Source of the DNA: Acidobacteriota bacterium
GTDB taxonomy: Bacteria > Acidobacteriota > UBA890 > WLXD01
NCBI GenBank assembly: GCA_963666055.2
Contig: CAXWPH010000002.1
Coordinates: 194,759 to 258,758 of the forward strand
DNA: 64,000 nucleotides
Direction of reading: 5' to 3'
Program-made: the position numbers and the translations under genes
In this document: positions 1-64,000 of the stretch, one piece after another
How positions within the stretch are numbered: position 1 is the first letter of the stretch
How the letters are laid out: every line of letters starts with the position of its first letter
Notes under the pieces: generated by a model
What the model was told of the DNA's origin: nothing
Seen by the model: only the letters and a program-made list of their open reading frames with translations
Database searches by the model: none

Positions 1-1899
1 CGGCGGTTGTCCGTGCTGTCGGCGACTCTCGTTGATCGGGTGAACCTTCAGTACCGCACGTGCCTCGGCTTCGAACGCCGAGAGTATGCGCGCGGTATGA
101 GTGGCGGCCTCGTTGGCGCCGTCGATAGGCTCCACGGTCAGCGGCGGTCCGGTCGGTGCTCCGTCGCCCGGGTCGCTGCCGGTGATTGCGGGCGACAGGT
201 TGGGTCCCTGGGCGACAATCGCCAAGCGGTGCTCGGTCGCCGCTTTGACGCGCAGCCGCACGCCGCGAGTGACGCTCTCCGGTAACCGAATCGCGTCCAG
301 GGCGTCAGCTAGCGCCACTGCCCCGTCGCGTATTCGTCCCGCCCGTCGATCGACCACGTTGCCGTCGTCGTCGACTGTCGACAGGTTGGCGCGCCACGCG
401 ATGTCCCCGGGCAACATCTCGAGGCCAGCGCCGAGCGCCTCGACGGGCCCTCGCTTCAGTGCTCGGGGCGACTGCCCGAATAGGGCCAGGGTTCCGGCCG
501 CGGTGTCCGGTACCACGCCCGGTGCTACCGGATCTGCCAGGCCGAGCGTTCCCTCCTGGGCCAACCGGTCGAGGTTCGGCGTGTTGGCCGCCTGCAGCGG
601 CGTGCGACCCCCGAGCGCACGCACGGCGCGGTCAGCAACACCATCGATGATCAGCAGCAACGTCGCGGTGTCGCCGTGCGACTCAACCCAGTCGGCATGC
701 GCCAGGGCCGGCACCTGTCGTTCGAGCTCGGCGGTCACCAACTGCACCGCGTGGACCTCCGGATTGCCATCACGGGAGGTGTCGAGAAACGGAATGTCGT
801 GTGCCTCGGCCATTTGCATCAAGTGATCATTGATGGCGCGAATGCCGTCGAACGCGTCGAGGTAACGATCGGCGCGGCGCGAACCCGTCGGTGCGCGGGT
901 GAGGATACGAGCGCGGAGTGACTCCTCGTCGGGGGTGCCGAGCATGATGGCGACCTGGTACGCCTCGCCGGCGAGGTCCGCGAACGGCACGATGCCTGGC
1001 AACAGGTGTACGCCCTCTACGATGATGCTGACGTTCTCCTGAATGGCGCGCTCGATGACCGCGCGCGTGCCAACACAGACTCGCCTTGCCTGCTCCTGGT
1101 AGCTCTCGAGCAGCGTGTCGGGGCTGTCGGCGACAGCGTGGTCGGCGGGTACGTTTGCCTCGTGCGTAAACTCGAAGCTCGAGCGGTGTAGCGCCGGCAA
1201 GATCTCGGGTGTGAACACCATACGCATTACCTGCCGGATCGTGTCGGTGGAGGAGACGCGGTAGATACGAAGAAGCGGGGCGAGCTGCAGCGCCAGGCTC
1301 GATTTGCCAGTGCCGCTGGTGCCGCCGATGTAGACGATTACCGGGCGAGGGAGCCGGTTGATGCGTCGGATCGTCCGGTAGCGCAGCTTGGCCTTGACGC
1401 CGGTGTGTTGCTCGAGCAGCACATCGACCCGGCGGGCGACCTCGGTGCTCGGCAAGCTGGCAACGGACTCCTCGCGTAGCTGGGATTCGACTTCGGCGGC
1501 GAGGCGATAGGCGCGCTCGGCAGGCACACCGCTTGCGTAGATCGTTTCGGCCAGGAGCCCCTTCGAGAAGGGATGAGCCTGCCCCTTGCTGATGACCTCC
1601 ATGCGCGGCTCTGCTTCGTCCGGTTCCGCCAGCTTGAAAGTCACCTCAGGCCCCAACCGCTTCGCCAGCGCGGATGCGATCAACTTGCGCAGCTCGTCCT
1701 TGTCGACCTCTTCCCGACCCTTGAGCGTGTCGCGGACGTCGCGCGCCGTTGCGTAGGCCTCCTCGAACTCGACGCCCCGGCGCACCAGGTCGTGGGTCAC
1801 CATGCCGCGCAGGAAACGAGTGCGCGCGCCGGATGCCGACACCACGTGCAGCGATCCGCCTTGTTTCGCTGGTGGTTTTTTACGGGGCGGCTTGGCCAT
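1..1899 (-). CDS. 2-phosphoglycerate kinase-like (ATP-cone repeats + P-loop kinase) fused to a cofactor-independent phosphoglycerate mutase-like (ApgM / alkaline-phosphatase superfamily) domain; 3' end runs off the window
   Basis: Absent from the ORF track because it has no stop in the window. My minus-strand translation from ATG 1899..1897 reads MAKPPRKKPPAKQGGSLHVVSASGARTRFLRGMVTHDL..., then P-loop VIVYIGGTSGTGKSSLALQLA, then LLLIIDGVADRAVRALGGRTPLQAANTPNLDRLAQEGTLGLADPVAPGVVPDTAAGTLALFG...DIAWRANLSTVDDDGNVVDRRAGRI. It stays open to nt 1 (633 codons). Confidence 0.75.
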   Translation of the reverse strand, partial: MAKPPRKKPPAKQGGSLHVVSASGARTRFLRGMVTHDLVRRGVEFEEAYATARDVRDTLKGREEVDKDELRKLIASALAKRLGPEVTFKLAEPDEAEPRMEVISKGQAHPFSKGLLAETIYASGVPAERAYRLAAEVESQLREESVASLPSTEVARRVDVLLEQHTGVKAKLRYRTIRRINRLPRPVIVYIGGTSGTGKSSLALQLAPLLRIYRVSSTDTIRQVMRMVFTPEILPALHRSSFEFTHEANVPADHAVADSPDTLLESYQEQARRVCVGTRAVIERAIQENVSIIVEGVHLLPGIVPFADLAGEAYQVAIMLGTPDEESLRARILTRAPTGSRRADRYLDAFDGIRAINDHLMQMAEAHDIPFLDTSRDGNPEVHAVQLVTAELERQVPALAHADWVESHGDTATLLLIIDGVADRAVRALGGRTPLQAANTPNLDRLAQEGTLGLADPVAPGVVPDTAAGTLALFGQSPRALKRGPVEALGAGLEMLPGDIAWRANLSTVDDDGNVVDRRAGRIRDGAVALADALDAIRLPESVTRGVRLRVKAATEHRLAIVAQGPNLSPAITGSDPGDGAPTGPPLTVEPIDGANEAATHTARILSAFEAEARAVLKVHPINESRRQHGQPP

Positions 1900-2039
1900 G
1901 GACGCGAGTGGGAGGGGGCCGAGGATCAACCGTAGCGGCCCTCGACAGAGTCGGCGTCTCGCTGTGTTTGCGAGCCGCGAACATGCGCCCGGTGAGCGTA
2001 CGTTCGATCACTCCACTGAGCAACACGAGAACGCGCGCC

Positions 2040-2408
2040 TCAGATCGTTGGCGAGGCTCCACTGCGCCCGATCGACCGGAATGCCATCGCAGCGACAATC
2101 AGGCTCCCGAGGATCGCCGTGCCGGCAAGGCCTATGGCGTGTCCTAGATTCGTGTCGGCGGCGTCGATCCAACTTTGGGTGTCGATGTTCATTCCCGCCC
2201 CTCCGGTCCAGCCGAGGATCATGAAGGTGGCGAATATCAGGCTGAGGCAGGTGACGAAGCCCGGCAGGAAACGAGCCCACGGGAACTCGATCGGCGGCGG
2301 CATTTCGGCTTCCTCGCGTACCCTCTCCATCACTCGAGCGGTGAACCCGTTGGTAGGGCGCACCACCGGTTCGTTCGTGAGGATGCGGTCCAAGTCGTCC
2401 ATGTTCAT
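2040..2408 (-). CDS. putative anti-sigma factor / small membrane protein coupled to the ECF sigma gene
   Basis: ORF track 2040..2438. The likely start is MNMDDLDRIL at 2408, which makes an ATGA overlap with the sigma stop (TGA 2407..2405). The C-terminal half is hydrophobic (FLPGFVTCLSLIFATFMILGW, GLAGTAILGSLIVAAMAF). Confidence 0.6.
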   Translation of the reverse strand: MNMDDLDRILTNEPVVRPTNGFTARVMERVREEAEMPPPIEFPWARFLPGFVTCLSLIFATFMILGWTGGAGMNIDTQSWIDAADTNLGHAIGLAGTAILGSLIVAAMAFRSIGRSGASPTI

Positions 2409-3028
2409 GCCTCCTCGGTTGCCAGCGACGGCCGGCACATCATGCCGGCGAGCTTGTCTTGCAACAACTTGCGGCCGCGAAACAGCCGCGCCTTCACCGT
2501 GCCCTCGCGCAGACGGGAAGTGCGTGCTGTCTCGGCCAGATCCATCTCATGAAAGTAGTAGAGGACGATCACGTCGCGATACTTCGGGGGCAAGGTCGCC
2601 ACGGCGCGCCGCACTACGTCGGCGCGCAGGTCACTGTCCAACTCGACGCTGCGATCCCCAGCGATCAACAAGTCGAGCCCGTCGAGCTCCACGGCCGGCG
2701 GCAACCGCCGACGCATCGCGCTACGGTACTGATTGAGCGCTACCGAGAACATCCAGGTCGAGAACCGTCCTTCTCGCCGCCACTGTGGCAGGCCTCCGAA
2801 GATCTTTAGAAACGCCTCCTGCGCCAGCTCCTCTGCCTCTCCCTGATCCCGGCAGAAGCGATACGCCATGTTGACAAGAGGCTCCTGCCAACGCGTGACG
2901 ATACCCTCGAAAGCATCGGTGTCGCCGGCGAGTACCCGTCGTACGGCGCTTGCGTCGTCGTCGTATCGTTCTGCGCTGCCCGCCATGTGTCTATCCCAGT
3001 GGACTGCCGTCGCGCTCGCCAGACCCAT
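2405..3028 (-). CDS. ECF-type RNA polymerase sigma-70 factor
   Basis: Region 2-like EAEELAQEAFLKIFGGL and FSTWMFSVALNQYRS. Region 4 HTH LPPKYRDVIVLYYFHEMDLAETARTSRLREGTVKARLFRGRKLL. A GGAGAGG Shine-Dalgarno lies 8 nt upstream of the 3028 start; an alternative start is at 2986. Confidence 0.9.
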   Translation of the reverse strand: MGLASATAVHWDRHMAGSAERYDDDASAVRRVLAGDTDAFEGIVTRWQEPLVNMAYRFCRDQGEAEELAQEAFLKIFGGLPQWRREGRFSTWMFSVALNQYRSAMRRRLPPAVELDGLDLLIAGDRSVELDSDLRADVVRRAVATLPPKYRDVIVLYYFHEMDLAETARTSRLREGTVKARLFRGRKLLQDKLAGMMCRPSLATEEA

Positions 3029-3063
3029 GGTGGTGACCTCTCCTCGCCGGATACCGGATCGAT

Positions 3064-3504
3064 CTATTCGTCACCGGGTCGGGGGAAGGCACCTACCCGC
3101 GGCGCCGGCAGCGCCAGCTTCGGTGCGGGCAGTAGCGCGTACGCCAGCATCGCCAGTCCGATAAACAGCGGAATGCTGCCGACCATCCACAGGTCTGGGT
3201 CGTCGATGAACCGCAGCCCGAAGATAAGCCCCACGCCGGCGCCCGAGAGGATGAAGCCTGTCGCCATCATGCCCTGACGGCGTCGATGTTGTTCGGCCTC
3301 GTACTCGTATCGCACCAGATCTTGAACCTGCTGGGCGTTCATTTCGCCAGCGTCGACAAGCTTCTTGCGAAACTCGTAGCGATAGTACGCCTCGCGCTCC
3401 TTGCGGCGCTGCTCGGCCCAGCCAACGACCGCCAGGAAACTGAATAGGGAGATCGCGCCGACGATCGGGATCATGAAGATCAGAGCTTGTGGGAACCAAT
3501 TCAT
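3064..3504 (-). CDS. hypothetical membrane protein (first gene of the sigma operon)
   Basis: 146 aa. N-terminal TM (ALIFMIPIVGAISLFSFLAVVGW), a charged central helix, and two C-terminal TM segments. Same strand as the sigma gene and 35 nt upstream of it. No family recognised. Confidence 0.55.
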   Translation of the reverse strand: MNWFPQALIFMIPIVGAISLFSFLAVVGWAEQRRKEREAYYRYEFRKKLVDAGEMNAQQVQDLVRYEYEAEQHRRRQGMMATGFILSGAGVGLIFGLRFIDDPDLWMVGSIPLFIGLAMLAYALLPAPKLALPAPRVGAFPRPGDE

Positions 3505-3699
3505 CGTTCATTTCTCCTGTGCGGCGTCGCCATATGGTGCGTCGGAAACTCTCGTAATCTCATACTGTTTGACGACGCTGCGGCCGCGATTGGTTGCATT
3601 ATCTGACTCGTCCGTTCACCCTCGCGGCGCGGCGCCAACGGTATGCGGGTGGCGGTGAACCCACCCCCGACGGCGCCCGACCCAATCTCGAGGTGGACG

Positions 3700-5004
3700 A
3701 TGAGCGCGGAGCCCAACGACGCTGAACATGGTCTGGTTCGTGCGATGGGCCGCTGGGACCTCACCGCGATGGGCGTCAACCAGGTCATCGGTAGCGGCAT
3801 CTTCGTGCTTCCGGCGTCGATCGCGCTGCTCATGGGCGTGCCCTCGAGCCCGTGGCCGTTTGTGCTTGCCGGGGTTGCCAACACGCTGATCGTGCTGTGC
3901 TTCGCAGAAGCATCGACGCGATTTCGCAGTGCCGGCGGACCCTACCTGTACGCGCGCGAGGCGTTTGGTTCGTTCGCCGGTTTCGAGGTTGCCTGGATGC
4001 TCTGGCTTACGCGGCTGGCCTCGCTGGCGGCGCTCGCCAACGCGCTGGCTCTCTATTTGGCCTACTTTTTCCCTGGCGCCTCGAGCGGCGGCGGCCGGAT
4101 CGCGGTGGTCACGGTGACCATCGGCGGGCTGGCGCTGATCAATTTCTTCGGGGTGCGCTACGGGTCATGGGCGGTGAATCTCTTCACCGTGAGCAAGCTC
4201 GTACCGCTGCTGGGCTTCGTGCTCGTCGGCGCGTTTTTCGTCGACCCCAGCCGGTTCTCCGGTTTCTCGGTGGCGATCACGCCGGGCACAGGCGAAGCAG
4301 TCTTGCTGCTGATGTTCGCCTTTGGAGGCTACGAGTTATCGACCTTGCCGGCTGGCGAAGCGCGAAAACCGAGGCGTGATGTGCCGTTCGCAATGCTCAC
4401 CACGATTACAGTCGTTTTCGCCATCTTCCTGGCCGTGCAACTGGTTACCGTGGGAACGCTTGCCGACGTTGCTACATCGGGGACACCGCTGGCGGATGCT
4501 GCTGCCAGTTTTCTCGGGCCCGCTGCCGGGGTGCTGCTGGCGATCGGCGGGGTGATCTCGATCGCCGGGTCGAACGCCGGCACGATGTTGGCGGGGCCAC
4601 GGGTAACGTATGCGATGGCCGACCGCGGCCAGCTCCCACGGTTCCTGGCCCATATTCATGCGCGTTACCGGACGCCCGATGCCTCCATATGGCTGTATGC
4701 CGGGGTTGCCTGGGCACTGGCCGCGTCCGGGTCGTTCGAGCAGATGGCCAAGGTCAGCGCCGTAGCGCGCCTGATCTTTTACGTGGCCACTTGCGCCTCG
4801 GTACCGGTTCTGCGCCGCCAGGGCGGCGATGTCGACGGTTTCCGTCTTCCGGGTGGTGCGCTGGTGCCGGTGCTGGCGGTGTTGACGTCGATCGCCATCA
4901 TCTTCGGCGCGGATCGCATCTCGCTGGCTGCGGGAGCTGGCGCGTTGGTGGTGGGCGCGCTGCTGTATGCAGCGTATGGCCGCGCAGGGTCGCCAGGCGT
5001 GTAG
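3700..5004 (+). CDS. APC-family amino acid permease
   Basis: ORF track 3643..5004. About 12 hydrophobic segments and the N-terminal signature LTAMGVNQVIGSGIFVLPASIA. I prefer ATG 3700 (MSAEPND), which is preceded by GAGGTGG; 3643 remains possible. Confidence 0.88.
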   Translation: MSAEPNDAEHGLVRAMGRWDLTAMGVNQVIGSGIFVLPASIALLMGVPSSPWPFVLAGVANTLIVLCFAEASTRFRSAGGPYLYAREAFGSFAGFEVAWMLWLTRLASLAALANALALYLAYFFPGASSGGGRIAVVTVTIGGLALINFFGVRYGSWAVNLFTVSKLVPLLGFVLVGAFFVDPSRFSGFSVAITPGTGEAVLLLMFAFGGYELSTLPAGEARKPRRDVPFAMLTTITVVFAIFLAVQLVTVGTLADVATSGTPLADAAASFLGPAAGVLLAIGGVISIAGSNAGTMLAGPRVTYAMADRGQLPRFLAHIHARYRTPDASIWLYAGVAWALAASGSFEQMAKVSAVARLIFYVATCASVPVLRRQGGDVDGFRLPGGALVPVLAVLTSIAIIFGADRISLAAGAGALVVGALLYAAYGRAGSPGV

Positions 5005-5036
5005 CGCGAGTGTCACCTAATCTTCCGGCAAGGACG

Positions 5037-6698
5037 CTAGAGATCAACGCGTCGCCGGTGCCGTAGCACTGTGCCGGGCCGGCCCGGAAGGCGCGTTCCG
5101 TCGCGGACGACCAGCGTCCCGTTAACCAGCACCGCGTGAATACCTGCCGGCTTGCGGTCTGGCTCCATCCAGGTGCCGCGCTCGCCGATCTGTGCGGGCT
5201 CGAACAACACGATGTCCGCCGCGTAGCCCGGCGCCAACCGGCCACGATCGGTCAGTCGCAAGCGCTCAGCAGGCAGCGAAGTTGCCTTTCTGATGCCTTC
5301 CGACAGATCGAACCAACCTTCATCACGGGAGTAGTGCCCCAGCACCCGAGGGATGGCGCCATAACCACCGGGGTGCACCACACCCTCCCCCTTGAGGATC
5401 ACGTCCACTCCCACGGCGTGATGCGGGTGGGCCAAGAGCTGACGCAGCACATCGTCATCGTCGGGGGTGCCGCTGATTCCATGGTAGCGGGCCATCACAT
5501 CGCCGCCGGAGGCAGCGGTGATCTCGGCAGCGCAATCAAACGGCGTCGACTGCCTGCGTCGGGCGATGTCGCTCAAGCTGCGTCCGAGCCAGTTCCTATG
5601 GGAGTCGGACGAGGCCTGCAAGAGCACGATATTGTCCCAGCCTGCGGCGCCCACCAGGTTGTGCGCCCAGCCATCGTCCCAGGGCGGCCAGCTGGGCACA
5701 CGCGTATCGATGTCGTGGGCGACGCGGCGGCGGTACGCACCGCTGCTCAGCCTCTCGCATAGCTTCGGAACACCGTCGGCCAGCGCCCAAGGCGGATAGA
5801 TCGCCATCAACGTAGTGTTGATGGCGTGGTAGGGGATCACATCAGAGGCCACGTCGATGCCGTCTCGTCGCGCCGCATCTTCGAGCCGTATGGTCTCGCG
5901 GGTCAGATGCCAGTGGTCTGGTCCGAACGTCTCATGGTGAGAGTGCTGCAGCCGCACTCCAGTGCGTCGGCCGATCTCCAGAAGCTCGCGCTCGGCCTCG
6001 ACTGCGAGCTCGCTGGAGCCGCGCACATGACAGCCGAACAGGCCGTCGACGGCAGCCACCGGTGCGCACAGCGCCACGATCTCGTCGGTGTCCGCCCACA
6101 TGCCGGGAGGGTAGATGAGGCCGGCGCTCAGCCCGAAGGCACCCGCATCGAGGGCTTCCTGAACCAGAGCCGACATTGCTGCGAGCTCGTTGTCGCGCGC
6201 CACCCCCGACTCGCCGCCCTTCACCGCACAGCGGATGGCGCCGTGGGCCGCCAGCGCCGCGACGTTCAGTGGGGGGCCAACGGTCTCGAGGCAATGTAGA
6301 TACTCGGCGAAGCTCTCCCAGGCGAGCTCGGTTCCGCGTGGAACGATGAGCGTCATGAACGCCGCTAGGGCATCACGGTGGGCCGCGGTTACCGGCGCCA
6401 CGCCGAGCCCGCAGTTGCCGATTACCTGGGTGGTGATTCCCTGCTGGAGGAACGGACCGAGTAGGTCCGGCGCTTCCGGGTGAGTCAGGGCTGCGTCGGA
6501 ATGGCCGTGGATGTCGACAAATCCTGGGCACGCGGCCAGGCCATCGGCGTCGAGCGCCGCCGCCGCCGGAGCGCTACCCGGTGGGCGGAGCGCAGCGATG
6601 CGTCCTGATTCGATGACGATGTCGCCACGGCGAGGCGGACCACCCGACCCATCGTAGATGACCGCGTTGCGGATCGCTCGAACGTCGGTCGACGTCAT
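5037..6698 (-). CDS. D-aminoacylase / N-acyl-D-amino-acid deacylase (amidohydrolase superfamily)
   Basis: VIYDGSGGPPRRGDIVIESGRIAAL, metal motif PGFVDIHGHSD, then ...GLIYPPG..., HPGGYGAIPRVLG, and C-terminal GYAADIVLFEP...VLVNGTLVV. Confidence 0.85.
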   Translation of the reverse strand: MTSTDVRAIRNAVIYDGSGGPPRRGDIVIESGRIAALRPPGSAPAAAALDADGLAACPGFVDIHGHSDAALTHPEAPDLLGPFLQQGITTQVIGNCGLGVAPVTAAHRDALAAFMTLIVPRGTELAWESFAEYLHCLETVGPPLNVAALAAHGAIRCAVKGGESGVARDNELAAMSALVQEALDAGAFGLSAGLIYPPGMWADTDEIVALCAPVAAVDGLFGCHVRGSSELAVEAERELLEIGRRTGVRLQHSHHETFGPDHWHLTRETIRLEDAARRDGIDVASDVIPYHAINTTLMAIYPPWALADGVPKLCERLSSGAYRRRVAHDIDTRVPSWPPWDDGWAHNLVGAAGWDNIVLLQASSDSHRNWLGRSLSDIARRRQSTPFDCAAEITAASGGDVMARYHGISGTPDDDDVLRQLLAHPHHAVGVDVILKGEGVVHPGGYGAIPRVLGHYSRDEGWFDLSEGIRKATSLPAERLRLTDRGRLAPGYAADIVLFEPAQIGERGTWMEPDRKPAGIHAVLVNGTLVVRDGTRLPGRPGTVLRHRRRVDL

Positions 6699-6769
6699 CG
6701 CCTACTCCAGGGCGCTTGCCGGGCGCCGCACGGGCGCGTTTCTCCCACTCCGGACACAACTAACCTGCC

Positions 6770-6960
6770 CATGGTATAAGCGTAGACAGTTCGACCTTGT
6801 GTCGGGAAGCGGGTGCGAATCCCGCGCTGCCGCGCAACTGTGATCGGGGACGAAAGCCGCCCGAGGAGCGGCCGCATCGTGCGGTCGGCTCCGGAATGCC
6901 ACTGGTAGCACCGGGAAGGTGGCGGCGAGTAGGACGATCCGAGAGCCAGGAAACCGAACC
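6770..6960 (+). promoter_or_regulatory. cobalamin (B12) riboswitch
   Basis: Core GGGAAGCGGGTGCGAATCCCGCGCTGCCGCGCAACTGTGA (about 6814..6843) and B12 box GCCACTG (6898..6904) followed by GGGAAGG. It sits directly upstream of a btuD/C/F-like operon. A GC hairpin (CCGGCC ACC GGCCGG, about 6959..6973) and the RBS GGGAAGGGA lie just before ATG 6997. Confidence 0.85.
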
Positions 6961-6996
6961 GGCCACCGGCCGGCCCTCGCGGGAAGGGATGCCACG

Positions 6997-7791
6997 ATGG
7001 CGCAGGCACGTCCGTCTAGACCGGCAGCGGACCTCGCCGCGAGCCGACCCGGCGTATCGCTGCGTGCCGACGGTATCGTCTTCGGCTTCGACGGCCCGCT
7101 ACTGCGCGGCGTCGATCTCCGGGTCTCCGGCGGCGAGTGCATCGCACTGCTCGGCGCCAACGGTGCCGGAAAGACTACCTTACTGCGGCTTCTGGGCGGG
7201 CTGATCGAGCCACACGCTGGCCAGGTCGAGGTCGACGGCATCGCGTCTCCGCGTCTGTCGCACGAGCAACGCGCCCAGCGCATCGGCTACTTGCCGCAGC
7301 GTATCCCGGTGGCGACCGGATTCGCTGTCTACGAGATGGTGCTGATGGGGATGTACGCTCTGCTGCCAGCGCGCGGCTGGGAGAGCCAGCGCGAGTGGCT
7401 GTCGGTGGGACGTGCGCTGCATCGCGTGGGGGCGCGACGCCTGATGCGGCGTCCGTTCGACGAGCTTAGCGGCGGCGAGCAACGCCGCGTGCTGCTTGCC
7501 CGCGCCCTGGTGGCGCGACCGGGCCTGTTGCTGCTCGACGAGCCGCTCGCTGCCCTCGATCCGGGATTCGTCCTCGAGCTGACTGCGACGCTCGCTACCC
7601 TGAAGTCGTCGGGCGTGGGCATGGTGATCTCCACTCATCGGCTCTCGCTGGTGCGTCAGCTCGCCGACCGGGTGGTTGTGCTTCGTCGCGGTGAGGTCTT
7701 GGCGGCGGGGACGCCGAGTGCGACTCTGAGCCCCGTCTTGCTCGACGAAGCGTATTGCACGGATGCGTTTTCCCGTGCCGATGCCGGATGA
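6997..7791 (+). CDS. ABC transporter ATP-binding protein, cobalamin/Fe3+-siderophore (BtuD/FecE) type
   Basis: ORF track 6919..7791; the first 26 codons overlap the riboswitch, so I start at MAQARPS (6997). Walker A GANGAGKTTLL, signature LSGGEQRRVLLARAL, Walker B LLLLDEP. Confidence 0.9.
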   Translation: MAQARPSRPAADLAASRPGVSLRADGIVFGFDGPLLRGVDLRVSGGECIALLGANGAGKTTLLRLLGGLIEPHAGQVEVDGIASPRLSHEQRAQRIGYLPQRIPVATGFAVYEMVLMGMYALLPARGWESQREWLSVGRALHRVGARRLMRRPFDELSGGEQRRVLLARALVARPGLLLLDEPLAALDPGFVLELTATLATLKSSGVGMVISTHRLSLVRQLADRVVVLRRGEVLAAGTPSATLSPVLLDEAYCTDAFSRADAG

Positions 7792-8810
7792 GTCGTCGCG
7801 CATTGTTGCCACGACGTCGACGCTCGATGCTATTGGTGGGCAGTGGAGCGGCGTTGGCGATTGCCCTGTTGCTCGCCCCGACGGTGGGTTCCACGTCGGT
7901 GAGCATGCAGCGCGTATGGGCCGATCCGTTCAGCTGGGCCGACAACCCCGATGCGGCGGTGTTCTTCGTGGCACGACTGCCACGAGTACTACTGGCGTGC
8001 ATGGTTGGAGGAACGCTGGCTCTCGCTGGAGCAACGTTCCAGTCGCTGCTACGCAACCCGCTTGCCAGCCCCTACACACTCGGTGTTACTGCCGGCGCGA
8101 CGCTGGCGGCATTCCTGGCCATCCGCTTTTCTCCAAGGCCCTCGTTGGCGGAGTTCTCAGTGCCGCTGCTGGCGCTGGCGGGCGCCCTGGCAACCACCGG
8201 ACTGTTGCTGTTGCTGACGTCGCGCCGTAGCGATCTGCCGCCGACCGTGCTGTTGCTCGCCGGTGTGACGCTCAACTTTACGATCAGCGCCGGTGTTCTG
8301 TTGTTGCAGTACTTCTCGGATCACGCCGAGACGGCGCGCATGATCCGCTACCTGATGGGAGATCTGGACGCTGCCACGTACCGCATGCTGTTGCTGCTGG
8401 CGGTGGTGAGCCTGCCGGGTTGGTTAGCGTTGCTACGTGCCGGTCGCACGCTGAATCTTCTGAGCCTCGGTCCCGACGAGGCGCGTGCGCAGGGAATCAA
8501 TGCCGCGGCGGCGACGCGCAAGGGCTTGCTGTGGGCATCTTGGGTCACCGGTTTGGCGGTGGCCGTGGCGGGGCCGGTGGGCTTCGTCGGGATCCTCGTG
8601 CCGCACGCCGTGAGGCTGCTCGGAGGGTACGACTATCGCATTGTGTTGCCGGCATCGATGCTCGGCGGCGCGGCGTTTCTGATCGCCTGCGACACTGCCG
8701 CACGCCTGCTACTGGCGCCGGTGGAGCTGCCCGTGGGCATTCTCACTGCGTCCCTCGGTGGCCCCTTCTTTCTCATGCTGCTGCTGAGCCGGCGGATTCG
8801 CCATGCGTAG
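7788..8810 (+). CDS. FecCD/BtuC-family ABC permease
   Basis: ATGA overlap with the ATPase stop (start MSRRALLPRRRRS). About 9-10 TM segments. Family-typical motifs LRNPLASPYTLGVTAGA, GPVGFVGILVPH and GILTASLGGPFFL. Confidence 0.9.
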   Translation: MSRRALLPRRRRSMLLVGSGAALAIALLLAPTVGSTSVSMQRVWADPFSWADNPDAAVFFVARLPRVLLACMVGGTLALAGATFQSLLRNPLASPYTLGVTAGATLAAFLAIRFSPRPSLAEFSVPLLALAGALATTGLLLLLTSRRSDLPPTVLLLAGVTLNFTISAGVLLLQYFSDHAETARMIRYLMGDLDAATYRMLLLLAVVSLPGWLALLRAGRTLNLLSLGPDEARAQGINAAAATRKGLLWASWVTGLAVAVAGPVGFVGILVPHAVRLLGGYDYRIVLPASMLGGAAFLIACDTAARLLLAPVELPVGILTASLGGPFFLMLLLSRRIRHA

Positions 8811-9657
8811 GGGCGGTGCCTTCCGGTGCATGGGGCTGCTCGGTGTCATCCTGCCACTGTACGTAGTGCCTTTGGAGTTGCAGGCGCCACCTCAGCGGGT
8901 CGTCTCTCTGGTACCGGGTGCCACCGAGGTACTGTTCGCGATCGGCGCGGGCGAGCGCGTCGCCGGCGTGAGCAGCTTCGATCACTGGCCACCCGAGGTC
9001 GAGCGGCTTCCCCGCCTAGGGGGTCTGATCGACCCGGATCTGGAGGCGATTCTGACGCTGCGGCCCGATCTGGCGATCATCGACCCGTCGCAGAGCTCGC
9101 TGCGGCGTCAGCTGGCACTGAGTGGGATCGCTACGTACGAGTATGCCACCGCCGATGTGGCTGATCTGTTGCGCAACATGCGGGCGTTCGGAGAGTTGCT
9201 CGGCCTATCAGACGGCGCCGCCCGGTCTGCAGACGAGCTGAGCGCCGACCTCGACGCCGTTCGCGCTCGCTACGCTTCCGACGATCCGCCGAACGTCCTG
9301 ATGGTATTCGGCCGGCGCGATGGTAGCTTCGCCGAGCTTTGGGTAAACGGCGGCGTCGGCTTTCTCGAAGAGCTTACCGCCATCGCCGGTGGCCGCAACG
9401 TCTTTGGCGATGTGGAGCGTCCAGGGTTCAAGGCAGGGCTCGAGGCGGTCATCGCGCGTGTTCCCGACGTCGTCGTGGAGCTTCGCACCGACGGTCAGGA
9501 TGCCGTGCCGACGGCGACGCTCGAGATGGAATGGCGAACCTTGCCGGGGTTCGCGAATGTCCGGGTGGTGACGCTCGCCGCGGGCTGGATGCTGGTGCCG
9601 GGTCCGCGCGTCGCCGAAGCCGCACAGGTGCTGGGCGAGCGGCTGCACGGGCGTTGA
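8803..9657 (+). CDS. periplasmic substrate-binding protein, BtuF/FhuD class (Peripla_BP_2)
   Basis: Signal-like N-terminus, then RVVSLVPGATEVLFAIGAGERVAGVS...LEAILTLRPDLAII. Overlaps the permease stop and is the third gene of the riboswitch-controlled operon. Confidence 0.85.
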   Translation: MRRGGAFRCMGLLGVILPLYVVPLELQAPPQRVVSLVPGATEVLFAIGAGERVAGVSSFDHWPPEVERLPRLGGLIDPDLEAILTLRPDLAIIDPSQSSLRRQLALSGIATYEYATADVADLLRNMRAFGELLGLSDGAARSADELSADLDAVRARYASDDPPNVLMVFGRRDGSFAELWVNGGVGFLEELTAIAGGRNVFGDVERPGFKAGLEAVIARVPDVVVELRTDGQDAVPTATLEMEWRTLPGFANVRVVTLAAGWMLVPGPRVAEAAQVLGERLHGR

Positions 9658-9692
9658 CGGACGTCAGCCACCAGATACGCGAGAGCGGCCGG

Positions 9693-10742
9693 CTACCGCG
9701 CCGCCGCAATACGCTGACCAGCCCTGCGCTCCGCCAGACGGGTCGTTGACTCACCGCTGGCAAGCGATTCCTGCAACAGTTCGCGCGCCGTGTCCGCCAG
9801 TCCCTCGAGCAGCGCTTCTTGGTCGCTGCGCCCGTGGAAATCGCAGACTCCCAAGATCACCGCTCCCGATGAGGAAACGACGTCTGGCACGAACAGGATG
9901 TCGCGCTCTTTGAGCACCGCCTCCACCTCTGGCGCCGCGAGGATGTTGTTGGCAGCGCCGCACACGGCCCAGGCGCGCAGCTCACGCGCCGCCGCGCTCG
10001 TCAGCAGGCCGCCGTCGGCGCAAGGGGCGAGAAGATCGATGTCGGCGCGCAAGAGCTCAGCCGCCGGTACGACGGTTCCTCCCACGGCCTCGGCGGTTCT
10101 CCTCGCGGCGTCCTCGTCGAGGTCGGCGACGACTGGCTGCGCTCCGGCAGCAGCGAATGCCCGTGCCACCGCGTCGCCGATGCTGCCGCACCCCTGAACG
10201 CCGATGCGCAGTCCCGCCAGACCTGGTCGTCCGGCGATCCCCACGCAGGCGCGTGCGCAGCCCTCGACTCCTCGGGCAACCATGACCGCCATATCGGTCT
10301 CGTCGGTGCGCACCCAACGGCTCCGGGAGGCCATGATCTCCAGGTCGGCGCGTGATGTACCGAGGTCGCCGGCGGTCATGAACCTGCCGCCCATCTCTTC
10401 AACCCGCTGACCCAGTATCGAGAAGGCTGCTGTTCGATCGAGCTCGGGACGGTCCATTACCACCATCTTGGCGCCGCCGGCGTCGACCCCCGCGAGGGCG
10501 CACTTCAGGGTCATGGCGCGCGCCAGGCGTCGGGCATCGTCGGCCGCGTCCGCTGCCGATTCGTAGCTCCAGGTTCGCGTGCCGCCGGCGGCGGGGCCGA
10601 GCGTGGTGTCGTCGATTACCAGAAAAGCGCGCAGTCCCGAAGCCGCGTCGGTAAAGACCGTCAGCTGTTGCGCTCCGCTGCTTTCGAGTTGTGTCAGCAG
10701 CGATTCCATTTCTGCGCTCATAGTCGATGCATCCGGCGACAC
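9693..10742 (-). CDS. Leu/Phe/Val dehydrogenase-family amino acid dehydrogenase
   Basis: GPAAGGTRTWSY...ARAMTLKCALAGVDAGGAKMVV (catalytic Lys box) and the NAD Rossmann motif RIGVQGCGSIGDAVA. Confidence 0.85.
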   Translation of the reverse strand: MSPDASTMSAEMESLLTQLESSGAQQLTVFTDAASGLRAFLVIDDTTLGPAAGGTRTWSYESAADAADDARRLARAMTLKCALAGVDAGGAKMVVMDRPELDRTAAFSILGQRVEEMGGRFMTAGDLGTSRADLEIMASRSRWVRTDETDMAVMVARGVEGCARACVGIAGRPGLAGLRIGVQGCGSIGDAVARAFAAAGAQPVVADLDEDAARRTAEAVGGTVVPAAELLRADIDLLAPCADGGLLTSAAARELRAWAVCGAANNILAAPEVEAVLKERDILFVPDVVSSSGAVILGVCDFHGRSDQEALLEGLADTARELLQESLASGESTTRLAERRAGQRIAAAR

Positions 10743-10845
10743 CCGAGACCCGGGCCTGCCCCACCCACACTGCTGCGCTGTATGCTACCGTGCGCCGTCG
10801 TTCGAGAGAGATTCCGATGTTCGCGGTGGATAGGGAGGACGTGCC

Positions 10846-11949
10846 ATGAAGATGCGCGCCGCGCTACTGCAAGAATTCGGTAAGCCGCTGGAAATCCATG
10901 AAGTCGACCTCGCCCCGCCAAAGGCAGGCGAGGCGCTGGTCAAGGTGCACGCCTGCGGTGTCTGCCACACCGATATGTACACCTGGAGCGGTGCCGACCC
11001 GAGCGGGTTTGTACCCACGGTGCTCGGTCACGAGGGTGCTGGTGTGGTCGAAGAAGTCGGTGAGGGGGTGACGTCGCTAAAGCCCGGCGATCACGTTGTG
11101 TGCCTGTTTTCGCCCGAGTGCAGTGAGTGCAGCCACTGCACCAGCGGCAAGACCAACATCTGCATGGCCATCCGTGACACCCAGGGGCAGGGTTACCTGC
11201 CCGATGGAACGCCGCGTCTTTCTGTCGACGGCACGCCGATCCGGCACTTCATGGGTACCAGCACGTTCGCCGAGTATACCGTCATGCCCGAGATTGCCCT
11301 GGCGAAGGTCAATCGCGATGCGGCGCTCGACAAGATCTGCACGCTGGCCTGCGGTGCAACCACGGGCCTTGCGGCGGCCCTGTACAAGGCGGAGGTGGAA
11401 CCGGGATCGACCTGCGCCGTCTTCGGCTGTGGTCTCGTCGGGCTAGGCGCCGTAGCGGGCTGCCAGCTGGCCGACGCCGGGCGCATCATCGCCGTGGACA
11501 TGTCCGAGGACCGGCTGGCATCCGCGCGCCACTATGGTGCCACCGATACGATGCTCGGCGGCCCCGACACCGTCGACAAGATCGTCGAGATGACCGGGGG
11601 CATGGGCGCTGACTACACCTTCGAGGCTACCGGAAACGTCGGCGTGATGGCGCAGGCAGTCGAGTCGGCACGCATGGGTTGGGGTCTGTGCACAGTGCTG
11701 GGTGTAGCCGGCAAGGGTGAGACTTTGGATATCATTCCACGGTTCCTCATCACTGGCCGTCGGGTGCAGGGCGGCAGTTTCGGTGGTGCCAAGGGGCGCA
11801 CCCATGTGCCGAAGTTCGTCGACATGTACATGGAGGGAAAGCTCGACCTGGACAGTCTGGTGTCGCATCACCTGACCCTCGACGAGGTCATGAAGGGCTT
11901 CGACCTCATGGAGGCACAGGACGGGATCCGCTCGGTCATTATGTTCTGA
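10846..11949 (+). CDS. class III Zn-dependent alcohol dehydrogenase / S-(hydroxymethyl)thiol (glutathione or mycothiol) dehydrogenase-like
   Basis: CGVCHTD, GHEGAGVVEEVG, structural-Zn cysteines CSECSHCTSGKTNIC, GTSTFAEYTV, GCGLVGLGAVAG. Confidence 0.9.
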   Translation: MKMRAALLQEFGKPLEIHEVDLAPPKAGEALVKVHACGVCHTDMYTWSGADPSGFVPTVLGHEGAGVVEEVGEGVTSLKPGDHVVCLFSPECSECSHCTSGKTNICMAIRDTQGQGYLPDGTPRLSVDGTPIRHFMGTSTFAEYTVMPEIALAKVNRDAALDKICTLACGATTGLAAALYKAEVEPGSTCAVFGCGLVGLGAVAGCQLADAGRIIAVDMSEDRLASARHYGATDTMLGGPDTVDKIVEMTGGMGADYTFEATGNVGVMAQAVESARMGWGLCTVLGVAGKGETLDIIPRFLITGRRVQGGSFGGAKGRTHVPKFVDMYMEGKLDLDSLVSHHLTLDEVMKGFDLMEAQDGIRSVIMF

Positions 11950-12005
11950 GCGCGGCGTCCAGACTGCGGACGTCGCCAGAGCAAGCAACCCGGTAGGGGA
12001 GAGAA

Positions 12006-12749
12006 ATGATCATCCAGCGCAGCATGAGCGACGGCTACCTGTCGAACAGCTTTGTCGTCGCGGACAAGCCTGGTGGGCACGGGGTCCTCATTGACTCTGG
12101 TGGTCCGGTGGAACCGATTCTCGCCGCCATCGAAGACAACGACGTGACCATCACCCACCTACTGCTGACCCACCACCACATCGATCACGTGATCAACAAC
12201 GCAGTGTATGTCGACCGCTTCGGCGTCGACATCTGGGGTCACCCCACAGAGCGTGAGTTTTGCGCTGCTATACAGCACGATCTCAACGACGGCGACGAAA
12301 TCGTCTCGGGCGACCTGCGAATACGGGCTCTGCTGACGCCGGGGCATACGGTTGGCATGTTGGCACTAGTGGTCAACGACGAGGTTGTTTTCACCGGTGA
12401 CACCCTTTTCAAGGGAACGATCGGTGGCACGCTGGCTCCGGGTCACGCGACCTACGCCGACATCAGGCACTCCATCATGGAGGTGCTGATGAAGCTGCCG
12501 CCGGAGACTCGTGTGTGTCCCGGGCACACCGACGACACTACGATCGGCGCGGAGTGGGATAACAACGCGTTCATTCGCATCTGGCGTGGCCTGGACCCGG
12601 AGGGCTCGGCCCCCTGCACCGCGTTCGACAAGCCGGCCACACTGGTGTTGCGTGCCCTCGACTACGACGGTGGCACGAAGTGCTGGGTGCGCTTCGACGA
12701 AGGCAACCACGACGAGATCGTTCCAGGCTCGAAGGTGGTCGGCGACTGA
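12006..12749 (+). CDS. MBL-fold metallo-hydrolase (glyoxalase II-like)
   Basis: HHHIDH motif (LLLTHHHIDHV), TPGHTVG, GDTLFKGTIGG. Lies directly downstream of the class III ADH. Confidence 0.85.
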   Translation: MIIQRSMSDGYLSNSFVVADKPGGHGVLIDSGGPVEPILAAIEDNDVTITHLLLTHHHIDHVINNAVYVDRFGVDIWGHPTEREFCAAIQHDLNDGDEIVSGDLRIRALLTPGHTVGMLALVVNDEVVFTGDTLFKGTIGGTLAPGHATYADIRHSIMEVLMKLPPETRVCPGHTDDTTIGAEWDNNAFIRIWRGLDPEGSAPCTAFDKPATLVLRALDYDGGTKCWVRFDEGNHDEIVPGSKVVGD

Positions 12750-12762
12750 CAAGCTACCCGCG

Positions 12763-13305
12763 ATGACGGTCGCCCGCGAGATGGTGGCTCTCGCCAATCG
12801 CGACGGCGGACGCATCGTCGTCGTCGTGGATCGCGTGGGGGTATTCGAGGCCGCGCTGGCGGTCGATTTCGCGACGATGACCGACGTGGTGACGGAGATC
12901 GGCCGAGCCCGCGTCGTGCCATCGATGGTCGCCGACGTAGAGCTTCTCGGCGGCGCGGAGGGCGAGGTGCTGGTCGATCACTTGGCTCGGCAAGGAAAAA
13001 CGCGCGTCATGATCAACCATCGGTCGTTCGTCATCACGTTCTCCGCCCTGCCTGGTGGTGCCGGCGCGGGGCTCGGCTGGCCCGAGCTCGAGGGCGCGCG
13101 CTCCAGCCAGACGGTCTGGTCCCGCCTGCACCTGGCGTTCAACTGCTTGCTGCCGTTTCCCGAGCAGGACCGGGGTGCGGACCGCGCCGTGGAGCAGTTC
13201 CTGGAAGCGCTGGTGGAACGGCTGCGAACGCGCTGGGACGGTACGCGCTGGCTGCAGTCGATCTCGCCCGCTTACCTGTCCGACTTCGCCCACGAGGTGG
13301 GCTGA
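12763..13305 (+). CDS. hypothetical protein
   Basis: Within ORF track 12511..13305; the upstream part overlaps the MBL gene, so I start at MTVAREM (ATG 12763). GC3-rich codons and balanced composition. No family recognised. Confidence 0.4.
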   Translation: MTVAREMVALANRDGGRIVVVVDRVGVFEAALAVDFATMTDVVTEIGRARVVPSMVADVELLGGAEGEVLVDHLARQGKTRVMINHRSFVITFSALPGGAGAGLGWPELEGARSSQTVWSRLHLAFNCLLPFPEQDRGADRAVEQFLEALVERLRTRWDGTRWLQSISPAYLSDFAHEVG

Positions 13306-13336
13306 TCTTGTTGTCGATTAGCTGGTCGTTCGGCGG

Positions 13337-13978
13337 TTAGCGGAGGAGCCGATTCAGAACCGGCTCCAGAACGGCCCAGACATTGCCGGCGACGATGCGG
13401 TGTCCCTCGGCGTTCGGGTGGATCCCGTCGGCGCGATTGTATTCAGGCCGACCGGCGACACCGTCGAGCAGAAACGGGATGAGCTCTACAGCGTTGGCGG
13501 CCGCGAGTGCCGGGAACATCTGGCGAAACTCGTTGGTATAGGGCTCGCCCAAGTTGGGGGGGACCATCATGCCGGCGACGACGATCTCGATGTTCGGATA
13601 GGTTTGGCGAGCCTTGTCGATAATTGCCTGGAGATTGGCGCGGGTGCTCTTGACCGGGGTGCCGCGCAGCCCGTCGTTGGCGCCGAGCTCGAGCACCAGC
13701 ACACGGACAGGGTCACGCAGCAGCCAATCGACCCGTCGCAAGCCGCCAGCGCTGGTCTCACCGCTTCTTCCAGCGTTGACCACGCGGAACGGCCAGCCAC
13801 GCTCGTCGACGCGTTCTTGGATCAGCGCCGGAAACGCCTCCTGTGGACTAAGCCCCAGTCCTGCCGTCAGGCTGTTGCCGAGGAACAGGACGGTGTCACC
13901 CTGTAGCGCTGTGCCGTCGTAGGTGCACAGCAGTGCCGCCAGCGCAGCGGCGAGACCAACGAAACGCTTGGGCGACAC
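13337..13978 (-). CDS. tesA: SGNH/GDSL arylesterase-lysophospholipase, TesA-like
   Basis: Block I VLFLGNSLTAG, block II NAGRSGETS, block III ELGANDGLRG, block V DGIHPN. GTG 13978 has a GGAGAG Shine-Dalgarno 6 nt upstream (VSPKRFVGLAAALAALLC signal). The longest ORF runs to 14119. Divergent from ybbA-ybbP as in E. coli. Confidence 0.85.
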   Translation of the reverse strand: MSPKRFVGLAAALAALLCTYDGTALQGDTVLFLGNSLTAGLGLSPQEAFPALIQERVDERGWPFRVVNAGRSGETSAGGLRRVDWLLRDPVRVLVLELGANDGLRGTPVKSTRANLQAIIDKARQTYPNIEIVVAGMMVPPNLGEPYTNEFRQMFPALAAANAVELIPFLLDGVAGRPEYNRADGIHPNAEGHRIVAGNVWAVLEPVLNRLLR

Positions 13979-14059
13979 GGCGCACTCTCCAGCAGTGCAG
14001 GTACGGACACTGTCCATTGTAGATACTAGAGAACTGCTCCCGCCGCCCCGGTACTGGTC

Positions 14060-14770
14060 ATGCTCGCAGCCCCGATACTGGAAGCCCGTCGCCTCACCAA
14101 GACTTTCACCGCATCTCACGGCAAGCTCACCGTGCTACGCGACGTCGACTTCGCCATCGCCGCCGGGTCGACGTGTGCCGTAGTCGGCCCGTCGGGAAGC
14201 GGCAAGACGACGCTGCTGGGGCTATGCGCCGGACTCGATCGTCCGACCTCCGGCGAGGTGTTGGTCGACGGTCAGCCGTTGAGCGAGCTTGACGAGGACG
14301 AGTTGTCGGCCCTACGCAACCGCAAGGTCGGATTCGTGTTCCAGAACTTCCAGCTGCTGGAAACCCTGACAGCGCTCGAAAACGTCATGGTGCCGTTGGA
14401 GTTGCGCGGCGACGCTAATGCCGCGTCGCGTGCCAAAGAGCTTCTCGACCAGGTCGGGCTCGATGACCGCCTCGATCACTACCCCGTACAGCTTTCGGGT
14501 GGCGAGCAGCAGCGCGTGTCGCTGGCGCGCGCCTTCATGAACGAGCCGTCGCTGCTGTTCGCCGACGAGCCCACCGGGAACCTCGACGGCGAGACCGGTG
14601 ATCGCGTGCAGGATCTGCTCTTCGACTTGAACGCCGCGCGCGGCACGGCGCTGATCGTAGTAACCCACGACGAGCGCCTGGCGCGACGTACCGAACGCAT
14701 CATTCGATTGCGCAACGGGGCGGTCGTTGCCGATAAAAAGACCGCCACTGCCGGGGCATCGGTAGCGTGA
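14060..14770 (+). CDS. ybbA: ABC transporter ATP-binding protein, YbbA/LolD-like
   Basis: Walker A GPSGSGKTTLL, FVFQNFQLL, signature LSGGEQQRVSLARA, Walker B LLFADEPTGNLD. Confidence 0.9.
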   Translation: MLAAPILEARRLTKTFTASHGKLTVLRDVDFAIAAGSTCAVVGPSGSGKTTLLGLCAGLDRPTSGEVLVDGQPLSELDEDELSALRNRKVGFVFQNFQLLETLTALENVMVPLELRGDANAASRAKELLDQVGLDDRLDHYPVQLSGGEQQRVSLARAFMNEPSLLFADEPTGNLDGETGDRVQDLLFDLNAARGTALIVVTHDERLARRTERIIRLRNGAVVADKKTATAGASVA

Positions 14771-17310
14771 CACGGCGCACGCGATGGATCGCACGCCTGG
14801 CATGGCGCGATGCGCGGGCGACACCTCAGCGGTTGTTGCTGTTCATGCTCACGATCGTCACCGGTGTCGCCTCTCTAGTGGCCGTGCGGTCGTTTGCCGA
14901 CAACCTCGCCAGCTCCGTCGACGACGAGGCCAAGGTGTTGCTCGGGGCGGATTTGGAGCTGTACGGCCGCAGCCCATTCGGGGCCGAGGCGGAAGCGCTG
15001 GTAGCCAGAATTGGCGGCGATCAGGCGCGGCAGGTAGCGCTCGGATCAATGGCCTACTTTCCAGGAAGCGGTGCCTCTCGCCTGGTTCGGGTCCGTGCTG
15101 TCGATAGTGGCTATCCCTTCTATGGCGCGCTCGAGACGGAGCCGGCGGCGGCGGCACACGACTTCCGCTCCGAGCAGTCGGCGTTGGTGGATCACACACT
15201 CATGCTGCAGTTCGGCGTTGAAGTTGGGGATCCGATCCGTATCGGTGAGGCGACGTTCCGCGTGGCGGGGCGGCTCATGCGGATCCCTGGGGAGGTGCCG
15301 ACTGCTTCGCTGGTGGGCCCGCGCGTCTTCATCCCGCGACGGTTTCTCGAAGAGACGCAACGCATTCGCGGCGGTAGCCGCGCCACCTACAGCACCTTCT
15401 TCCGGCTCGATCGGACTCCCGAGCAGGTCGCCGACCTCGTCGACGAGATCGGGCCGGAGCTTCGCGAGCTGCGGCTCGAGGTGGAGTCGGTGCAGCATCG
15501 ACGCGAGGCCATCGGCGAAGCACTGGACAATCTCTACTCGTTCCTTTACCTGGCCGGCTTTGCCGCGTTGCTGCTCGGGGGCATCGGAGTAGCCAGCGCC
15601 ACCCATCTGCACGTCAAGAGCAAGGTGCGTGCGGTCGCCGTGCTGCGTTGTTTGGGGGCTTCTTCCGGCGGACCGCTGGCGGTGTTCGTGTTGCAGGCGG
15701 CCGGCATGGGGCTTGTCGGTGCCTTCGGCGGCACGGTTGCCGGGGTCGGTCTGCAGGCGCTGCTGCCGCGTGTGCTGGCGGCGCTCCTTCCGGTGCCGGT
15801 GCAATTTCGGTTGCACGTCTCGGCGCTCGTCGAGGGCCTCGTTGTCGGCGTTGTCGTGGCCATGTTGTTCGCGGCACTGCCGCTGCTCGCCCTGCGGCGG
15901 GTGAGTCCGTTACTGGCGCTAAGGTTGTTTGCAGTCGATGGTCCGAAGCTGGCTCGCGATCCGGCGCAATGGATCGGCGTCGCGGCCGTTGCCGCAGGTG
16001 TTTGCACAGTGGCCGTGTCGCAAACCGCCAGCTGGCGCGTCGGGTTAGCCATCAGTGGGTCGTTGGCCGGCGTGCTCTTGGCGTTGATCCTCGTGGCGGT
16101 TCTCCTCAGGCTCGCGGCGCGACGCGCCCTACCAGTCGGGTGGCCTTATGCGTGGCGGCAGGGCGTAGCCAATATGCATCGCCCCAACAACCAGACTGCT
16201 GTGGTAATGCTGACGCTGGGGTTCGGAGTCTTCCTCATCGCGACGCTCCACCTCACCCAGGTAGCGCTGTTGGAGTCGGTGGCGAGTCTCGAGATGGGTG
16301 GAAATCCCAACCTGGTGCTGTTCGACATCCAGCCCGATCAGGTTGACGGTGTGCGCAAGATTCTCGCCGATGAGGGGCTGGAGGTGATTCAGGAGACGCC
16401 GGTGGTCCCAATGCGCCTGGCGTCGGTCAAAGGGCGTCCGGTCACCGAGATCGACGAGTCAGAGATCAGGCCCTGGGTCTTGCGGCGCGAGTACAACTCG
16501 ACCTACCGGTCGGAGATCACAGCGACAGAAGAGATTGTTGCCGGCGAGTGGGTCGAGATCGCGCCGCCGGGGCAGGGGGTTGAAGGCGACCCAGTGCCGG
16601 TCTCGCTGGAGGAAGGAATTGCGGAGCGACTGAAGATCGATGTTGGCGACCTCCTCGAGTTCGACGTTCAGGGGGTTGCAGTGATGGCGCGGGTCGCTAG
16701 CCTACGCACGGTGGATTGGGAACAGGTGAGGCCGAACTTCTTCGTGGTGTTTCCGACCGGCGTGCTGGAGGCGGCGCCGCAGCAGATCGTCGTGGTTTCG
16801 CGGGCCTCGGGGCCGGAACAATCTGCGGCTGTCCAGCGTCGCATCGTCGAGCGGTATACGAACGTGGCGTTGATGGACCTCGGATTGATCTTGGCGTCGA
16901 TTGACGCGGTGCTAGCACAGGTGAGCTTGGCGTTGCGCTTCATGGCCGGCCTCAGCGTCGTCAGCGGGCTGGTCGTACTGGTCGCGGCGGTGCTTTCGAG
17001 CCGCTACCAGCGACTGAGGGAGAGTGTGCTGTTGCGCACGCTGGGTGCGTCACGATCACAGATCTTGCAGATTCTCACCGTCGAGTACGTCGCCCTGGGG
17101 CTGCTGGCCGCGCTTACCGGTCTGGTCTTGGCCCTGGGAGCAACGTGGGCGCTGTCGCGCTGGCTGTTCGAGGTGCCGTTCGAGCCCGGTGTCCTACCGT
17201 TGCTCGTTCTTCTGGTCGTCGTGGTGTCTCTCACGCTGGTCGTCGGTCTGCTGGGCAGCCGAGGCGCCACGCGGCGGCCTCCGCTCGAGGTCCTGCGGGC
17301 GGAGCTCTGA
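14767..17310 (+). CDS. ybbP: FtsX-family duplicated ABC permease, YbbP-like
   Basis: 847 aa. GTGA overlap with the ATPase stop. Two FtsX-type TM bundles (around VAVLRCLGASSG... and LLRTLGASRSQIL...) separated by a large soluble domain. Confidence 0.9.
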   Translation: MTRRTRWIARLAWRDARATPQRLLLFMLTIVTGVASLVAVRSFADNLASSVDDEAKVLLGADLELYGRSPFGAEAEALVARIGGDQARQVALGSMAYFPGSGASRLVRVRAVDSGYPFYGALETEPAAAAHDFRSEQSALVDHTLMLQFGVEVGDPIRIGEATFRVAGRLMRIPGEVPTASLVGPRVFIPRRFLEETQRIRGGSRATYSTFFRLDRTPEQVADLVDEIGPELRELRLEVESVQHRREAIGEALDNLYSFLYLAGFAALLLGGIGVASATHLHVKSKVRAVAVLRCLGASSGGPLAVFVLQAAGMGLVGAFGGTVAGVGLQALLPRVLAALLPVPVQFRLHVSALVEGLVVGVVVAMLFAALPLLALRRVSPLLALRLFAVDGPKLARDPAQWIGVAAVAAGVCTVAVSQTASWRVGLAISGSLAGVLLALILVAVLLRLAARRALPVGWPYAWRQGVANMHRPNNQTAVVMLTLGFGVFLIATLHLTQVALLESVASLEMGGNPNLVLFDIQPDQVDGVRKILADEGLEVIQETPVVPMRLASVKGRPVTEIDESEIRPWVLRREYNSTYRSEITATEEIVAGEWVEIAPPGQGVEGDPVPVSLEEGIAERLKIDVGDLLEFDVQGVAVMARVASLRTVDWEQVRPNFFVVFPTGVLEAAPQQIVVVSRASGPEQSAAVQRRIVERYTNVALMDLGLILASIDAVLAQVSLALRFMAGLSVVSGLVVLVAAVLSSRYQRLRESVLLRTLGASRSQILQILTVEYVALGLLAALTGLVLALGATWALSRWLFEVPFEPGVLPLLVLLVVVVSLTLVVGLLGSRGATRRPPLEVLRAEL

Positions 17311-17469
17311 CGTCGGGGTTCCCGCCCATCGTGCATGCCTTTGCGGCCTCCTGGCGATCTGAGGCCGCTGCTGACCGAAGATGCCGGCTCGGCGGTGGCC
17401 GCCTCTGGCCGCTCCTGGCCGCATCTTTCCTCCATGCAGGTGCAGCCGATGCCGGCGGGGAATCTGTCG

Positions 17470-17952
17470 GTCGCTGGCCGCGCGATGGGGCGGTTTGGAT
17501 TTACGACGTCGACGGCAGCATCAGCCGTGCCGGAGGTCGCCACGCGTGGGTCAACCCGTCGCTTCTGGACATGGACGAATGGGGAACGCTCTACGTCGTC
17601 GACAAGGGTGCCGGACGGCCGATGCCCGGCACCAACAACCAGTGGCACTTCGATGCCATATACAAGACCGGCATGCCGGTCTACCGGTTTCCCAAGGCCC
17701 TGTACGCCACAGCTCCTCTGGCTGGCGAACAAGCAGCTCTATAGCCTCTGCGAGGGGCGGCTGTTCAAGCGCATCAACGGCCTCGACATCGGCCCAAACC
17801 TGGGGATCTACCTGGTCGACGGCTTCGATGTCTTCGGCGAGTCGGAGATCTATCGGCTTGATAATGTCGCCACGTGCAAGCTACGCTTGCTCGCCGATGG
17901 GGCCATGGTGAACGGTGTGCAAGGGCTGGCGATCGGGCTTCCGGCGCGCTGA
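17470..17952 (+). pseudogene. frameshifted remnant of a beta-propeller-like (NHL/SMP-30-like) protein
   Basis: Two protein-like, GC3-rich readings in different frames. The first is AVWIYDVDGSISRAGGRHAWVNPSLLDMDEWGTLYVVDKGAGRPMPGTNNQWHFDAIYKTGMPVYRFPKALY (frame of ORF 17145..17744). The second is QLYSLCEGRLFKRINGLDIGPNLGIYLVDGFDVFGESEIYRLDNVATCKLRLLADGAMVNGVQGLAIGLPAR (frame of ORF 17335..17952). No convincing start codon. Confidence 0.35.
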
Positions 17953-17958
17953 TCGCGG

Positions 17959-18714
17959 CTACTCGAGCGTGTAGTCCGGATCGCCATACAGCGCTTCGGG
18001 AAGCTCGTCGTAGACGTGGATGTCCCAGTCCTCGCCACGGCCGCGGCCGGTCGAGAGCAGGATGCTACCGAAGCTCGTCCAGTTCTCCCACGGCAACGTG
18101 AAGCCTGGCTCGGTCTGGTCGCGACTGGCGAAGTAGCTCCACTGTTCCACCAACCCCGAGTCTCGGGCGACGTATACGAGATACCTGTTGTCCGGCGTCA
18201 CGCCGACGCTCTCGAAGGTCATCTCGAGAACATCCGCCTCGCGATCGTCGGCCATGATGTCTTCGCCGACATGGCGAAGGTTGACGCCGGGATCCAGCAG
18301 CTTGTAAGGCATGAACATCCAGTAGGAGTCGTTTACCCAGGACCGCCAACCACGCTCGAGACCCTCCTGCAACGGGGTACCGATGAGCTCCTCTCCGCTT
18401 GTCCAGACCCGGCCACTGCGGCTGTTGAGGCTCATCAGGATGAGCATTTCGGGTCCGCGGTCGCTGGCAGGAATCTCGATGCGAATGTTGCCCGTGTGCT
18501 TGTCCCAGTAGTGTTGGCGGCCGCCGAAGAACTTCCAGGCAATGTGCCGCGTGCTATCCCAGCCGTCCCGTCCGCCCATGGCATCCATGACGGATTCGGC
18601 GATCGCCCGAGCCTCCGGATCGACCTGTATGGGAACGGCCCCGCCGCCGTCCGACGCAACCGGCGTGGCGATGAGCAACAGCAGCACGGCAGCACTGACA
18701 AAGCGCTTCGTCAT
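17959..18714 (-). CDS. secreted hypothetical protein
   Basis: Within ORF 17959..19035; starts at MTKRFVSAAVLLLLIATPVASDG (signal peptide) with an ATGA overlap on the upstream SGNH gene stop. 251 aa, no family recognised. Confidence 0.6.
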   Translation of the reverse strand: MTKRFVSAAVLLLLIATPVASDGGGAVPIQVDPEARAIAESVMDAMGGRDGWDSTRHIAWKFFGGRQHYWDKHTGNIRIEIPASDRGPEMLILMSLNSRSGRVWTSGEELIGTPLQEGLERGWRSWVNDSYWMFMPYKLLDPGVNLRHVGEDIMADDREADVLEMTFESVGVTPDNRYLVYVARDSGLVEQWSYFASRDQTEPGFTLPWENWTSFGSILLSTGRGRGEDWDIHVYDELPEALYGDPDYTLE

Positions 18715-19914
18715 GGCGAGCCTCCGGGGTTCAGCTCTGTTTCGAGGGGGGTGCCAAGGGCCTCCCTGACCAAAGGGAGCATCTCTTCCGCGATCAGGGT
18801 GTGCCCGACCCAGTTCGGATGGCACCCATCGTTGGTGACATAGTACTGGGGTTGCCGCCGCAGCACCTGGCGACCGTAGATCGAGCGGTAATGATCGACT
18901 TTCTCCGGGTGCAGCGTACCGTCGACCAATGCTTCTCGACGTTCCTTGAACAACGGACCGACGTTGAGGATCGGGCTGTTGGTCCAATCCGACACCTTGT
19001 TGATGGTGGCGACGTAGAAATCGAATCTGGTGCACACCGACATGAGGATCGTCCGCACTCCTGCCGCTTGGGCGGTCAGCACGGTATCGATCAGGTTCTG
19101 TCGATAGTCGTCGACCGGTACAGCCCGTACCGTCAGCCGCTCCGCTGTCGCGTCGTCAGGGTCCACCGCCAGCGGGTTCCTGAGGGTGAAGACCAGCCGT
19201 CGCAACAGGCGATAGGTGCGGAACTCGAGCATCTCGAACCGCAGGGCGCCCACCCAGGTATCGTCGACAGCGAGCAACTCGTCCGTGGCCACCGGGACCA
19301 CGCGAGGGTCGTTGGACCCATAGCTGATCACCATCAGGTCGGGTTCGAGCGGTAGCGCGTAGTGGCGCACCATTCCCAGGCCGTGACGGCTGTTTTGGCC
19401 CGGGATCCCCAGGTTGATGATCTCGTACCGACCCGGTAGCTGCTCGTTGAGCTTGGCCTCCAGGATGTGCTGGAAGGTCTGCTCCGGCTCGACACCCCAA
19501 CCGAAAGGTGCTGGAGTCGCCGATCGTCACGATGCGAGTCACTCCGGGGCGCTTGTGCCCGATCTGGTCCCCTCGGAACCCGTAGCTGTTCGAGTGCAGA
19601 CGGAAGGTGATGTTTTTCTCGACCTCGATCGCGTTGAATGGATTCACCGCCCGCGTGTCGACGTTCGGCTTCATGCGGTACTGAATCCAGCGCGCTTCCT
19701 CGAAGTGATACATGCCCGCGAGGACTTCAGCCGACACCGGCTTGCTGGCGTCGGCGAGCACGTCGGCCTGTCGATCCATCACCCAGGCCTCGTCCGCCAA
19801 CAGCCAAACGGGAACGGCAATCTGAGCGTTCTCGTTGCGCGCCAAGTCGGTCTCGATGTCGAGCGCCCAGATCGTCAATTCGGCGATGACGACGAACAAC
19901 AGCGGTTGCGCCAA
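18711..19914 (-). pseudogene. SGNH/GDSL hydrolase interrupted by a 1-nt frameshift
   Basis: ORF 19156..19914 carries block I (RIVTIGDSSTF) and then goes out of frame. My translation upstream of ORF 18711..19373 continues as GWGVEPEQTFQHILEAKLNEQLPGRYEIINLGIPGQNSRHGLGMVRHYALPLEPDLMVISYGSNDPR (blocks II and III). Removing one A from AAA 19504..19506 joins them as ...GDSSTFGWGVEP... Confidence 0.7.
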
Positions 19915-20188
19915 CCAGCAGCAGCAGACGCTCGCACCAGACAGGGACTCGACGATCGGTCGACAATGTTCGGTGTTCCGGGTCGCGAGGGTTGATACCT
20001 GTAGACAGTGTCCGTGGGCAGAAATCAGCGTTCAACAGGGGAGCTGGATAAGGGTTCGAGTTTACCACACGCTCGCTGCCATCGCCTTTCGATGTAGGCG
20101 CTTGCGCGTCCGACGCTTCGGCTACACTGAGACGTACCAGCCCCCGCCGATCCCCCCCGGGCTTCTCGAGCGAGTGACATCCTCCGCC

Positions 20189-21613
20189 ATGTCGCAGCGC
20201 GAACCGACCTTGTTCCAGATGTCGGCGCCGCTCGTCGTTTCGTTCGTCATGCGAGCGGCGTTCACCTTCGTCGACACGATCTACGCCGCCACCATCGGTG
20301 ACTCCGCGGTCGCGGCGATCGGCCTGACGGTGCCGTTCGAGTTCCTCATGATCGCCATCTGGGTCGGCATGTCCACGGGACTCACGGCGGCGCTGTCGAA
20401 AAGCATGGCGGCGGGCGAGGGAGGCAAGATCGAACAGTACCTGCACGCCGCCTGGCGGATGGCGTGGATCGTGTCGCCGGTGTTCATAGCCCTGGGCGCG
20501 TTCATTTGGTTCGCGGCGCCGCAATACGGCCTCTCGGACGAGGTCTTCGGGAGCTTTCGCGTCTACGCCGCGGTGATGTTGGGTGGGTCGGCGTTCACTG
20601 CCTTCTGGTCAGTTGTGCCCGACTCCATCGTCAAGGCGCACCAGGACACGCGTTCCACGATGTGGGCGGGAATCGCCTCCAACATCATCAATCTGGTGCT
20701 GAACACGATCTTCCTGTTCGTATTCCACTGGGGCATTTTCGGCATCGCGTTTTCCACCGTGCTGGGCCGTGTCGGTGGCCTGGTCTATGCGCTCAAAAAG
20801 GCGAAGGAGCACGAGGATAGGCGCCGCGATGCCGGTACCCACACCGTGCCCGGGATCGACGCGACGCCTTACTGGAGACAGCTTTCGCTGGCGCTCCCGG
20901 CGGGGCTCACCTTCGTTCTTACAGCGGTGGAGATGGCGATCATCAACGGCATGTTGGCGGGCTTCGGAGCCGCCACCGCGGCGATTGCGGCGTACTCGAT
21001 CTATCACCGCGTGCTGCTGTTCGCCATGAACCCGCTGATCGCGATGTCGGTGGCGATGCTGCCTTTCGCCAGCCGGCTGGTTGGCAAGCAGGATTGGGAC
21101 GGTCTGCGCCAGGGAATCCGACAGTCGCTGCTTGCATCGGCGGCTTACTCGGTGGTCGTGGTCGGTCCGCTGATGGTGCTCATCGGCCCCTGGCTAGCGA
21201 GCGCGCTGGCAGAGTCCGCGGAAACCGTCGCCTACGCGCGCTTCGCCCTGTTTCTGGTGCCCGCCGCGTGCCTCCTGAGCACTCCGTTTTTTCTTATGCG
21301 CCCGGTCTTCGAGGCCATGGGACGCGGCCAACCCGGACTGATCATGGCGCTGGTGCGAACCGCCATCCTCACCGTGCCGCTGGCGATACTCGGCATCCGG
21401 CTGGCGTCGTGGCTCGGTTACCCGCAGATCTACGGCATGCTGGTCGGACTCCTCCTGGTCGCGCTGCTCTCGTCGGTCGCTTTCGTCCTCTGGTTGCGAC
21501 GTGCTCTCGGTGATTTCATTGATAGCCACTTGCTCTTGGAGCCAGCGCCGGCGCAACCGGGCGCCTCGGCGCTCCTGCCGGACACCGGCCTGCAGCCGGA
21601 ACCGCCCGAATAG
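20189..21613 (+). CDS. MATE-family efflux transporter
   Basis: Starts at MSQREPTLFQMSAPLVVSFVMRAAFTFVDTIYAA (ATG 20189). 12 TM segments. The ORF-track N-terminal extension from 19835 overlaps the divergent gene. Confidence 0.88.
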   Translation: MSQREPTLFQMSAPLVVSFVMRAAFTFVDTIYAATIGDSAVAAIGLTVPFEFLMIAIWVGMSTGLTAALSKSMAAGEGGKIEQYLHAAWRMAWIVSPVFIALGAFIWFAAPQYGLSDEVFGSFRVYAAVMLGGSAFTAFWSVVPDSIVKAHQDTRSTMWAGIASNIINLVLNTIFLFVFHWGIFGIAFSTVLGRVGGLVYALKKAKEHEDRRRDAGTHTVPGIDATPYWRQLSLALPAGLTFVLTAVEMAIINGMLAGFGAATAAIAAYSIYHRVLLFAMNPLIAMSVAMLPFASRLVGKQDWDGLRQGIRQSLLASAAYSVVVVGPLMVLIGPWLASALAESAETVAYARFALFLVPAACLLSTPFFLMRPVFEAMGRGQPGLIMALVRTAILTVPLAILGIRLASWLGYPQIYGMLVGLLLVALLSSVAFVLWLRRALGDFIDSHLLLEPAPAQPGASALLPDTGLQPEPPE

Positions 21614-21675
21614 CCGCGCCGTTTGCCGCAAGCCGCCATCGGAGCACTCGCCGCCGCAAGCAATCCGACAACCTC

Positions 21676-23415
21676 GTGCCAACCGGGGAGCAAGCCCGCG
21701 TGACCGATCTTCGCAACCAAGAATTTCCGCGCACCTTCGTACCGGACAACATCGATCTCGGCAACTGGGAGGCGGTGCAGCCGTGGGTCGAAAAGCTGCT
21801 CGAGCGGCAACTGACGTCGGCCGCCGACCTGGAGCAGTGGTTGCTGGACCTTTCCGAGCTGCAGTCGTGTGTCTCCGAGGAGAGGGCTCGCCGCTATATC
21901 GCCATGACCTGCGATACCGAGGACGAGGCCGCCGAGCGTCGCTACCTGGAGCTCATCGAGCACTTCATGCCGGCCGCCAAACCGTGGTTTCACAAGCTCA
22001 ACGAGTACTACGTCGCCAGCCCACACCGGGTCGAGCTCGATGAGAGCCGCTATGCGGTTCTGGATCGAGGTACGGCCACGGACATCGAGCTATATCGCGA
22101 GCAAAACATCGAGCTACAGACCCAAGCGAGTGTCCTCAGCCAGCGTTACCAGAAGATCAGCGGTGCCATGACCGTGGAGTTTCGCGGCGAGGAGCGCACT
22201 TTGCCGCAGATGGGGAAGTTCCTCGAGGAGACCGATCGCGACCTGCGCCAGGAGGTCTGGGAGGCTATCTGGGATCGCCGCCTGCAGGATCGCGACGCCT
22301 GTGACGAGATCTTCGATGAGCTGGTCGAGCTACGGCATCAGATCGCGCTGAATGCCGACTGCTCCGACTATCGTGAATACACCTTCAAGTCGTACCACCG
22401 CTTCGACTACACGCCGGAGTCCTGCGAGCGATTCCACGAGGCCGTCGAAAGGGACGTCATGCCGCTCGTGCTGACCTTGGCTGATCAGCGTCGCTCGGCA
22501 CTCGGCGTCGATTACCTGCGACCATGGGATTTCGGCGTCGACCCCCTCGGTCGGCCACCGTTACGCCCGTTCGAAGACGTCAACGAGCTCGGGCAAGGGG
22601 TGCGCCGTATCTTCGCGCGCCTCGATCCCGAGCTCGAGGCCCAGTTCGTCAGCATGCTCGAGGGCGGCGAGCTCGACCTGGAATCGCGTAAGGGCAAGGC
22701 GCCAGGAGGCTATCAGTCGTCGTTGGAGGAAGTCCGGCGCCCGTTTATCTTCATGAATGCGGCGGGGTTGCATCGCGACGTCGAGACGTTGCTACACGAA
22801 TCGGGCCACGCCTTCCACGCTCTTGCCGCTCGCTACGAGCCGCTGGTGGAGTACCGCCACGCCCCGATCGAGTTTGCCGAGGTAGCCTCGATGACCATGG
22901 AGCTGTTCGGCGATGACCACCTTGACGAGTTCTACAGCGCCGCCGACGCGGCGCGTGCCAAGCGCAAGCACCTCGAAGGCATTATCGAGCTGCTCCCCTG
23001 GATCGCTCGTGTCGATGCCTTCCAGCACTGGATCTACACGAATCCGCAGCACACGCGGGAGGACCGTACGGCAGCCTGGCTACAACTGGGTGAGCGTTTC
23101 GAGGTACCGATCGAATGGACCGGGCACGAGGACCAACGCGACGCAGGCTGGCAGCGACAACTGCACATCTTCTGCTACCCGTTCTACTACATCGAATACG
23201 GCATCGCCCAACTTGGCGCATTACAGATCTGGAACACGTTCAAGCGCGATTCGGCTCGCGGCCTGTCCGACTATCGAGCTGCGCTGGCTCTTGGTGGCTC
23301 GCTTCCGCTACCGAAGTTGTTCGAGGCTGCCGGTGCGAAGCTCGCCTTTGATGAGCGCACCATCGCGCCGCTGATGGACCGAGTTGGGGAGGAACTGGCG
23401 ACGTTGCCTGCCTAG
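21676..23415 (+). CDS. pepF: oligoendopeptidase F-family metallopeptidase (M3B)
   Basis: Zn motif HESGHAFH. About 580 aa. C-terminal PFYYIEYGIAQLGALQIW is typical of PepF. Confidence 0.9.
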   Translation: MPTGEQARVTDLRNQEFPRTFVPDNIDLGNWEAVQPWVEKLLERQLTSAADLEQWLLDLSELQSCVSEERARRYIAMTCDTEDEAAERRYLELIEHFMPAAKPWFHKLNEYYVASPHRVELDESRYAVLDRGTATDIELYREQNIELQTQASVLSQRYQKISGAMTVEFRGEERTLPQMGKFLEETDRDLRQEVWEAIWDRRLQDRDACDEIFDELVELRHQIALNADCSDYREYTFKSYHRFDYTPESCERFHEAVERDVMPLVLTLADQRRSALGVDYLRPWDFGVDPLGRPPLRPFEDVNELGQGVRRIFARLDPELEAQFVSMLEGGELDLESRKGKAPGGYQSSLEEVRRPFIFMNAAGLHRDVETLLHESGHAFHALAARYEPLVEYRHAPIEFAEVASMTMELFGDDHLDEFYSAADAARAKRKHLEGIIELLPWIARVDAFQHWIYTNPQHTREDRTAAWLQLGERFEVPIEWTGHEDQRDAGWQRQLHIFCYPFYYIEYGIAQLGALQIWNTFKRDSARGLSDYRAALALGGSLPLPKLFEAAGAKLAFDERTIAPLMDRVGEELATLPA

Positions 23416-23453
23416 CAGACCACTGTGAAAGTGTAGCGGGCCTGGCGATGGGG
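23412..23453 (+). repeat. CTAG-anchored intergenic repeat, copy 1
   Basis: CTAGCAGACCACTGTGAAAGTGTAGCGGGCCTGGCGATGGGG. 23 of the first 29 nt match the copy at 40765. Its CTAG contains the pepF stop codon. Confidence 0.6.
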
Positions 23454-23469
23454 TCCGTTCTGGACTGGC

Positions 23470-24135
23470 TCAACGTTGGCGCAGGAACTCCCGTATCATC
23501 GCCAGCACTGTACCCACCGCGCCGATGTTGTAGCCCTCCGGAATCACCAGATCCGCGTATGCCCTGGAAGGCTCGACAAACTCGACGTGCATGGGCCGCA
23601 CTGTCGCCCGGTACTGATCGAAGACCGACCCCACCGTGCGCTCGCGGTCGCGGATGTCGCGCTCGACGCGCCGCATGAGCCGCACGTCGGCGTCGGTGTC
23701 GACGAAGATCTTCAGGTCCATCAGCTGTCGTAACTGCGGCTCCGCCAGCACCAGCACTCCCTCGACCAGGATCACCGATCGCGGCTCGACCCGTTCGGTC
23801 TCGACGCGCCGCGTGTGGGTCGTAAAGTCATATAACGGCCTGTCTATGGCAGCACGATGCACCAGTACGTTGAGGTGCTCGACGAGCAACTCGGTCTCGA
23901 GTGAGTCGGGATGATCGTAGTTCTGCTGTTCGCGCTCTGCCGCCGGCAGGTGTCCGAGGTCGCGGTAGTAGGAGTCGTGCAGGATCAACGCGCAGTGATC
24001 CTTGCCGATCTCTTCGGCCATGGCGTTGGCGATCGTAGTCTTGCCGGAGCCGGAGCCGCCGGCGATGCCGATGATCAGCGGTTTGCCGTCGCCGGTCGAC
24101 CAGCGCGGTTCGCGTTCGAGATCGAGGCGGGGCAT
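23470..24135 (-). CDS. udk: uridine kinase
   Basis: P-loop IIGIAGGSGSGKTTIA, HDSYY, YDHPDS, DFTTHTR, ILVEGVL, D(A)DVRLMRRVERD. Confidence 0.93.
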   Translation of the reverse strand: MPRLDLEREPRWSTGDGKPLIIGIAGGSGSGKTTIANAMAEEIGKDHCALILHDSYYRDLGHLPAAEREQQNYDHPDSLETELLVEHLNVLVHRAAIDRPLYDFTTHTRRVETERVEPRSVILVEGVLVLAEPQLRQLMDLKIFVDTDADVRLMRRVERDIRDRERTVGSVFDQYRATVRPMHVEFVEPSRAYADLVIPEGYNIGAVGTVLAMIREFLRQR

Positions 24136-24329
24136 GGTGTAGTTGCCTTGCGTTGGCGAGACGTGGCGAGCGCCGACCGCAGTGAGCGCCGAGGGTGGAC
24201 ACGTCGCACGACCCCGACGGAGTTTCTGACAGATTAGCGACAGCGCGGCGATCCTTATAGGTTCCTGGCGACTGTCTTTCCAGGCTATCAGCGAACACGA
24301 TCACCGCAAGATAACGGAAGGTAGCGGTA

Positions 24330-25406
24330 GTGCAACAGCGAATACCAGCCACGTTCAAGGCTCATGAGGGCACCTATGACCTCGCCGATGACGCCGACTT
24401 CATCGAGCTGCTCTATCGCATCCTCCTGGAGCGCCCGGTCGACGATCCCGGCAGGAAGTACTACCTCGAGGAACTAAGAACAGGCCGCCTGGATCGTCGA
24501 GAATTTCGCGACGAGCTGCTCGGGTCTGACGAGTACCGTTATGGAAACAAATTCAACTACCCGTACCGTTACGCACTGGAGGACTTCATCGAGGTCTTCT
24601 CGGCCGCCGCGTTCGAGACCTATGTATCCGAGCAGCCTTTCAGCGACGTGCAGCTGATCGAGTGCGTGAACCCGCGTAAGTGGTTCGAGCCGGAATGGCG
24701 GACGATCCTGGGGGAGCTCGGGCTCGATCCGCTGCCACAACTGATGCACCGCAAGACCTTCGAGTGGGTGCAGACGCTCTACGGCATGCAGGTTCTGGGG
24801 CGGCTGCACGAGTCGACTCGATGTCTCGGAGTGGCCAGCGGGCACGAGGCCGTTCTTTACTGGTTGGCCAACCGCGTTGGCGAGATCGTCGGGACCGATC
24901 TGTTCGAGGGCGGCTGGTCAGTCCATATGGCGCGGGAAGGTGATCCCGATGTCATCGTCAACGCGTCGAAGTACGCGCCGTTCGCCTACCGTGAGGATCA
25001 CCTCCACTTCATGAAGATGGACGCGCGCCAGCTCGAGTTCGACGACGATCGATTCGACGTGGTGATCTCGCTGTCGTCAATCGAGCACTTCGGGGGCAAC
25101 GAGGCAGCGGCGCAATCGATGCGCGAAATGGCCCGGGTGTGTCGTCCGGGCGGGCTGGTTATCGTCGCCACCGAATTGATTCTCAACGATGTGTCGCATG
25201 CGGAGTTCTTCAGCATCGACGAGCTGCTGGTGCATCTGGTAGCGGCGTCGGGGATGAGGCTCATTCAGTTACCAGAGTTCATGCTCCCACGCTACGTTCT
25301 CCAGAACCCCTCGGCGATGCCACTCGATACGTACAGGTTCCCGCACCTGGTGCTCGACAGCGAAGGCTGCATACACACCTCGGTCATTCTGTTTTTCGAG
25401 GCGTGA
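24330..25406 (+). CDS. DUF4214-domain protein fused to a class I SAM-dependent methyltransferase
   Basis: N-terminus FIELLYRILLERPVDDPGRKYYLEELRTGRLDRREFRDELLGSDEY (DUF4214-like). C-terminal MTase motifs GVASGHE, FDVVISLSSIEHFG, RVCRPGGLVIVATE. Confidence 0.75.
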   Translation: MQQRIPATFKAHEGTYDLADDADFIELLYRILLERPVDDPGRKYYLEELRTGRLDRREFRDELLGSDEYRYGNKFNYPYRYALEDFIEVFSAAAFETYVSEQPFSDVQLIECVNPRKWFEPEWRTILGELGLDPLPQLMHRKTFEWVQTLYGMQVLGRLHESTRCLGVASGHEAVLYWLANRVGEIVGTDLFEGGWSVHMAREGDPDVIVNASKYAPFAYREDHLHFMKMDARQLEFDDDRFDVVISLSSIEHFGGNEAAAQSMREMARVCRPGGLVIVATELILNDVSHAEFFSIDELLVHLVAASGMRLIQLPEFMLPRYVLQNPSAMPLDTYRFPHLVLDSEGCIHTSVILFFEA

Positions 25407-25578
25407 TGGCAGCCGGCCGGTGTCCGGCGCACCGGTGCACCGGAAGCGGCGGATAACGGGGGAACTCCGGTGCCGTGTCGGCTTTGGCGCAACGAAGGAA
25501 CTCGGAGCCGCGGTCGGTGCGCAGGCGTCGCGCGTGAGCACAATCGCCGCACAGTCCTGGCTTTATTCCCGAGATCAT
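25384..25578 (-). CDS. small cysteine-rich (putative Zn-binding) protein
   Basis: 64 aa: MISGIKPGLCGDCAHARRLRTDRGSEFLRCAKADTAPEFPRYPPLPVHRCAGH. The CxxC...C...C pattern resembles a small conserved hypothetical family I recall (C-x2-C-x-H...RGS-F-L-C...P-[KR]-YP-LPV-C). Its 3' end overlaps the convergent methyltransferase by 23 nt. Confidence 0.5.
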   Translation of the reverse strand: MISGIKPGLCGDCAHARRLRTDRGSEFLRCAKADTAPEFPRYPPLPVHRCAGHRPAAITPRKTE

Positions 25579-25708
25579 CGCCCCTGCTCCGATCGCCCGG
25601 CGAGTAGCGCCCAGGCGAGCTTATCTGCTCCGGGACGAGATTCGAACAGTGGTCTGTCCCTATAATGGACTGTAGAGCGAGTGCTCCTGACCCCGTGGAG
25701 GCGGGCGG

Positions 25709-26407
25709 ATGACCACCATGAGAACGTACATGTGGCGAGCGACTTTGGCGGCACTGGTGCTGGCGCTGCTGCTGCCGGCGGCTGCTGAAGGGCAAAAGAA
25801 AAAGAAGAAGAAAAAAAAGAGCGCTGGCGCGGCCGTGCAGAAGACGGTGGCTGTCGAGGTGTTGCCGCTGTTCGACCGCGGTGCGTACTCTGCGGTCGTC
25901 GATGCGGTGGATAAGGCGGCTGGTCCGGAGGTTCGTGTTAGCCCTGACGCGCTGTTCGTCGCGGGTATGAGCCAGGAGGCGATGAGCGCCTTGGGCAGCG
26001 CCAGCAGGACATACGCCGGACTCGACAAGCTCGCCAGCAACGACCCCTGGCATTACCTGGGGGGATCCGCGGCGGCGTTGGTCGCCGGGGATCTCGATCA
26101 TGCGTTGAACGCCGCGGTACGTGGCGTCGAGCTAGCCAACGGTGACAAGGTGGCGCACAAGTACGCGCATTTCCAGCACGGCCGGGTATTGATGGCGCGC
26201 CAGGATTTCGCTGCATCGAGCGACGCCTTCATTCGCACGCTGCAGATCGACGGTCGGTTCGCCTATGCGCATTACTGGGCCGGATTCAGCTACAACAAAA
26301 CCGGCAACCTGGTGTCGATGACCAATCACTTCGAGCGTTTCCTGGAGCTGGCACCGGAGGCTCCGGAGCGCCAACAGGTCATGGCGATCCTGGCGGCGAT
26401 GCGCTGA
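25709..26407 (+). CDS. secreted TPR-repeat protein with a poly-lysine tract
   Basis: Signal peptide WRATLAALVLALLLPAAAEG followed by QKKKKKKKKS. TPR-like helices (e.g. AYAHYWAGFSYNKTGNLVSMTNHFERFLELAP). Confidence 0.75.
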   Translation: MTTMRTYMWRATLAALVLALLLPAAAEGQKKKKKKKKSAGAAVQKTVAVEVLPLFDRGAYSAVVDAVDKAAGPEVRVSPDALFVAGMSQEAMSALGSASRTYAGLDKLASNDPWHYLGGSAAALVAGDLDHALNAAVRGVELANGDKVAHKYAHFQHGRVLMARQDFAASSDAFIRTLQIDGRFAYAHYWAGFSYNKTGNLVSMTNHFERFLELAPEAPERQQVMAILAAMR

Positions 26408-26416
26408 CGACGCCGG

Positions 26417-29400
26417 TCAGAAGATGTGGCCGATGCCGAAATGGAAGCGCCCGCCAGGGGCGTCGGGCAGATGTGAAAGGTCGCTGAGGCGCACGCCGTA
26501 GTCGAGCCGCAGCGTCAGGTATGGGGTTACCAGCCGTATCCCCAGCCCGGTCGAGAGCTTCAGTCGTCCCAGGCGTATGTCAGAGGCCGTCGCGAAGGCA
26601 CTGCCTGCGTCCAGGAAGGCGACGCCGCGAATCCAGCGCCAGATCGGAAACCGCGCCTCTTGATTGAGCACCAGAACGGCGTTGCCGCCGGGGACGAAGG
26701 TGCCAAAGAAATCTGTGCCGCCAACGGTGCCATCCGGGTAGCCGCGGAGAGAGGTCGAACCACCGGCTACGAAGCGCTCGCTGCGTGGTAGCTGCGTCGA
26801 TGTGGGATCGAGACTGATGCCGCTGCCGAAGCGAATCGCGCTGGCGAAGGTCAGTCGGCCAAGGCTGAAGAACGCATATTGTTTCAAGTGCAGCTTGCGG
26901 AACAGTAGCTCCGACCCGAGCCGGGCCGGCGCCCATTCGAGGCTGGCGCTCTGGAACAGTCCGCGGCTGGGTTCGAGCCGATCGTCGCGGGTATCGTGGA
27001 TGATCGTCGGCACCAGACGGGCCGAGGTTACCGGCTCGAGTTGAAAGTCCTGGCCGACCAAGGTCGAACGAGCGCGCTTCAGGCTGTAGCTGTACCCGAC
27101 CGTCAGCGACGACGACAGGCTGAGGCGTTGCTCCAGGGCGAACTCGGTGTTGTCGACGCGGGTGGTGAAGAAGCCCTCGGTCTCGCTGCCTGAGCGCTCG
27201 CCGATCAGCGCGGTGCGTACCGGTGCTCCGAAAAGCCCGTGGAAGCCGAGCACACCGCGAATCAGTCTGTCCTTGCCGCGATAGCGGGCCGTCACACTGA
27301 GCTCGGCGGGCAGGCCGAGCAGGGCGCTGTGGCTCACCGTGGCGGCAACGCCCGCTTGTGTCTCGCGTTGATCCTCTAGGGTTTCGTCGCTCAACAGCTG
27401 AACTCCGTAACGTATCCGCAGGCGCGGCTGCTCCTCGACCTCCACACGCAGGACGACCGGTTGGCGCCCGTTGCTGGCCGGGCCACTATGTTGGACTTCC
27501 AGCTTGATGCGCTCGAACACGCCCGTAGCATAGAGGCGCCGCCTCGCCGCCTGGAGATCGCGCAAGACAAGAGGCGAGCCGCGTCGAGCCCTGACCGCGC
27601 CGGCGACGACCGAGCGGCGCACGCGTTCGAGGCCATCGATGCGCACATCCGTGAGGATCTGCTGCGGCGCTTCGTCGATATGCATCACGACGTCGACGCG
27701 GGAAGCTTCCGCGCTAGCCTCAATGGTTGCTCTTACGGTGGTGCCGTTGTGGCCCCGTTGGAGGTAGGCCTCGAGTACGGCGTCGACAGCCATGGCCAAC
27801 TCGCCGCGGTCGTAGGCATCGCCGGGCCGCGTTGCCAACACTTCGCGCAACGCCGCCTCGCCGACTGCCGCATTGCCGGCGAAGCTCACTTGGCCGAGCC
27901 GATAGCGATGCCCTTCGTCAATTTCGATGCGCATGCGTGCCTCGTCGCCGTCGATCTCGGGCCCAGAGGCCTGCACGACGGTGTCAAGCCAACCGCGCTC
28001 GACGTAGAGGTCGCGCACGGCGGACGCCAGCGCGTCCTGTTGTGTCCAATCGGTTGCCGCGAGCCCTTGCTCACGCAAGCGGCGGCGAATGGTGTCCGGG
28101 TCCAGGCCGGCGTTGCCGACTATGGCGGATTCACCTCGACGGTATCGCTCGCCTGGGTCGAAGCGCAGGAGGATCTCCTTGCGGGCTCCATCGGCGATTA
28201 GCTCGACAGCCACCGCGGGGCGCACGTGACCGCGCCCAGCCAGGTAGGCACGCACGATCTGCCGCATGTCTTCGAGAAGGAACTCGGTCAGGACGCTGTC
28301 TCCCCACGTCTCGAGCAACTCCTGACGCACGCCGTTCGGCAGGTTGCCCTCCACCGTGAGCACGGTTTCAGGGCCACGATCGATGGCGTACGTCAGGTCG
28401 ATGCCGGTGAACGAGCGCGGGTCCGTGCCTGCTGGCGGCGAGCGGCGGGCTCTGATGTCGACCTCCAGATATCCCCGCCGGTGGTATAGGCGCAACAAGC
28501 GGTCGCGGTCCTCCTGCCAGCGGAGGAAGTCGAAGCGATCGCCTGAGCCGACTCGCAACTCCCGCCGCAGGACATCCGCCGTGTAGCCCGAGCTTCCTTC
28601 GAATTGCACCGAGCGTACTCGCGGAGCGGTGCGGCCGGCACTGGCGCCACGTGTGTCGCCGCCCAGCACCAACTGATGCTGGAGCTCGACTGAGCGCGTG
28701 CCGTCGTCGAATGTGCCGCCGCGCAGCGCCAGACCGAAGGGAAGGCGCAGGGTTCCGATCCAGCTGCGCTCGTCGGTGTTGGTGAGGTTTTGCGAGAACA
28801 CCAGGTCGAACGTAGTCCCAATGCTCCTGGTAAGCGTGAGACGCGAGGTCAGGTCGGTATCGCGCGGAAACAATTCGCTCTGGGCTGCCGCGGCTACGCC
28901 GCCGCGCTCGAACCGCACCGACTCGAACCCCAGCTGGCGAACCGCACCGGCCAGATACTGGCCGGTGAGTAGGTCGAACGCTTGCTCCGCCAGTACCTCG
29001 CGGCCGGCGTTGCCGGCCGCCGCCACAGTGCGTCCGGTGGCCATGAGCGACAGCACGTCGCCGGAATCCAGACCGGATTCGGCGCTGGCTTCAACGATGG
29101 GGTTGAAGGCGCTGCCGGTGAGCAGAACGCTGATCTGCTCGCCACCGATCTCGGCACGCGCGGCGATGTTGAGCGTCGGTGCGACGCGGTTGGTCTCGGC
29201 GAACTCGATGATTCCTAGATCGACACTGTAGGCGTTGCCGGCGAGGCGTACGATGCCGCCCTCGCGCACCGTCATCCGGCCCAGCACGCCGGGGCGCGCG
29301 AACGTGCCGACGATCTGGAGGTCGACGGCTAGGCCGAGCTCTGCGTAGGGGGTGTCGATACGGAGGTCGTCAACCGTGCTGACGCGTATGTCGTAGCTCA

Positions 29401-32400
29401 GGTCGTCAAGCGGCGTGGGCGAGGCGGACGCACGCGCTTGGGTCGCGGCCGAGGCCCCCAGCAGGTCGGCCGCGAGAGCGGCGTCGGTGCGATAGCCACC
29501 CGCCAGCAGGCGTATTTCGCCAAAGGCCCGGAGGCTGCCCTGCGGCGACGCGCTGATGGTCACGTCCGCGTCGCCGAGCGCCCGACCGCCGCCGCCCTCG
29601 ACCACGATCGAGCGTGCGGTGATCCGGGCGAGCCCGGTGGGGCGCATGGGATCGGCCAGGTCGAAGTCGAGAAACAGCATCGCCTCGCCACCGTTGACGA
29701 TGCCGTGTAGCCCGTCGGTGTGTATCTGGGTGTCGGTGATCGTCAGCGTGCCGTTGACGTCGCTCACCACGACCTGCGGATCAGCGACAATAAAACCGAC
29801 GTCCGTGAGTACGATACGTCCGTCGAAGCTGGGCCGTGTCGCCGTGCCGGTGATTTCGAGTGTGGCGTGTGCGCCCCCCTCGACTGCCCCAGCCTTGATC
29901 ATCGGCACGATCCAGCCGAGCTGCAGCTGTGACTCGAGCCGCAAATCGAGCTGCTGTCGATCACCGAGCTCGATTGCGCCCGTCACAATCAAACTGACTT
30001 CGTCCCCACCCGGCCGCGTCCATATCCAGTCGACGATACGCACTACTCCGTCTTCCAGGCGCAGTCGTGTCGGTCGAAGCTGGGACACTGTGATGCCGTT
30101 GCTGCTGAGCCTCAACGAGTCCAGCTGGAGATCTGCTCGGGCGTCGGCGAGCTCCAATGTGGGCATAGCCACCTGCAGCGACAAGGTGGCCTCGCCGTCG
30201 AGCTCGGCGGTCAGCTCGGGACCCAGGAGCAACGCTAGCTCGGCGGCGCTTACGGGGCCGAGCCGAGCCCGCAATACTGCCGGCTCGGGTGCCGGCCGTT
30301 CGGTGTCTCCGACAAGCAGGGCCAGCGGGATCTCTGCATCGGCTTCCAGCTCGGCGCCTTGCCAGCGCCCTCGCAACTCTCCCAGATGCAAGCCGCGCCC
30401 GTCGACCGAGGCTTGCAGCTGTACGCCTTCGAGCGTCGTTGTGTTGTCGAGCTGTACTTCGCCGTCGACGATTCGAACTGATCCCTCGGGTTGCGGCTCC
30501 AACAGCGTACCGCCGACGTGCAGCTCGGCATCAAGATCTCCGGACAACACGACCCGTCGCGTGTCGGGCGCGCCGGTGGCGAGCGTCAGCCCCATCGTGG
30601 CCAGGTCAGAGAGCCGCGAAAGGTCTCCGCGCAACCGGCCGTGGAGACCCGGCAGGGCGGGATCGCTGCCCAGCACACCGGCAACCGATAGGTCGAGGTC
30701 GCCGACGCGCAGCGCCAAGTCCTCGATGCTCACCTCGGTCGGACTCCACATCACCCGTCCGGGAATCACGCTGCGAACCGGGAATCGTGGTAGGTCCACG
30801 TACAACGACCAAAGGTCGACCACTATGGTCGATGTCGTAAGATCGACGCCGAGAGCGACTTCGGCGCGGGCCGATTCAATGTAGGCGAGCTCCGGCCGAT
30901 CACCGAGGTCGCCGGGTGCCGGCAGATCAAGCTCCCCCAGGAGGTCGATGTGCTTGCCGCCCGGGTCGATTACTCCGCTGACCTTTATCCGGTTGTTGCC
31001 GGCACTGGCAGTCAGTTCGTCGATGCGAATGCCGTGCGTGGCGGGCGACAAGCGAGCCCGCGCATCAATGGGTACGCCGCCGCCGATGCGAATGGCGTGC
31101 GCGTCGACGGTGCCCTCGATTCCCGGGAGAGGTAGTAGCCCCTGGAACGTCAGGTCCCAATCAAGCGATCCGCTGATGCCACCGCCGGCGACCAGTCGCT
31201 CGCCCAGCCGCACAGCGTCGAGGGCGGCTTCGAGATCGGTCACATGGCCACGTACTCGTCCTGCGACGTGGCCACTGGCGTACAGCTCCAGGTCGGCTTC
31301 CATGGTGCCGCCAGGGAACTGCACCGACGCATCACGCAGGGTGATCGAATCGCCGCTTGTCGCGATGTCGGCGGCCGCCGTCAACCAACCCGCAGCGCCG
31401 AAACGAAGCTGCTCGACCCGAGCGTGCCCGGAGATCCGCGGTTCGAGCAAGGTTCCGGTGACAGCGAGCTCCGCCGTTGCTTGCCCATCTGCCGTGGCAA
31501 GCGCCTCCAGGAGATCGGGTGCAACGTCGCTGAGACGACGAGCCACCGAGCCAACGTTGTCGACGGTGAGGTGTGCCGTCCCGTCGAGAGTGCGGCCCTC
31601 GACAGCACCCGTCAGCTCGGCCCCGATCCACAGCCCCGCAGCTACGTCGACGTCGATGCTGGCGCGCCACACACCGGCGGACAAGACGGCCTCCAGGCGT
31701 CCATCGAGCGGTACCGCGTCCGCGTCCGGCGAGCTCTCGTTGAAGCTCATCAGCAAGGACGCGGTGGTGTCTGCGACTGCCGGTGCCAGCCCAGGCCACT
31801 CGGCGTGCGCCTCACCGCTCAGCCGTGTGGCGGGAACGATCCAGCCGGAGCCCGGTGCTGCGGCGAGTAGCCGTACGGGATCGACATCCTCCCACCTCAC
31901 TACGAAGTGGCTCACCGTGCCCGCCGCGAGGCCGATGTGCAGGTCACCGGTGAGATCGCCGCCGCCGAGTTCGGCGCGCAGCGCATCGATGCGGATCGCC
32001 TGCTGGTCGGCCTGGATGTGACCGCGCAGTCGTCGCAGCGACACCCCCCTCGATGACGCCGTCTCGATATCCAGCATCATATCTACAGTCGGCGCCGGCG
32101 CCGGGCCGCTTAGCGGCCCCGCCACCGACAGCGCGCCGCCGGCGACGTCGAGCCCGACAAGTTCGCCTAGTGTGTCCAGCAGGACTTGCGTCCGGACCTC
32201 GAGCGCCAGCTCGCGGTCGGCAAGCAACCGTTCGATGGTGCCGTCGATCTCCAGGCGGGCTGCGGCGCTGTCGAAGCGCAGCTGGTCGATGCCCAAGTTG
32301 CGCCCGTCCCAGCTAAGCTGGCCTCCGGAGAGTTCGATCTGCGCTTGGCGGTCGGCGATGCGCAGACTTGCCGCACCCAGCATCTCGAGCTGTGGCTTTA

Positions 32401-32914
32401 TCGCATCCCCGAGATCGAGCCGGATGTCGCCGGCGTCGAATTCATAGCCCGCCGCTGCATCGTGCCACTCGATTTGCAGCTCGGAGATACGCAGTCGCTT
32501 CACCGGCACCGGCGCGGCGACACTCATTCCGCCACTCTCGAAATTACTGGTACCGTCTGCGGCCACGAAGACGGTGAGGCGTGGCCTTCTCAGCTCGATG
32601 TGCTGGAACGACAATCCGCGCCAGACGGAGCTCCACGGCAGATCGAGGGTGAGCTCGTCGGCATCGAAATACGGGCGCTCCTGGCCCGGAGTGCGCAGTT
32701 GTAGCCCGTGCAATCGAAACCATAGTGTCGGTAGCCGGTAGTCGAGCCGATCAGCATGCACGCCCCCTTCGGGGGCGATCCGTGCCAGCACGGCAGCGAG
32801 CACGCGCGCCCGCGCCCACGGCGTGTGCAGGGCGGCGATTCCGGCGACCGCCGCTAGAGCCGCCAGAGCACAGAAGACCAACAACCGGCGGCGGCGACTC
32901 GACATGCGTATCAT
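26417..32914 (-). CDS. TamB-like (AsmA N-terminus ... DUF490 C-terminal module) fused to Omp85/BamA-TamA-like (about 5 POTRA + beta-barrel) protein
   Basis: One uninterrupted ORF (track 26417..33049). Likely start is MIRMSSRRRRLLVFCALAALAAVAGIAAL (32914), avoiding the divergent gene at 32946. DUF490-like ...ISVLLTGSAFNPIVEASAESGLDSGDVLSLMATGRT...VELQHQLVLGG ends near 28660. POTRA repeats run from RVRSVQFEGSSGYTADVLRRELRV (about 28621). The barrel has RFVAGGSTSLRGY, FLDAGSAF and a terminal GRFHFGIGHIF. Confidence 0.85.
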   Translation of the reverse strand: MIRMSSRRRRLLVFCALAALAAVAGIAALHTPWARARVLAAVLARIAPEGGVHADRLDYRLPTLWFRLHGLQLRTPGQERPYFDADELTLDLPWSSVWRGLSFQHIELRRPRLTVFVAADGTSNFESGGMSVAAPVPVKRLRISELQIEWHDAAAGYEFDAGDIRLDLGDAIKPQLEMLGAASLRIADRQAQIELSGGQLSWDGRNLGIDQLRFDSAAARLEIDGTIERLLADRELALEVRTQVLLDTLGELVGLDVAGGALSVAGPLSGPAPAPTVDMMLDIETASSRGVSLRRLRGHIQADQQAIRIDALRAELGGGDLTGDLHIGLAAGTVSHFVVRWEDVDPVRLLAAAPGSGWIVPATRLSGEAHAEWPGLAPAVADTTASLLMSFNESSPDADAVPLDGRLEAVLSAGVWRASIDVDVAAGLWIGAELTGAVEGRTLDGTAHLTVDNVGSVARRLSDVAPDLLEALATADGQATAELAVTGTLLEPRISGHARVEQLRFGAAGWLTAAADIATSGDSITLRDASVQFPGGTMEADLELYASGHVAGRVRGHVTDLEAALDAVRLGERLVAGGGISGSLDWDLTFQGLLPLPGIEGTVDAHAIRIGGGVPIDARARLSPATHGIRIDELTASAGNNRIKVSGVIDPGGKHIDLLGELDLPAPGDLGDRPELAYIESARAEVALGVDLTTSTIVVDLWSLYVDLPRFPVRSVIPGRVMWSPTEVSIEDLALRVGDLDLSVAGVLGSDPALPGLHGRLRGDLSRLSDLATMGLTLATGAPDTRRVVLSGDLDAELHVGGTLLEPQPEGSVRIVDGEVQLDNTTTLEGVQLQASVDGRGLHLGELRGRWQGAELEADAEIPLALLVGDTERPAPEPAVLRARLGPVSAAELALLLGPELTAELDGEATLSLQVAMPTLELADARADLQLDSLRLSSNGITVSQLRPTRLRLEDGVVRIVDWIWTRPGGDEVSLIVTGAIELGDRQQLDLRLESQLQLGWIVPMIKAGAVEGGAHATLEITGTATRPSFDGRIVLTDVGFIVADPQVVVSDVNGTLTITDTQIHTDGLHGIVNGGEAMLFLDFDLADPMRPTGLARITARSIVVEGGGGRALGDADVTISASPQGSLRAFGEIRLLAGGYRTDAALAADLLGASAATQARASASPTPLDDLSYDIRVSTVDDLRIDTPYAELGLAVDLQIVGTFARPGVLGRMTVREGGIVRLAGNAYSVDLGIIEFAETNRVAPTLNIAARAEIGGEQISVLLTGSAFNPIVEASAESGLDSGDVLSLMATGRTVAAAGNAGREVLAEQAFDLLTGQYLAGAVRQLGFESVRFERGGVAAAAQSELFPRDTDLTSRLTLTRSIGTTFDLVFSQNLTNTDERSWIGTLRLPFGLALRGGTFDDGTRSVELQHQLVLGGDTRGASAGRTAPRVRSVQFEGSSGYTADVLRRELRVGSGDRFDFLRWQEDRDRLLRLYHRRGYLEVDIRARRSPPAGTDPRSFTGIDLTYAIDRGPETVLTVEGNLPNGVRQELLETWGDSVLTEFLLEDMRQIVRAYLAGRGHVRPAVAVELIADGARKEILLRFDPGERYRRGESAIVGNAGLDPDTIRRRLREQGLAATDWTQQDALASAVRDLYVERGWLDTVVQASGPEIDGDEARMRIEIDEGHRYRLGQVSFAGNAAVGEAALREVLATRPGDAYDRGELAMAVDAVLEAYLQRGHNGTTVRATIEASAEASRVDVVMHIDEAPQQILTDVRIDGLERVRRSVVAGAVRARRGSPLVLRDLQAARRRLYATGVFERIKLEVQHSGPASNGRQPVVLRVEVEEQPRLRIRYGVQLLSDETLEDQRETQAGVAATVSHSALLGLPAELSVTARYRGKDRLIRGVLGFHGLFGAPVRTALIGERSGSETEGFFTTRVDNTEFALEQRLSLSSSLTVGYSYSLKRARSTLVGQDFQLEPVTSARLVPTIIHDTRDDRLEPSRGLFQSASLEWAPARLGSELLFRKLHLKQYAFFSLGRLTFASAIRFGSGISLDPTSTQLPRSERFVAGGSTSLRGYPDGTVGGTDFFGTFVPGGNAVLVLNQEARFPIWRWIRGVAFLDAGSAFATASDIRLGRLKLSTGLGIRLVTPYLTLRLDYGVRLSDLSHLPDAPGGRFHFGIGHIF

Positions 32915-32945
32915 TCTGCCAAATCCTCGTTTGCGGAGTCTGACC

Positions 32946-33489
32946 ATGGAAACGGCCTGGATCGATACCCTCAGCGACGAAAGCGCCTCTCCGGAGCTCG
33001 CCAAGCTGTACGATCGTGCGCTCGACCCTGTCTCCGGCGAGCTCGACAACGTCCTCCGGGTGCACTCGCTGCACGCCGCTGGACTCAGCGCCCACCTCGA
33101 GCTCTATACCGCGGTGATGCGCGGTACACCCGGGCTGCGCACCGTCGAGCGCGAGATGATCGCGCTCGACGGTGTCGCAGTTGAACGGCTGCGGCTACTG
33201 AATCACCCATCACCGGCGTGGTTTACGCCGGCTGCTGCGCGACGACGAGCTCGCTGGTCGCATCGAGTCGAACTACCAGAATGCGGATCTCGGCGGCCGT
33301 CGCCTGGCTATGCTGTGCTTTACGGAGAAGCTCACGCTGCGCCCCTCAGAGATGCAACGCGCCGACGTGCTCGCCTTGCGTGCGGCTGGCTTCGGCGACC
33401 CGGACATTCTGGGCATCGTCGAGGTAGTCTCCTACTATGCCTACGTGAACCGCATCGCTGACGGTCTGGGAGTTGCACTTGAAGCCTGA
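32946..33489 (+). CDS. AhpD/carboxymuconolactone-decarboxylase-family 'peroxidase-related enzyme'; in-frame TGA (candidate Sec) plus one upstream 1-nt frameshift
   Basis: Frame 0 reads METAWIDTLSDESASPELAKLYDRALDPVSGELDNVLRVHSLHAAGLSAHLELYTAVMRGTPGLRTVEREMIAL up to 33167. After skipping nt 33168, frame +1 reads TVSQLNGCGY[TGA]ITHHRRGLRRLLRDDELAGRIESNYQNADLGGRRLAMLCFTEKLTLRPSEMQRADVLALRAAGFGDPDILGIVEVVSYYAYVNRIADGLGVALEA, stop at 33487..33489. This fits the AhpD core motif E-x11-C-x2-C-x3-H with TGA at the second Cys. Confidence 0.7.
33213..33231 (+). promoter_or_regulatory. SECIS-like stem-loop downstream of the in-frame TGA
   Basis: CCGGCGT-GGTTT-ACGCCGG: a perfect 7-bp stem with a GGUUU loop. 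It starts exactly 11 nt after TGA 33199..33201. Confidence 0.5.
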
Positions 33490-34051
33490 TCCGCCGCTGC
33501 TGACGATGGTGCCGGAATGGCGCCACGAAGATGATTCGGTGATCGCCGAGACCCGGATCTTCACGCTGCGTCGCCGACTGGGCGTGTCGCCAAGCCGGCC
33601 GGAGCAGCCTGGCGAATTCTTCTATATCGACTCCGCTGACTGGGTGAACGTGATCGCCTTGACGGCGGCGAACGAAGTGGTGGCGATCGAGCAGTTCCGG
33701 CATGGCAACGGCGAGGTCACGCTGGAGATTCCCGGCGGCATGGTCGACCCTGGCGAGGAGCCCCTGGTGGCGGGGGTGCGCGAGCTGGCCGAGGAAACCG
33801 GCTACGCTGGTCACGGGGCGCACCTGATAGGTAAGGCGACCCCGAATCCGGCGATCTTCAACAATTACTGCCATACGGTGCTGGTGCGCGACGCGGTCGC
33901 AGCACATGCGCCGACCCCAGAGCTACACGAGGAGATCGGCATCCGTTTGCTGCCGCTGGCGCAGATTCCCGAGCTCATCACCGCCGGTGTGATCCATCAT
34001 GCGATGGTGGTCACCGCGTTCCACTTTCTCGCCCTCCAGGGAACCAAGTGA
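33473..34051 (+). CDS. NUDIX hydrolase (ADP-ribose pyrophosphatase-like)
   Basis: Nudix box GGMVDPGEEPLVAGVRELAEETGY. Start is uncertain (TTG 33473 or ATG 33506). Confidence 0.85.
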   Translation: MHLKPDPPLLTMVPEWRHEDDSVIAETRIFTLRRRLGVSPSRPEQPGEFFYIDSADWVNVIALTAANEVVAIEQFRHGNGEVTLEIPGGMVDPGEEPLVAGVRELAEETGYAGHGAHLIGKATPNPAIFNNYCHTVLVRDAVAAHAPTPELHEEIGIRLLPLAQIPELITAGVIHHAMVVTAFHFLALQGTK

Positions 34052-35001
34052 CGCCGCTGAGCCGGCACCCGAAGCGCGTGGCGTTGAGCGTGGCGACGAT
34101 CAGCGCCATGGTTCTGGCGTGCCAGCCACCCCCTGGCGACCTGCGCATTGCTTGGGCGCCGGTGGAGTCGTTCAACCGCGGGTTGCCAGACCGGATTCGT
34201 GTGTATGCTGGCGCCGATCCCAGCATCCCGTTACGCGCTTGGTACGTAAGGGTGCAGCGACACAGCGGCGGCCAGCTCGCCCGGGTATCGATCTCCACCG
34301 ACGACGACGGCGTGGAGACGATTTCGGAGTTCGCGGCCCGGACATCGGCGCGTGTGGTCATTAACGCGGGATTCTTCCGCACCGACACCGAGCTACCGCA
34401 ACACATCGGCCTCTTGCTGATCGATCAAGTGCTCCTACAGCGGCCGCTGACGTCGGTCATCTACGACGAGCAGCGCTACTACGTGGCACGTGCGGCGCTC
34501 GGTTTGATGCTTGACGGTTCGGCTGACGTTCTCTGGGTCACCGGACACGAAGGCTTGCTTTACGAACAATCGGAGCCACCGCAGAATGTGCCGAACGCGC
34601 CGGCGGCGGAACCGCAGGCTGATTCCTTGGTCGAGTGGCCGGTGCGCGACGCGGTAGCCGGGGGGCCGGTCCTGGTTGACGCTGGTGAGGTGCGAGTCAC
34701 GAGTCATCAAGAAGTTTTCTTTGGCACCGCTAGCGAAGAGGCGCATCCGCGCTCAGCGGCGGGCGTAACCGCCGCGGGAGAGTTGATCGTCATAGTGGTC
34801 GATGGTCGCCAACGGGAGAGCCGTGGGGTAGATCTGCGGGAGCTGGCCGAGCTGATGCGCGACGTCGGCTGCGTCGAGGCGCTCAATCTCGACGGCGGTG
34901 GATCGTCGACGCTGGTCGTTGACGGCGCACTGGTAAACCGGCCGCTGGGGAGTGAGTCGCAGCGCGAGGTCATGTCGGCGCTGATGGTCATGGAACCTTG
35001 A
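34048..35001 (+). CDS. phosphodiester glycosidase-family (DUF2233/NAGPA-like) lipoprotein
   Basis: Lipobox-like ISAMVLAC. Motifs VVINAGFF, RSAAGVTAAGELIVIVVDGRQ..SRGVDLRELAELMRDVGCVEALNLDGGGSSTLV. GTGA overlap with the NUDIX stop. Confidence 0.75.
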   Translation: MTPLSRHPKRVALSVATISAMVLACQPPPGDLRIAWAPVESFNRGLPDRIRVYAGADPSIPLRAWYVRVQRHSGGQLARVSISTDDDGVETISEFAARTSARVVINAGFFRTDTELPQHIGLLLIDQVLLQRPLTSVIYDEQRYYVARAALGLMLDGSADVLWVTGHEGLLYEQSEPPQNVPNAPAAEPQADSLVEWPVRDAVAGGPVLVDAGEVRVTSHQEVFFGTASEEAHPRSAAGVTAAGELIVIVVDGRQRESRGVDLRELAELMRDVGCVEALNLDGGGSSTLVVDGALVNRPLGSESQREVMSALMVMEP

Positions 35002-35039
35002 AGGCCTGCCGGGCCGCTGAAGATGGAGGGGATCAGACA

Positions 35040-36341
35040 ATGTCGAGGCGTTTTTGGTCGGTGGCGGTGTCGGGGTGGCTCGTGGTTGTTGCGGGGTGCT
35101 CCGCGCCTGAGCCGATCGAGGTTACTGAAGCCGATTTTGGGGCTGTGGCGCGTGGCATCCACGAGCGCGTCATCACTATCGATACTCACGACGACATCCC
35201 CGCGAGCTTTGCCACCACCGAGGTCGATCCGGGCGTTCGTGGCGATCGGCAGGTCGACCTGCCCAAGATGCGCGAGGGCGGCCTCGATGTGGCGTTCTTC
35301 GTCGTCTTCGTGGGTCAAGGCGACAACGACGCCGCCGGATACACTGGTGCCTACGAACAGGCGATGACGAAGTTCGAAGCGATCCATCGGCTGACCGAGC
35401 AGATGCACCCGGACTTGATCGAGCTGGCCACCAGCGCCGCTGATGTGGAGCGCATCGTTGGCGAGGGCAAGCTGGTGGCGGCGATCGGTATCGAGAACGG
35501 CTGGCCGGTGGGCGAGGACCTGACGAACGTCGCCAAGTTCCACGAGCTGGGTGGAGGCTATTTCGGATTGGTACACAACGGGCACAACCAGATCGCCGAC
35601 TCCACCAATCCGCGCGACGGCGAGCCCGCCGAGCTGCACGGTGGCGTGAGCGACTATGGCGCCGAGGTGATCGCCGAGGTCAACCGCGTGGGCATGATGA
35701 TCGACGTGTCGCACGCCTCCAAGGCAGCCATGCTCGAGGCCCTGGAGCTGTCTCAGGCGCCAGTGATCGGGTCGCACTCGGGATGCAGCGCGCTGTGCGA
35801 TGTGAGCCGCAACATGGATGACGAGCAGCTGCTGGCCCTGAGGGAGAACGGTGGCGTGATTCAGATGGTTGCGCTCGGTGACTTCGTGAAGATCACGTCG
35901 GAGCGCGAGGCGGCCATCGACGAGCTGGCGCGCGAGATCGCCGGCATGGACAGCATGCGGGCGCTACGCCGTAGCCGTTTCTCCGCCCCCGAGGAGGAGC
36001 GTCCTGCGATCGAGCTGCAGCTGGCCGAGATTCAGGCGAGAGTGGTGGCGGAGGTCGATCCCGTGTATCCAGCGGCGAGCGTCGCCGACTTTGTCGATCA
36101 CATCGACCACGCCGTGAACCTGATCGGTCTCGAGCATGTCGGTATCAGCTCCGACTTCGACGGCGGCGGTGGCGTGGTCGGCTGGAACGACGCCAGCGAG
36201 ACCCTGAACGTGACGCTGGAGCTTGTCCAACGTGGCTATAGCGAGGACGAGATCCGCGCTCTCTGGGGCGGTAACCTGCTGCGCGTTTGGCGTGAGGTAG
36301 AGGAGGTGGCGCGGAGCATGCAGGCGTCGGGAGCTAGCTGA
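35040..36341 (+). CDS. membrane dipeptidase (peptidase M19), lipoprotein
   Basis: Start MSRRFWSVAVSGWLVVVAGC (ATG 35040). Motifs VITIDTHDDIP, GGLDVAFFVV, IENGWPVG, MIDVSHAS, VIGSHSG. ORF-track start is 34998. Confidence 0.9.
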   Translation: MSRRFWSVAVSGWLVVVAGCSAPEPIEVTEADFGAVARGIHERVITIDTHDDIPASFATTEVDPGVRGDRQVDLPKMREGGLDVAFFVVFVGQGDNDAAGYTGAYEQAMTKFEAIHRLTEQMHPDLIELATSAADVERIVGEGKLVAAIGIENGWPVGEDLTNVAKFHELGGGYFGLVHNGHNQIADSTNPRDGEPAELHGGVSDYGAEVIAEVNRVGMMIDVSHASKAAMLEALELSQAPVIGSHSGCSALCDVSRNMDDEQLLALRENGGVIQMVALGDFVKITSEREAAIDELAREIAGMDSMRALRRSRFSAPEEERPAIELQLAEIQARVVAEVDPVYPAASVADFVDHIDHAVNLIGLEHVGISSDFDGGGGVVGWNDASETLNVTLELVQRGYSEDEIRALWGGNLLRVWREVEEVARSMQASGAS

Positions 36342-36525
36342 GGCAAGACCTCGCACCGTCGCGTTGGCCCGCTTCGCTCGATTTGCACGACTGCTGGCGG
36401 CGGCGGACACTGGTGCGCGTTGGACTCAACGTCGAGCCGCCGAATGGTGGCGGCTCCATGCTCCTGAACAGGTCGAGTCGCAGGTAGCTTGACGGCCCCG
36501 CGTCTCCGGTAACCGAGGACGAGAC

Positions 36526-36923
36526 ATGCGTGGCTACTTATTTTTGGCCCATTCGGGCGTTCGCTATCTGGTGCTGCTGGCAGCGATCGTTGCCATCGCC
36601 TATTTGCTGATGGCGGTGATGCAGCGTCGCCCATTCGGCAAGGGGTCGCGCACGCTCAGTGCGATATACACTGGCCTGCTGGATTTGCAGACGCTGCTCG
36701 GCCTGATCAACATGATGGTGGTGCCGTTCTACCCGCGGCTACTCGGCCACATCTTCCTCATGTTCGGGGCCGTCTTCGCAGCCCACGGCTTCGTGATGAC
36801 CAACAAGCGCAAGTCGGAAGCCGAGCAGACTAACCTCGCCCCGCTGCTTGGCGTGGTCGTATCGGTGGGTCTCATCATCCTGGGCATCATGGCAATTGGC
36901 CGGCCGATCTTCGGCTCGTCCTG

Positions 36924-36924
<1 letters not shown>
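36526..36924 (+). CDS. hypothetical 4-TM membrane protein
   Basis: 132 aa with four hydrophobic segments. Its stop overlaps the start of the M32 gene by 1 nt (TGATG). Confidence 0.6.
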
Positions 36925-38419
<1,495 letters not shown>

Positions 38420-38423
<4 letters not shown>

Positions 38424-38463
38424 CACGGCCTGCTAGCAGGGTGCTGAAGAGCTCTGGTGGGTC
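38420..38463 (+). repeat. CTAG-anchored intergenic repeat, compound copy 2
   Basis: CTAG-CACGGCCTG-CTAG-CAGGGTGCTGAAGAGCTCTGGTGGGTC. A short opposite-orientation arm is followed by a diverged full arm. The first CTAG contains the M32 stop codon. Confidence 0.5.
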
Positions 38464-38623
38464 ACGTGCGTGGGTCTTGCTGGCGAGATCAAGAAAGAGC
38501 GGCGGCGCCGTGCCTTCACGGCGTGGGCTCGAGCCTGCCACCCTACACCCGACCCCACGGCTCCGATAAGGTTCGAGCCTGAACCCCTATACCAACAAGC
38601 ACTGTTGTACTCGGAGGTCTGTC

Positions 38624-40768
38624 ATGCATCGCCGCGCGCTCACGCTGTTGACCCTCATCCTCAGCCTGGGGGTGATCCTTGGTCCGACATCGAGTATGGC
38701 TCAGGAGGCGGCATCCGCAGAAGCGGAGCCTGGCCGTCTGGCTGCCGAAGACACCCTACGAATCAGCAATGTCGGCAACCCGCGCTTCTCGCCGGACGGT
38801 GAGTGGGTGCTATACACCGTGGCGGCGCGCGATATGGATGACGACGAGCTGTCGCGCTATACACACCTGTATCGCGTACGTGTGGATGGCACCGGCGGGC
38901 GGCAACTGACCCGGGGAGACAGCTCCGCCAGCTCGCCGCAGTGGTTTCCGTCGGGCGACAAGTTCGCCTTCCTTCGCGAGGTCGACGACGCCAGTCAGGT
39001 ATATGCCATGCACACCGATGGTGGTGAGGCCTGGCAGGTGACAGATTCCGAGGAAGGGGCGGGCACCTACGGGATCTCTCCGGACGGCGGCAAGATCTGG
39101 TTTGTGGCGCGTAACCCCGAGACCGCCGAGCAGAAGCGGCGCGCCGAGCAGCACGACGATGCCGTCGTCGTCGATGCCGAGTTCCGCTTCAGCCACCTCT
39201 GGGTGCACGATATGGAGGCGGGTGAGTCGACGCGGCTGACGGAGGGCGACTTTACGGTTAGCGACCCGCGTTGGTCGCCTGATTCCAGCCGTATCGCCTT
39301 CGTTACGCGGCCGACGACCAAGGTGAACGACGGCTGGAACAGCGACATCCGCGTCGCCGATGTTGCCTCGGGCGAGTCTCGTGTGCTGTTCGAGAACCCC
39401 GGCCCCGACAGCTCGCCGCGCTGGTCTCCGGACGGCGACAAGATCGCCTTCACGGCCAACACCCACACCGGAACAACGGTCTGGCACAGCAAGCTCTACC
39501 TGTTGCCGGCAGATGGCGGCGGCGAACCCGAGATCTTGCTCGAGGACTTCGACTTGAACGCCGGCCCGCCGATTTGGGCTCCCAACGGCGTCGATATCTA
39601 CTGGGCCACCGGTGAGCGTACCAACGTGGCGCTTTACTCGGTGCAGGTAGCTACCGACGAAGTTCTGCGGCACGGTGTGCCCTCGGGCGCCAACTTCCAG
39701 TTCCAGCTGTCGCCCGATGGCGGCCGCTGGGTATGGGTGCACTCCAACCCGACGCATCCATCGGAGCTCTACACCGCGCCGTCGAACGATCTGTCGCAGC
39801 TCACGCGTCTCACCACCCACAATGCCTGGCTGGCCGAGTCGTTCGAGCTCGCCGCCGCCCGCCCCATCACCTGGACCAACTCCGACGGTCAGGAGATCGA
39901 GGGCGTGGTGCACTTTCCGATCGGGTATCGGGAGGGGACGGCGTACCCGCTTATCGTCCACCCGCACGGTGGTCCCAGCGGCGCGGTGACGACGTCGTTC
40001 AACTCCACCAACCAGATGCTCGCCGCCAACGGCTTCCTGGTGTTCCAGCCCAACTTCCGCGGCAGCTCCAACTACGGCCAGGAGTTCCTCAACGCCAACC
40101 GTGACAACTGGGGCACACGCGACTACGACGACATCATGACCGGGGTCGACGACCTCATCGCGCGCGGCTGGGCCGATGCGGATCGGATGGTCGCCTACGG
40201 ATGGAGCTACGGTGGCTACATGACCTTCTGGATGTCCACCCAGACCGATCGATTCAAGCTGATCTCACCGGGTGCCGGGCTCACCAACTTGTACTCGATG
40301 TACAGCACGACCGACATTCCGGGATACATGGGGTGGTTCTTCGGCACGCCGTGGGACGACGAGGACGCGTACCGACGCCACTCGCCCATCCGCCACGTGA
40401 AAAACGTCACTGCCAAGATGTTGATCATGCACGGCGCCGACGATGCCCGCGTGCCCCCGGGGCAGGCGGTGGAGTTCTATCAGGCGCTGCGCGATTTGGG
40501 TAAGGACGTGACGTATGTGTCGTACCCACGTCAGGGCCACGGTATCGCCGAGCCGCGACTGCAGGTGGACCGCCTGCGCCGCTACGTGTGTGCGTTCACC
40601 GACGCGGTGAGTATCGAGGCCACAACCGAGGAGTGTGACGATGGCGTCCCGGCGATAGTGGCCGACGACGAGGAGGAGAGCGCAGAAACGGCGGCGGCGT
40701 CAGGTCGCGCTCCAAACGCCAGCGAGCTCGACACCGGCGTCTATCGGGTGATTCAGTTCCACCGCTAG
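38624..40768 (+). CDS. S9-family serine peptidase (acylaminoacyl-peptidase / DPP-like) with an N-terminal beta-propeller
   Basis: Signal peptide. Repeated SP(D/R)GxxI(A)F propeller motifs. Nucleophile elbow GWSYGGYM, HGADDARVP, and QGHG catalytic His. Confidence 0.9.
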   Translation: MHRRALTLLTLILSLGVILGPTSSMAQEAASAEAEPGRLAAEDTLRISNVGNPRFSPDGEWVLYTVAARDMDDDELSRYTHLYRVRVDGTGGRQLTRGDSSASSPQWFPSGDKFAFLREVDDASQVYAMHTDGGEAWQVTDSEEGAGTYGISPDGGKIWFVARNPETAEQKRRAEQHDDAVVVDAEFRFSHLWVHDMEAGESTRLTEGDFTVSDPRWSPDSSRIAFVTRPTTKVNDGWNSDIRVADVASGESRVLFENPGPDSSPRWSPDGDKIAFTANTHTGTTVWHSKLYLLPADGGGEPEILLEDFDLNAGPPIWAPNGVDIYWATGERTNVALYSVQVATDEVLRHGVPSGANFQFQLSPDGGRWVWVHSNPTHPSELYTAPSNDLSQLTRLTTHNAWLAESFELAAARPITWTNSDGQEIEGVVHFPIGYREGTAYPLIVHPHGGPSGAVTTSFNSTNQMLAANGFLVFQPNFRGSSNYGQEFLNANRDNWGTRDYDDIMTGVDDLIARGWADADRMVAYGWSYGGYMTFWMSTQTDRFKLISPGAGLTNLYSMYSTTDIPGYMGWFFGTPWDDEDAYRRHSPIRHVKNVTAKMLIMHGADDARVPPGQAVEFYQALRDLGKDVTYVSYPRQGHGIAEPRLQVDRLRRYVCAFTDAVSIEATTEECDDGVPAIVADDEEESAETAAASGRAPNASELDTGVYRVIQFHR

Positions 40769-41043
40769 CAGGCCGTGGTGAAAGTGTGGTGGGTCTGGCG
40801 ACAGGGACTTGCGAAGTGGAGGCAAGGAGAGAGGAGAAGGCGATGGATACCCCATCGTTGACGAGGAACGACGCAGCATACGCGCGCAACCCCCTGTCGC
40901 CCGAAGGGTTACGGCGATTTGGGGCCATTTGCAGCGTTGGCCTTCCTGGACGATGGCTAGGGCATCGCCTGTGTCAGGCCGCCTTGCATCTGGCCCCAAC
41001 TCGCCGTAACCAGTCCCACCACACTTTCACCACGGCCTGCTAG
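40765..41043. mobile_element. MITE-like non-autonomous element with perfect 29-bp terminal inverted repeats ending in CTAG
   Basis: Left end is CTAGCAGGCCGTGGTGAAAGTGTGGTGGG (40765..40793). Right end is its exact reverse complement, CCCACCACACTTTCACCACGGCCTGCTAG (41015..41043). About 221 bp of internal sequence with no credible ORF. The left CTAG supplies the S9 peptidase stop codon. Confidence 0.5.
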
Positions 41044-41384
41044 GGCGCCATTCGCCGGACAGCTCGCCACCAGGGTCGGCTCTAGGGCCGACTCCGCAGT
41101 AGCTCACCCGGGCGACCTTCGTAAACCAGTCGCAGAAGCCAGCGGCCTTGCCGCTGAACTCACCGGAGATCCATACGTCTTTTGACGACGAGGGGTCGGA
41201 GATCACGCCAACGTAGTCTCCCGTGCGCTCGAATCCCCCTGCGCCTTTGTCGATCGTGCACGTACTGGAAGGCGGCGATGACGTCTCCACTTGGGGTAAC
41301 CGCGATTCCCGGCACCCAAACGTAGTGGCCCTTGACTCCGAACAGGTCTTCGAAACCTACCGTAGCGCCGTCGGCGGTCGGCAA
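41044..41384 (-). pseudogene. truncated, frameshifted C-terminal remnant of an unknown protein
   Basis: Two overlapping minus-strand ORFs in different frames, both with protein-like text: ...ADGATVGFEDLFGVKGHYVWVPGIAVTPSGDVIAAFQYV and ...IDKGAGGFERTGDYVGVISDPSSSKDVWISGEFSGKAAGFCDWFTKVARVSY. There is no N-terminal region. It abuts the MITE end. Confidence 0.3.
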
Positions 41385-41489
41385 CCCGCTTCATGCCGAC
41401 GTCGACGCAATAGTGCATTTGCAATCTACCCAATGCGAAATAGATTGCGCGACAGTGATCGATAATGCGTTTCACTATCCGGAGATGAC

Positions 41490-41519
41490 TTGACAACGTC
41501 CTTCGATTTGTCGTACAAT
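41490..41519 (+). promoter_or_regulatory. near-consensus sigma-70 promoter
   Basis: TTGACA (41490..41495), an 18-nt spacer, then TACAAT (41514..41519), within a locally AT-rich stretch. The palindrome ACAATCT-TT-AGATTGT (41515..41530) overlaps the -10 box and the predicted transcription start. Confidence 0.5.
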
Positions 41520-41525
41520 CTTTAG

Positions 41526-41573
41526 ATTGTTGCTTGAAGCAGCCCGTCCGGGCAGTCGCCGGGACGGGTTTTT
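41526..41573 (+). ncRNA. candidate small RNA (about 50 nt) between the orphan promoter and the intrinsic terminator
   Basis: The predicted transcript AGAUUGUUGCUUGAAGCAG plus the terminator hairpin. No ORF, and no downstream same-strand gene. Confidence 0.3.
41543..41573 (+). terminator. Rho-independent terminator
   Basis: CCCGTCCGG-GCAGTCG-CCGGGACGGG (9 bp stem with one bulge) followed by TTTTT. The T-run exists only on the plus strand. Confidence 0.6.
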
Positions 41574-41676
41574 CGTGTTTATGGACTCAGGCTGGCAGGG
41601 ATGAGGCTGAGCCCGCAGGCGTCCCGGTAAGTCGAGCGCGCCTGCCCCGGCGCGGCCCGTGTCGGTCGGCCGATCG

Positions 41677-43506
41677 CTAGTTCGCAGCGAGGACGCGGTC
41701 CACTTCGACAGCTACCGCCGCAGCCAGTTCGCCGCACTCGCTGAGGGCGGATTCGATCTCGCCCCGCATCTCGGCGCCGAAGTCGGCATCGTCGATGTGC
41801 CGCAGGTTGATGCGCACGTTGTAGGCTGCCGCCTGCGCCCCTGCGTGTGCCAGCAGCGCGCCAGTGCCGGCGTCGCTGATCATCTCGGGGTCGGCCATGG
41901 TGGCGATCTCGCGGCACAGGCGAAGCGCGTCGCGACACTGTTGCACGGTGGCCAGCGGCACGCGGGTGGCGGCCTTGTAACCCTCCTGCATGGCCTCGGC
42001 GCGCTCGGCCTGTTGGGCCCCTGTGTCGCGCGGCATACGCATGGCCTCGAGCACCTTCTCGAAGGCGCTGGTGTCGGCGTCGACGCCACGCAGCAGGGCG
42101 TCCTTGACGGCCTGGCCGCGCTCGGCGATTGAGCAGAGCCGGTCGTACCGATCGCTGAACTCGCCCTTGCCGACGCTGAGGTTGGCCACCATCGCAGCGA
42201 GGCCGCCGCCCAACGCCCCCGCCAATGCAGCGACCGAGCCGCCGCCCGGCGCCGGCGTGTCGCGCGACACCTCGTCGACGAAGTCGAAGGTGGTGCGGTT
42301 CACCAGCGGGCCGTCCGTCAGAGGCATTGCCAACACCTTCTCGTCGGCCTCGAACGGCGCCACGTCGCGCAGCCCCATCGACTGGATCGCCGTCTCCATC
42401 AGGTCGGGTACCGGCGCGCCGGTCGATTTGCGCATGCGACGCAGGTAGAACAGCGCCGCCTCGCGCATCACCGCGTAGGGCACCACGCCGACGATCTCGG
42501 AGCCGGTAATGGCGATGCCGCGCTCCCGTGCCGCCTCGCGCGTCGCCTCGAGCACGTCGTGCAGCGCCGCCTCCTTGGTGTTGGTGAGATTCATGCTTAC
42601 CTGGGCGCGCTTGAACTCGTCGATCACCCAGCCGATTGCCTTGACGTGGGTGAACTGCCCGTCGGTGTACACCGGGCCAGTGGGGTTGTCGGGGTCGATC
42701 CCCAGGTCTTCGTAGCGCTGGCGCAGATCACCGCCGTGCTCGTCGCGATAGTGCGTCTCAAGCTCCTCGAACGAGGCGCCGACGAAGTCGCAGGGTCCGC
42801 ACGGGTAGGTGCCGTCGCCGCGGAACTTCACTACCGTGCCCTTGTAGTAGAAGGGCTCGATGTTGCCGGTGCGTTTCCAGCGTCCGCGCTCGCGCACCGT
42901 GTAGGCGATCTCGTTGGCGTAGCGTCGATCGGTGGTGTTCAAATCGACGTTGTAGGCGACCAGAAACTCGCGTGCGCCGACCGCGGTGGCTCCGGCGCCA
43001 GCGTTGAATTCGGTGGGTCCGAAGTCGGGCGTCCACTCCGGGTCGGCCAGCTTGTCTTCAAGTCCCTCGTACTCTCCCGCTCGCACCCGCGACAGGTTGC
43101 GCCGCTCCGGTCGGCTGGCGGCGTTCTCATACAGGTACACGGAAATACCGAGCTCCGTGCCTATGCGTGCGCCGACCTGCCGGGCGATCTCGGCGCAGTC
43201 CTCCATGCTGACGCCGGAAACGGGTACGAACGGCAGCACATCGGTGGCGCCGAATCGCGGATGGGCGCCCGAGTGTTGCCGCATGTCGATCAGCTCGGCG
43301 GCCCGCTGTACCGCCTGGAACGCGGCTTCGGCCACAGCCTCGGGTGCGCCGGTGAACGTGACCACGGTGCGGTTGGTGTCGGCCCCGGGATCGACATCGA
43401 TCAGGCGCACGCCGGCAACGCCCTCGATGGCGGCGGTGATCTCGCGGATCACGCCCTTATCCCGGCCTTCCGAGAAGTTGGGAACACATTCGACGATGCG
43501 GTCCAT
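41677..43506 (-). CDS. ftcD: bifunctional glutamate formimidoyltransferase / formimidoyltetrahydrofolate cyclodeaminase (FTCD-like)
   Basis: N-terminus MDRIVECVPNFSEGRDKGVIREI...VDPGADTNRTVVTFTG (formiminotransferase). C-terminal cyclodeaminase motif SRDTPAPGGGSVAALAGALGGGLAAMVANLSVGK. Confidence 0.9.
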   Translation of the reverse strand: MDRIVECVPNFSEGRDKGVIREITAAIEGVAGVRLIDVDPGADTNRTVVTFTGAPEAVAEAAFQAVQRAAELIDMRQHSGAHPRFGATDVLPFVPVSGVSMEDCAEIARQVGARIGTELGISVYLYENAASRPERRNLSRVRAGEYEGLEDKLADPEWTPDFGPTEFNAGAGATAVGAREFLVAYNVDLNTTDRRYANEIAYTVRERGRWKRTGNIEPFYYKGTVVKFRGDGTYPCGPCDFVGASFEELETHYRDEHGGDLRQRYEDLGIDPDNPTGPVYTDGQFTHVKAIGWVIDEFKRAQVSMNLTNTKEAALHDVLEATREAARERGIAITGSEIVGVVPYAVMREAALFYLRRMRKSTGAPVPDLMETAIQSMGLRDVAPFEADEKVLAMPLTDGPLVNRTTFDFVDEVSRDTPAPGGGSVAALAGALGGGLAAMVANLSVGKGEFSDRYDRLCSIAERGQAVKDALLRGVDADTSAFEKVLEAMRMPRDTGAQQAERAEAMQEGYKAATRVPLATVQQCRDALRLCREIATMADPEMISDAGTGALLAHAGAQAAAYNVRINLRHIDDADFGAEMRGEIESALSECGELAAAVAVEVDRVLAAN

Positions 43507-43814
43507 ACGAAGCCTCGAGTTTCAAGGCGCTGGTTGGCGTCTTGGTTGACTCATGATGCCCATGGAGTCTCGAAGTCACAAACTCCGCGACGAATGCCGT
43601 GGCTGCAGCAACGGTGTCGATCGGAGTGCGGCTTCGAGCGCTGCCTAACTTCCGGGAGTCTGAGGCAGCGAGAACTCCAGGCTCGGCCTCATTTGCCTTG
43701 TTTCCCGGCGGCTGCATATGAAACTGGCGAAACGGCCTGATCGGCTCGATGGTCGCTTTCTCCGATGCCAAGGGGTAGGTGACGACCCTTGCGCGGTAGT
43801 CTACGCGGCGTGTA

Positions 43815-43833
43815 TATAGGGTATAACCCTATA
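43815..43833. promoter_or_regulatory. inverted repeat, probable PadR operator
   Basis: TATAGGG-TATAA-CCCTATA in an AT-rich patch 30 nt upstream of the PadR start. A related half-site, CTATATATGGG, follows. Confidence 0.4.
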
Positions 43834-43863
43834 GTGTTCCACTCTATATATGGGATTTTCCTC

Positions 43864-44220
43864 GTGCGTCAGCCTGTGGATGAGCTGCTTCCCCTCACCC
43901 ATGTCGTGTATCACGTCCTCCTGTCGCTCGCTCCGGAGCCCCGACACGGGTACGGCATCATCAAGAACGTCAGCGAATGCACCGGCGGGCGCCTCGAGCT
44001 CGAGGCGGGAACGCTGTACGCGGCGATTCGGCGGCTGCGTAACGATGGACTGATCGAGGAAACTCCCGCCCCGGCCGACACAGATGCGCGGCGCCGCTAC
44101 TATGACCTGACCGGCCTGGGTCGCGTGGTGCTACGCGCCGAGTCGGAGCGTTTGGCGGAGCTGGTCGAGCTGGCACGCGCCGCACGAGTGCTCACGGTTC
44201 CGTCGGGGGGCGAGAACTGA
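43864..44220 (+). CDS. PadR-family transcriptional regulator
   Basis: THVVYHVLLSLAPEPRHGYGIIKNVSECTGGRLELEAGTLYAAIRRLRNDGLIEE...RRRYYDLTGLG. GTG 43864 preferred; the ORF-track start 43789 would cover the operator. Confidence 0.85.
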   Translation: MRQPVDELLPLTHVVYHVLLSLAPEPRHGYGIIKNVSECTGGRLELEAGTLYAAIRRLRNDGLIEETPAPADTDARRRYYDLTGLGRVVLRAESERLAELVELARAARVLTVPSGGEN

Positions 44221-44221
44221 C

Positions 44222-45946
44222 GTGTGCCGAGGTGCCTACCGTCGCCTGCTGGGATTGCTACCTGCCGATTTCCGCCGGCAGTATCGCGACGAGATGTGTA
44301 GCGTCGTGGAGGAGCATTGGCGGGTCGTCCGACGGCAGGTCGGGATGCTCGGTGCGCTGCGTTTCTGGGCTCGACAAGCGTTCGCGGTGGTGGTTGCGGC
44401 GATCGAGTCGCGGCGTCGCCGCCCGCCCGCAATGGCCTACGAAGCGAGCCTCTTGCGTCTCGCGACGGTTCAAACCGGTGATGGTGGGGGCTCGATGGAC
44501 GGCTTGGTGCAGGACTTGCGATATGCGATGCGCACGCTGCTGAAGCGGCCGGGCTTCGCGCTGGTCACAGCGGCGACCCTGGGCCTGGGAATCGGCGCCT
44601 CGACGACGATCTTCAGCGCGGTGCACGCGGTCCTGTTCCGAGCCCTGCCCTACGGCGACGTCGACCGCCTTGTCGCCGTCTACCACGAGGACATCCAGAC
44701 CGGCGAGCGCGGCAGCGGGCTGTCGGCGGCCAACGCGCGCGACCTCATGGAGCACGCCGACTCCCTGACTGCCGTCGCCGTGGCCGACCCCTACTCCCTC
44801 GATCTGGAGGTGGAGGGCCGGGCGATGAGCCTGCGCACATGGTCGGTCTCCGAAGGCTTCTTCGAGATCGCCACGGTGACCCCCTACCTTGGCCGGACTT
44901 TTGCCGCCAACGAGTACGTTGGCGATAGCGAACCCGTGGTCTTGGTGGGCTACCGTAGCTGGCTGAATCGCTTCGGCGCCGATCGTGAGTTGGTCGGGCG
45001 AACCCTGAGGCTCGACGGCCGGCCGGTGACCGTGGTCGGCGTGTTGCCGCCGGAATTCAAGCTGCCCGACGAAGCGGAGCTGTGGATGCCGCGTGCCGCG
45101 CAGTCGCACGATGAGGCCAATCGGGCCGCCGACTACATGATGGGGATTGCCCGCCTGGCGCCAGGGAGTACGCGGGCGCAGGCCGGGGCGGAGGTCGAAC
45201 GTATCGCGGCCTCGTTGTCCGAGGCCTACCCGCGCACCAACACGACAACGACGTTCCGGCTGGTGCCATTGCGCGAGGTCCTTTTTGGCGACATCCGTGC
45301 GCCGCTGCTCGTGCTCAGCGGGGCGGTCGGGTTCGTGCTGCTGATTACCTGCGCCAACGTCGCCGGTCTGATGCTGGCGCGCGGCACCGATCGTCGCCGC
45401 GAGTACGCGTTGCGTGGCGATCTCGGTGCCAGTACCGGCCGCCTGGTACGGCACATCACGATCGATAGCCTCTTCCTGGCGACCATTGGCTGCGCGCTGG
45501 GGATCGGTCTTGCCTACGCCGGTATCCAGGTGATTCGCAGCCTCGGACCAGATCATCTACCGCGCATCGACGAGATAGGTGTCGACGGGACAGTCCTCGC
45601 CTTCGCTGTGGCGGTAGCGGGTCTCAGCGCGCTCCTCTCCGGGTTGGCGCCGTCGCTGCGGTTTTCCCGCCCGGACCTCCGCGGCACCCTTACCGACGGT
45701 TCACGTGGCGCGACCCCAGGGCGCGCTGCGCTCGCACTCCGCAACGCGATCGTCGTGGCCGAGGTGGGGGCGGCGATGGTGCTGCTGGTCGGCGCCGGCT
45801 TGCTGTCGAAGAGCTTCGTCACGCTGCTCGACGAAGACCTTGGCTTCAACCCGACCAACCGGCTGGCGCTGCAGGTCTTTGCCTATGGCTACGGGGAAGA
45901 CAATGGTCAAACGCGGGCGCAGTTCGTCAACCACGCCATCGACTAA
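44222..45946 (+). CDS. ADOP-type duplicated FtsX/MacB-like permease, N-terminal part (ends at an in-frame TAA)
   Basis: LLKRPGFALVTAATLGLGIGASTTIF (TM1), a MacB-like periplasmic domain, and an FtsX bundle (LITCANVAGLMLARG...). It then enters a second periplasmic domain and stops at TAA 45944..45946. Confidence 0.8.
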   Translation: MCRGAYRRLLGLLPADFRRQYRDEMCSVVEEHWRVVRRQVGMLGALRFWARQAFAVVVAAIESRRRRPPAMAYEASLLRLATVQTGDGGGSMDGLVQDLRYAMRTLLKRPGFALVTAATLGLGIGASTTIFSAVHAVLFRALPYGDVDRLVAVYHEDIQTGERGSGLSAANARDLMEHADSLTAVAVADPYSLDLEVEGRAMSLRTWSVSEGFFEIATVTPYLGRTFAANEYVGDSEPVVLVGYRSWLNRFGADRELVGRTLRLDGRPVTVVGVLPPEFKLPDEAELWMPRAAQSHDEANRAADYMMGIARLAPGSTRAQAGAEVERIAASLSEAYPRTNTTTTFRLVPLREVLFGDIRAPLLVLSGAVGFVLLITCANVAGLMLARGTDRRREYALRGDLGASTGRLVRHITIDSLFLATIGCALGIGLAYAGIQVIRSLGPDHLPRIDEIGVDGTVLAFAVAVAGLSALLSGLAPSLRFSRPDLRGTLTDGSRGATPGRAALALRNAIVVAEVGAAMVLLVGAGLLSKSFVTLLDEDLGFNPTNRLALQVFAYGYGEDNGQTRAQFVNHAID

Positions 45947-46924
45947 ATGGAAGCGATCCCGGGCGTCCGCCGCGTTGCGCTCACCAGTAGTGTGCCCGGC
46001 GCCACCGACGGCACGGTGGCCTCGATCGAAATCGACCTGTCGTTCACGATCGAGAATCACGCCGCGCCTCCCGAAGGCCACGAACCCGAGGCGAGGGTGT
46101 CGATGGTGTCGGAACGCTACTTCGAGGTAATGGAAATCGCGGTGCTCAGCGGCCGCGGCTTCACGAGCAGTGACGATGGCCGGGCGCCGCCGGTGATCGC
46201 CGTCAATGAAGCGTTTGGTCGACGCTACTTTCCCGACAGCGATCCGGTCGGCGAGAAGCTGGCAATCGGCTTCGGTCAGCGAGCGGCGCGGGAGATCGTC
46301 GGCATCGTGGCGGATGTGAGGCCGAGCGGCTACGAGTCCGAGCCGACGCCGGAAGTGTACTTCCCGCTGCGCCAGCAAGGGACCGGCTCGCTGACATTCA
46401 TCATACAGACAGATATCGATGCGGCTCAGGTCACCAGCGCAGCCAACGCGGCGGTTTGGCGCGCCAACCCGTCGCAGGCAATCTGGGGAGCCGTCACGCT
46501 CGAGACGCTACTTTCCGATTGGCTCAAGGAGCGCAGCTTCAACCTCTTGTTGCTGGGGTCGTTCGCTCTCATTGCGCTGGCGCTTGCCGGCATCGGAATC
46601 TACGGGCTCATCAGCTTCTCGATCGAACAACGGGTCGGCGAGATGGGGATTCGCAGGGCCTTGGGGGGCCAGCACCGCGCCATCGTCGGCATGGTGCTGC
46701 GCGAGGCGGTCAGCCTGGCGGCACTCGGCGTCGTGCTCGGCGGGATCGGCGCCGTGCTGTTGACGCGTTTCATCCAGGGGATGCTCTTCGGTGTCGAGCC
46801 AACCGACCCGTCAACGTTCGTGATTCTCGCGGCGACGGCACTTGGCGTCTCAGCACTGGCGGCCACCCTGCCAGCCATCAGAGCGATGCGCATCGACCCG
46901 ATCGTCGCTCTTCGCAACCAGTGA
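45947..46924 (+). CDS. ADOP-type permease, C-terminal part (same frame, begins at the ATG immediately after the TAA)
   Basis: MEAIPGVRRVALTSSVPG... continues the second periplasmic domain. Second FtsX bundle (LLLLGSFALIALALAGIGIYG, RRALGGQHRAIVGMVL, C-terminal PAIRAMRIDPIVALRNQ). Confidence 0.8.
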   Translation: MEAIPGVRRVALTSSVPGATDGTVASIEIDLSFTIENHAAPPEGHEPEARVSMVSERYFEVMEIAVLSGRGFTSSDDGRAPPVIAVNEAFGRRYFPDSDPVGEKLAIGFGQRAAREIVGIVADVRPSGYESEPTPEVYFPLRQQGTGSLTFIIQTDIDAAQVTSAANAAVWRANPSQAIWGAVTLETLLSDWLKERSFNLLLLGSFALIALALAGIGIYGLISFSIEQRVGEMGIRRALGGQHRAIVGMVLREAVSLAALGVVLGGIGAVLLTRFIQGMLFGVEPTDPSTFVILAATALGVSALAATLPAIRAMRIDPIVALRNQ

Positions 46925-46977
46925 GGTGGTGCGGCGGAGGATCGATTGGGTCTGGCCCGCCACACTCCCACCACTAG
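46925..46977. repeat. degenerate paired copy of the CTAG-anchored repeat between convergent genes
   Basis: GGTGGTGCGGCGG...GGGTCTGGC followed by CCGCCACACTCCCACCACTAG. The CTAG (46974..46977) supplies the GST stop codon on the minus strand. Confidence 0.4.
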
Positions 46978-47651
46978 GGCGCGGATGCAGCGTATCGCTG
47001 CTCGTACCGTGCCACGGTGACCTCGCGATCCGGCAGCGTATCCCGGATTGCCTCGGTCTCGACGGTGCGTTGCAGCCAGGCACGAAGGTCGGGCCGCTTG
47101 TCGACCAGCTCGGCCAGACTGGTGAGCTGGCGTAACCAGTCCATGCGCGCCCAGTGCGGCGCGCAATGAAACGCCAGCAACGTGTGGACGCGCCCCTCGT
47201 CGGCGTCGACTGTGATCGCCAGCTGATCGAGCTCGCGCCCGATATGGTCACGACGCTCGGGGTCGACCATCCCACCCGCCCGCATCGATTCGTAGAAGGT
47301 CTCGACGACGATCTCGTCCCATTGCTTCATCGCCAGTCGTTGGCGGGCGCGAAGCCGTGGGTCGGATGCAAGGACGCCTGTCCACCCGCGTGTCTCGGCC
47401 AGGTACTCGTTGATCACCTGCGACTCGTACAGCGTGAAGTCGTCGTCGACCAGCAGGGGCACGCGGCCGGTCGGGCTCAGAGCAAGGAACTCGGGGTCAC
47501 GATTACGCAGATCGATCTCGTGCAGCTCGAAGGGGATATCGAGGTGGTCCAGCAGAGCGCGAGTACGCTGTGCGAACGGGCACACCTGAGCGCTGTAGAG
47601 CTTCAACGGGGCGCCTCCGGGTGTGCCGTGCTGAGGTTGCCGGACCGGCAC
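46974..47651 (-). CDS. glutathione S-transferase
   Basis: Thioredoxin-fold N-terminus LKLYSAQVCPFAQRTRALL...LSPTGRVPLLVDDDFTLYESQVINEYL, plus a helical C-terminal domain. Confidence 0.85.
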   Translation of the reverse strand: MPVRQPQHGTPGGAPLKLYSAQVCPFAQRTRALLDHLDIPFELHEIDLRNRDPEFLALSPTGRVPLLVDDDFTLYESQVINEYLAETRGWTGVLASDPRLRARQRLAMKQWDEIVVETFYESMRAGGMVDPERRDHIGRELDQLAITVDADEGRVHTLLAFHCAPHWARMDWLRQLTSLAELVDKRPDLRAWLQRTVETEAIRDTLPDREVTVARYEQRYAASAP

Positions 47652-47652
47652 C

Positions 47653-49425
47653 CTAGCGCTCTTCGAGCCAGGCGCGGTCGGCGTCGCTCGGAGCGCCGTC
47701 GGCCAGATACTCAGCCACGACCTGCACGAACTCCGAGTTGGTCAGATCGTCGCCGGACCCCGAGGGGCTGTAGCCGATCCAGCAGTGCGGCTTGCGCCAC
47801 CCGTACTCGAACGACGCTTCGGCCGGCGGGTTGTCGACCCGGTCGAGGAAGTCTTGCAGCAGGAACACCGCTTCCTCCAGGTAGTAGGTATCCATGTCGC
47901 CGGTTGCCACGTGCAGCTTGCCGCGCAGCGACGGGCCGATCTCCGGCCATTGCTCGCGAAGGTAGCGGTGCAGGTCGAAGTTCTCACGCCAGTACTCGGC
48001 GACCTCGAGGTGGATCACGCCGCTGACCGGATCCCAGATTGGAGCCGGGTAGCCATCGTCGCCGACGGGACCGAATACTGCTTCCCAGATCGCCCACTGG
48101 CCACCCGAGCGGCTGTTGGGCCCGCGTGCAAGCTCCATGGTGTTTTCCATGCGCACAGTGGACGTGATGTTGCCGTCCGGTCGGCGCGCGTTGGGGCGCT
48201 CTATTCGATGCCATTCGTTGCCCGTGGTGTAGGCGTTGTCGTCCTCGTAAATGCCGACGATCTGGTAGTAGTTGAAGTCCACCGGATCAGGGCACCAGCC
48301 CCAGGTTCCGCCGAAGACCTCGGGGTAGAAGATCTGCGCCGCAAGAGCCTCCCAGCCACCCGTGGAGCCACCGGCGGTGACCCGTGCCCAGGTCTTAGGA
48401 ATCATCCGGAACCGGCGCTCGAGGTACGGCATCAGCTCCTCGGTTATCGCTGTGCCGTAGGGGCCGACGTTGGCGGAATCGACCGAGTACGAGGTGTCGT
48501 AATAGGGGTTGGCGTCACGCAGTGTGACGGCGAACATGCGCGGGGACTCGTCGGAGTCCCAGCGTTCGGTAAAGCCCGCCGCCCGGGCGCGCGGTGCCTC
48601 GTCGCCATAGCCGAGCGGTGCGGCGCGCCCCGGAAAGTGACCCTGCACGTAGAGGGTCGGGTAGTGGGTGTCCGAGCTCGGGTCATAGCCATACGGCAGC
48701 AGCACGTTGGCGCCGATGTACATATCGCGGCCCCAGAACTTGCTCAGCACCTCGCTACGCAGCTTGACGAACTTGACGCGCTCGCTGTCGCGCGGGTTGC
48801 CCTGCTGCAGCACCTCGCCGTCGCGCAGCGGTTCGATCGGCGGAATGACCTGGTCGATCACCAGTTCGATGCTGCCGCCCGTCGCCGGGTCGATGCGCAT
48901 ACGGGTCGGCGTGCCGTAGGCGTTGCCGGGGGCGCGGAACGCCTGCTGTCCAGCGCCGGAATTCAGATGCATCTCGACGACGTGCCCGTCGTGGCGTTCG
49001 AACCGCGTATACACGCTCAGGAACGGCTGAACGATGTATTCGCCGGGCGGGATGGCGTCGAAGCTCGCCAGCGGATAGCCGATGACGCCGCCGTCGGACA
49101 TCGTGCCCGACCCGCGCGCTCCACTGGTATCGAGTGTCACCGAGTCGTTGTCGCCGAAGCCCCGCACATCCATGCCCCAGAGCGGCACCCCGGTGACCCC
49201 CAGCTGCAGGCGTGGCTCGGTGTTGACGTCGCGCGACAGCACCAGGAACACGCGCCCGGTGACCGGCACGTCCAACCCAAGGGCGGCGATCCCGAGCGCC
49301 GCCTCGGTGGAGAGTCGTATATGTACGCGCAGCGTGTCGTTGGGCGACACCGACAGCGACAGGCCGGACCGTGCCAGGACTACGGCCACGGACACCATTG
49401 CTACAATCCAGGTCGATCGTCGCAT
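47653..49425 (-). CDS. secreted alpha/beta-hydrolase, 'putative esterase' (esterase D / enterochelin-esterase-like) family
   Basis: Signal peptide. YPTLYVQGHF, EELMPYLERRFRM, nucleophile motif AGGSTGGWEAL. The GST start lies 1 nt downstream of its stop, so the two probably form an operon. Confidence 0.7.
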   Translation of the reverse strand: MRRSTWIVAMVSVAVVLARSGLSLSVSPNDTLRVHIRLSTEAALGIAALGLDVPVTGRVFLVLSRDVNTEPRLQLGVTGVPLWGMDVRGFGDNDSVTLDTSGARGSGTMSDGGVIGYPLASFDAIPPGEYIVQPFLSVYTRFERHDGHVVEMHLNSGAGQQAFRAPGNAYGTPTRMRIDPATGGSIELVIDQVIPPIEPLRDGEVLQQGNPRDSERVKFVKLRSEVLSKFWGRDMYIGANVLLPYGYDPSSDTHYPTLYVQGHFPGRAAPLGYGDEAPRARAAGFTERWDSDESPRMFAVTLRDANPYYDTSYSVDSANVGPYGTAITEELMPYLERRFRMIPKTWARVTAGGSTGGWEALAAQIFYPEVFGGTWGWCPDPVDFNYYQIVGIYEDDNAYTTGNEWHRIERPNARRPDGNITSTVRMENTMELARGPNSRSGGQWAIWEAVFGPVGDDGYPAPIWDPVSGVIHLEVAEYWRENFDLHRYLREQWPEIGPSLRGKLHVATGDMDTYYLEEAVFLLQDFLDRVDNPPAEASFEYGWRKPHCWIGYSPSGSGDDLTNSEFVQVVAEYLADGAPSDADRAWLEER

Positions 49426-49523
49426 GGGGGGATCTTACAGTGGTCGACGGTATCGTTCCCTGAGCCCCGCCGCTGATTCATCACCGCAAATACTGACCTG
49501 ATGTACGGGAGAGTGATCGGCAG

Positions 49524-50021
49524 ATGGGTACCTACGCAGAAGTGTTCTTCGATATCACCATCGACGGCGAGCCCGCTGGGCGTGTGGTCATGGAGTTGAG
49601 CGACGAGACCCCCAAGACGTCGGAGAACTTTCGCGCCTTGTGCACCGGCGAGAAGGGCTTCGGATACGAGGGGTCGGGCTTTCACCGCATCATTCCCAAC
49701 TTCATGTGCCAGGCTGGCGACTTCACCAACCACGACGGCACCGGCGGTAAGTCGATCTACGGTGACCGGTTCGACGATGAGAACTTCACGCTTGCGCACA
49801 CCGGCCCGGGCATCCTTTCCATGGCCAATGCCGGTCCTAACACCAATGGCTCGCAATTCTTCATTTGCACTGCGGAGACGGCATGGCTGGACGGCAAGCA
49901 CTGCGTCTTCGGGCGGGTGACCGAGGGCATGGACGTGATCCGGGCCTGCGAAGCGGTCGGCAAAGGATCGGGGGCTCCGTCGGCGCCGGTGATCATTGAC
50001 GCCTGCGGAGAGCTCTCGTAG
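49524..50021 (+). CDS. cyclophilin-type peptidyl-prolyl cis-trans isomerase (eukaryotic CypA-like)
   Basis: [101 protein letters not shown]. Confidence 0.95.
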
Positions 50022-50035
50022 ACGCGACCGGGAGA

Positions 50036-50824
50036 ATGTACGAGCGCATCGTCTGCATGACGGAGGAGACCACCGAGTCTCTGTACCTCATGCAGGAGGA
50101 CTGGCGCATCGTGGGCATCTCCGGATTTACCGTGCGGCCGCCCCGCGCCCGCCGGGAGAAGCCCAAGGTCTCGGCGTTCACCAGCGCCAAGATCGACAAG
50201 ATTCTCGAGCTCGCGCCCGATCTGGTGCTCGGCTTCTCCGACCTCCAGGCCGATATCGCCGCCAGCCTGATCAGGGCTGGGGTCGAGGTGCATGTGTTCA
50301 ACCACCGCAGCGTCGCCGGCATCCTGCGTATGGTGCGTGTGCTTGGCGGCTTGATCGGCTGTGCCGACAAGGGCGAGGAGCTAGCGGCAGAGCTGCAGTC
50401 AGGGGTCGATGAGATCCGCCATCGGGCCTCCAGGCTAGCGGCACGGCCGCGGGTGTACTTCGAGGAGTGGGACGATCCCATGATCTCGGGAATCCGCTGG
50501 GTGTCTGAGCTCATCGGCATCGCCGGTGGCGACGAGTGCTTCCCCGAGTTGAGTCGCGAGTCGCTTGCCACCAACCGTATCGTTGTTGACCCATCGGAGG
50601 TCGTGGCGCGCGCCCCCGATGTAATCCTGGGCTCCTGGTGCGGCAAGAAGTTCCGGCCCGAACGGGTCGCCGCTCGCCACGGCTGGGACGCCCTGCCAGC
50701 GGTGCGCGGCGGGCACGTGTACGAGATCAAGTCGGCGGTGATCCTGCAGCCGGGGCCAGCGGCGCTGACCGACGGCGTGCGCCAGATACACCAGATCATC
50801 GCGAATTGGGCGGACTCGCGCTGA
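50036..50824 (+). CDS. cobalamin/siderophore-binding-protein-like (Peripla_BP_2 fold) protein without a signal peptide
   Basis: RIVCMTEETTESLYLMQ...KILELAPDLVLGFS...RPRVYFEEWDDPMISGIRWVSELIGIAGG...APDVILGSWCG. Confidence 0.65.
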   Translation: MYERIVCMTEETTESLYLMQEDWRIVGISGFTVRPPRARREKPKVSAFTSAKIDKILELAPDLVLGFSDLQADIAASLIRAGVEVHVFNHRSVAGILRMVRVLGGLIGCADKGEELAAELQSGVDEIRHRASRLAARPRVYFEEWDDPMISGIRWVSELIGIAGGDECFPELSRESLATNRIVVDPSEVVARAPDVILGSWCGKKFRPERVAARHGWDALPAVRGGHVYEIKSAVILQPGPAALTDGVRQIHQIIANWADSR

Positions 50825-51012
50825 TGTGCCGGCGTCGGCGCACCACCATCGAAGCGCCGACGCCGTCCCGATACGTCGCCCGACTCGTTGGCGCGGCCGC
50901 CCGCATCTCGGTACCCTCTGGCGCGTCGTCCCGTGCGCATCCGTGTCGTGCACGGTCCGAATCGAAGTCGACCCATGCGATGCACCCGTGCCGTCGCGAC
51001 CCGGAGCTACCG

Positions 51013-53652
51013 ATGAACCGTCGTCCTTGGCCGGCCCGCAGGCTGGTGCCGATCGTCGCCCTGTCCCTCGCCGCCGTCATCGTCGCCGCCAGCGCCCAAG
51101 CAGCATGGCCTCAGCGGTCGATCGTGTCGCCGGAGGAGTACTTCGGCTTTCAGATGGGCGCCGATCGAAAGCTAGCGCGCTGGGACAAGCTGGTGACGTA
51201 CTACGAGCAGCTAGCCAGCGCCAGCCCGCGGATGTTGGCCTTGAATATCGGCCCCTCGACACTCGACAACCCGTTCCTGATCCTGTTCATCTCGGCGCCG
51301 GAGAATCTCGAGCACGACCGATTCGGTGAGCTGCAGCGGCTCAACGCCACGCTTAACGATCCTCGTGGTGCAACCGAGGCGGCCATCGAGCAGGCGATCG
51401 CCGACGGGAAGGCGATTGTTGTGCAGTCGATGGGACTGCACTCGACGGAGGTGGCTGCGAGCCAGATGGCGGCCGAGCTCGTCTACGACCTCGTCACTCG
51501 TACCGACGACGAGGTCATGCGCATTCTCGACAACACCATCTCCATCATCATTCCCTGTTTCAACCCCGACGGCGAGATCCTCGTTACCGACTGGTACAAC
51601 CAGACTGTCGGGACGGAATACGAGGGCGTCTCACCGCCGAGCCTCTACCACCACTACATCGGTCACGACAACAATCGAGACGCCTTTCAGACCAATACCG
51701 TCGAGTCGGTGTACGGCGCCCAGATACTGTTTCGCGACTGGATTCCGCAGGCCTACATCGACCACCATCAGATGGGGTCCTACGGGGCGCGGATCTACGT
51801 GCCGCCCTACGCTGAGCCCATCCGGCCGGACGGCGACCCGCTGGTGTGGCGCGAGATGAGCTGGTACGGCGCGCACATTGCGTACAAGGAGGAGGCGGCC
51901 GGTGTCTCGGGCGTGGTCAACGCCGCCGTGTACTCCGGGTGGGGACATTTCGGCTTCCACTGGATCACGCCGTTCCACAACATTGCCGGCATGCTCACGG
52001 AGTCGGCGAGCGCGCGGCTGGCAACGCCGCTGTTCCTGCATCCCGACCAGCTCAACGGTGGTACCCGTGGGCTGCCGGAGTACGAGGCGCAAACGACCTT
52101 CCCGAACCCGTGGCTTGGCGGCTGGTGGCGCGTCCGCGACATCGTCGTGCAGCAGAAGATCGCCGCCCTCGCGGCGCTCGATCTCGCGGCCCGCAATCGC
52201 CAGACCGTGCTGCGCAGCGCCTACTTGAAAGCCAGCCGTCAGACGAAGCGCGGCGCCGAGGGCAAGCCCGCGGCGTTCGTGATCCCGTACGCCCAGCACG
52301 ATTGGCTCACCTCGACCAAGATGATCAACAAGCTGCGCGTGCAAGGGATCGAAGTACATCGCTCGGATCGTCGATTCACCCACGAAGGCCGAGCCTACGA
52401 CGCCGGGAGCTACGTGATCTCGATGGCGCAACCCAAGCGTGGCGTGATCCGCTGGCTCCTCGGCCGCACCTTCTATCCCGACAACACATACACGCGGACG
52501 CGTGACGGCGACCCCATCCGCCCCTACGACATGTCGACCGACACCATGTCGGAGTTCATGGGCGTGCGCGTGGATGCAGTCGACACGCCGGTGGAGTCCG
52601 GTTTGTCGGTTGTCACATCCGACGTCGAGCGGCGCGGCACTGCGGTGCGGGGCCGCCGTGGCTATGTAGTCGATGGCCGGCTGAACGACGCTTTCAAGGC
52701 GTTGAACCTGCTGTTTGATAACGGAATCGCCGTGCGGCGTGTCGTCCAGGACATCGCCGGCGGAGTGCACGCCGGAGACTTCGTCGTATCGGCGGATGCT
52801 GCCGACGACACCGTGAGCGAGATTGCGCAGCGCACCGGCGTGCCGTTCGCCGCCCTGGAGGTGGAAGCGGCGAGCAGCAGTTATGCGCTCGAGCGCCAGC
52901 GCATAGGGATGTACCAGCGTTACTACGGTGGCAACATGGACGAGGGCTGGACTCGACTGCTGCTCGAGATGTTCGGGTTCCCGTACACCACTCTCATGGA
53001 CTCCGACGTTACCGGCGGTACCCTGCGCGACAACTACGACGTCATCATCCTGCCGGCCGACTCTCCGAGCGCCATGACCGGCGAGGACGAGGACGAGGAC
53101 GAGGGCGGCTTCCGTGGACGGCGCGATGAGTGGCCAGCCGAGTATCGCAGCGGATTCGGGCAGGAGGGCGTCGACGCTCTCGAGGCGTTCGTTCAGGCCG
53201 GCGGCACGCTGCTCACCTTCGCGCAGGCGGGCGAGTTGGCGATCGAGGAATTCGATCTCCCCATCCGCAACGTCGTCGCTGAGCTGTCCTCGCGACAGTT
53301 CTGGTCACCCGGCTCGACGCTGCGTGTCGAAGTCGACCGCACCAACGCCCTCGCGTACGGCATGCCGGCGGCGGCGCTGGCGACTTTCCTGCAAGGCAAC
53401 CAGGTCTATCGTGTGGTGCCGAGCAATCGGAACCATCATGTGGAGCGTATCGTGACCTTCGTCGATCGCGACATTCTGCAGAGCGGCTGGCTGCTGGGCG
53501 AGGAAGCCATCGCCAACAAGGCCGCCATGGTGTCGGTGGGTCACGGGGAGGGCAAGGTCGTGCTGATCGGCTTTCGGGCGCAGCACCGCGCCCAGACACA
53601 CGGCACGTTCAAGCTCGTGTTCAACGCGCTGGTCAGCGCCCCGTCAGATTGA
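51013..53652 (+). CDS. large secreted M14-family metallocarboxypeptidase-like protein
   Basis: Start MNRRPWPARRLVPIVALSLAAVIVAASAQA (ATG 51013). HxxE motif in MGLHSTEVAASQM, then IIPCFNPDGE and HHQMG. The ORF-track extension from 50638 overlaps the previous gene. Confidence 0.8.
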   Translation: MNRRPWPARRLVPIVALSLAAVIVAASAQAAWPQRSIVSPEEYFGFQMGADRKLARWDKLVTYYEQLASASPRMLALNIGPSTLDNPFLILFISAPENLEHDRFGELQRLNATLNDPRGATEAAIEQAIADGKAIVVQSMGLHSTEVAASQMAAELVYDLVTRTDDEVMRILDNTISIIIPCFNPDGEILVTDWYNQTVGTEYEGVSPPSLYHHYIGHDNNRDAFQTNTVESVYGAQILFRDWIPQAYIDHHQMGSYGARIYVPPYAEPIRPDGDPLVWREMSWYGAHIAYKEEAAGVSGVVNAAVYSGWGHFGFHWITPFHNIAGMLTESASARLATPLFLHPDQLNGGTRGLPEYEAQTTFPNPWLGGWWRVRDIVVQQKIAALAALDLAARNRQTVLRSAYLKASRQTKRGAEGKPAAFVIPYAQHDWLTSTKMINKLRVQGIEVHRSDRRFTHEGRAYDAGSYVISMAQPKRGVIRWLLGRTFYPDNTYTRTRDGDPIRPYDMSTDTMSEFMGVRVDAVDTPVESGLSVVTSDVERRGTAVRGRRGYVVDGRLNDAFKALNLLFDNGIAVRRVVQDIAGGVHAGDFVVSADAADDTVSEIAQRTGVPFAALEVEAASSSYALERQRIGMYQRYYGGNMDEGWTRLLLEMFGFPYTTLMDSDVTGGTLRDNYDVIILPADSPSAMTGEDEDEDEGGFRGRRDEWPAEYRSGFGQEGVDALEAFVQAGGTLLTFAQAGELAIEEFDLPIRNVVAELSSRQFWSPGSTLRVEVDRTNALAYGMPAAALATFLQGNQVYRVVPSNRNHHVERIVTFVDRDILQSGWLLGEEAIANKAAMVSVGHGEGKVVLIGFRAQHRAQTHGTFKLVFNALVSAPSD

Positions 53653-53728
53653 GCAGCAGCGGAGCACCCCCAACGAGCGCGCCGTGCCCGGCACGTGTGA
53701 CGGTTTCTTTATCGTGGAGGGAGAACAG

Positions 53729-54580
53729 ATGAACGGAAGAAAACTGATGGTCGCGATGACCGCCGTCGTCACCGTGCTCATGGGGTCGGTGACCTACGGC
53801 GCTGTCGCGCAGGAGGCCGTCCAACGATACGTCCGATATAGCTACCAAGGCTCCACCGCCTACGGCGTCGTTCGCGGTGAGGTGATCCAGCAACTCGATG
53901 GGCCGCCCTACGAATCCCGCACGGCCACTGGCGTCGAGGTTGCTCTCGCCGACGTCGCGCTGTTGGCGCCGGCCGAGCCATCCAAGGTCATCGCGGTTGG
54001 GCTGAACTACTTGAGCCACCTCGGGAGCCGGCCGCCCTCCGAGTACCCTGGCCTGTTTGCCAAGCTACCGACCTCGATCATCGGTCCCGATGCGGCGATC
54101 GAGATACCCCCGGACGCCCACAACGTGCATTACGAGGGCGAGCTTGTGGTTGTTATCGGCAAGAAGGCCCGCAACGTGTCGCCCGAAGAAGCTCGCGACT
54201 TCGTCTTCGGTGTTACCGCGGGAAACGACATCAGTGAGCGTGATTGGCAGGGCGATGACCTGCAGTGGTTCCGCGCCAAGGCGTCCGACACATTCGGACC
54301 CATCGGACCAGCGATTGTTACCGGGCTCGATTACAACGATCTGCACGTTCAGACTCGGGTCAACGGCGAGCTACGTCAGTCCGAAAGTTCCTCCGATCTG
54401 CTGTTCGGGGTCGACGAGATCGTTAGTTACGTCAGCCACTACGTGACCTTATTGCCCGGCGACCTGATCTTCACCGGGACGCCGGGGAGCACGCAGGCGA
54501 TGCAGCCCGGGGACGTCGTGGAGATCGAAGTTGCCGGCGTCGGCGTTCTGCGCAACCCCGTGGTTCGCAAGGGCAGCTAG
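53729..54580 (+). CDS. fumarylacetoacetate hydrolase (FAH)-family protein with an N-terminal signal peptide
   Basis: GGAGGGAG Shine-Dalgarno, then ATG 53729. MNGRKLMVAMTAVVTVLMGSVTYGAVAQEA. FAH motifs KVIAVGLNYLSH, YEGELVVVIGK, GVTAGNDISERDWQ, LPGDLIFTGTPGS. Confidence 0.85.
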   Translation: MNGRKLMVAMTAVVTVLMGSVTYGAVAQEAVQRYVRYSYQGSTAYGVVRGEVIQQLDGPPYESRTATGVEVALADVALLAPAEPSKVIAVGLNYLSHLGSRPPSEYPGLFAKLPTSIIGPDAAIEIPPDAHNVHYEGELVVVIGKKARNVSPEEARDFVFGVTAGNDISERDWQGDDLQWFRAKASDTFGPIGPAIVTGLDYNDLHVQTRVNGELRQSESSSDLLFGVDEIVSYVSHYVTLLPGDLIFTGTPGSTQAMQPGDVVEIEVAGVGVLRNPVVRKGS

Positions 54581-54592
54581 CGGGAGGTCGCT

Positions 54593-55346
54593 CTGAGATA
54601 CGTTCGTTACAGTCATGACGATGCGATCGCGTACGGGCTTCTGCGCGGTGATGTCATCGAGGAGCTCGCCCGGCCCACCGTACGATTCGCCGGAGCCCAC
54701 TGGCCGGACGGTGGCGGCGCGGGAGGCCCATCTGCTAGCCCCGTGTGAGCCGTCGAAGGTGCTGGCGGTAGGGCTCAATTATCGCAGCCACTTGGACGGA
54801 CGCCCGTTGCCGGATCCGCCGGGCATCTTCATCAAGTTGCCGACGTCGATCGTCGGGCCTGGGGATCCGATCGTGCTCCCGGCCGACGCCGGCAACGTGC
54901 ACTACGAAGGTGAGTTGGTGATCGTCATCGGACGCCGCGCCCATGAGGTCTCCGCCGCGGCGGCGGGCGAGTATGTCTTCGGCGTTACGGCCGGCAATGA
55001 CGTGAGCGAGCGCGATTGGCAGCGCGACGATCTGCAGTGGTTCCGCGCCAAGGGTTGCGACACCTTCGGTCCAATCGGACCGCTAATTGCCACCGACCTC
55101 GATTACGGCAACCTGCATCTCCAGACGCGTGTCAACGGCGAGGTGCGCCAGGAGCAGAACACTAACGATCTGGTCTGCGGTGTCGACGACATCGTCAGCT
55201 ACATCAGCAGCTACGCGACGCTGTTGCCGGGAGACGTCATCTTCACCGGAACGCCGGGAAGCACGCAGGCGCTGCAGAATGGCGATGTCGTGGAGGTCGA
55301 GATCGAAGGCATCGGCGTGTTGAGAAATACCGTCTTGCGGCCGTGA
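54593..55346 (+). pseudogene. second FAH-family paralog; 1-nt frameshift near its 5' end and no canonical start codon
   Basis: ORF track 54615..55346 carries the catalytic part (KVLAVGLNYRSH, YEGELVIVIGR, GVTAGNDVSERDWQ, LPGDVIFTGTPGS). The paralog-matching N-terminus LRYVRYSHDDAIAYGLLRGDVIEELA is in another frame, starting from CTG 54593 after GGGAGG. Deleting one C of CCC 54669..54671 joins them as ...IEELAGPPYDSPEPTG. Confidence 0.7.
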
Positions 55347-55401
55347 TGTTGCTGGCTCGGAAGGATTGTGTCTTGGCTGTTGTGCCACCGGAGGCCACCG
55401 G

Positions 55402-55923
55402 ATGATTTCCCGTCCACAAGCGAAGCGCAGGGTGCTACTCGGTGCCCTGCCGCTGCTGCTGATCTTGGCCGGATGGGCTTGGTCAGCGCCGTCAGGCGAG
55501 CAATCGTCGGTGGTGTACGTGCTACGTCACGCCGAGCGCGCCGATGCCGCGCAGCCCGAGCGCGACCCGCATCTCAGCGCTGCCGGTCATGCTCGCGCCG
55601 AACAGCTGGCCGATCTCCTGGTCGCGGAGCACATCGCCACCGTCTTCAGCTCTGACTATCACCGCACCCGCGAAACGGCTCGACCGCTGGCGAGTCGCCT
55701 CGGCTTGTCGGTGCAAACTTACGATCCGAGCGCCCTGGCCGAGCTCGCCGCCGAGCTCCGCGAGCTGCCCGGGCGACATGTCGTCGTCGGCCACAGCAAC
55801 ACGACACCGCAGCTGGTTGAGCTGCTGGGCGGCGATCCAGGCGAGCCGATCGATGATGCGGTGGAGTTCGATCGCCTCTACGTCGTTGTCCGGGACGCCG
55901 ATCGAGTCACCACGGCCTGCTAG
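55402..55923 (+). CDS. histidine phosphatase-family (SixA / phosphoglycerate-mutase-like) secreted protein
   Basis: MISRPQAKRRVLLGALPLLLILAGWAWS signal peptide. Catalytic VYVLRHAER and VVVGHSNT. Confidence 0.8.
   Translation: MISRPQAKRRVLLGALPLLLILAGWAWSAPSGEQSSVVYVLRHAERADAAQPERDPHLSAAGHARAEQLADLLVAEHIATVFSSDYHRTRETARPLASRLGLSVQTYDPSALAELAAELRELPGRHVVVGHSNTTPQLVELLGGDPGEPIDDAVEFDRLYVVVRDADRVTTAC
55907..55923 (+). repeat. CTAG-anchored repeat, short copy
   Basis: TCACCACGGCCTGCTAG followed by GCGCC. It encodes the last residues (VTTAC) and the stop of the phosphatase gene. Confidence 0.45.
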
Positions 55924-57281
55924 GCGCCTGCCGCCGCATCGTCCCGGGGGAGGCTCAAACGCACCAGCCGCGCGCGCCCTTTTCGCACCTCCAGCACCTC
56001 CGCGGTGGCGTTGTCGAACTCGACGATGTCCCCTGCGTCGACGACTCGAAGCAGCTTCTCGCGCAGCAACCCGGCCAGCGTATCGGCCGCGTCTGATTGC
56101 AGCTCCAGGCCGGTCCATCGATTTACCACCTGCAGGAGCGTTCCTCCCTGCACCCGGAACCGGCCGGCGCCGTCGGGCACGACGTCCGGCTCCTCGTGAT
56201 CGAACTCGTCTTGCACCGGGCCGACGATCTGCTCGAGCACGTTCTCCAGCGTTACGAGGCCCGAGACGGTGCCGAACTCGTCGAGCACGAACGCCATGTG
56301 CTGACGCGTCGCCTGGAACACGCGCAACAATCGCGCGATGCGTAGCGTATCGGGCACGAACCGCGGTGGCCGCATAAGCGACTCCACGCCGGTCTCGCTG
56401 TCGGCCGGGATGCCGGGTAGGTCGCGCGTATGGAGCACCCCCACCAGCTCGTCCAGCGACCCACGGCACACCGGATAGCGGCCGTGCTTGGTGGCGCGCG
56501 CCTTGCGGATGATCTCGCCGATCGGATCGTCTACGTCGACATAGGCGATCTCGCGCCGCGGCACCATCACCTGCCGGCAGGTGATCTCGTCGAACTCGAA
56601 CACCGCGTCGATCAGCCGATGCTCCGCCTTCGTAAGCTCACCGTGCGCGTGAGCGTGGCTGAGCAGCCGGCGGATCTCCTCCTCGCTGTGCAGCTCATCG
56701 TGCTCGGCGCCGCCCTCAACGCCGAGTCGCCTGAGCAGGGACGAAGTGATCGAATCCAGCACCACCAGTGCCGGATAGGTAAGAATGTAGAAAGCTCTCA
56801 GGGGCAGCGCGCACCACAGCGCCATTTGCTCGGGGCGCCGGATCGCGAAGATCTTTGGGGCCTGTTCGCCGATGACCAGGTGCAGCACGGTGATCACGCT
56901 GAACGCGATCGTGAACGCGGTCGTGTGAAGTACCGCCGACGAGGTGACCCCGACGGCGTGCAACCATGGCTCCAGGAGCCGGGCGATCGCCGGCTCACCC
57001 ACCCAACCGAGCCCAAGCGATGCCATCGTGATGCCCAACTGGCACGCCGACAACGACCGGTCCATGCGCGCGAACAGCCAGTGGGTTGTTCTTGATAGCA
57101 AGCCATCGCGGCCGGCAATCTCGTTCAGCCGACCGGGCCGCATCTTCACGAGCGCGAACTCGGCCGCCACGAAGAAGCCGTTCAGGACTACTAGAATCGC
57201 TGTCAGAAAGACGAGAACGAGATCCACGCTCGGCCCACCTCCGGCGCATATCCATCGCTGCGCAATCGCAACGACGGCCAC
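55920..57281 (-). CDS. CNNM/HlyC-CorC-family transporter (DUF21 + CBS pair + CorC_HlyC)
   Basis: DUF21 TM region LNGFFVAAEFALVKMR, CBS region VMVPRREIAYVDVD...RYPVCRGSLDELVGVLHTRDL, and CorC C-terminus MAFVLDEFGTVSGLVTLENVLEQIVG. Start is uncertain. Confidence 0.9.
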   Translation of the reverse strand: MAVVAIAQRWICAGGGPSVDLVLVFLTAILVVLNGFFVAAEFALVKMRPGRLNEIAGRDGLLSRTTHWLFARMDRSLSACQLGITMASLGLGWVGEPAIARLLEPWLHAVGVTSSAVLHTTAFTIAFSVITVLHLVIGEQAPKIFAIRRPEQMALWCALPLRAFYILTYPALVVLDSITSSLLRRLGVEGGAEHDELHSEEEIRRLLSHAHAHGELTKAEHRLIDAVFEFDEITCRQVMVPRREIAYVDVDDPIGEIIRKARATKHGRYPVCRGSLDELVGVLHTRDLPGIPADSETGVESLMRPPRFVPDTLRIARLLRVFQATRQHMAFVLDEFGTVSGLVTLENVLEQIVGPVQDEFDHEEPDVVPDGAGRFRVQGGTLLQVVNRWTGLELQSDAADTLAGLLREKLLRVVDAGDIVEFDNATAEVLEVRKGRARLVRLSLPRDDAAAGA

Positions 57282-57327
57282 TCATCCAGAGCGTACAAGA
57301 TCGCACGCCGAAGTGGTTCGACGACTA

Positions 57328-57354
57328 CCCCACACTTCCACCACGGCCTGCTAG
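57328..57354 (+). repeat. CTAG-anchored repeat copy
   Basis: CCCCACACTTCCACCACGGCCTGCTAG followed by GGTCGC, in a divergent intergenic region. Confidence 0.55.
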
Positions 57355-57426
57355 GGTCGCGAGGCGCTACGATCTGCGGTCGGGCTCGGCGAATTCGAAA
57401 CGTTGATCGACAGGAGATGAACTTCC

Positions 57427-58035
57427 GTGATCCCTTCACGTACGAGATTTCTGATCATCGCGATGCTCGCCATGGTGACGCATCAGGTGGCGGTTGGTGC
57501 GTCGCAGCGAGCCGCGCCCGGTCGCTTGCGGCTCACCGAATCGGCGATTGAGGCGCTCCTCACGCGCATGGTGTTCAACCAGGAGGGGCGCTGGTACTTG
57601 AAGGAGCCGAGCGACTGCGGCCATGCCATCGTGCAGAATCACTCCGTCGAGTTGGCAGGCGGGCTGATCGGAATCCGCGCCAAGCTGTACTGGAGCGAGG
57701 CGAAACGGATCTTCGGCGAGTGCCGCGGTCCGAGCACCGACTTCGAGGTCCTTGCTATCGCCACCCCGGTTGCCGGCGGAGCCACGCTGGGCTTGCGCGA
57801 CATCCAGGTGAGCGCCCCCGATGGCGGCGTCATTGCCGCTGCCGCGCTGGCGCTGCTCAAGAGCAGGATCCCGAGCTCCTACGACGTCGACGTGGCGCTG
57901 ATGTTGAGCGAGGCGCTGGCGAGCTCGGAGATGACCGATTTGCTGGCGATCGCCGACTTTCAGGCGACCGACGCGCGGGTTGGCGACGGCATGCTTGATC
58001 TCGGCCTGGGATTCACCCTGACGAGCCGCTACTGA
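57427..58035 (+). CDS. secreted hypothetical protein
   Basis: 202 aa, GTG start, signal-like FLIIAMLAMVTHQVAVGA. No family recognised. Confidence 0.55.
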   Translation: MIPSRTRFLIIAMLAMVTHQVAVGASQRAAPGRLRLTESAIEALLTRMVFNQEGRWYLKEPSDCGHAIVQNHSVELAGGLIGIRAKLYWSEAKRIFGECRGPSTDFEVLAIATPVAGGATLGLRDIQVSAPDGGVIAAAALALLKSRIPSSYDVDVALMLSEALASSEMTDLLAIADFQATDARVGDGMLDLGLGFTLTSRY

Positions 58036-58055
58036 GGCGGCCAGCCCGGAGGCAC

Positions 58056-58700
58056 TCAGAAGCCCTCGAGCCACTCCTCGGGGACGCCGTACTGGCGTGC
58101 CCGCGCCATGATGTCGGCACGTGAAACTCCCACTTCCGACAGGGTGCTCAGCAGCTCGTCGAGCATCTTTCGAGCCCCGTCCGGCGATGAAACCGGCTGC
58201 TGGAACGCCGCGATCAGACGTGGCAACATGGGTAGCAGCTGTTCGAGGCCCGCCATCTCCGTTGCTGCGTTGCCGAGCAGTCCGAGCATGGAGCCGGGGT
58301 CCGAGCCGAGGAACCGAGAGAGTGCGCCGAGCGACTCCGGTGCGATCAGGCCGGCAGCGCCCTTCGGCAGGGTCGGCTGCGACTCTGGCGCGTCATGCTC
58401 TGCGAGCCTCTCTTGGAGAGTAGGCGGAACGCGGACTCTGATCGCCCGCCCTGGGACTCTCCCGAGCGGCGCCGGGCCGACGCGGTCGTCGACCACGACT
58501 CGCTCGACCACAGAGAGCGGGATCGAATGCTCCCCGCCGTACTGAGTGAACACGACGTGCTGGCCGTCGACGTGGGCGCTCGCGGTGCGAATCACGCGTC
58601 CGTTCTTTAGATAGACGCTGTCGGCGGAGGCGTTCGAGGCGCCGGCCAACACGCCCAGCAGGAACACGACGAGCAACGGGCGCAGTCTGAGCATGGCCAT
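58056..58700 (-). CDS. secreted hypothetical protein
   Basis: Signal peptide MAMLRLRPLLVVFLLGVLAGASNASA, then DSVYLKNGRVIRT...VVFTQYGGEHSIPLSVVERVVVDD. No family recognised. Confidence 0.6.
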   Translation of the reverse strand: MAMLRLRPLLVVFLLGVLAGASNASADSVYLKNGRVIRTASAHVDGQHVVFTQYGGEHSIPLSVVERVVVDDRVGPAPLGRVPGRAIRVRVPPTLQERLAEHDAPESQPTLPKGAAGLIAPESLGALSRFLGSDPGSMLGLLGNAATEMAGLEQLLPMLPRLIAAFQQPVSSPDGARKMLDELLSTLSEVGVSRADIMARARQYGVPEEWLEGF

Positions 58701-58853
58701 GCGGTGATGTTCTCGGTGGGGCCGCGTGAGTGCAAGGTAGCGCGCGCCGTTGACCGCGATTGGCGGCTTGCGTCCGAAGATTCAGGGGTTGTTCCCGTCG
58801 GCTTGTCGCCGTGTCGGCTTGTCCTCCAGAACGATTACCGGGACCATAACGTC

Positions 58854-59351
58854 ATGTCCGAGCATCGGGTTCACGTCGCGCAGCTGAATATCGCCTGCAT
58901 GCGAGCGCCCCTCGACGATCCGCTCATGAAAGAGTTTGTCGATCGACTCGAGCCGATCAACGTGATCGCCGACCAGACGCCCGGTTTCGTCTGGCGGCTG
59001 CAGGGCGAGGAGGACAACGCCACCGCGATCCGCGTTTTCGAGGACGATCGATTGCTCATCAACATGTCCGTATGGACGTCGATCGAGTCATTGCGCGACT
59101 ACGTCTATCGCGGTGCCCACACCGAGCCGCTGAAGCGGCGTCAGGAATGGTTCGAGACCATGGATGGACCCACCAGCGTGCTGTGGTGGGTGCCCGCGGG
59201 GCATGTTCCGACCGCCGCGGAGGCGCGCGAGACGCTCGATCGCCTGCGTCGCGACGGCCCGACAGCGACGGCGTTCACCTTCAAGGACTCGTTCGCGCCG
59301 CCCGAGACGACACTGACGGGGCGCCCGATTGGTCTGGTTGGGTGTCGGTGA
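58854..59351 (+). CDS. DUF3291-domain protein
   Basis: MSEHRVHVAQLNIACMRAPLDDPLMKEFVDRLEPINVIADQTPGFVWRLQ...INMSVWTSIESLRDYVYRGAHTEPLKRRQEWF (ATG 58854; track ORF starts at 58704). Confidence 0.7.
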   Translation: MSEHRVHVAQLNIACMRAPLDDPLMKEFVDRLEPINVIADQTPGFVWRLQGEEDNATAIRVFEDDRLLINMSVWTSIESLRDYVYRGAHTEPLKRRQEWFETMDGPTSVLWWVPAGHVPTAAEARETLDRLRRDGPTATAFTFKDSFAPPETTLTGRPIGLVGCR

Positions 59352-59398
59352 GCTAAGGTCTGCCTGTCTTGCATCAGCTCCCAATCGAAGGGTCGTTC

Positions 59399-60211
59399 AT
59401 GCCTCGACGCATACCCCTGCTGATTGCGTTGTGCCTGGTGGCGTCGCCCTCGCTGGCCCAGGAGCCCACGGCGGCGTCCGAGGTGCACGCCGACCTTGCC
59501 CGAGGACGCACGCTCTACGTCACCTACTGCGCCCGCTGCCACGGGATGACCGGCGGTGGGGGAGAGGGCCCGAGCCTGGCCCGGCGCGAGCTGCCCCGGG
59601 CGCCGGATGACGAGGCGCTGATCGCCCTCATAAGAGACGGGATCCCGGGCACGGCGATGTCGCCCACCTGGTGGCTGGGCGATCGTGAGTACGAGCCCCT
59701 GACGGGGTACGTGCGGTCGCTGGCCCCGGCCACGGCGGCGGTCGACGATAGCGAGCGCGGCGATCCCGTGCGCGGTCAGCAGTTGTTCGCAGGCAGCGGC
59801 GGGTGTGCGAGCTGCCACACCGTCGGCGGCTTCGGTACGAACCATGGTCCTGATCTCACCACCGTCGGCTCTCGCCGTGGCACCGCGTTCATCCGCGAGG
59901 CCATCCTCGACCCCGAGGCGGCGCTACCGCGCGGCCTCACCGAGGTCGGCCGCAACTTCATCGACTACCTCGTGGTTCGGGTGGTCGACCGTGACGGTCG
60001 CGAGGTGGTGGGGACGCGGCTGAACGAGGACTCCTACACCATTCAGGTTCGCGATCTGCTCGGGCAGCTGCACTCGTTCTACAAGCCGCACCTTCAGACG
60101 CTCGAGAAGCAGTTCGATCAGAGCCTCATGCAAAGCTATCGCGAACAGTTCTCCGATACGGAGATCGACGACCTTGTCGCTTATCTGACCACGCTGGGAG
60201 GTGCAGGATGA
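59399..60211 (+). CDS. di-haem c-type cytochrome (PVC-type haem-binding CxxCH protein)
   Basis: Signal peptide MPRRIPLLIALCLVASPSLA. Two CxxCH sites (YCARCHG, GCASCHT). Confidence 0.85.
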   Translation: MPRRIPLLIALCLVASPSLAQEPTAASEVHADLARGRTLYVTYCARCHGMTGGGGEGPSLARRELPRAPDDEALIALIRDGIPGTAMSPTWWLGDREYEPLTGYVRSLAPATAAVDDSERGDPVRGQQLFAGSGGCASCHTVGGFGTNHGPDLTTVGSRRGTAFIREAILDPEAALPRGLTEVGRNFIDYLVVRVVDRDGREVVGTRLNEDSYTIQVRDLLGQLHSFYKPHLQTLEKQFDQSLMQSYREQFSDTEIDDLVAYLTTLGGAG

Positions 60212-61848
60212 GCCTGTGGCGCGTGTCTCGAGGCGATCCGGTGGTGCACGTCAGACGAGCAGCCCTGCTTGTCGCCGCCGCGCAGCTGCTGACGGTCGGT
60301 CTGCTGTCAGCCCAGCAGGTACCCTACGAGCGGCTCGAGCGTGCCGCAGAGGAGCCCCACAACTGGCTCACCTATTCGGGAACCTACAAATCCGAGCGCT
60401 TCTCTCGGTTGAACGAGATCACGCCCGCCAACGTGACCGGCCTGAGCGTCGTTTGGGTCTATCAGACCAGCCCCGGGTTGGTGGAAACGACGCCGCTAGT
60501 GGCAGACGGAGTCATGTACCTGACCGAGCCACCGAGTACGGTCACGGCGCTCGACGTGCGCACCGGTCGGCGCATCTGGCGCTGGAGGGCGTCCGTCCCG
60601 GCGGAGGTCAAGCACATCGGCTTTCCGGCGGTGAACCGCGGGGTGGCGATCCTCGACGAGACCGTGTACGTGGGCACGCTCGATGGTCGAACGGTGGCCC
60701 TCGACGCGGCCTCCGGGGTTGAGCGCTGGAGCGCCCAGGTTGCCGACAACGACCTCGGTTTCTCGGTCACGGCGGCACCGCTGGCGATCGACGGCAAGGT
60801 GATCATCGGCGTGAGCGGCGCCGAGGCCGGCATCCGCGGCTTTATCGACGCCTACTCCACCGAGGACGGCTCGTTGCTGTGGCGCACCCATACAGTGCCG
60901 GCGGCGGGAGAAGCGGGGAGTGAGACCTGGGGCGGCGACAGCTGGATGACCGGTGGTGGCTCCACCTGGCTGACGGGCTCCTACGACCCCGAGCTGAACC
61001 TGCTGTACTGGGGGATCGGCAACCCGGCACCCGACTGGAACGGCGACGACCGGCCCGGCGACAATCTCTACACCTGCTCGTTGCTGGCGCTCGACGCCGA
61101 CACCGGCGAGATTCGCTGGCACTTCCAGTTCACCCCACACGACACGCACGACTGGGATTCCAACGAGATCCCGGTGCTCGTCGATCTGGAGTGGGGCGGA
61201 GAGATGCGGAAGGTGGTGACGATGGCTAACCGCAACGCCTTCTACTACGTGCTCGACCGCGAGACCGGCGAGTTTCTTCACGGCAGCGAGTACTCCAAGC
61301 AGACCTGGGCCGAGGGGCTCGACGATGCCGGCCGTCCGATCGTCATTCCCAATACCGAGCCGACCGAGGAAGGCACCCTCGTATGGCCCAGCCTGCAGGG
61401 CGCAACCAACTGGTTCAGCCCCAGCTACAGTCCGCTCACCGAGCTCTTCTACGTGGCCGTGCGGCATATGGGTGCCGTCTACTACAAGGGCGAGGCCGAG
61501 TACGAGCCCGGCATGCCGTTCATGGGCGGCGGCGAGCAGGCGCTCAGTGGCGACGATGCTGGTGGCTTCGTCAGGGCGCTCGACGTGCGTACCGGGGGTT
61601 TGCGCTGGGAGTTCCCACTGCTGACGCCTCCCTGGGCGGGCGTGATGGCGACTGCCGGCGGGCTGGTGTTTGGCGGCTCCGAGGAGGGCAACTTCTTTGC
61701 TCTCGATGCCAGCACCGGCAAGACGTTATGGGATTTCCAGGCCGGGGCGGCGGTGCGGTCCAACCCGATGGCCTTCGAGGTCGACGGCAAGCAACGAATC
61801 GCCATGTCGGCGGGTGACGCTGTCTTCGTGTTCGGACTCCGTGACTGA
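60208..61848 (+). CDS. PQQ-dependent dehydrogenase, methanol/ethanol (quinoprotein ADH) family
   Basis: NWLTYSGTYKSERFS, TTPLVADGVMY, ALDVRTGRRIWRW, AVNRGVA, DNLYTCSLLALDADTGEIRWHFQFTPHDTHDWD, ATAGGLVFGGSEEGNFFALDASTGKTLW. ATGA overlap with the cytochrome stop. Confidence 0.9.
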   Translation: MSLWRVSRGDPVVHVRRAALLVAAAQLLTVGLLSAQQVPYERLERAAEEPHNWLTYSGTYKSERFSRLNEITPANVTGLSVVWVYQTSPGLVETTPLVADGVMYLTEPPSTVTALDVRTGRRIWRWRASVPAEVKHIGFPAVNRGVAILDETVYVGTLDGRTVALDAASGVERWSAQVADNDLGFSVTAAPLAIDGKVIIGVSGAEAGIRGFIDAYSTEDGSLLWRTHTVPAAGEAGSETWGGDSWMTGGGSTWLTGSYDPELNLLYWGIGNPAPDWNGDDRPGDNLYTCSLLALDADTGEIRWHFQFTPHDTHDWDSNEIPVLVDLEWGGEMRKVVTMANRNAFYYVLDRETGEFLHGSEYSKQTWAEGLDDAGRPIVIPNTEPTEEGTLVWPSLQGATNWFSPSYSPLTELFYVAVRHMGAVYYKGEAEYEPGMPFMGGGEQALSGDDAGGFVRALDVRTGGLRWEFPLLTPPWAGVMATAGGLVFGGSEEGNFFALDASTGKTLWDFQAGAAVRSNPMAFEVDGKQRIAMSAGDAVFVFGLRD

Positions 61849-62656
61849 CTTCGCCGACTACTACGGCGCCGGCTACGCGGAGTTCGCCTCCGATCTCTAC
61901 GCCGCTATTCGCGCCGAGGCGTTCGACGAGGACATCGGCCAGCACAGCTGGCTCACCGCGGCGGAGCAGGACGTGTTCATCGGGTGGCTCGCGGTCGGCG
62001 CGAGCTCGCTGCTGCTCGACGTCGCCTGCGGTTCGGGCGGACCAACCTTGCGAATCGCCCGCCGAAGCGGTTGCCGTGTGCATGGAATTGACATCGAAGA
62101 GGCTGCGGTGCGGGCGGCGAATCGACAGGCGGAGGGCGCCGGCCTGGCTGCGCGCGCCCGCTTCGATACCCAAGATGCGAGCCAACAGCTGCCGTTCGCG
62201 GACGAGGCGTTCGACGCGCTGATCTGCATCGACGCGGTCACCCACCTGCCCGATCGGGCCCGTGTTTTCTGCGATTGGGCGCGCGTTCTGCGTCCCGGAG
62301 GGCGCCTTGTCTTCACCGACGCCGTCACCGTCAGCGGTGTGCTCAGCGCCGAGGAAATACGGGTCCGCGCATCCATTGGCAGCCTGTTCTTTGCTCCTCC
62401 CGGGCTCGACGGAGACCTGCTCGACGCGGCCGGGTTCAAGGTCGATCGTGTCGAGGACCGTACGGAGAACATGGCGAGCACAGCGGCACGGCGACACGCG
62501 GCGCGCGCCACCCACGAGGCGGACCTGCGACAGATCGAGGGTGGCGCGACGTTCGAAGGCCAGCAGGAGTTTCTCGCCATGGCGGCAAAGCTGGCTACCG
62601 AGCGACGGCTGTCACGGTTCGCGTTTCGCTGCCTGCGTCGGCGGTCCGATAGCTGA
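61841..62656 (+). CDS. class I SAM-dependent methyltransferase
   Basis: GTG 61841 overlaps the PQQ-DH stop (GTGACTGA). Motif I LLDVACGSGGPTL, FDALICIDAVTHL, VLRPGGRLVFTD. Confidence 0.8.
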   Translation: MTDFADYYGAGYAEFASDLYAAIRAEAFDEDIGQHSWLTAAEQDVFIGWLAVGASSLLLDVACGSGGPTLRIARRSGCRVHGIDIEEAAVRAANRQAEGAGLAARARFDTQDASQQLPFADEAFDALICIDAVTHLPDRARVFCDWARVLRPGGRLVFTDAVTVSGVLSAEEIRVRASIGSLFFAPPGLDGDLLDAAGFKVDRVEDRTENMASTAARRHAARATHEADLRQIEGGATFEGQQEFLAMAAKLATERRLSRFAFRCLRRRSDS

Positions 62657-62662
62657 TTGCAG

Positions 62663-62687
62663 TCCACCGAGCGCTGCGGCCTGCTAG
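62663..62687 (+). repeat. CTAG-anchored repeat, diverged copy
   Basis: TCCACCGAGCGCTGCGGCCTGCTAG followed by GCGCC, between convergent genes. Confidence 0.4.
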
Positions 62688-62696
62688 GCGCCAGGT

Positions 62697-63677
62697 TTAC
62701 TGAAAGAACTGCAAGCCGTGCCACACCGATGCCAGGATGGCGATGGCGTTCAGCCCCAAGCAAACGAACGCGGCGACGAAGTGGCCGGCATGCTCGTCGC
62801 TGCGCGGATCGAGCAGCCGCGCCGCCAGGTAGCCGCCGCCAAACCCGCCCAGGTGCGCCCAGTTGTCGATGAATGGCACGATCAGGCCGATAACCACGAA
62901 GATGCCGACCCAGCGCCATACCTGCTGGCCGATGCTGCTGGGACCGCCGAGCCGGCTGTATACGACGAGGGCTCCGAAGAGGCCGAACAGCGGTGCCGAT
63001 GCGCCGATCGTGAAGCCGGCGCCCGCCAGCGGGCCGAGGAACGGGAACAGTCCCATGATCGAGGTGGCTGCGAAGCCGGCGGCGGCCGACGCGCTGTAGA
63101 TGATCACCAGTCGACCGACACCGTAGAACTCGCTGACCGCCGGCATGAGCTGCCGCAGCCACATCATGTTCATGACGATGTGGAGCAGCCCGCCGTGCAG
63201 CCACGCCGCGCTCAAGACAGTCCACCAGCGGCCGTAGACGAAGACCGGCACCGCACCGCTGGCGCCAAACAGGAAAAGCGGCCGCTGGCCGGGCGACAGC
63301 ATCGACAGCAGGCCACCCCGACCGATAGATGACGGGTCGCCCAGCAGCGTGATGACGAACAGCGCGGCGCAAACGAAGAGCACGATCTCGGTGAACCCGA
63401 GGCCGCGACCGAGCTTGTTGAGCAGCGGTGCGAACCCCCACAAGCCGGGGTTGAAGCGGCCGCACCGGAAGCAGCGATCGTCGCGCACCCCGACCAAGCT
63501 GCCGCAGCTGGGGCAGACGACGGAGCCGCTAGTCGGTCGGTTGAACAATCGTGGGTGTCCTAGTTGGGCGCTGGCGATCGCCCCAGGAGGGGGCGGCGCT
63601 TGCAGGGGAGCGGCGCTCGGGGAGGAATGTCGGTGGGCGGAAGTCGCCACTGTGCCAAGAGTGGCGCCAATAACCAA
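62697..63677 (-). CDS. rhomboid-family intramembrane serine protease with an N-terminal zinc ribbon
   Basis: CPSCGSLVGVRDDRCFRCG. Rhomboid motifs WWTVLSAAWLHGGLLHIVMNM and catalytic GASAPLFGLFGA, plus a downstream His (NWAHLGGFGGG). Start is uncertain (TTG 63677 or GTG 63650). Confidence 0.85.
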   Translation of the reverse strand: MVIGATLGTVATSAHRHSSPSAAPLQAPPPPGAIASAQLGHPRLFNRPTSGSVVCPSCGSLVGVRDDRCFRCGRFNPGLWGFAPLLNKLGRGLGFTEIVLFVCAALFVITLLGDPSSIGRGGLLSMLSPGQRPLFLFGASGAVPVFVYGRWWTVLSAAWLHGGLLHIVMNMMWLRQLMPAVSEFYGVGRLVIIYSASAAAGFAATSIMGLFPFLGPLAGAGFTIGASAPLFGLFGALVVYSRLGGPSSIGQQVWRWVGIFVVIGLIVPFIDNWAHLGGFGGGYLAARLLDPRSDEHAGHFVAAFVCLGLNAIAILASVWHGLQFFQ

Positions 63678-64000
63678 GCCGGGGCCGCGGCTGCCATCGA
63701 GAGCACGCGATGATGTCGACAGACCGGTGTTGTCCAGCGAAACCGGTCGCCTGGCCCTTCAGGGGTCCCCGACAACGAGCCCGTCTGCCATCGTTGATCG
63801 GAACCAGAACACGCTGACTCACGCCGCTGCACGAAGCGTCTGCAGCGGTGGCCGCCATCCGAGTCTGATGGTGCTCGCCGGGCTAGACCCGGTAAGCTTT
63901 GATCGATAGTTGCGCTCTGTCCGACGCAGTGCTGAAGCAGCCAGTCGCGCTGCGGCGAGCACCACCATTTTTCCACCACCACTCAGCCCCGCGCGCGCAT

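Follow-up and report, generated by a model that had tools for sequence, protein, structure and literature searches.

Known TamB and Omp85 partners

In E. coli, the C-terminal β-signal strand of the TamB DUF490 domain pairs with strand β1 of TamA to give a stable hybrid barrel, as shown by cryo-EM, and the TamB β-taco bears lipid-like density (PMC13119328). The field is divided as to whether TAM moves lipids or assembles outer-membrane proteins (OMPs) (PMC13119328). In Borrelia burgdorferi, the C-terminal domain of TamB has been described as binding several BamA POTRA domains (PMC5582053, PMC11361582), and the spirochaete operon has the order TamB-BamA (Heinz 2015, PMC4494059). A second, TamB-linked BamA was reported for Acidobacteria and Aquificae and was proposed as the origin of TAM; the words “fusion,” “fuse” and “single polypeptide” are absent from that paper (Heinz et al. 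2015, PMC4494059). Our literature search found no paper describing a TamB-Omp85 single-chain fusion, in agreement with an earlier note on this DNA, which knew of no characterised example. TamB and Omp85 were known already as separate partner proteins; the single-chain TamB-Omp85 appears to be new.

One reading frame for TamB and Omp85

In the window (the whole stretch of DNA analysed, 64,000 nt), a minus-strand ORF at 26417..33049 was found to encode 2,210 aa from a TTG start and 2,165 aa from the ATG at 32914 (ORF listing). The minus-strand translation of 26417..32914 contained no internal stop and all peptides quoted in the earlier note, and an identical 2,165-aa product (P0001) was present in a public collection on a 3.19-Mb contig; the single unbroken ORF claimed in that note was thus confirmed. 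The GC content was even along the whole fused gene. The four-part layout proposed from the letters (anchor, β-rich body, DUF490, POTRA plus barrel) was recovered from the translation, Pfam, AF2 and hhalign. Pfam searches matched TamB (PF04357), POTRA and Omp85, with the DUF748 N-terminus below its cut-off, and AF2 predicted a TM helix, a β body, the linker, five POTRA domains and a ~16-strand barrel. The features are as follows:

26417..32914, minus strand: whole gene, fused TamB-Omp85, 2,165 codons plus stop (26417-26419), predicted ~235 kDa
28658..32914, minus strand: complete TamB module, residues 1-1419, long β-taco body ending in DUF490 (AF2, hhalign, Pfam)
32828..32899, minus strand: N-terminal signal-anchor helix, residues ~6-29, after RRRR (hydropathy; AF2 helix 6-29)
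32405..32905, minus strand: AsmA/DUF748-type N-terminal region, residues 4-170 (Pfam DUF748)
28934..29065, minus strand: helical segment within DUF490, residues ~1284-1327 (DSSP helices, model positions 284-327)
28664..28843, minus strand: five terminal TamB β strands, residues 1358-1417, ending ...SVELQHQLVLGG (DSSP strands, model positions 358-417)
28622..28657, minus strand: linker DTRGASAGRTAP, residues 1420-1431, 12 residues, disordered (AF2 pLDDT < 50)
27485..28621, minus strand: five POTRA domains, residues 1432-1810 (Pfam E 2e-33; AF2)
26420..27466, minus strand: Omp85 β-barrel, residues ~1817-2165, ending ...GRFHFGIGHIF; contains SLRGY and FLDAG (Pfam, Foldseek)
25709..26407, plus strand: convergent neighbour adjoining the fused gene, secreted TPR protein of ~232 aa

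The genes around the fused gene (NUDIX, NAGPA, M19 peptidase, TPR and methyltransferase) were unlike those of the uppS-bamA-skp (ompH) comparison locus. Of 19 Vicinamibacterales loci, 14 had the TPR gene directly beside the fused gene; more distant fusions, too, had TPR neighbours, and one split pair was followed by a TPR gene. Its product, which showed generic TPR similarity only, may be a partner and is a candidate third component.

The TamB half

Hydropathy analysis of the whole protein showed residues 11-29 to be the sole hydrophobic TM segment (2.69, against 1.38 for the next-best segment), with none at the TamB/POTRA junction. The DUF748 match at residues 4-170 (E 1.2e-10, 40.6 bits) lay below the Pfam cut-off of 50, the YhdP and AsmA matches were weak (Pfam), and a precomputed TamB_N match was faint. 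PF04357 (TamB/DUF490) was matched in three stretches at 72.6 bits, with a cut-off of 22.4. When the family was aligned with E. coli TamB by hhalign (97.8%, E 9e-13), residues 797-1404 were collinear with 652-1248 of its 1259 residues, so the TamB module is complete up to the linker. The score against the TamB equivalog NCBIfam NF047952 was 38.6 bits, the cut-off being 825; by these profile matches the TamB half is a distant member of the TamB family, below an orthologue-level match.

In the AF2 model of residues 1-1000 (pLDDT 84.9), the TM helix was followed by ~70 strands forming a continuous β body, and the model of residues 1001-2165 (pLDDT 76.9) showed further β-taco, helices and the five terminal TamB strands. 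The signal-anchor and the long continuous β-taco body that mark TamB/AsmA-like bridge proteins were therefore both found, the body as a predicted structure. In the PDB, the β body gave weak fold matches, with E ~1e-7 to 1e-4 for ApoB100 and LptD and E 0.23 for the TamB chain 9xdc_B, so the assignment to the β-taco fold class rests on the AF2 model and the HMM matches. The helical segment at residues ~1284-1327, where pLDDT was low from model position 298 of the second model, would sit where the TamB amphipathic helices lie and is a candidate counterpart of E. coli αH3 (PMC13119328). The terminal strands were predicted with moderate confidence (pLDDT ~54-74). The family consensus at the TamB end was YEFRHxxxFGG, which lines up by eye with QALDLLYQFEF*, the end of E. 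coli TamB. In the model, strands 1358-1417 are candidates for outer-membrane-embedded strands, with a last strand that resembles a β-signal.

The linker, the POTRA arm and the Omp85 barrel

Among 184 family proteins, the linker was 8-22 residues long, variable in sequence, rich in Arg, Ala and Pro, and lacked a hydrophobic stretch. It stands where unfused relatives have a stop codon and the Omp85 signal peptide; with both replaced by 8-22 residues, export of the barrel is possible in cis only.

Exactly five β-α-α-β-β POTRA units followed by a ~16-strand barrel were predicted by AF2, in keeping with the approximately five repeats and the OMP-type C-terminus seen beforehand in the letters, which Pfam and the translation likewise bore out. 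The Pfam Omp85 match covered residues 1922-2165 (E 1e-31), Foldseek matched full-length BamA chains at E 3e-39, a PDB sequence search aligned BamA POTRA3-5 with the POTRA region, and hhalign gave 99.3% against E. coli TamA. The C-terminal residue was Phe in 178 of the 184 family members. Membership of the Omp85 superfamily was judged by POTRA domain(s) and a 16-strand barrel that carries the (V/I)RG(Y/F) motif in loop 6 and ends in an aromatic residue, all of which were found (Pfam, AF2, SLRGY/FLDAG/terminal F, Foldseek). BamA identity was judged by a TIGR03303 score above the cut-off, five POTRAs and a rseP/uppS-bamA-skp-lpxD neighbourhood; five POTRAs were present and the score against this BamA equivalog (NCBIfam) was 193.9 bits, below the cut-off of 297.15. 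TamA identity was rejected (NF047950, 98.3 bits against 625; five POTRAs here against three in TamA). The Omp85 half is BamA-like in terms of its predicted five POTRAs and its best sequence and fold matches, all to BamA chains. The module order, read at first as TamB followed by TamA, therefore holds for TamB coming first, but POTRA count and BamA matches make the second module a BamA-like Omp85 and not TamA.

Conservation and origin of the fusion

The same Pfam architecture extended to 30 full-length homologues, the most distant with 25% identity. In 27 species-representative genomes of GTDB the junction was in frame; all of them are Acidobacteriota, and those with a finer classification, the majority, are Vicinamibacterales. 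In 19 of the 22 loci clear of contig ends, at least 1,287 aa lay upstream and ~635-670 aa downstream of the junction. All of the best 150 50%-identity clusters matched residues ~10-1165 of the C-terminal-half query in one stretch, and the TamB tail was followed by POTRA1 in 184 of 188 related proteins, a recurrence beyond chance. “Split” annotations in the close relatives that were checked proved to be frameshifts: the L031 reading frame slips by 1 nt at a point 35 codons ahead of the junction, in L022 the Omp85 runs on in another frame, and P0179 begins inside the last TamB strand. These sequence comparisons show the fusion to be inherited and conserved across a large family, and not an artefact of assembly.

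Unfused relatives were found as tamB→omp85 pairs (L034, L035 and L032), in the same order as the fusion and with genes overlapping by 4-19 nt; the B-then-A order set against Proteobacteria in the earlier note is real but not exotic. In these pairs, TamB ends in an aromatic-rich, β-signal-like strand, and the Omp85 (919-1,005 aa) has its own signal peptide, with ~570-610 aa, roughly seven POTRA lengths, from signal peptide to barrel. Their identity to the fusion is only ~24-30%, and one of the three is labelled as a Pseudomonadota MAG. A small TPR gene follows the pair in L034. The fusion probably arose when an overlapping tamB→omp85 pair lost the stop codon and the Omp85 signal peptide.

Proposed mechanism and alternative explanations

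It is probable that the gene encodes a single-chain, TAM-type TamB-Omp85 machine for outer-membrane biogenesis, a hard-wired trans-envelope bridge. The signal-anchor would remain in the inner membrane while the other ~2,130 residues are exported via Sec; the TamB β-taco of ~1,400 residues would then cross the periplasm as a lipid-conducting groove, the C-terminal Omp85 barrel would go into the outer membrane, and the last TamB strands would dock on or into it, as in E. coli TamAB, with the linker and the five-POTRA arm closing the loop on the periplasmic side. From this arrangement we infer the bridge function, an uncleaved chain, a hybrid barrel, and phospholipid transport rather than OMP assembly. 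The definition of TAM in Proteobacteria comprises two subunits, tamA then tamB; a single ORF was found here, and the fused protein is expected to work like TAM though it falls outside that definition.

The contact from the TamB C-terminus to POTRA1, given in the earlier note as the known one, was indeed reported earlier, but pairing of the TamB strand with TamA β1 in a hybrid barrel must now be added (PMC13119328). Given that pairing, the covalent link is not itself the interface, as had been supposed: it runs from the last strand of TamB to the N-terminal end of POTRA1 and is a short tether closing a loop. If the TamB strand, like BamA substrates, pairs with β1 in antiparallel fashion, the C-terminus of TamB would face the periplasm, and continuation from there into POTRA1 would be topologically possible. 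TamA K283, the basic partner of TamB D1252 in E. coli, was not conserved at the aligned column, in an alignment of ~20% identity in which single residues are unreliable.

A chain that is made and exported whole, for 1:1 stoichiometry and co-delivery, and then cut in the linker into TamB and Omp85 is unlikely, though it is the strongest of the competing explanations. A disordered, variable, Arg/Ala/Pro-rich linker (pLDDT < 50) would be accessible to proteases, so that a periplasmic protease could cut it, and the split relatives function as two chains. Against cleavage, no conserved cleavage motif was found in the linker across the family, and the narrow range of its length, 8-22 aa in each of the 184 proteins, suggests a geometric role rather than a disposable spacer. 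A missed stop, a frameshift or a chimeric assembly joining adjacent genes is highly improbable: indel errors do occur in this gene in related long-read MAGs, but they break the gene rather than join it, and the junction was in frame in the 27 independent species genomes and more than 150 clusters, from many projects. The Omp85 half also lacks its own signal peptide, and GC content is even along the gene.

It is doubtful, somewhat more so than cleavage, that the Omp85 half serves this organism as its main or sole BamA; the BAM core would in that case be permanently linked to TamB, and the protein would chiefly insert OMPs. The five POTRAs and the best matches to BamA chains are consistent with this role, and neither the window of 64 kb nor ~0.5 Mb of sequence from related loci, a small sample per genome, showed another Omp85 gene. 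The sub-threshold TIGR03303 score and the NUDIX/peptidase/TPR context, which differs from a uppS-bamA-skp locus, speak against it, as do the closest unfused relatives, which are the Omp85 partners in tamB→omp85 pairs. Moreover, Acidobacteria were reported to have a canonical BamA besides the second, TamB-linked copy (Heinz et al. 2015, PMC4494059), and a barrel with TamB filling its lateral gate would not be expected to fold substrates (PMC13119328). There is likewise little chance that the fused Omp85 is the sole BamA-type protein of Vicinamibacteria; were this so, one polypeptide reaching from the inner to the outer membrane would physically couple OMP insertion to the bulk supply of lipid, with a lipid bridge on every BamA.

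The single-chain bridge, the preferred reading, bears on the docking of TamB on the outer membrane, which is now debated, the hybrid barrel being seen either as stable and functional or as a transient state (PMC13119328). The occurrence of a natural fusion in more than 150 clusters and in 27 species-representative genomes of Acidobacteriota brings an independent line of evolutionary evidence to this question, and retention of the fusion across them indicates that TamB and Omp85 work as a fixed 1:1 unit without partner exchange. An α-helical inner-membrane anchor and a complete outer-membrane β-barrel in one polypeptide would make an unusual object, which poses a puzzle of biogenesis, namely the insertion of a barrel still tethered to the inner membrane, and gives structural biology a single chain in which to study the full-length bridge.

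Comparison with known systems

The fusion shares with E. coli TAM an inner-membrane-anchored TamB β-taco with a DUF490 end, a β-signal-like last TamB strand and a POTRA-bearing Omp85 partner. E. coli TAM consists of two proteins in the order tamA→tamB, its TamA having three POTRAs and a signal peptide of its own, whereas the fusion is one TamB→Omp85 chain that has five POTRAs and lacks an internal signal peptide. The unfused L034, L035 and L032 pairs differ from this single five-POTRA chain in having two polypeptides and ~seven POTRA lengths. The spirochaete TamB-BamA system resembles it in that TamB works with a five-POTRA BamA and no TamA, but its proteins are separate and its BamA is the cell's only, canonical one. 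The second BamA of Heinz 2015 comes from the same phylum and is also a BamA-like Omp85 dedicated to TamB, although it is encoded by a separate gene, in the order BamA→TamB, and in some cases has seven POTRAs (PMC4494059). In chloroplasts, TIC236, an inner-envelope-anchored TamB homologue, is described as touching the outer-membrane Omp85 barrel TOC75 (PMC10345924); these are two proteins of a eukaryotic organelle. Precedent for an N-terminal partner or passenger on Omp85 is given by the patatin-Omp85 protein PlpD and by WD40-Omp85, which recalls a BamA-BamB fusion (PMC4104836); their modules are periplasmic or secreted and none is membrane-anchored or periplasm-spanning, unlike the TamB half of the protein described here.

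TamB and Omp85 Domains in One Open Reading Frame

A single uninterrupted ORF was found at 26417..33049 (−) of the window, and it encodes a protein of 2,165 residues counted from the ATG at 32914. The earlier note had claimed one such minus-strand ORF, and all of the peptides it quoted were present in the translation. The public record holds an identical 2,165-aa protein on a 3.19-Mb metagenome-assembled contig, and the GC content was uniform along the fused gene. As assigned in the earlier note, TamB/DUF490 (72.6 bits vs. a cut-off of 22.4), POTRA (E = 2e-33) and the Omp85 barrel (E = 1e-31) were matched by Pfam. For the AsmA-type N-terminus, the Pfam match (DUF748, residues 4–170) was weak and under its cut-off. 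Hydropathy analysis placed the sole hydrophobic segment at residues 11–29, after RRRR, and the junction was without a hydrophobic stretch.

The structure was modelled with AlphaFold2 in two parts, using an alignment of 25 sequences for residues 1–1000 and of 30 sequences for residues 1001–2165. The first part was modelled as an N-terminal helix (residues 6–29) followed by ∼70 beta strands (pLDDT 84.9), and a fold search with this N-terminal beta-taco gave weak, non-specific matches to long beta-sheet lipid binders. The second part (pLDDT 76.9, pTM 0.62) contained the following elements.

Predicted elements in the AlphaFold2 model of residues 1001–2165
Start of the model: further beta-taco
Residues 1284–1327: helical segment, partly of low confidence
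Residues 1358–1417: five terminal TamB strands, only moderately confident
Residues 1420–1431: disordered linker
Residues 1432–1810: five POTRA units, each beta-alpha-alpha-beta-beta
Residues 1817–2161: barrel of ∼16 strands

The earlier estimate of about five POTRA-like repeats was thereby sharpened to exactly five. Profile comparison showed that residues 797–1404 were collinear with residues 652–1248 of the 1259 of E. coli TamB (97.8%, E = 9e-13); BLASTP against E. coli TamB gave no match, and the alignment came from the profile comparison alone. The last 11 residues of E. coli TamB, QALDLLYQFEF*, were matched by eye with RSVELQHQLVLGG. Because of this collinearity and the by-eye match of the C-termini, the TamB module is complete, and the linker begins at the point where E. 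coli TamB ends.

Conservation of the Junction Among Acidobacteriota

The first search yielded 30 full-length homologues (1,941–2,319 aa; identity from 87% down to 25%), all of which share this Pfam domain arrangement. One genome per GTDB species was then scanned with junction-specific patterns derived from a 4-sequence junction alignment; a 13-sequence alignment held no stretch conserved enough for such patterns. The scan returned 27 loci matching across the junction, all from Acidobacteriota MAGs and, where classified further, from Vicinamibacterales, Vicinamibacteraceae or Luteitalea, a range found with narrow patterns that probably under-sample the family outside Vicinamibacterales. Leaving aside the loci truncated at a contig end, 22 remained, and in 19 of these a single open frame covered 1,287 aa or more upstream of the junction and ∼635–670 aa downstream of it. 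When the C-terminal 1,165 residues were used in an exhaustive HMMER search, 1,199 proteins fell below E 1e-30, and the best 150 50%-identity clusters (to E 1e-111) all matched residues ∼10–1165 in one stretch. The TamB tail was followed by POTRA1 in 184 of 188 family proteins, and the Omp85 part (median 737 aa) ended in Phe in 178 of 184. Two seeming 245-aa linkers were discarded, as the POTRA1 HMM had matched POTRA3 instead.

An assembly artefact was rejected as the source of the fusion, given that the junction was in frame in the 27 species genomes as well as in the 150 best clusters. The comparison with related genomes recovered the same in-frame junction, and the proposal that the TamB and Omp85 halves are encoded as one polypeptide was borne out by both architecture and conservation. 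A 1,351-bp contig assigned to Ilumatobacteraceae (Actinomycetota) carried a 450-aa fragment of a fused-family protein (P0338, in the cluster of public protein P0020); the assignment most probably reflects a binning error and is no evidence for monoderm members.

Frameshifted Relatives and Unfused Gene Pairs

The syntenic close relative L031 was annotated as separate TamB (1,423 aa) and Omp85 (730 aa, P0005) proteins. In its DNA, a 1-nt frameshift was located 35 codons before the junction; past it, homologous sequence crosses the junction in the shifted frame. The Omp85 of locus L022 likewise continued in another frame, and the public protein P0179 was a fragment starting within the last TamB strand. 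A natural split was rejected for all three, which represent sequencing errors or decay. Gene callers reported separate "TamB" and "Omp85" products where long-read MAG relatives held frameshifts; database "split" forms of the fused family need DNA-level checking.

Frameshifts and unfused pairs in the fetched loci
L031:7780–7960: single-base frameshift in the fused gene
L022, around 10,800: single-base frameshift in the fused gene
L034:2748–9693, L035:4093–11018, L032:2–3657: unfused tamB→omp85 pairs, on contigs of ∼71–73% GC

Unfused genes overlapped by 19 nt in L034 (TamB 1,245 aa, downstream Omp85 919 aa) and by 4 nt in L035 (1,303 and 1,005 aa); in L032, where the upstream ORF is truncated at the contig border and closes with a TamB-like strand, the overlap with omp85 (933 aa) was 4 nt. 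These TamB proteins ended in aromatic-rich strands (…YALEVKWQRRY*, …FKLRWEIE*, …IRWRFTFR*). Each unfused Omp85 protein began with a signal peptide, followed by ∼570–610 aa before the barrel, or roughly seven POTRA lengths. By comparison with these pairs, the fusion seems to derive from adjacent tamB→omp85 genes through loss of the stop codon between them and of the signal peptide of Omp85, and such pairs are likely the ancestral state. The sequence provides the Omp85 half with no separate export signal, so this half can enter the periplasm only when carried along by the TamB chain.

Gene Neighborhood

The fused gene stands alone, diverging on one side from a NUDIX/phosphodiester-glycosidase/M19-peptidase group. 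Of 19 Vicinamibacterales loci, 14 have the gene for the small secreted TPR protein directly beside it.

TPR genes
Window 25709–26407 (+): secreted TPR protein of 232 aa, converging with the fused gene, stop codons 9 nt apart
L002–L025, downstream ORFs: TPR ORFs near the fused gene
L029:5353–5985 and L030:12669–13478: TPR genes flanking distant fused members
L034:9313–9693: TPR gene after the split tamB-omp85 pair

The TPR neighbor showed generic TPR similarity and none specific to BamD, so it was rejected as a BamD analogue. It is possible that the TPR protein is functionally linked to the fused protein as a candidate third component. Directly after its signal peptide are eight lysines (KKKKKKKK; residues ∼29–37, window ∼25790–25820, +), unusual for a region of ∼62% GC. 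Among 14 aligned homologues the run occurs in 4, which all belong to the close clade of the window.

Other genes in the window
21676–23415: M3 peptidase
34998–36341: M19 dipeptidase
36924–38423: M32 carboxypeptidase
38624–40768: S9 prolyl oligopeptidase
50638–53652: M14 carboxypeptidase
14767–17310 (+) and 44222–45946 (+): MacB/FtsX-type ABC permeases with large periplasmic domains, unrelated to the fusion
41677–43506 (−): bifunctional formiminotransferase-cyclodeaminase, 609 aa (FTCD_N + FTCD + FTCD_C, strong Pfam matches)

The dense peptidase genes suggest a peptide-scavenging lifestyle.

Proposed Mechanism and Alternatives

In the E. coli TAM, cryo-EM and in vivo work showed a stable hybrid barrel in which TamA beta1 pairs with the beta-signal strand at the C-terminus of TamB DUF490, with six TamB strands embedded in the outer membrane and lipid-like density in the beta-taco (PMC13119328). 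Of the E. coli salt-bridge residues mapped onto the fused family, the column of TamB D1252 was acidic by eye, and that of TamA K283, in an alignment of ∼20% identity, was not basic. If the last TamB strand lies antiparallel with beta1, as for BamA substrates, the TamB C-terminus would be at the periplasmic face, which would make the passage of the chain into POTRA1 topologically possible. Our reading of the protein is a hard-wired bridge of the TAM type: the signal-anchor would be held in the inner membrane, the beta-taco would cross the periplasm, the TamB end would dock on its own Omp85 barrel, and the arm of five POTRA domains, linked back through a short tether, would close a loop. An uncleaved chain, an intramolecular hybrid barrel and lipid transport are inferred.

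Cleavage of the chain within the linker is considered unlikely. Across the family the linker measured 8–22 aa (median 14) and was Arg/Ala/Pro-rich and never hydrophobic; because this length range is narrow, it points to a geometric constraint rather than a disposable spacer. A reading in which the cell has no BamA besides the fused protein seems less probable still. The Omp85 half best matched full-length BamA chains, by sequence (chain 9cmw_A, 4e-22, vs. 5.6e-11 for TamA 8us1_A) and by fold (7nri_A, 3e-39 over ∼820 columns, vs. 1e-28 for TamA 4c00), and it fell under both the BamA and the TamA NCBIfam equivalog cut-offs. The search for a second BamA with the Omp85-half profile gave no match on any contig known to carry the fused gene, and no second Omp85 was present in the window or in the ∼20 kb fetched per genome. 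The public proteins P0207–P0212 were rejected as the canonical BamA of the same genomes, being Flavobacteriales BamA.

Comparison With Known Systems

A second, TamB-linked BamA in Acidobacteria has been proposed as the likely origin of the TAM (Heinz et al., 2015, PMC4494059); the words "fusion", "fuse" and "single polypeptide" are absent from that paper. A 2014 survey of Omp85 proteins mentioned other N-terminal fusions and not TamB-Omp85 (PMC4104836), and our full-text literature search returned no paper describing the latter. Database names do hold both halves ("TamB domain-containing protein", "BamA/…TamB"), and the architecture is visible there because annotation pipelines name both; as far as we can tell, it has been neither discussed nor characterised in the literature. 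The protein is a real and conserved single-chain form of the TamB-Omp85 system, apparently undescribed so far. It bears on the current debate over whether TamB and Omp85 make a stable hybrid, and it lends itself to direct experiments. Compared with TamA, BamA and the two-subunit proteobacterial TAM, it fits none of the definitions; it does contain a genuine TamB domain together with an Omp85 barrel, and it is expected to function as a TAM does.

Follow-up and report, generated by a model that had tools for sequence, protein, structure and literature searches.

Introduction

The locus described here raises two questions: whether a TGA codon at the second cysteine position of an AhpD-like gene from an Acidobacteriota MAG specifies, or once specified, selenocysteine (Sec), and whether the gene that carries it is still intact. 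The gene lies in a 64,000-nucleotide stretch of DNA, the whole of which was analyzed and is referred to below as the window. A first-pass annotation, made from the sequence, had presented it as an intact candidate selenoprotein gene, with TGA in place of the second Cys of a CxxC motif and a hairpin resembling a bacterial SECIS shortly downstream. The two questions receive answers of different strength: the comparative evidence for a Sec codon is very strong, while the reading frame of the window copy is broken upstream of that codon.

The family itself is not new. The ‘AhpD-like protein’ (COG2128, CxxU) was described in 2005 as a new selenoprotein family of the Sargasso Sea, with 27 sequences and a predicted SECIS (Zhang, Fomenko & Gladyshev; PMC1088965). 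Three years later, in 2008, ‘AhpD-like 1’ was among the most abundant GOS families, represented by 299 sequences with Sec and 902 homologs with Cys (PMC2398784). A review of 2026 tabulates it as ‘AhpD-like protein, TIGR01926, CxxU’ (PMC13188914), and BSepDB uses the AhpD-like family as its browsing example (PMC13326102). The first-pass annotation had noted that AhpD-like proteins are among the reported selenoproteins, which is correct (PMC1088965, PMC2398784, PMC13188914); the novelty that it implied is too high for a family catalogued since 2005.

The locus as sequenced

Direct reading of the DNA bears out every local element to which attention had been drawn: the TGA, the CGY-TGA-ITHH motif, the 7-bp hairpin, its 11-nt spacer, and the open frame beyond (Table 1). 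The codons run TGC (33190-92), GGC, TAC, TGA (33199-33201), ATC, ACC, CAT, and CAC, and the TGA is followed by 95 open codons (33202-33486) up to the stop at 33487-89. Exactly 11 nt (33202-33212) separate the TGA from a perfect 7-bp stem, in which CCGGCGT (33213-19) faces ACGCCGG (33225-31) across a GGTTT loop (33220-24). The core motif E-x11-C-x2-C/U-x3-H is present in the conceptual translation, its Glu at 33153-55, Cys at 33190-92, TGA at 33199-201, and His at 33211-13.

The Glu of this motif and its C/U/H positions, however, lie in different reading frames of the window copy. The gene (32946..33489) measures 544 nt, which is no multiple of 3; the ATG is in frame 0, the TGA is in frame +1, and the +1 frame is closed by a stop at 33157-59. 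The TGA had been described as in-frame, but it does not share the frame of the start codon, and the vertical bar set between EREMIAL and TVSQLNG in the original translation conceals a 1-nt frame break at about 33168. Translated straight from the ATG, the gene reads ...EREMIALDGVAVERLRLLNHPSPAWF... and ...EREMIALDGVAVERLRLL..., and the motif is absent. One surplus nucleotide at 33168-70 thus interrupts what would otherwise be an ORF running unbroken through the whole gene but for the Sec codon, and joining the two gene halves requires the loss of one base between 33160 and 33171. Across the frame-break region (within 33150-33190), the window allele reads CTCGACGGTG. The description of the gene as an intact candidate therefore does not hold for the ORF as sequenced, which is frameshifted 31 nt upstream of the TGA, a point that had gone unflagged.

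Table 1. Coordinates of the AhpD-like gene and its elements in the window, and of loci in which relatives of the gene are linked to Sec machinery.
Feature	Location	Strand	Basis
N-terminal half of the AhpD-like gene (M1..L74), ATG frame	32946..33167	+	aligns with N-termini of full-length homologs and with TIGR01926 from position 3 onward
Glu codon of E-x11-C-x2-U-x3-H, N-terminal frame	33153..33155	+	direct reading and homolog alignment
Frame-break site, GAC against two bases in nine aligned relatives, net +1 nt	33168..33170	+	clade alignments
C-terminal half (TVSQLNGCGY-U-ITHH...GVALEA), +1 frame	33169..33486	+	62-72% identity to hundreds of homolog fragments
First Cys codon (TGC) of CxxU	33190..33192	+	direct reading and homolog alignments
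TGA at the second-Cys column, putative ancestral Sec codon	33199..33201	+	TGA in 161/163 loci; aligns to the second Cys of CxxC in PDB 3C1L and 6K40
Predicted bacterial SECIS hairpin: 5' arm 33213-19, loop GGUUU 33220-24, 3' arm 33225-31	33213..33231	+	covariation, loop codon constraint, fdhF spacing and GGU position
True stop codon (TGA) of the gene	33487..33489	+	direct reading
AhpD-like Sec gene with Sec-machinery linkage	L040, 3973-8975
AhpD-like Sec gene with Sec-machinery linkage	L057, 670-2308
AhpD-like gene with selA/selB and tRNA-SeC	L037, L051, L053: gene 10001-10528; selA/selB at about 16.6-19.5 kb; tRNA-SeC at about 1.9-2.3 kb

Family assignment and the TGA column

For profile searches, we used a conceptual protein of 180 residues, from which 1 nt had been removed and in which U was replaced by C. 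This protein matches TIGR01926 ‘peroxidase-related enzyme’ along positions 3-173 of its 178, scoring 126.6 bits where 81.8 are required, and the Pfam domain CMD (PF02627) with 47.9 against 23; the locus is a member of the AhpD-like (TIGR01926 / COG2128) CxxU selenoprotein family. It is not a member of NF041238 (AhpD_rel_CFYUT), a family of (seleno)proteins that is likewise AhpD-related and carries a CxxU motif: the protein scores 41.8 bits where 175 are required, and of its two halves only the C-terminal one aligns to the 357-position model.

The core of Mycobacterium tuberculosis AhpD is E118-C130-C133-H137. In the solved homologs 3C1L, 6K40, 2PFX, 2OYO, and 2PRR, C-x-Y-C aligns exactly onto C-G-Y-[TGA], so that the TGA column is the second Cys of the AhpD CxxC. 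The proposal that TGA replaces this residue is upheld by the alignment to Cys homologs. P0014, with 39% identity, is a true Cys form (CPYC) at the same column.

The TGA in relatives

A protein search returned 484 relatives. Most of them, hundreds of database entries, are about 100 aa long and start with M/V-T-H-H-R-R-G-L-R-R-L-L one codon past the TGA column, a pattern typical of gene models cut short by an in-frame stop. Loci of the sister species (L165-L169, 2469-3011) are similarly called as pieces of 84 aa and 59 aa. Gene callers had been expected to truncate such genes, as both kinds of call bear out, and the AhpD-like Sec family is systematically mis-called in public databases, which gives the locus some relevance for annotation. 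Some full-length public calls, on short contigs, have W at the Sec position, apparently from TGA under an alternative code.

The DNA was compared in 163 loci, of which 160 came from scans of genome and metagenome collections, with members in Acidobacteriota, Actinomycetota, Planctomycetota, and Gemmatimonadota. The codon at the Sec column is TGA in 161 loci and GGA in the other two. At least 80 codons are open upstream of the TGA in 156 of the 157 evaluable loci, and 94-108 are open downstream in most.

An alternative genetic code in which TGA means Trp or Gly would account for the W that stands at this column in P0001-P0004 and P0006, and for the G in P0005. The P0001 contig, however, has a plain TGA, and its listed product does not fit its standard translation, which makes a gene-caller artefact the likely source of the W; where the DNA behind a full-length call with W was read (L003), the column is plain TGA. 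P0005 comes from a decayed gene, and its G is genuinely encoded, by GGA. TGA is, moreover, an ordinary stop in the window and its relatives, including the stop of this very gene. Decoding as Trp or Gly is refuted.

The hairpin as a SECIS

The hairpin was examined in 145 distinct sequences, which align without gaps. Stem cells are paired in 92.4% of cases; with the 3' partner displaced by 1-3 columns, the figure falls to 21-56%. Pair 18-30, which joins the third positions of two Arg codons, occurs as GC (89), CG (27), GU (12), AU (7), UA (3), and UG (3), with four sequences unpaired, and pair 21-27 is broken in none (CG 136, UG 6, UA 3). The covariation score is 0.194 against 0.079 in shuffled alignments, a value reached by none of 500 shuffles. 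The Gly codon of the loop is GGT in 139 of the 145 sequences and GGC in none, while GGC makes up 56% of the Gly codons in window genes. Along the same lines, the Leu codon of the hairpin is TTA in the window and the sister species, which keeps a U-A closing pair opposite CGT; none of the 629 Leu codons in the sampled window genes is TTA. Since these paired and loop constraints fall on synonymous sites, their target is the RNA rather than the protein.

Taken as a single sequence, the hairpin is only suggestive, because its statistics are weak, and the case for a SECIS rests on the comparative data. Its folding energy is unremarkable for GC-rich sequence (z = -0.43 and -0.31), and seven of the 1,430 TGAs in the window (~0.5%) have a perfect 7-bp hairpin beginning 9-14 nt downstream. 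Rfam, searched at gathering and permissive thresholds, gave no SECIS-like match and only noise around the locus. The non-significant folding energy, the chance occurrence of such hairpins, and the broken frame of the window gene would all sit well with a TGA that never encoded Sec, i.e., an ordinary nonsense mutation in a pseudogene with a hairpin placed by accident. Against this, 161 of 163 loci, drawn from several phyla, share the TGA at one column, the frame being open both before and after it, and the covarying stem that follows has a loop constrained at synonymous sites. The SECIS-like hairpin first noticed 11 nt past the TGA is thus borne out by covariation and loop constraint, and the comparative evidence that it would serve as a conserved, covarying bacterial SECIS with fdhF-like spacing is very strong.

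Sec machinery and the predicted mode of decoding

ARAGORN identified tRNA-SeC in five Acidimicrobiia loci that carry the AhpD-like gene (L037, L051, L053, L059, and L064), and tblastn with E. coli SelA and SelB found selA and/or selB in L037, L040, L051, L053, L057, and L113. The distance from selA/selB to the AhpD-like gene is 0.1-7 kb in five of these loci and about 1.3 kb in L113. The genes directly beside tRNA-SeC in L037 and L059 are unrelated housekeeping genes, and selA/selB lie elsewhere in the same or related loci. Over the Actinomycetota/Acidimicrobiia MAGs as a group, the AhpD-like Sec gene is found 0.1-8 kb from selA-selB and/or tRNA-SeC. Linkage of this kind was not seen in Acidobacteriota loci, and the 64 kb of the window yielded no tRNA and no selA, selB, or selD. 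A search of the window for other in-frame TGA genes gave one match, antisense to the TamB/Omp85 gene described below, which we judged spurious.

The association of the gene with tRNA-SeC, selA, and selB in some genomes also argues against a TGA that never encoded Sec, as does the published selenoprotein family (PMC1088965, PMC2398784, PMC13188914). We give that reading almost no credence; it is effectively refuted by the conservation of the TGA column and the covariation of the stem. Very strong comparative evidence for a Sec codon and a SECIS instead points to the TGA at the second-Cys column as a probable ancestral Sec codon.

In intact orthologs, expression can be rationalized as follows. 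(i) Decoding: the UGA at the second CxxC position would be read as selenocysteine. (ii) Recruitment: SelB with Sec-tRNA(Sec) would be recruited by the short stem-loop that starts 11-12 nt past the UGA, with G-G-U of the loop at codon +7 and the hairpin written into the codons for H-R-R-G-L-R-R. (iii) Product: the protein would be an AhpD-fold thiol/selenol oxidoreductase, for which the family suggests a peroxide-related function.

The frame break: mutation or assembly error

At the break site, the window reads CTC-GAC-GGTG, as opposed to CTC-CT-GGTG in L004 and its species, a difference of two substitutions and one inserted base. L004, an Acidobacteriota MAG with a 3.17-Mb contig, is the closest relative in the genome collection, and its frame is intact. 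Each of nine aligned relatives carries just two bases here, GT in L005 and L001 and CT in the other seven, and no other member of the clade shares the frame break of the window copy. The AhpD-like frame is also intact in L005, L006, and L007, and in four assemblies of the L004 species from other samples (L165, L166, L168, and L169); together with L004, these make five intact sister assemblies, L167 being the L004 contig itself and no separate assembly. The change from CT to GAC, with a net gain of 1 nt, would shift the frame 31 nt upstream of an intact UGA and SECIS. Translation from the ATG, as sequenced, would bypass the UGA and join a 74-residue native N-terminus to 98 out-of-frame residues.

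Apart from the break, the copy is clean. Identity between the window and L004 is 92-93% over 15 kb and about 98% in the AhpD-like gene, where 7 synonymous and 4 nonsynonymous differences correspond to a pN/pS of about 0.2. No other lesion is present: the TGA, the SECIS, and the conserved residues are intact, and the amino-acid changes specific to the window are conservative. Such a copy speaks for recent function, yet it is equally expected of an assembly error in a live gene.

The gene might accordingly be intact and functional and its full 180-residue CxxU protein made, the extra base at 33168-70 being a consensus or assembly error in a long-read MAG. Preservation of everything but the break, under purifying selection, is consistent with this, as are the five sister-species assemblies that are intact at the break site. 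The contig is 3.19 Mb long (3,191,551 bp), and the names of sister assemblies follow the style of long-read assemblers and carry coverage tags of 10x-23x; this suggests long reads at modest coverage, and makes a lone consensus error plausible. On the other side, the break is the sole uncompensated coding indel in the 15-kb alignment with L004. The Pfam domain matches in the other roughly 55 genes of the window are all full length, with none truncated, which implies a low rate of indel errors in the assembly. The change itself, two substitutions and one insertion within 3 nt, is no homopolymer slip. We further considered a methylation-linked consensus error at the CCTGG of the intact allele, and rejected it; CCWGG conservation is 0.63 against a baseline of 0.68, without excess divergence, and no CCWGG-linked error pattern is apparent. 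An error of assembly is a real possibility in our estimate, though somewhat short of probable. Independent assemblies of the window's species were not found: its exact NAGPA product was unmatched, and the best hit of the metagenome scan was at <=85%.

Programmed +1 ribosomal frameshifting ahead of the Sec codon would require two recoding events on one mRNA. For the sequence as it stands, a full protein that resembles the family would indeed require the ribosome to slip by +1 between 33160 and 33171 and then to read through the UGA. The frame is continuous, however, in the five other clade loci of the first alignment, in further sister assemblies, and in 156 of 157 evaluable loci, and CUC-GAC-GGU contains no recognisable slippery site or stimulatory stop. 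We regard such a mechanism as highly improbable.

With modest confidence, we favor the reading in which the locus was a functional AhpD-like CxxU selenoprotein gene until very recently and the break is a recent, real inactivation. Between a real, very recent inactivating mutation and an assembly error, the former is slightly more likely. Four observations tilt the balance: indels are rare in the background, the change is not of the homopolymer type, another lineage of the clade has lost the gene, and a second gene of the window has an in-frame stop.

Gene loss in the clade

A more distant syntenic ortholog (L001, 5790-6312) is a pseudogene with several lesions, and is identical in an independent assembly (L002, 1-506). 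At the Sec column, TGA has become GGA (Sec to Gly), and ITHH has become ITRH, by which the catalytic His is replaced by Arg. Upstream, a 1-nt insertion creates a stop at 5991-93; at the 3' end, a 1-nt deletion leads to a premature TAG at 6310-12; and the SECIS stem is weakened. The decay seen in L001/L002 indicates that the clade has undergone at least one loss of the AhpD-like gene. If the break in the window is real, the window may represent the first step of selenoprotein gene loss, in which the Sec codon and SECIS are still perfect, and L001/L002 a late stage; we see this proposal as evenly balanced. Were it true, one Acidobacteriota clade with an intact sister species would hold a small natural decay series, possibly tied to loss of the Sec trait.

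Other features of the window

Several features of the window deserve mention in their own right. A duplicated MacB_PCD+FtsX permease (44111-46924, + strand) comes after a PadR regulator (43783-44220) and is split by an in-frame TAA at 45944-45946 within the second MacB_PCD domain (...FVNHAID*MEAIPGV...); an ATG stands directly after the stop, and the permease is either a nonsense-mutated or a split gene. The PadR-permease-esterase block is missing from the related loci L171-L175, in which FTCD, GST, and cyclophilin are adjacent.

On the opposite strand, 26417-33049 (-) holds a giant ORF of about 2,160-2,210 aa that combines DUF748/TamB with two POTRA domains and a C-terminal Omp85 barrel. The parts of this TamB-like + Omp85 fusion are usually separate proteins, and sister-species copies of the fusion (L166-L169) have a conserved length of 2,154-2,165 aa. 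In the window, the ORF probably starts only about 35-45 bp from the divergent start of the AhpD-like gene.

A cobalamin riboswitch (6803-6956, + strand; Rfam RF00174, 60.4 bits) lies directly upstream of an operon for an ABC ATPase, a FecCD permease, and a periplasmic-binding protein (6844-9657); together, riboswitch and operon have the usual make-up of a system for uptake under B12 control. At the 3' end of an M32 carboxypeptidase gene, the window has a 13-nt insertion relative to L004 (38420-38432; CTAGCACGGCCTG before CTAGCAGG), which looks like a short local duplication.

Comparison with known systems

The AhpD-like family, its CxxU motif, and its mechanism were already known, and the window copy is an ordinary member of the family, possibly a dead one. 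The locus adds nothing new on Sec decoding and offers at most a neat illustration of how one Acidobacteriota clade loses a selenoprotein gene. It shows how a SECIS constrains both the encoded peptide (H-R-R-G-L-R-R) and synonymous sites, e.g., Leu TTA. In common with the published AhpD-like family, which is widespread in environmental bacteria, the window gene scores above the cutoff of the HMM family, has a CxxU motif with Sec predicted at the second Cys, and is followed directly by a putative SECIS. It differs from published members in that its frame is broken 31 nt upstream of the UGA, and its host belongs to an Acidobacteriota MAG lineage.

Homology to the Cys-containing AhpD-fold proteins (3C1L Mlr4105, 6K40 AhpD, 2PFX, 2OYO, and 2PRR) is full-length, with E = 1e-27 to 4e-16, and the E-x11-C-x2-C-x3-H core is common to both. 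These structures have Cys at the second position, where the window family is predicted to have Sec. The Cys-containing homologs also lack the SECIS-encoding H-R-R-G-L-R-R stretch, as expected if the SECIS imposes that peptide.

The closest point of reference for the hairpin is E. coli fdhF. The first-pass annotation had cited an fdhF stem-loop 11 nt from the UGA with G/U in its loop, and direct comparison with the fdhF DNA, which reads TGA, 11 nt, and GGTTGCA-GGTC-TGCACC, agrees. Both systems place a short upper stem-loop within the coding sequence after an 11-nt spacer, with G and U in the apical loop, and, in fdhF as in the family consensus, GGU-CUG forms codons +7 and +8 past the UGA. They differ in two respects. 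The upper stem of fdhF has a bulged U (GGUUGCA/UGCACC), which is absent from the AhpD-like family, whose stem is a perfect helix of 6-7 bp, fully paired in the window; and the apical loop has 5 nt in the family (GGUCU; GGUUU in the window) as opposed to 4 nt in fdhF (GGUC).
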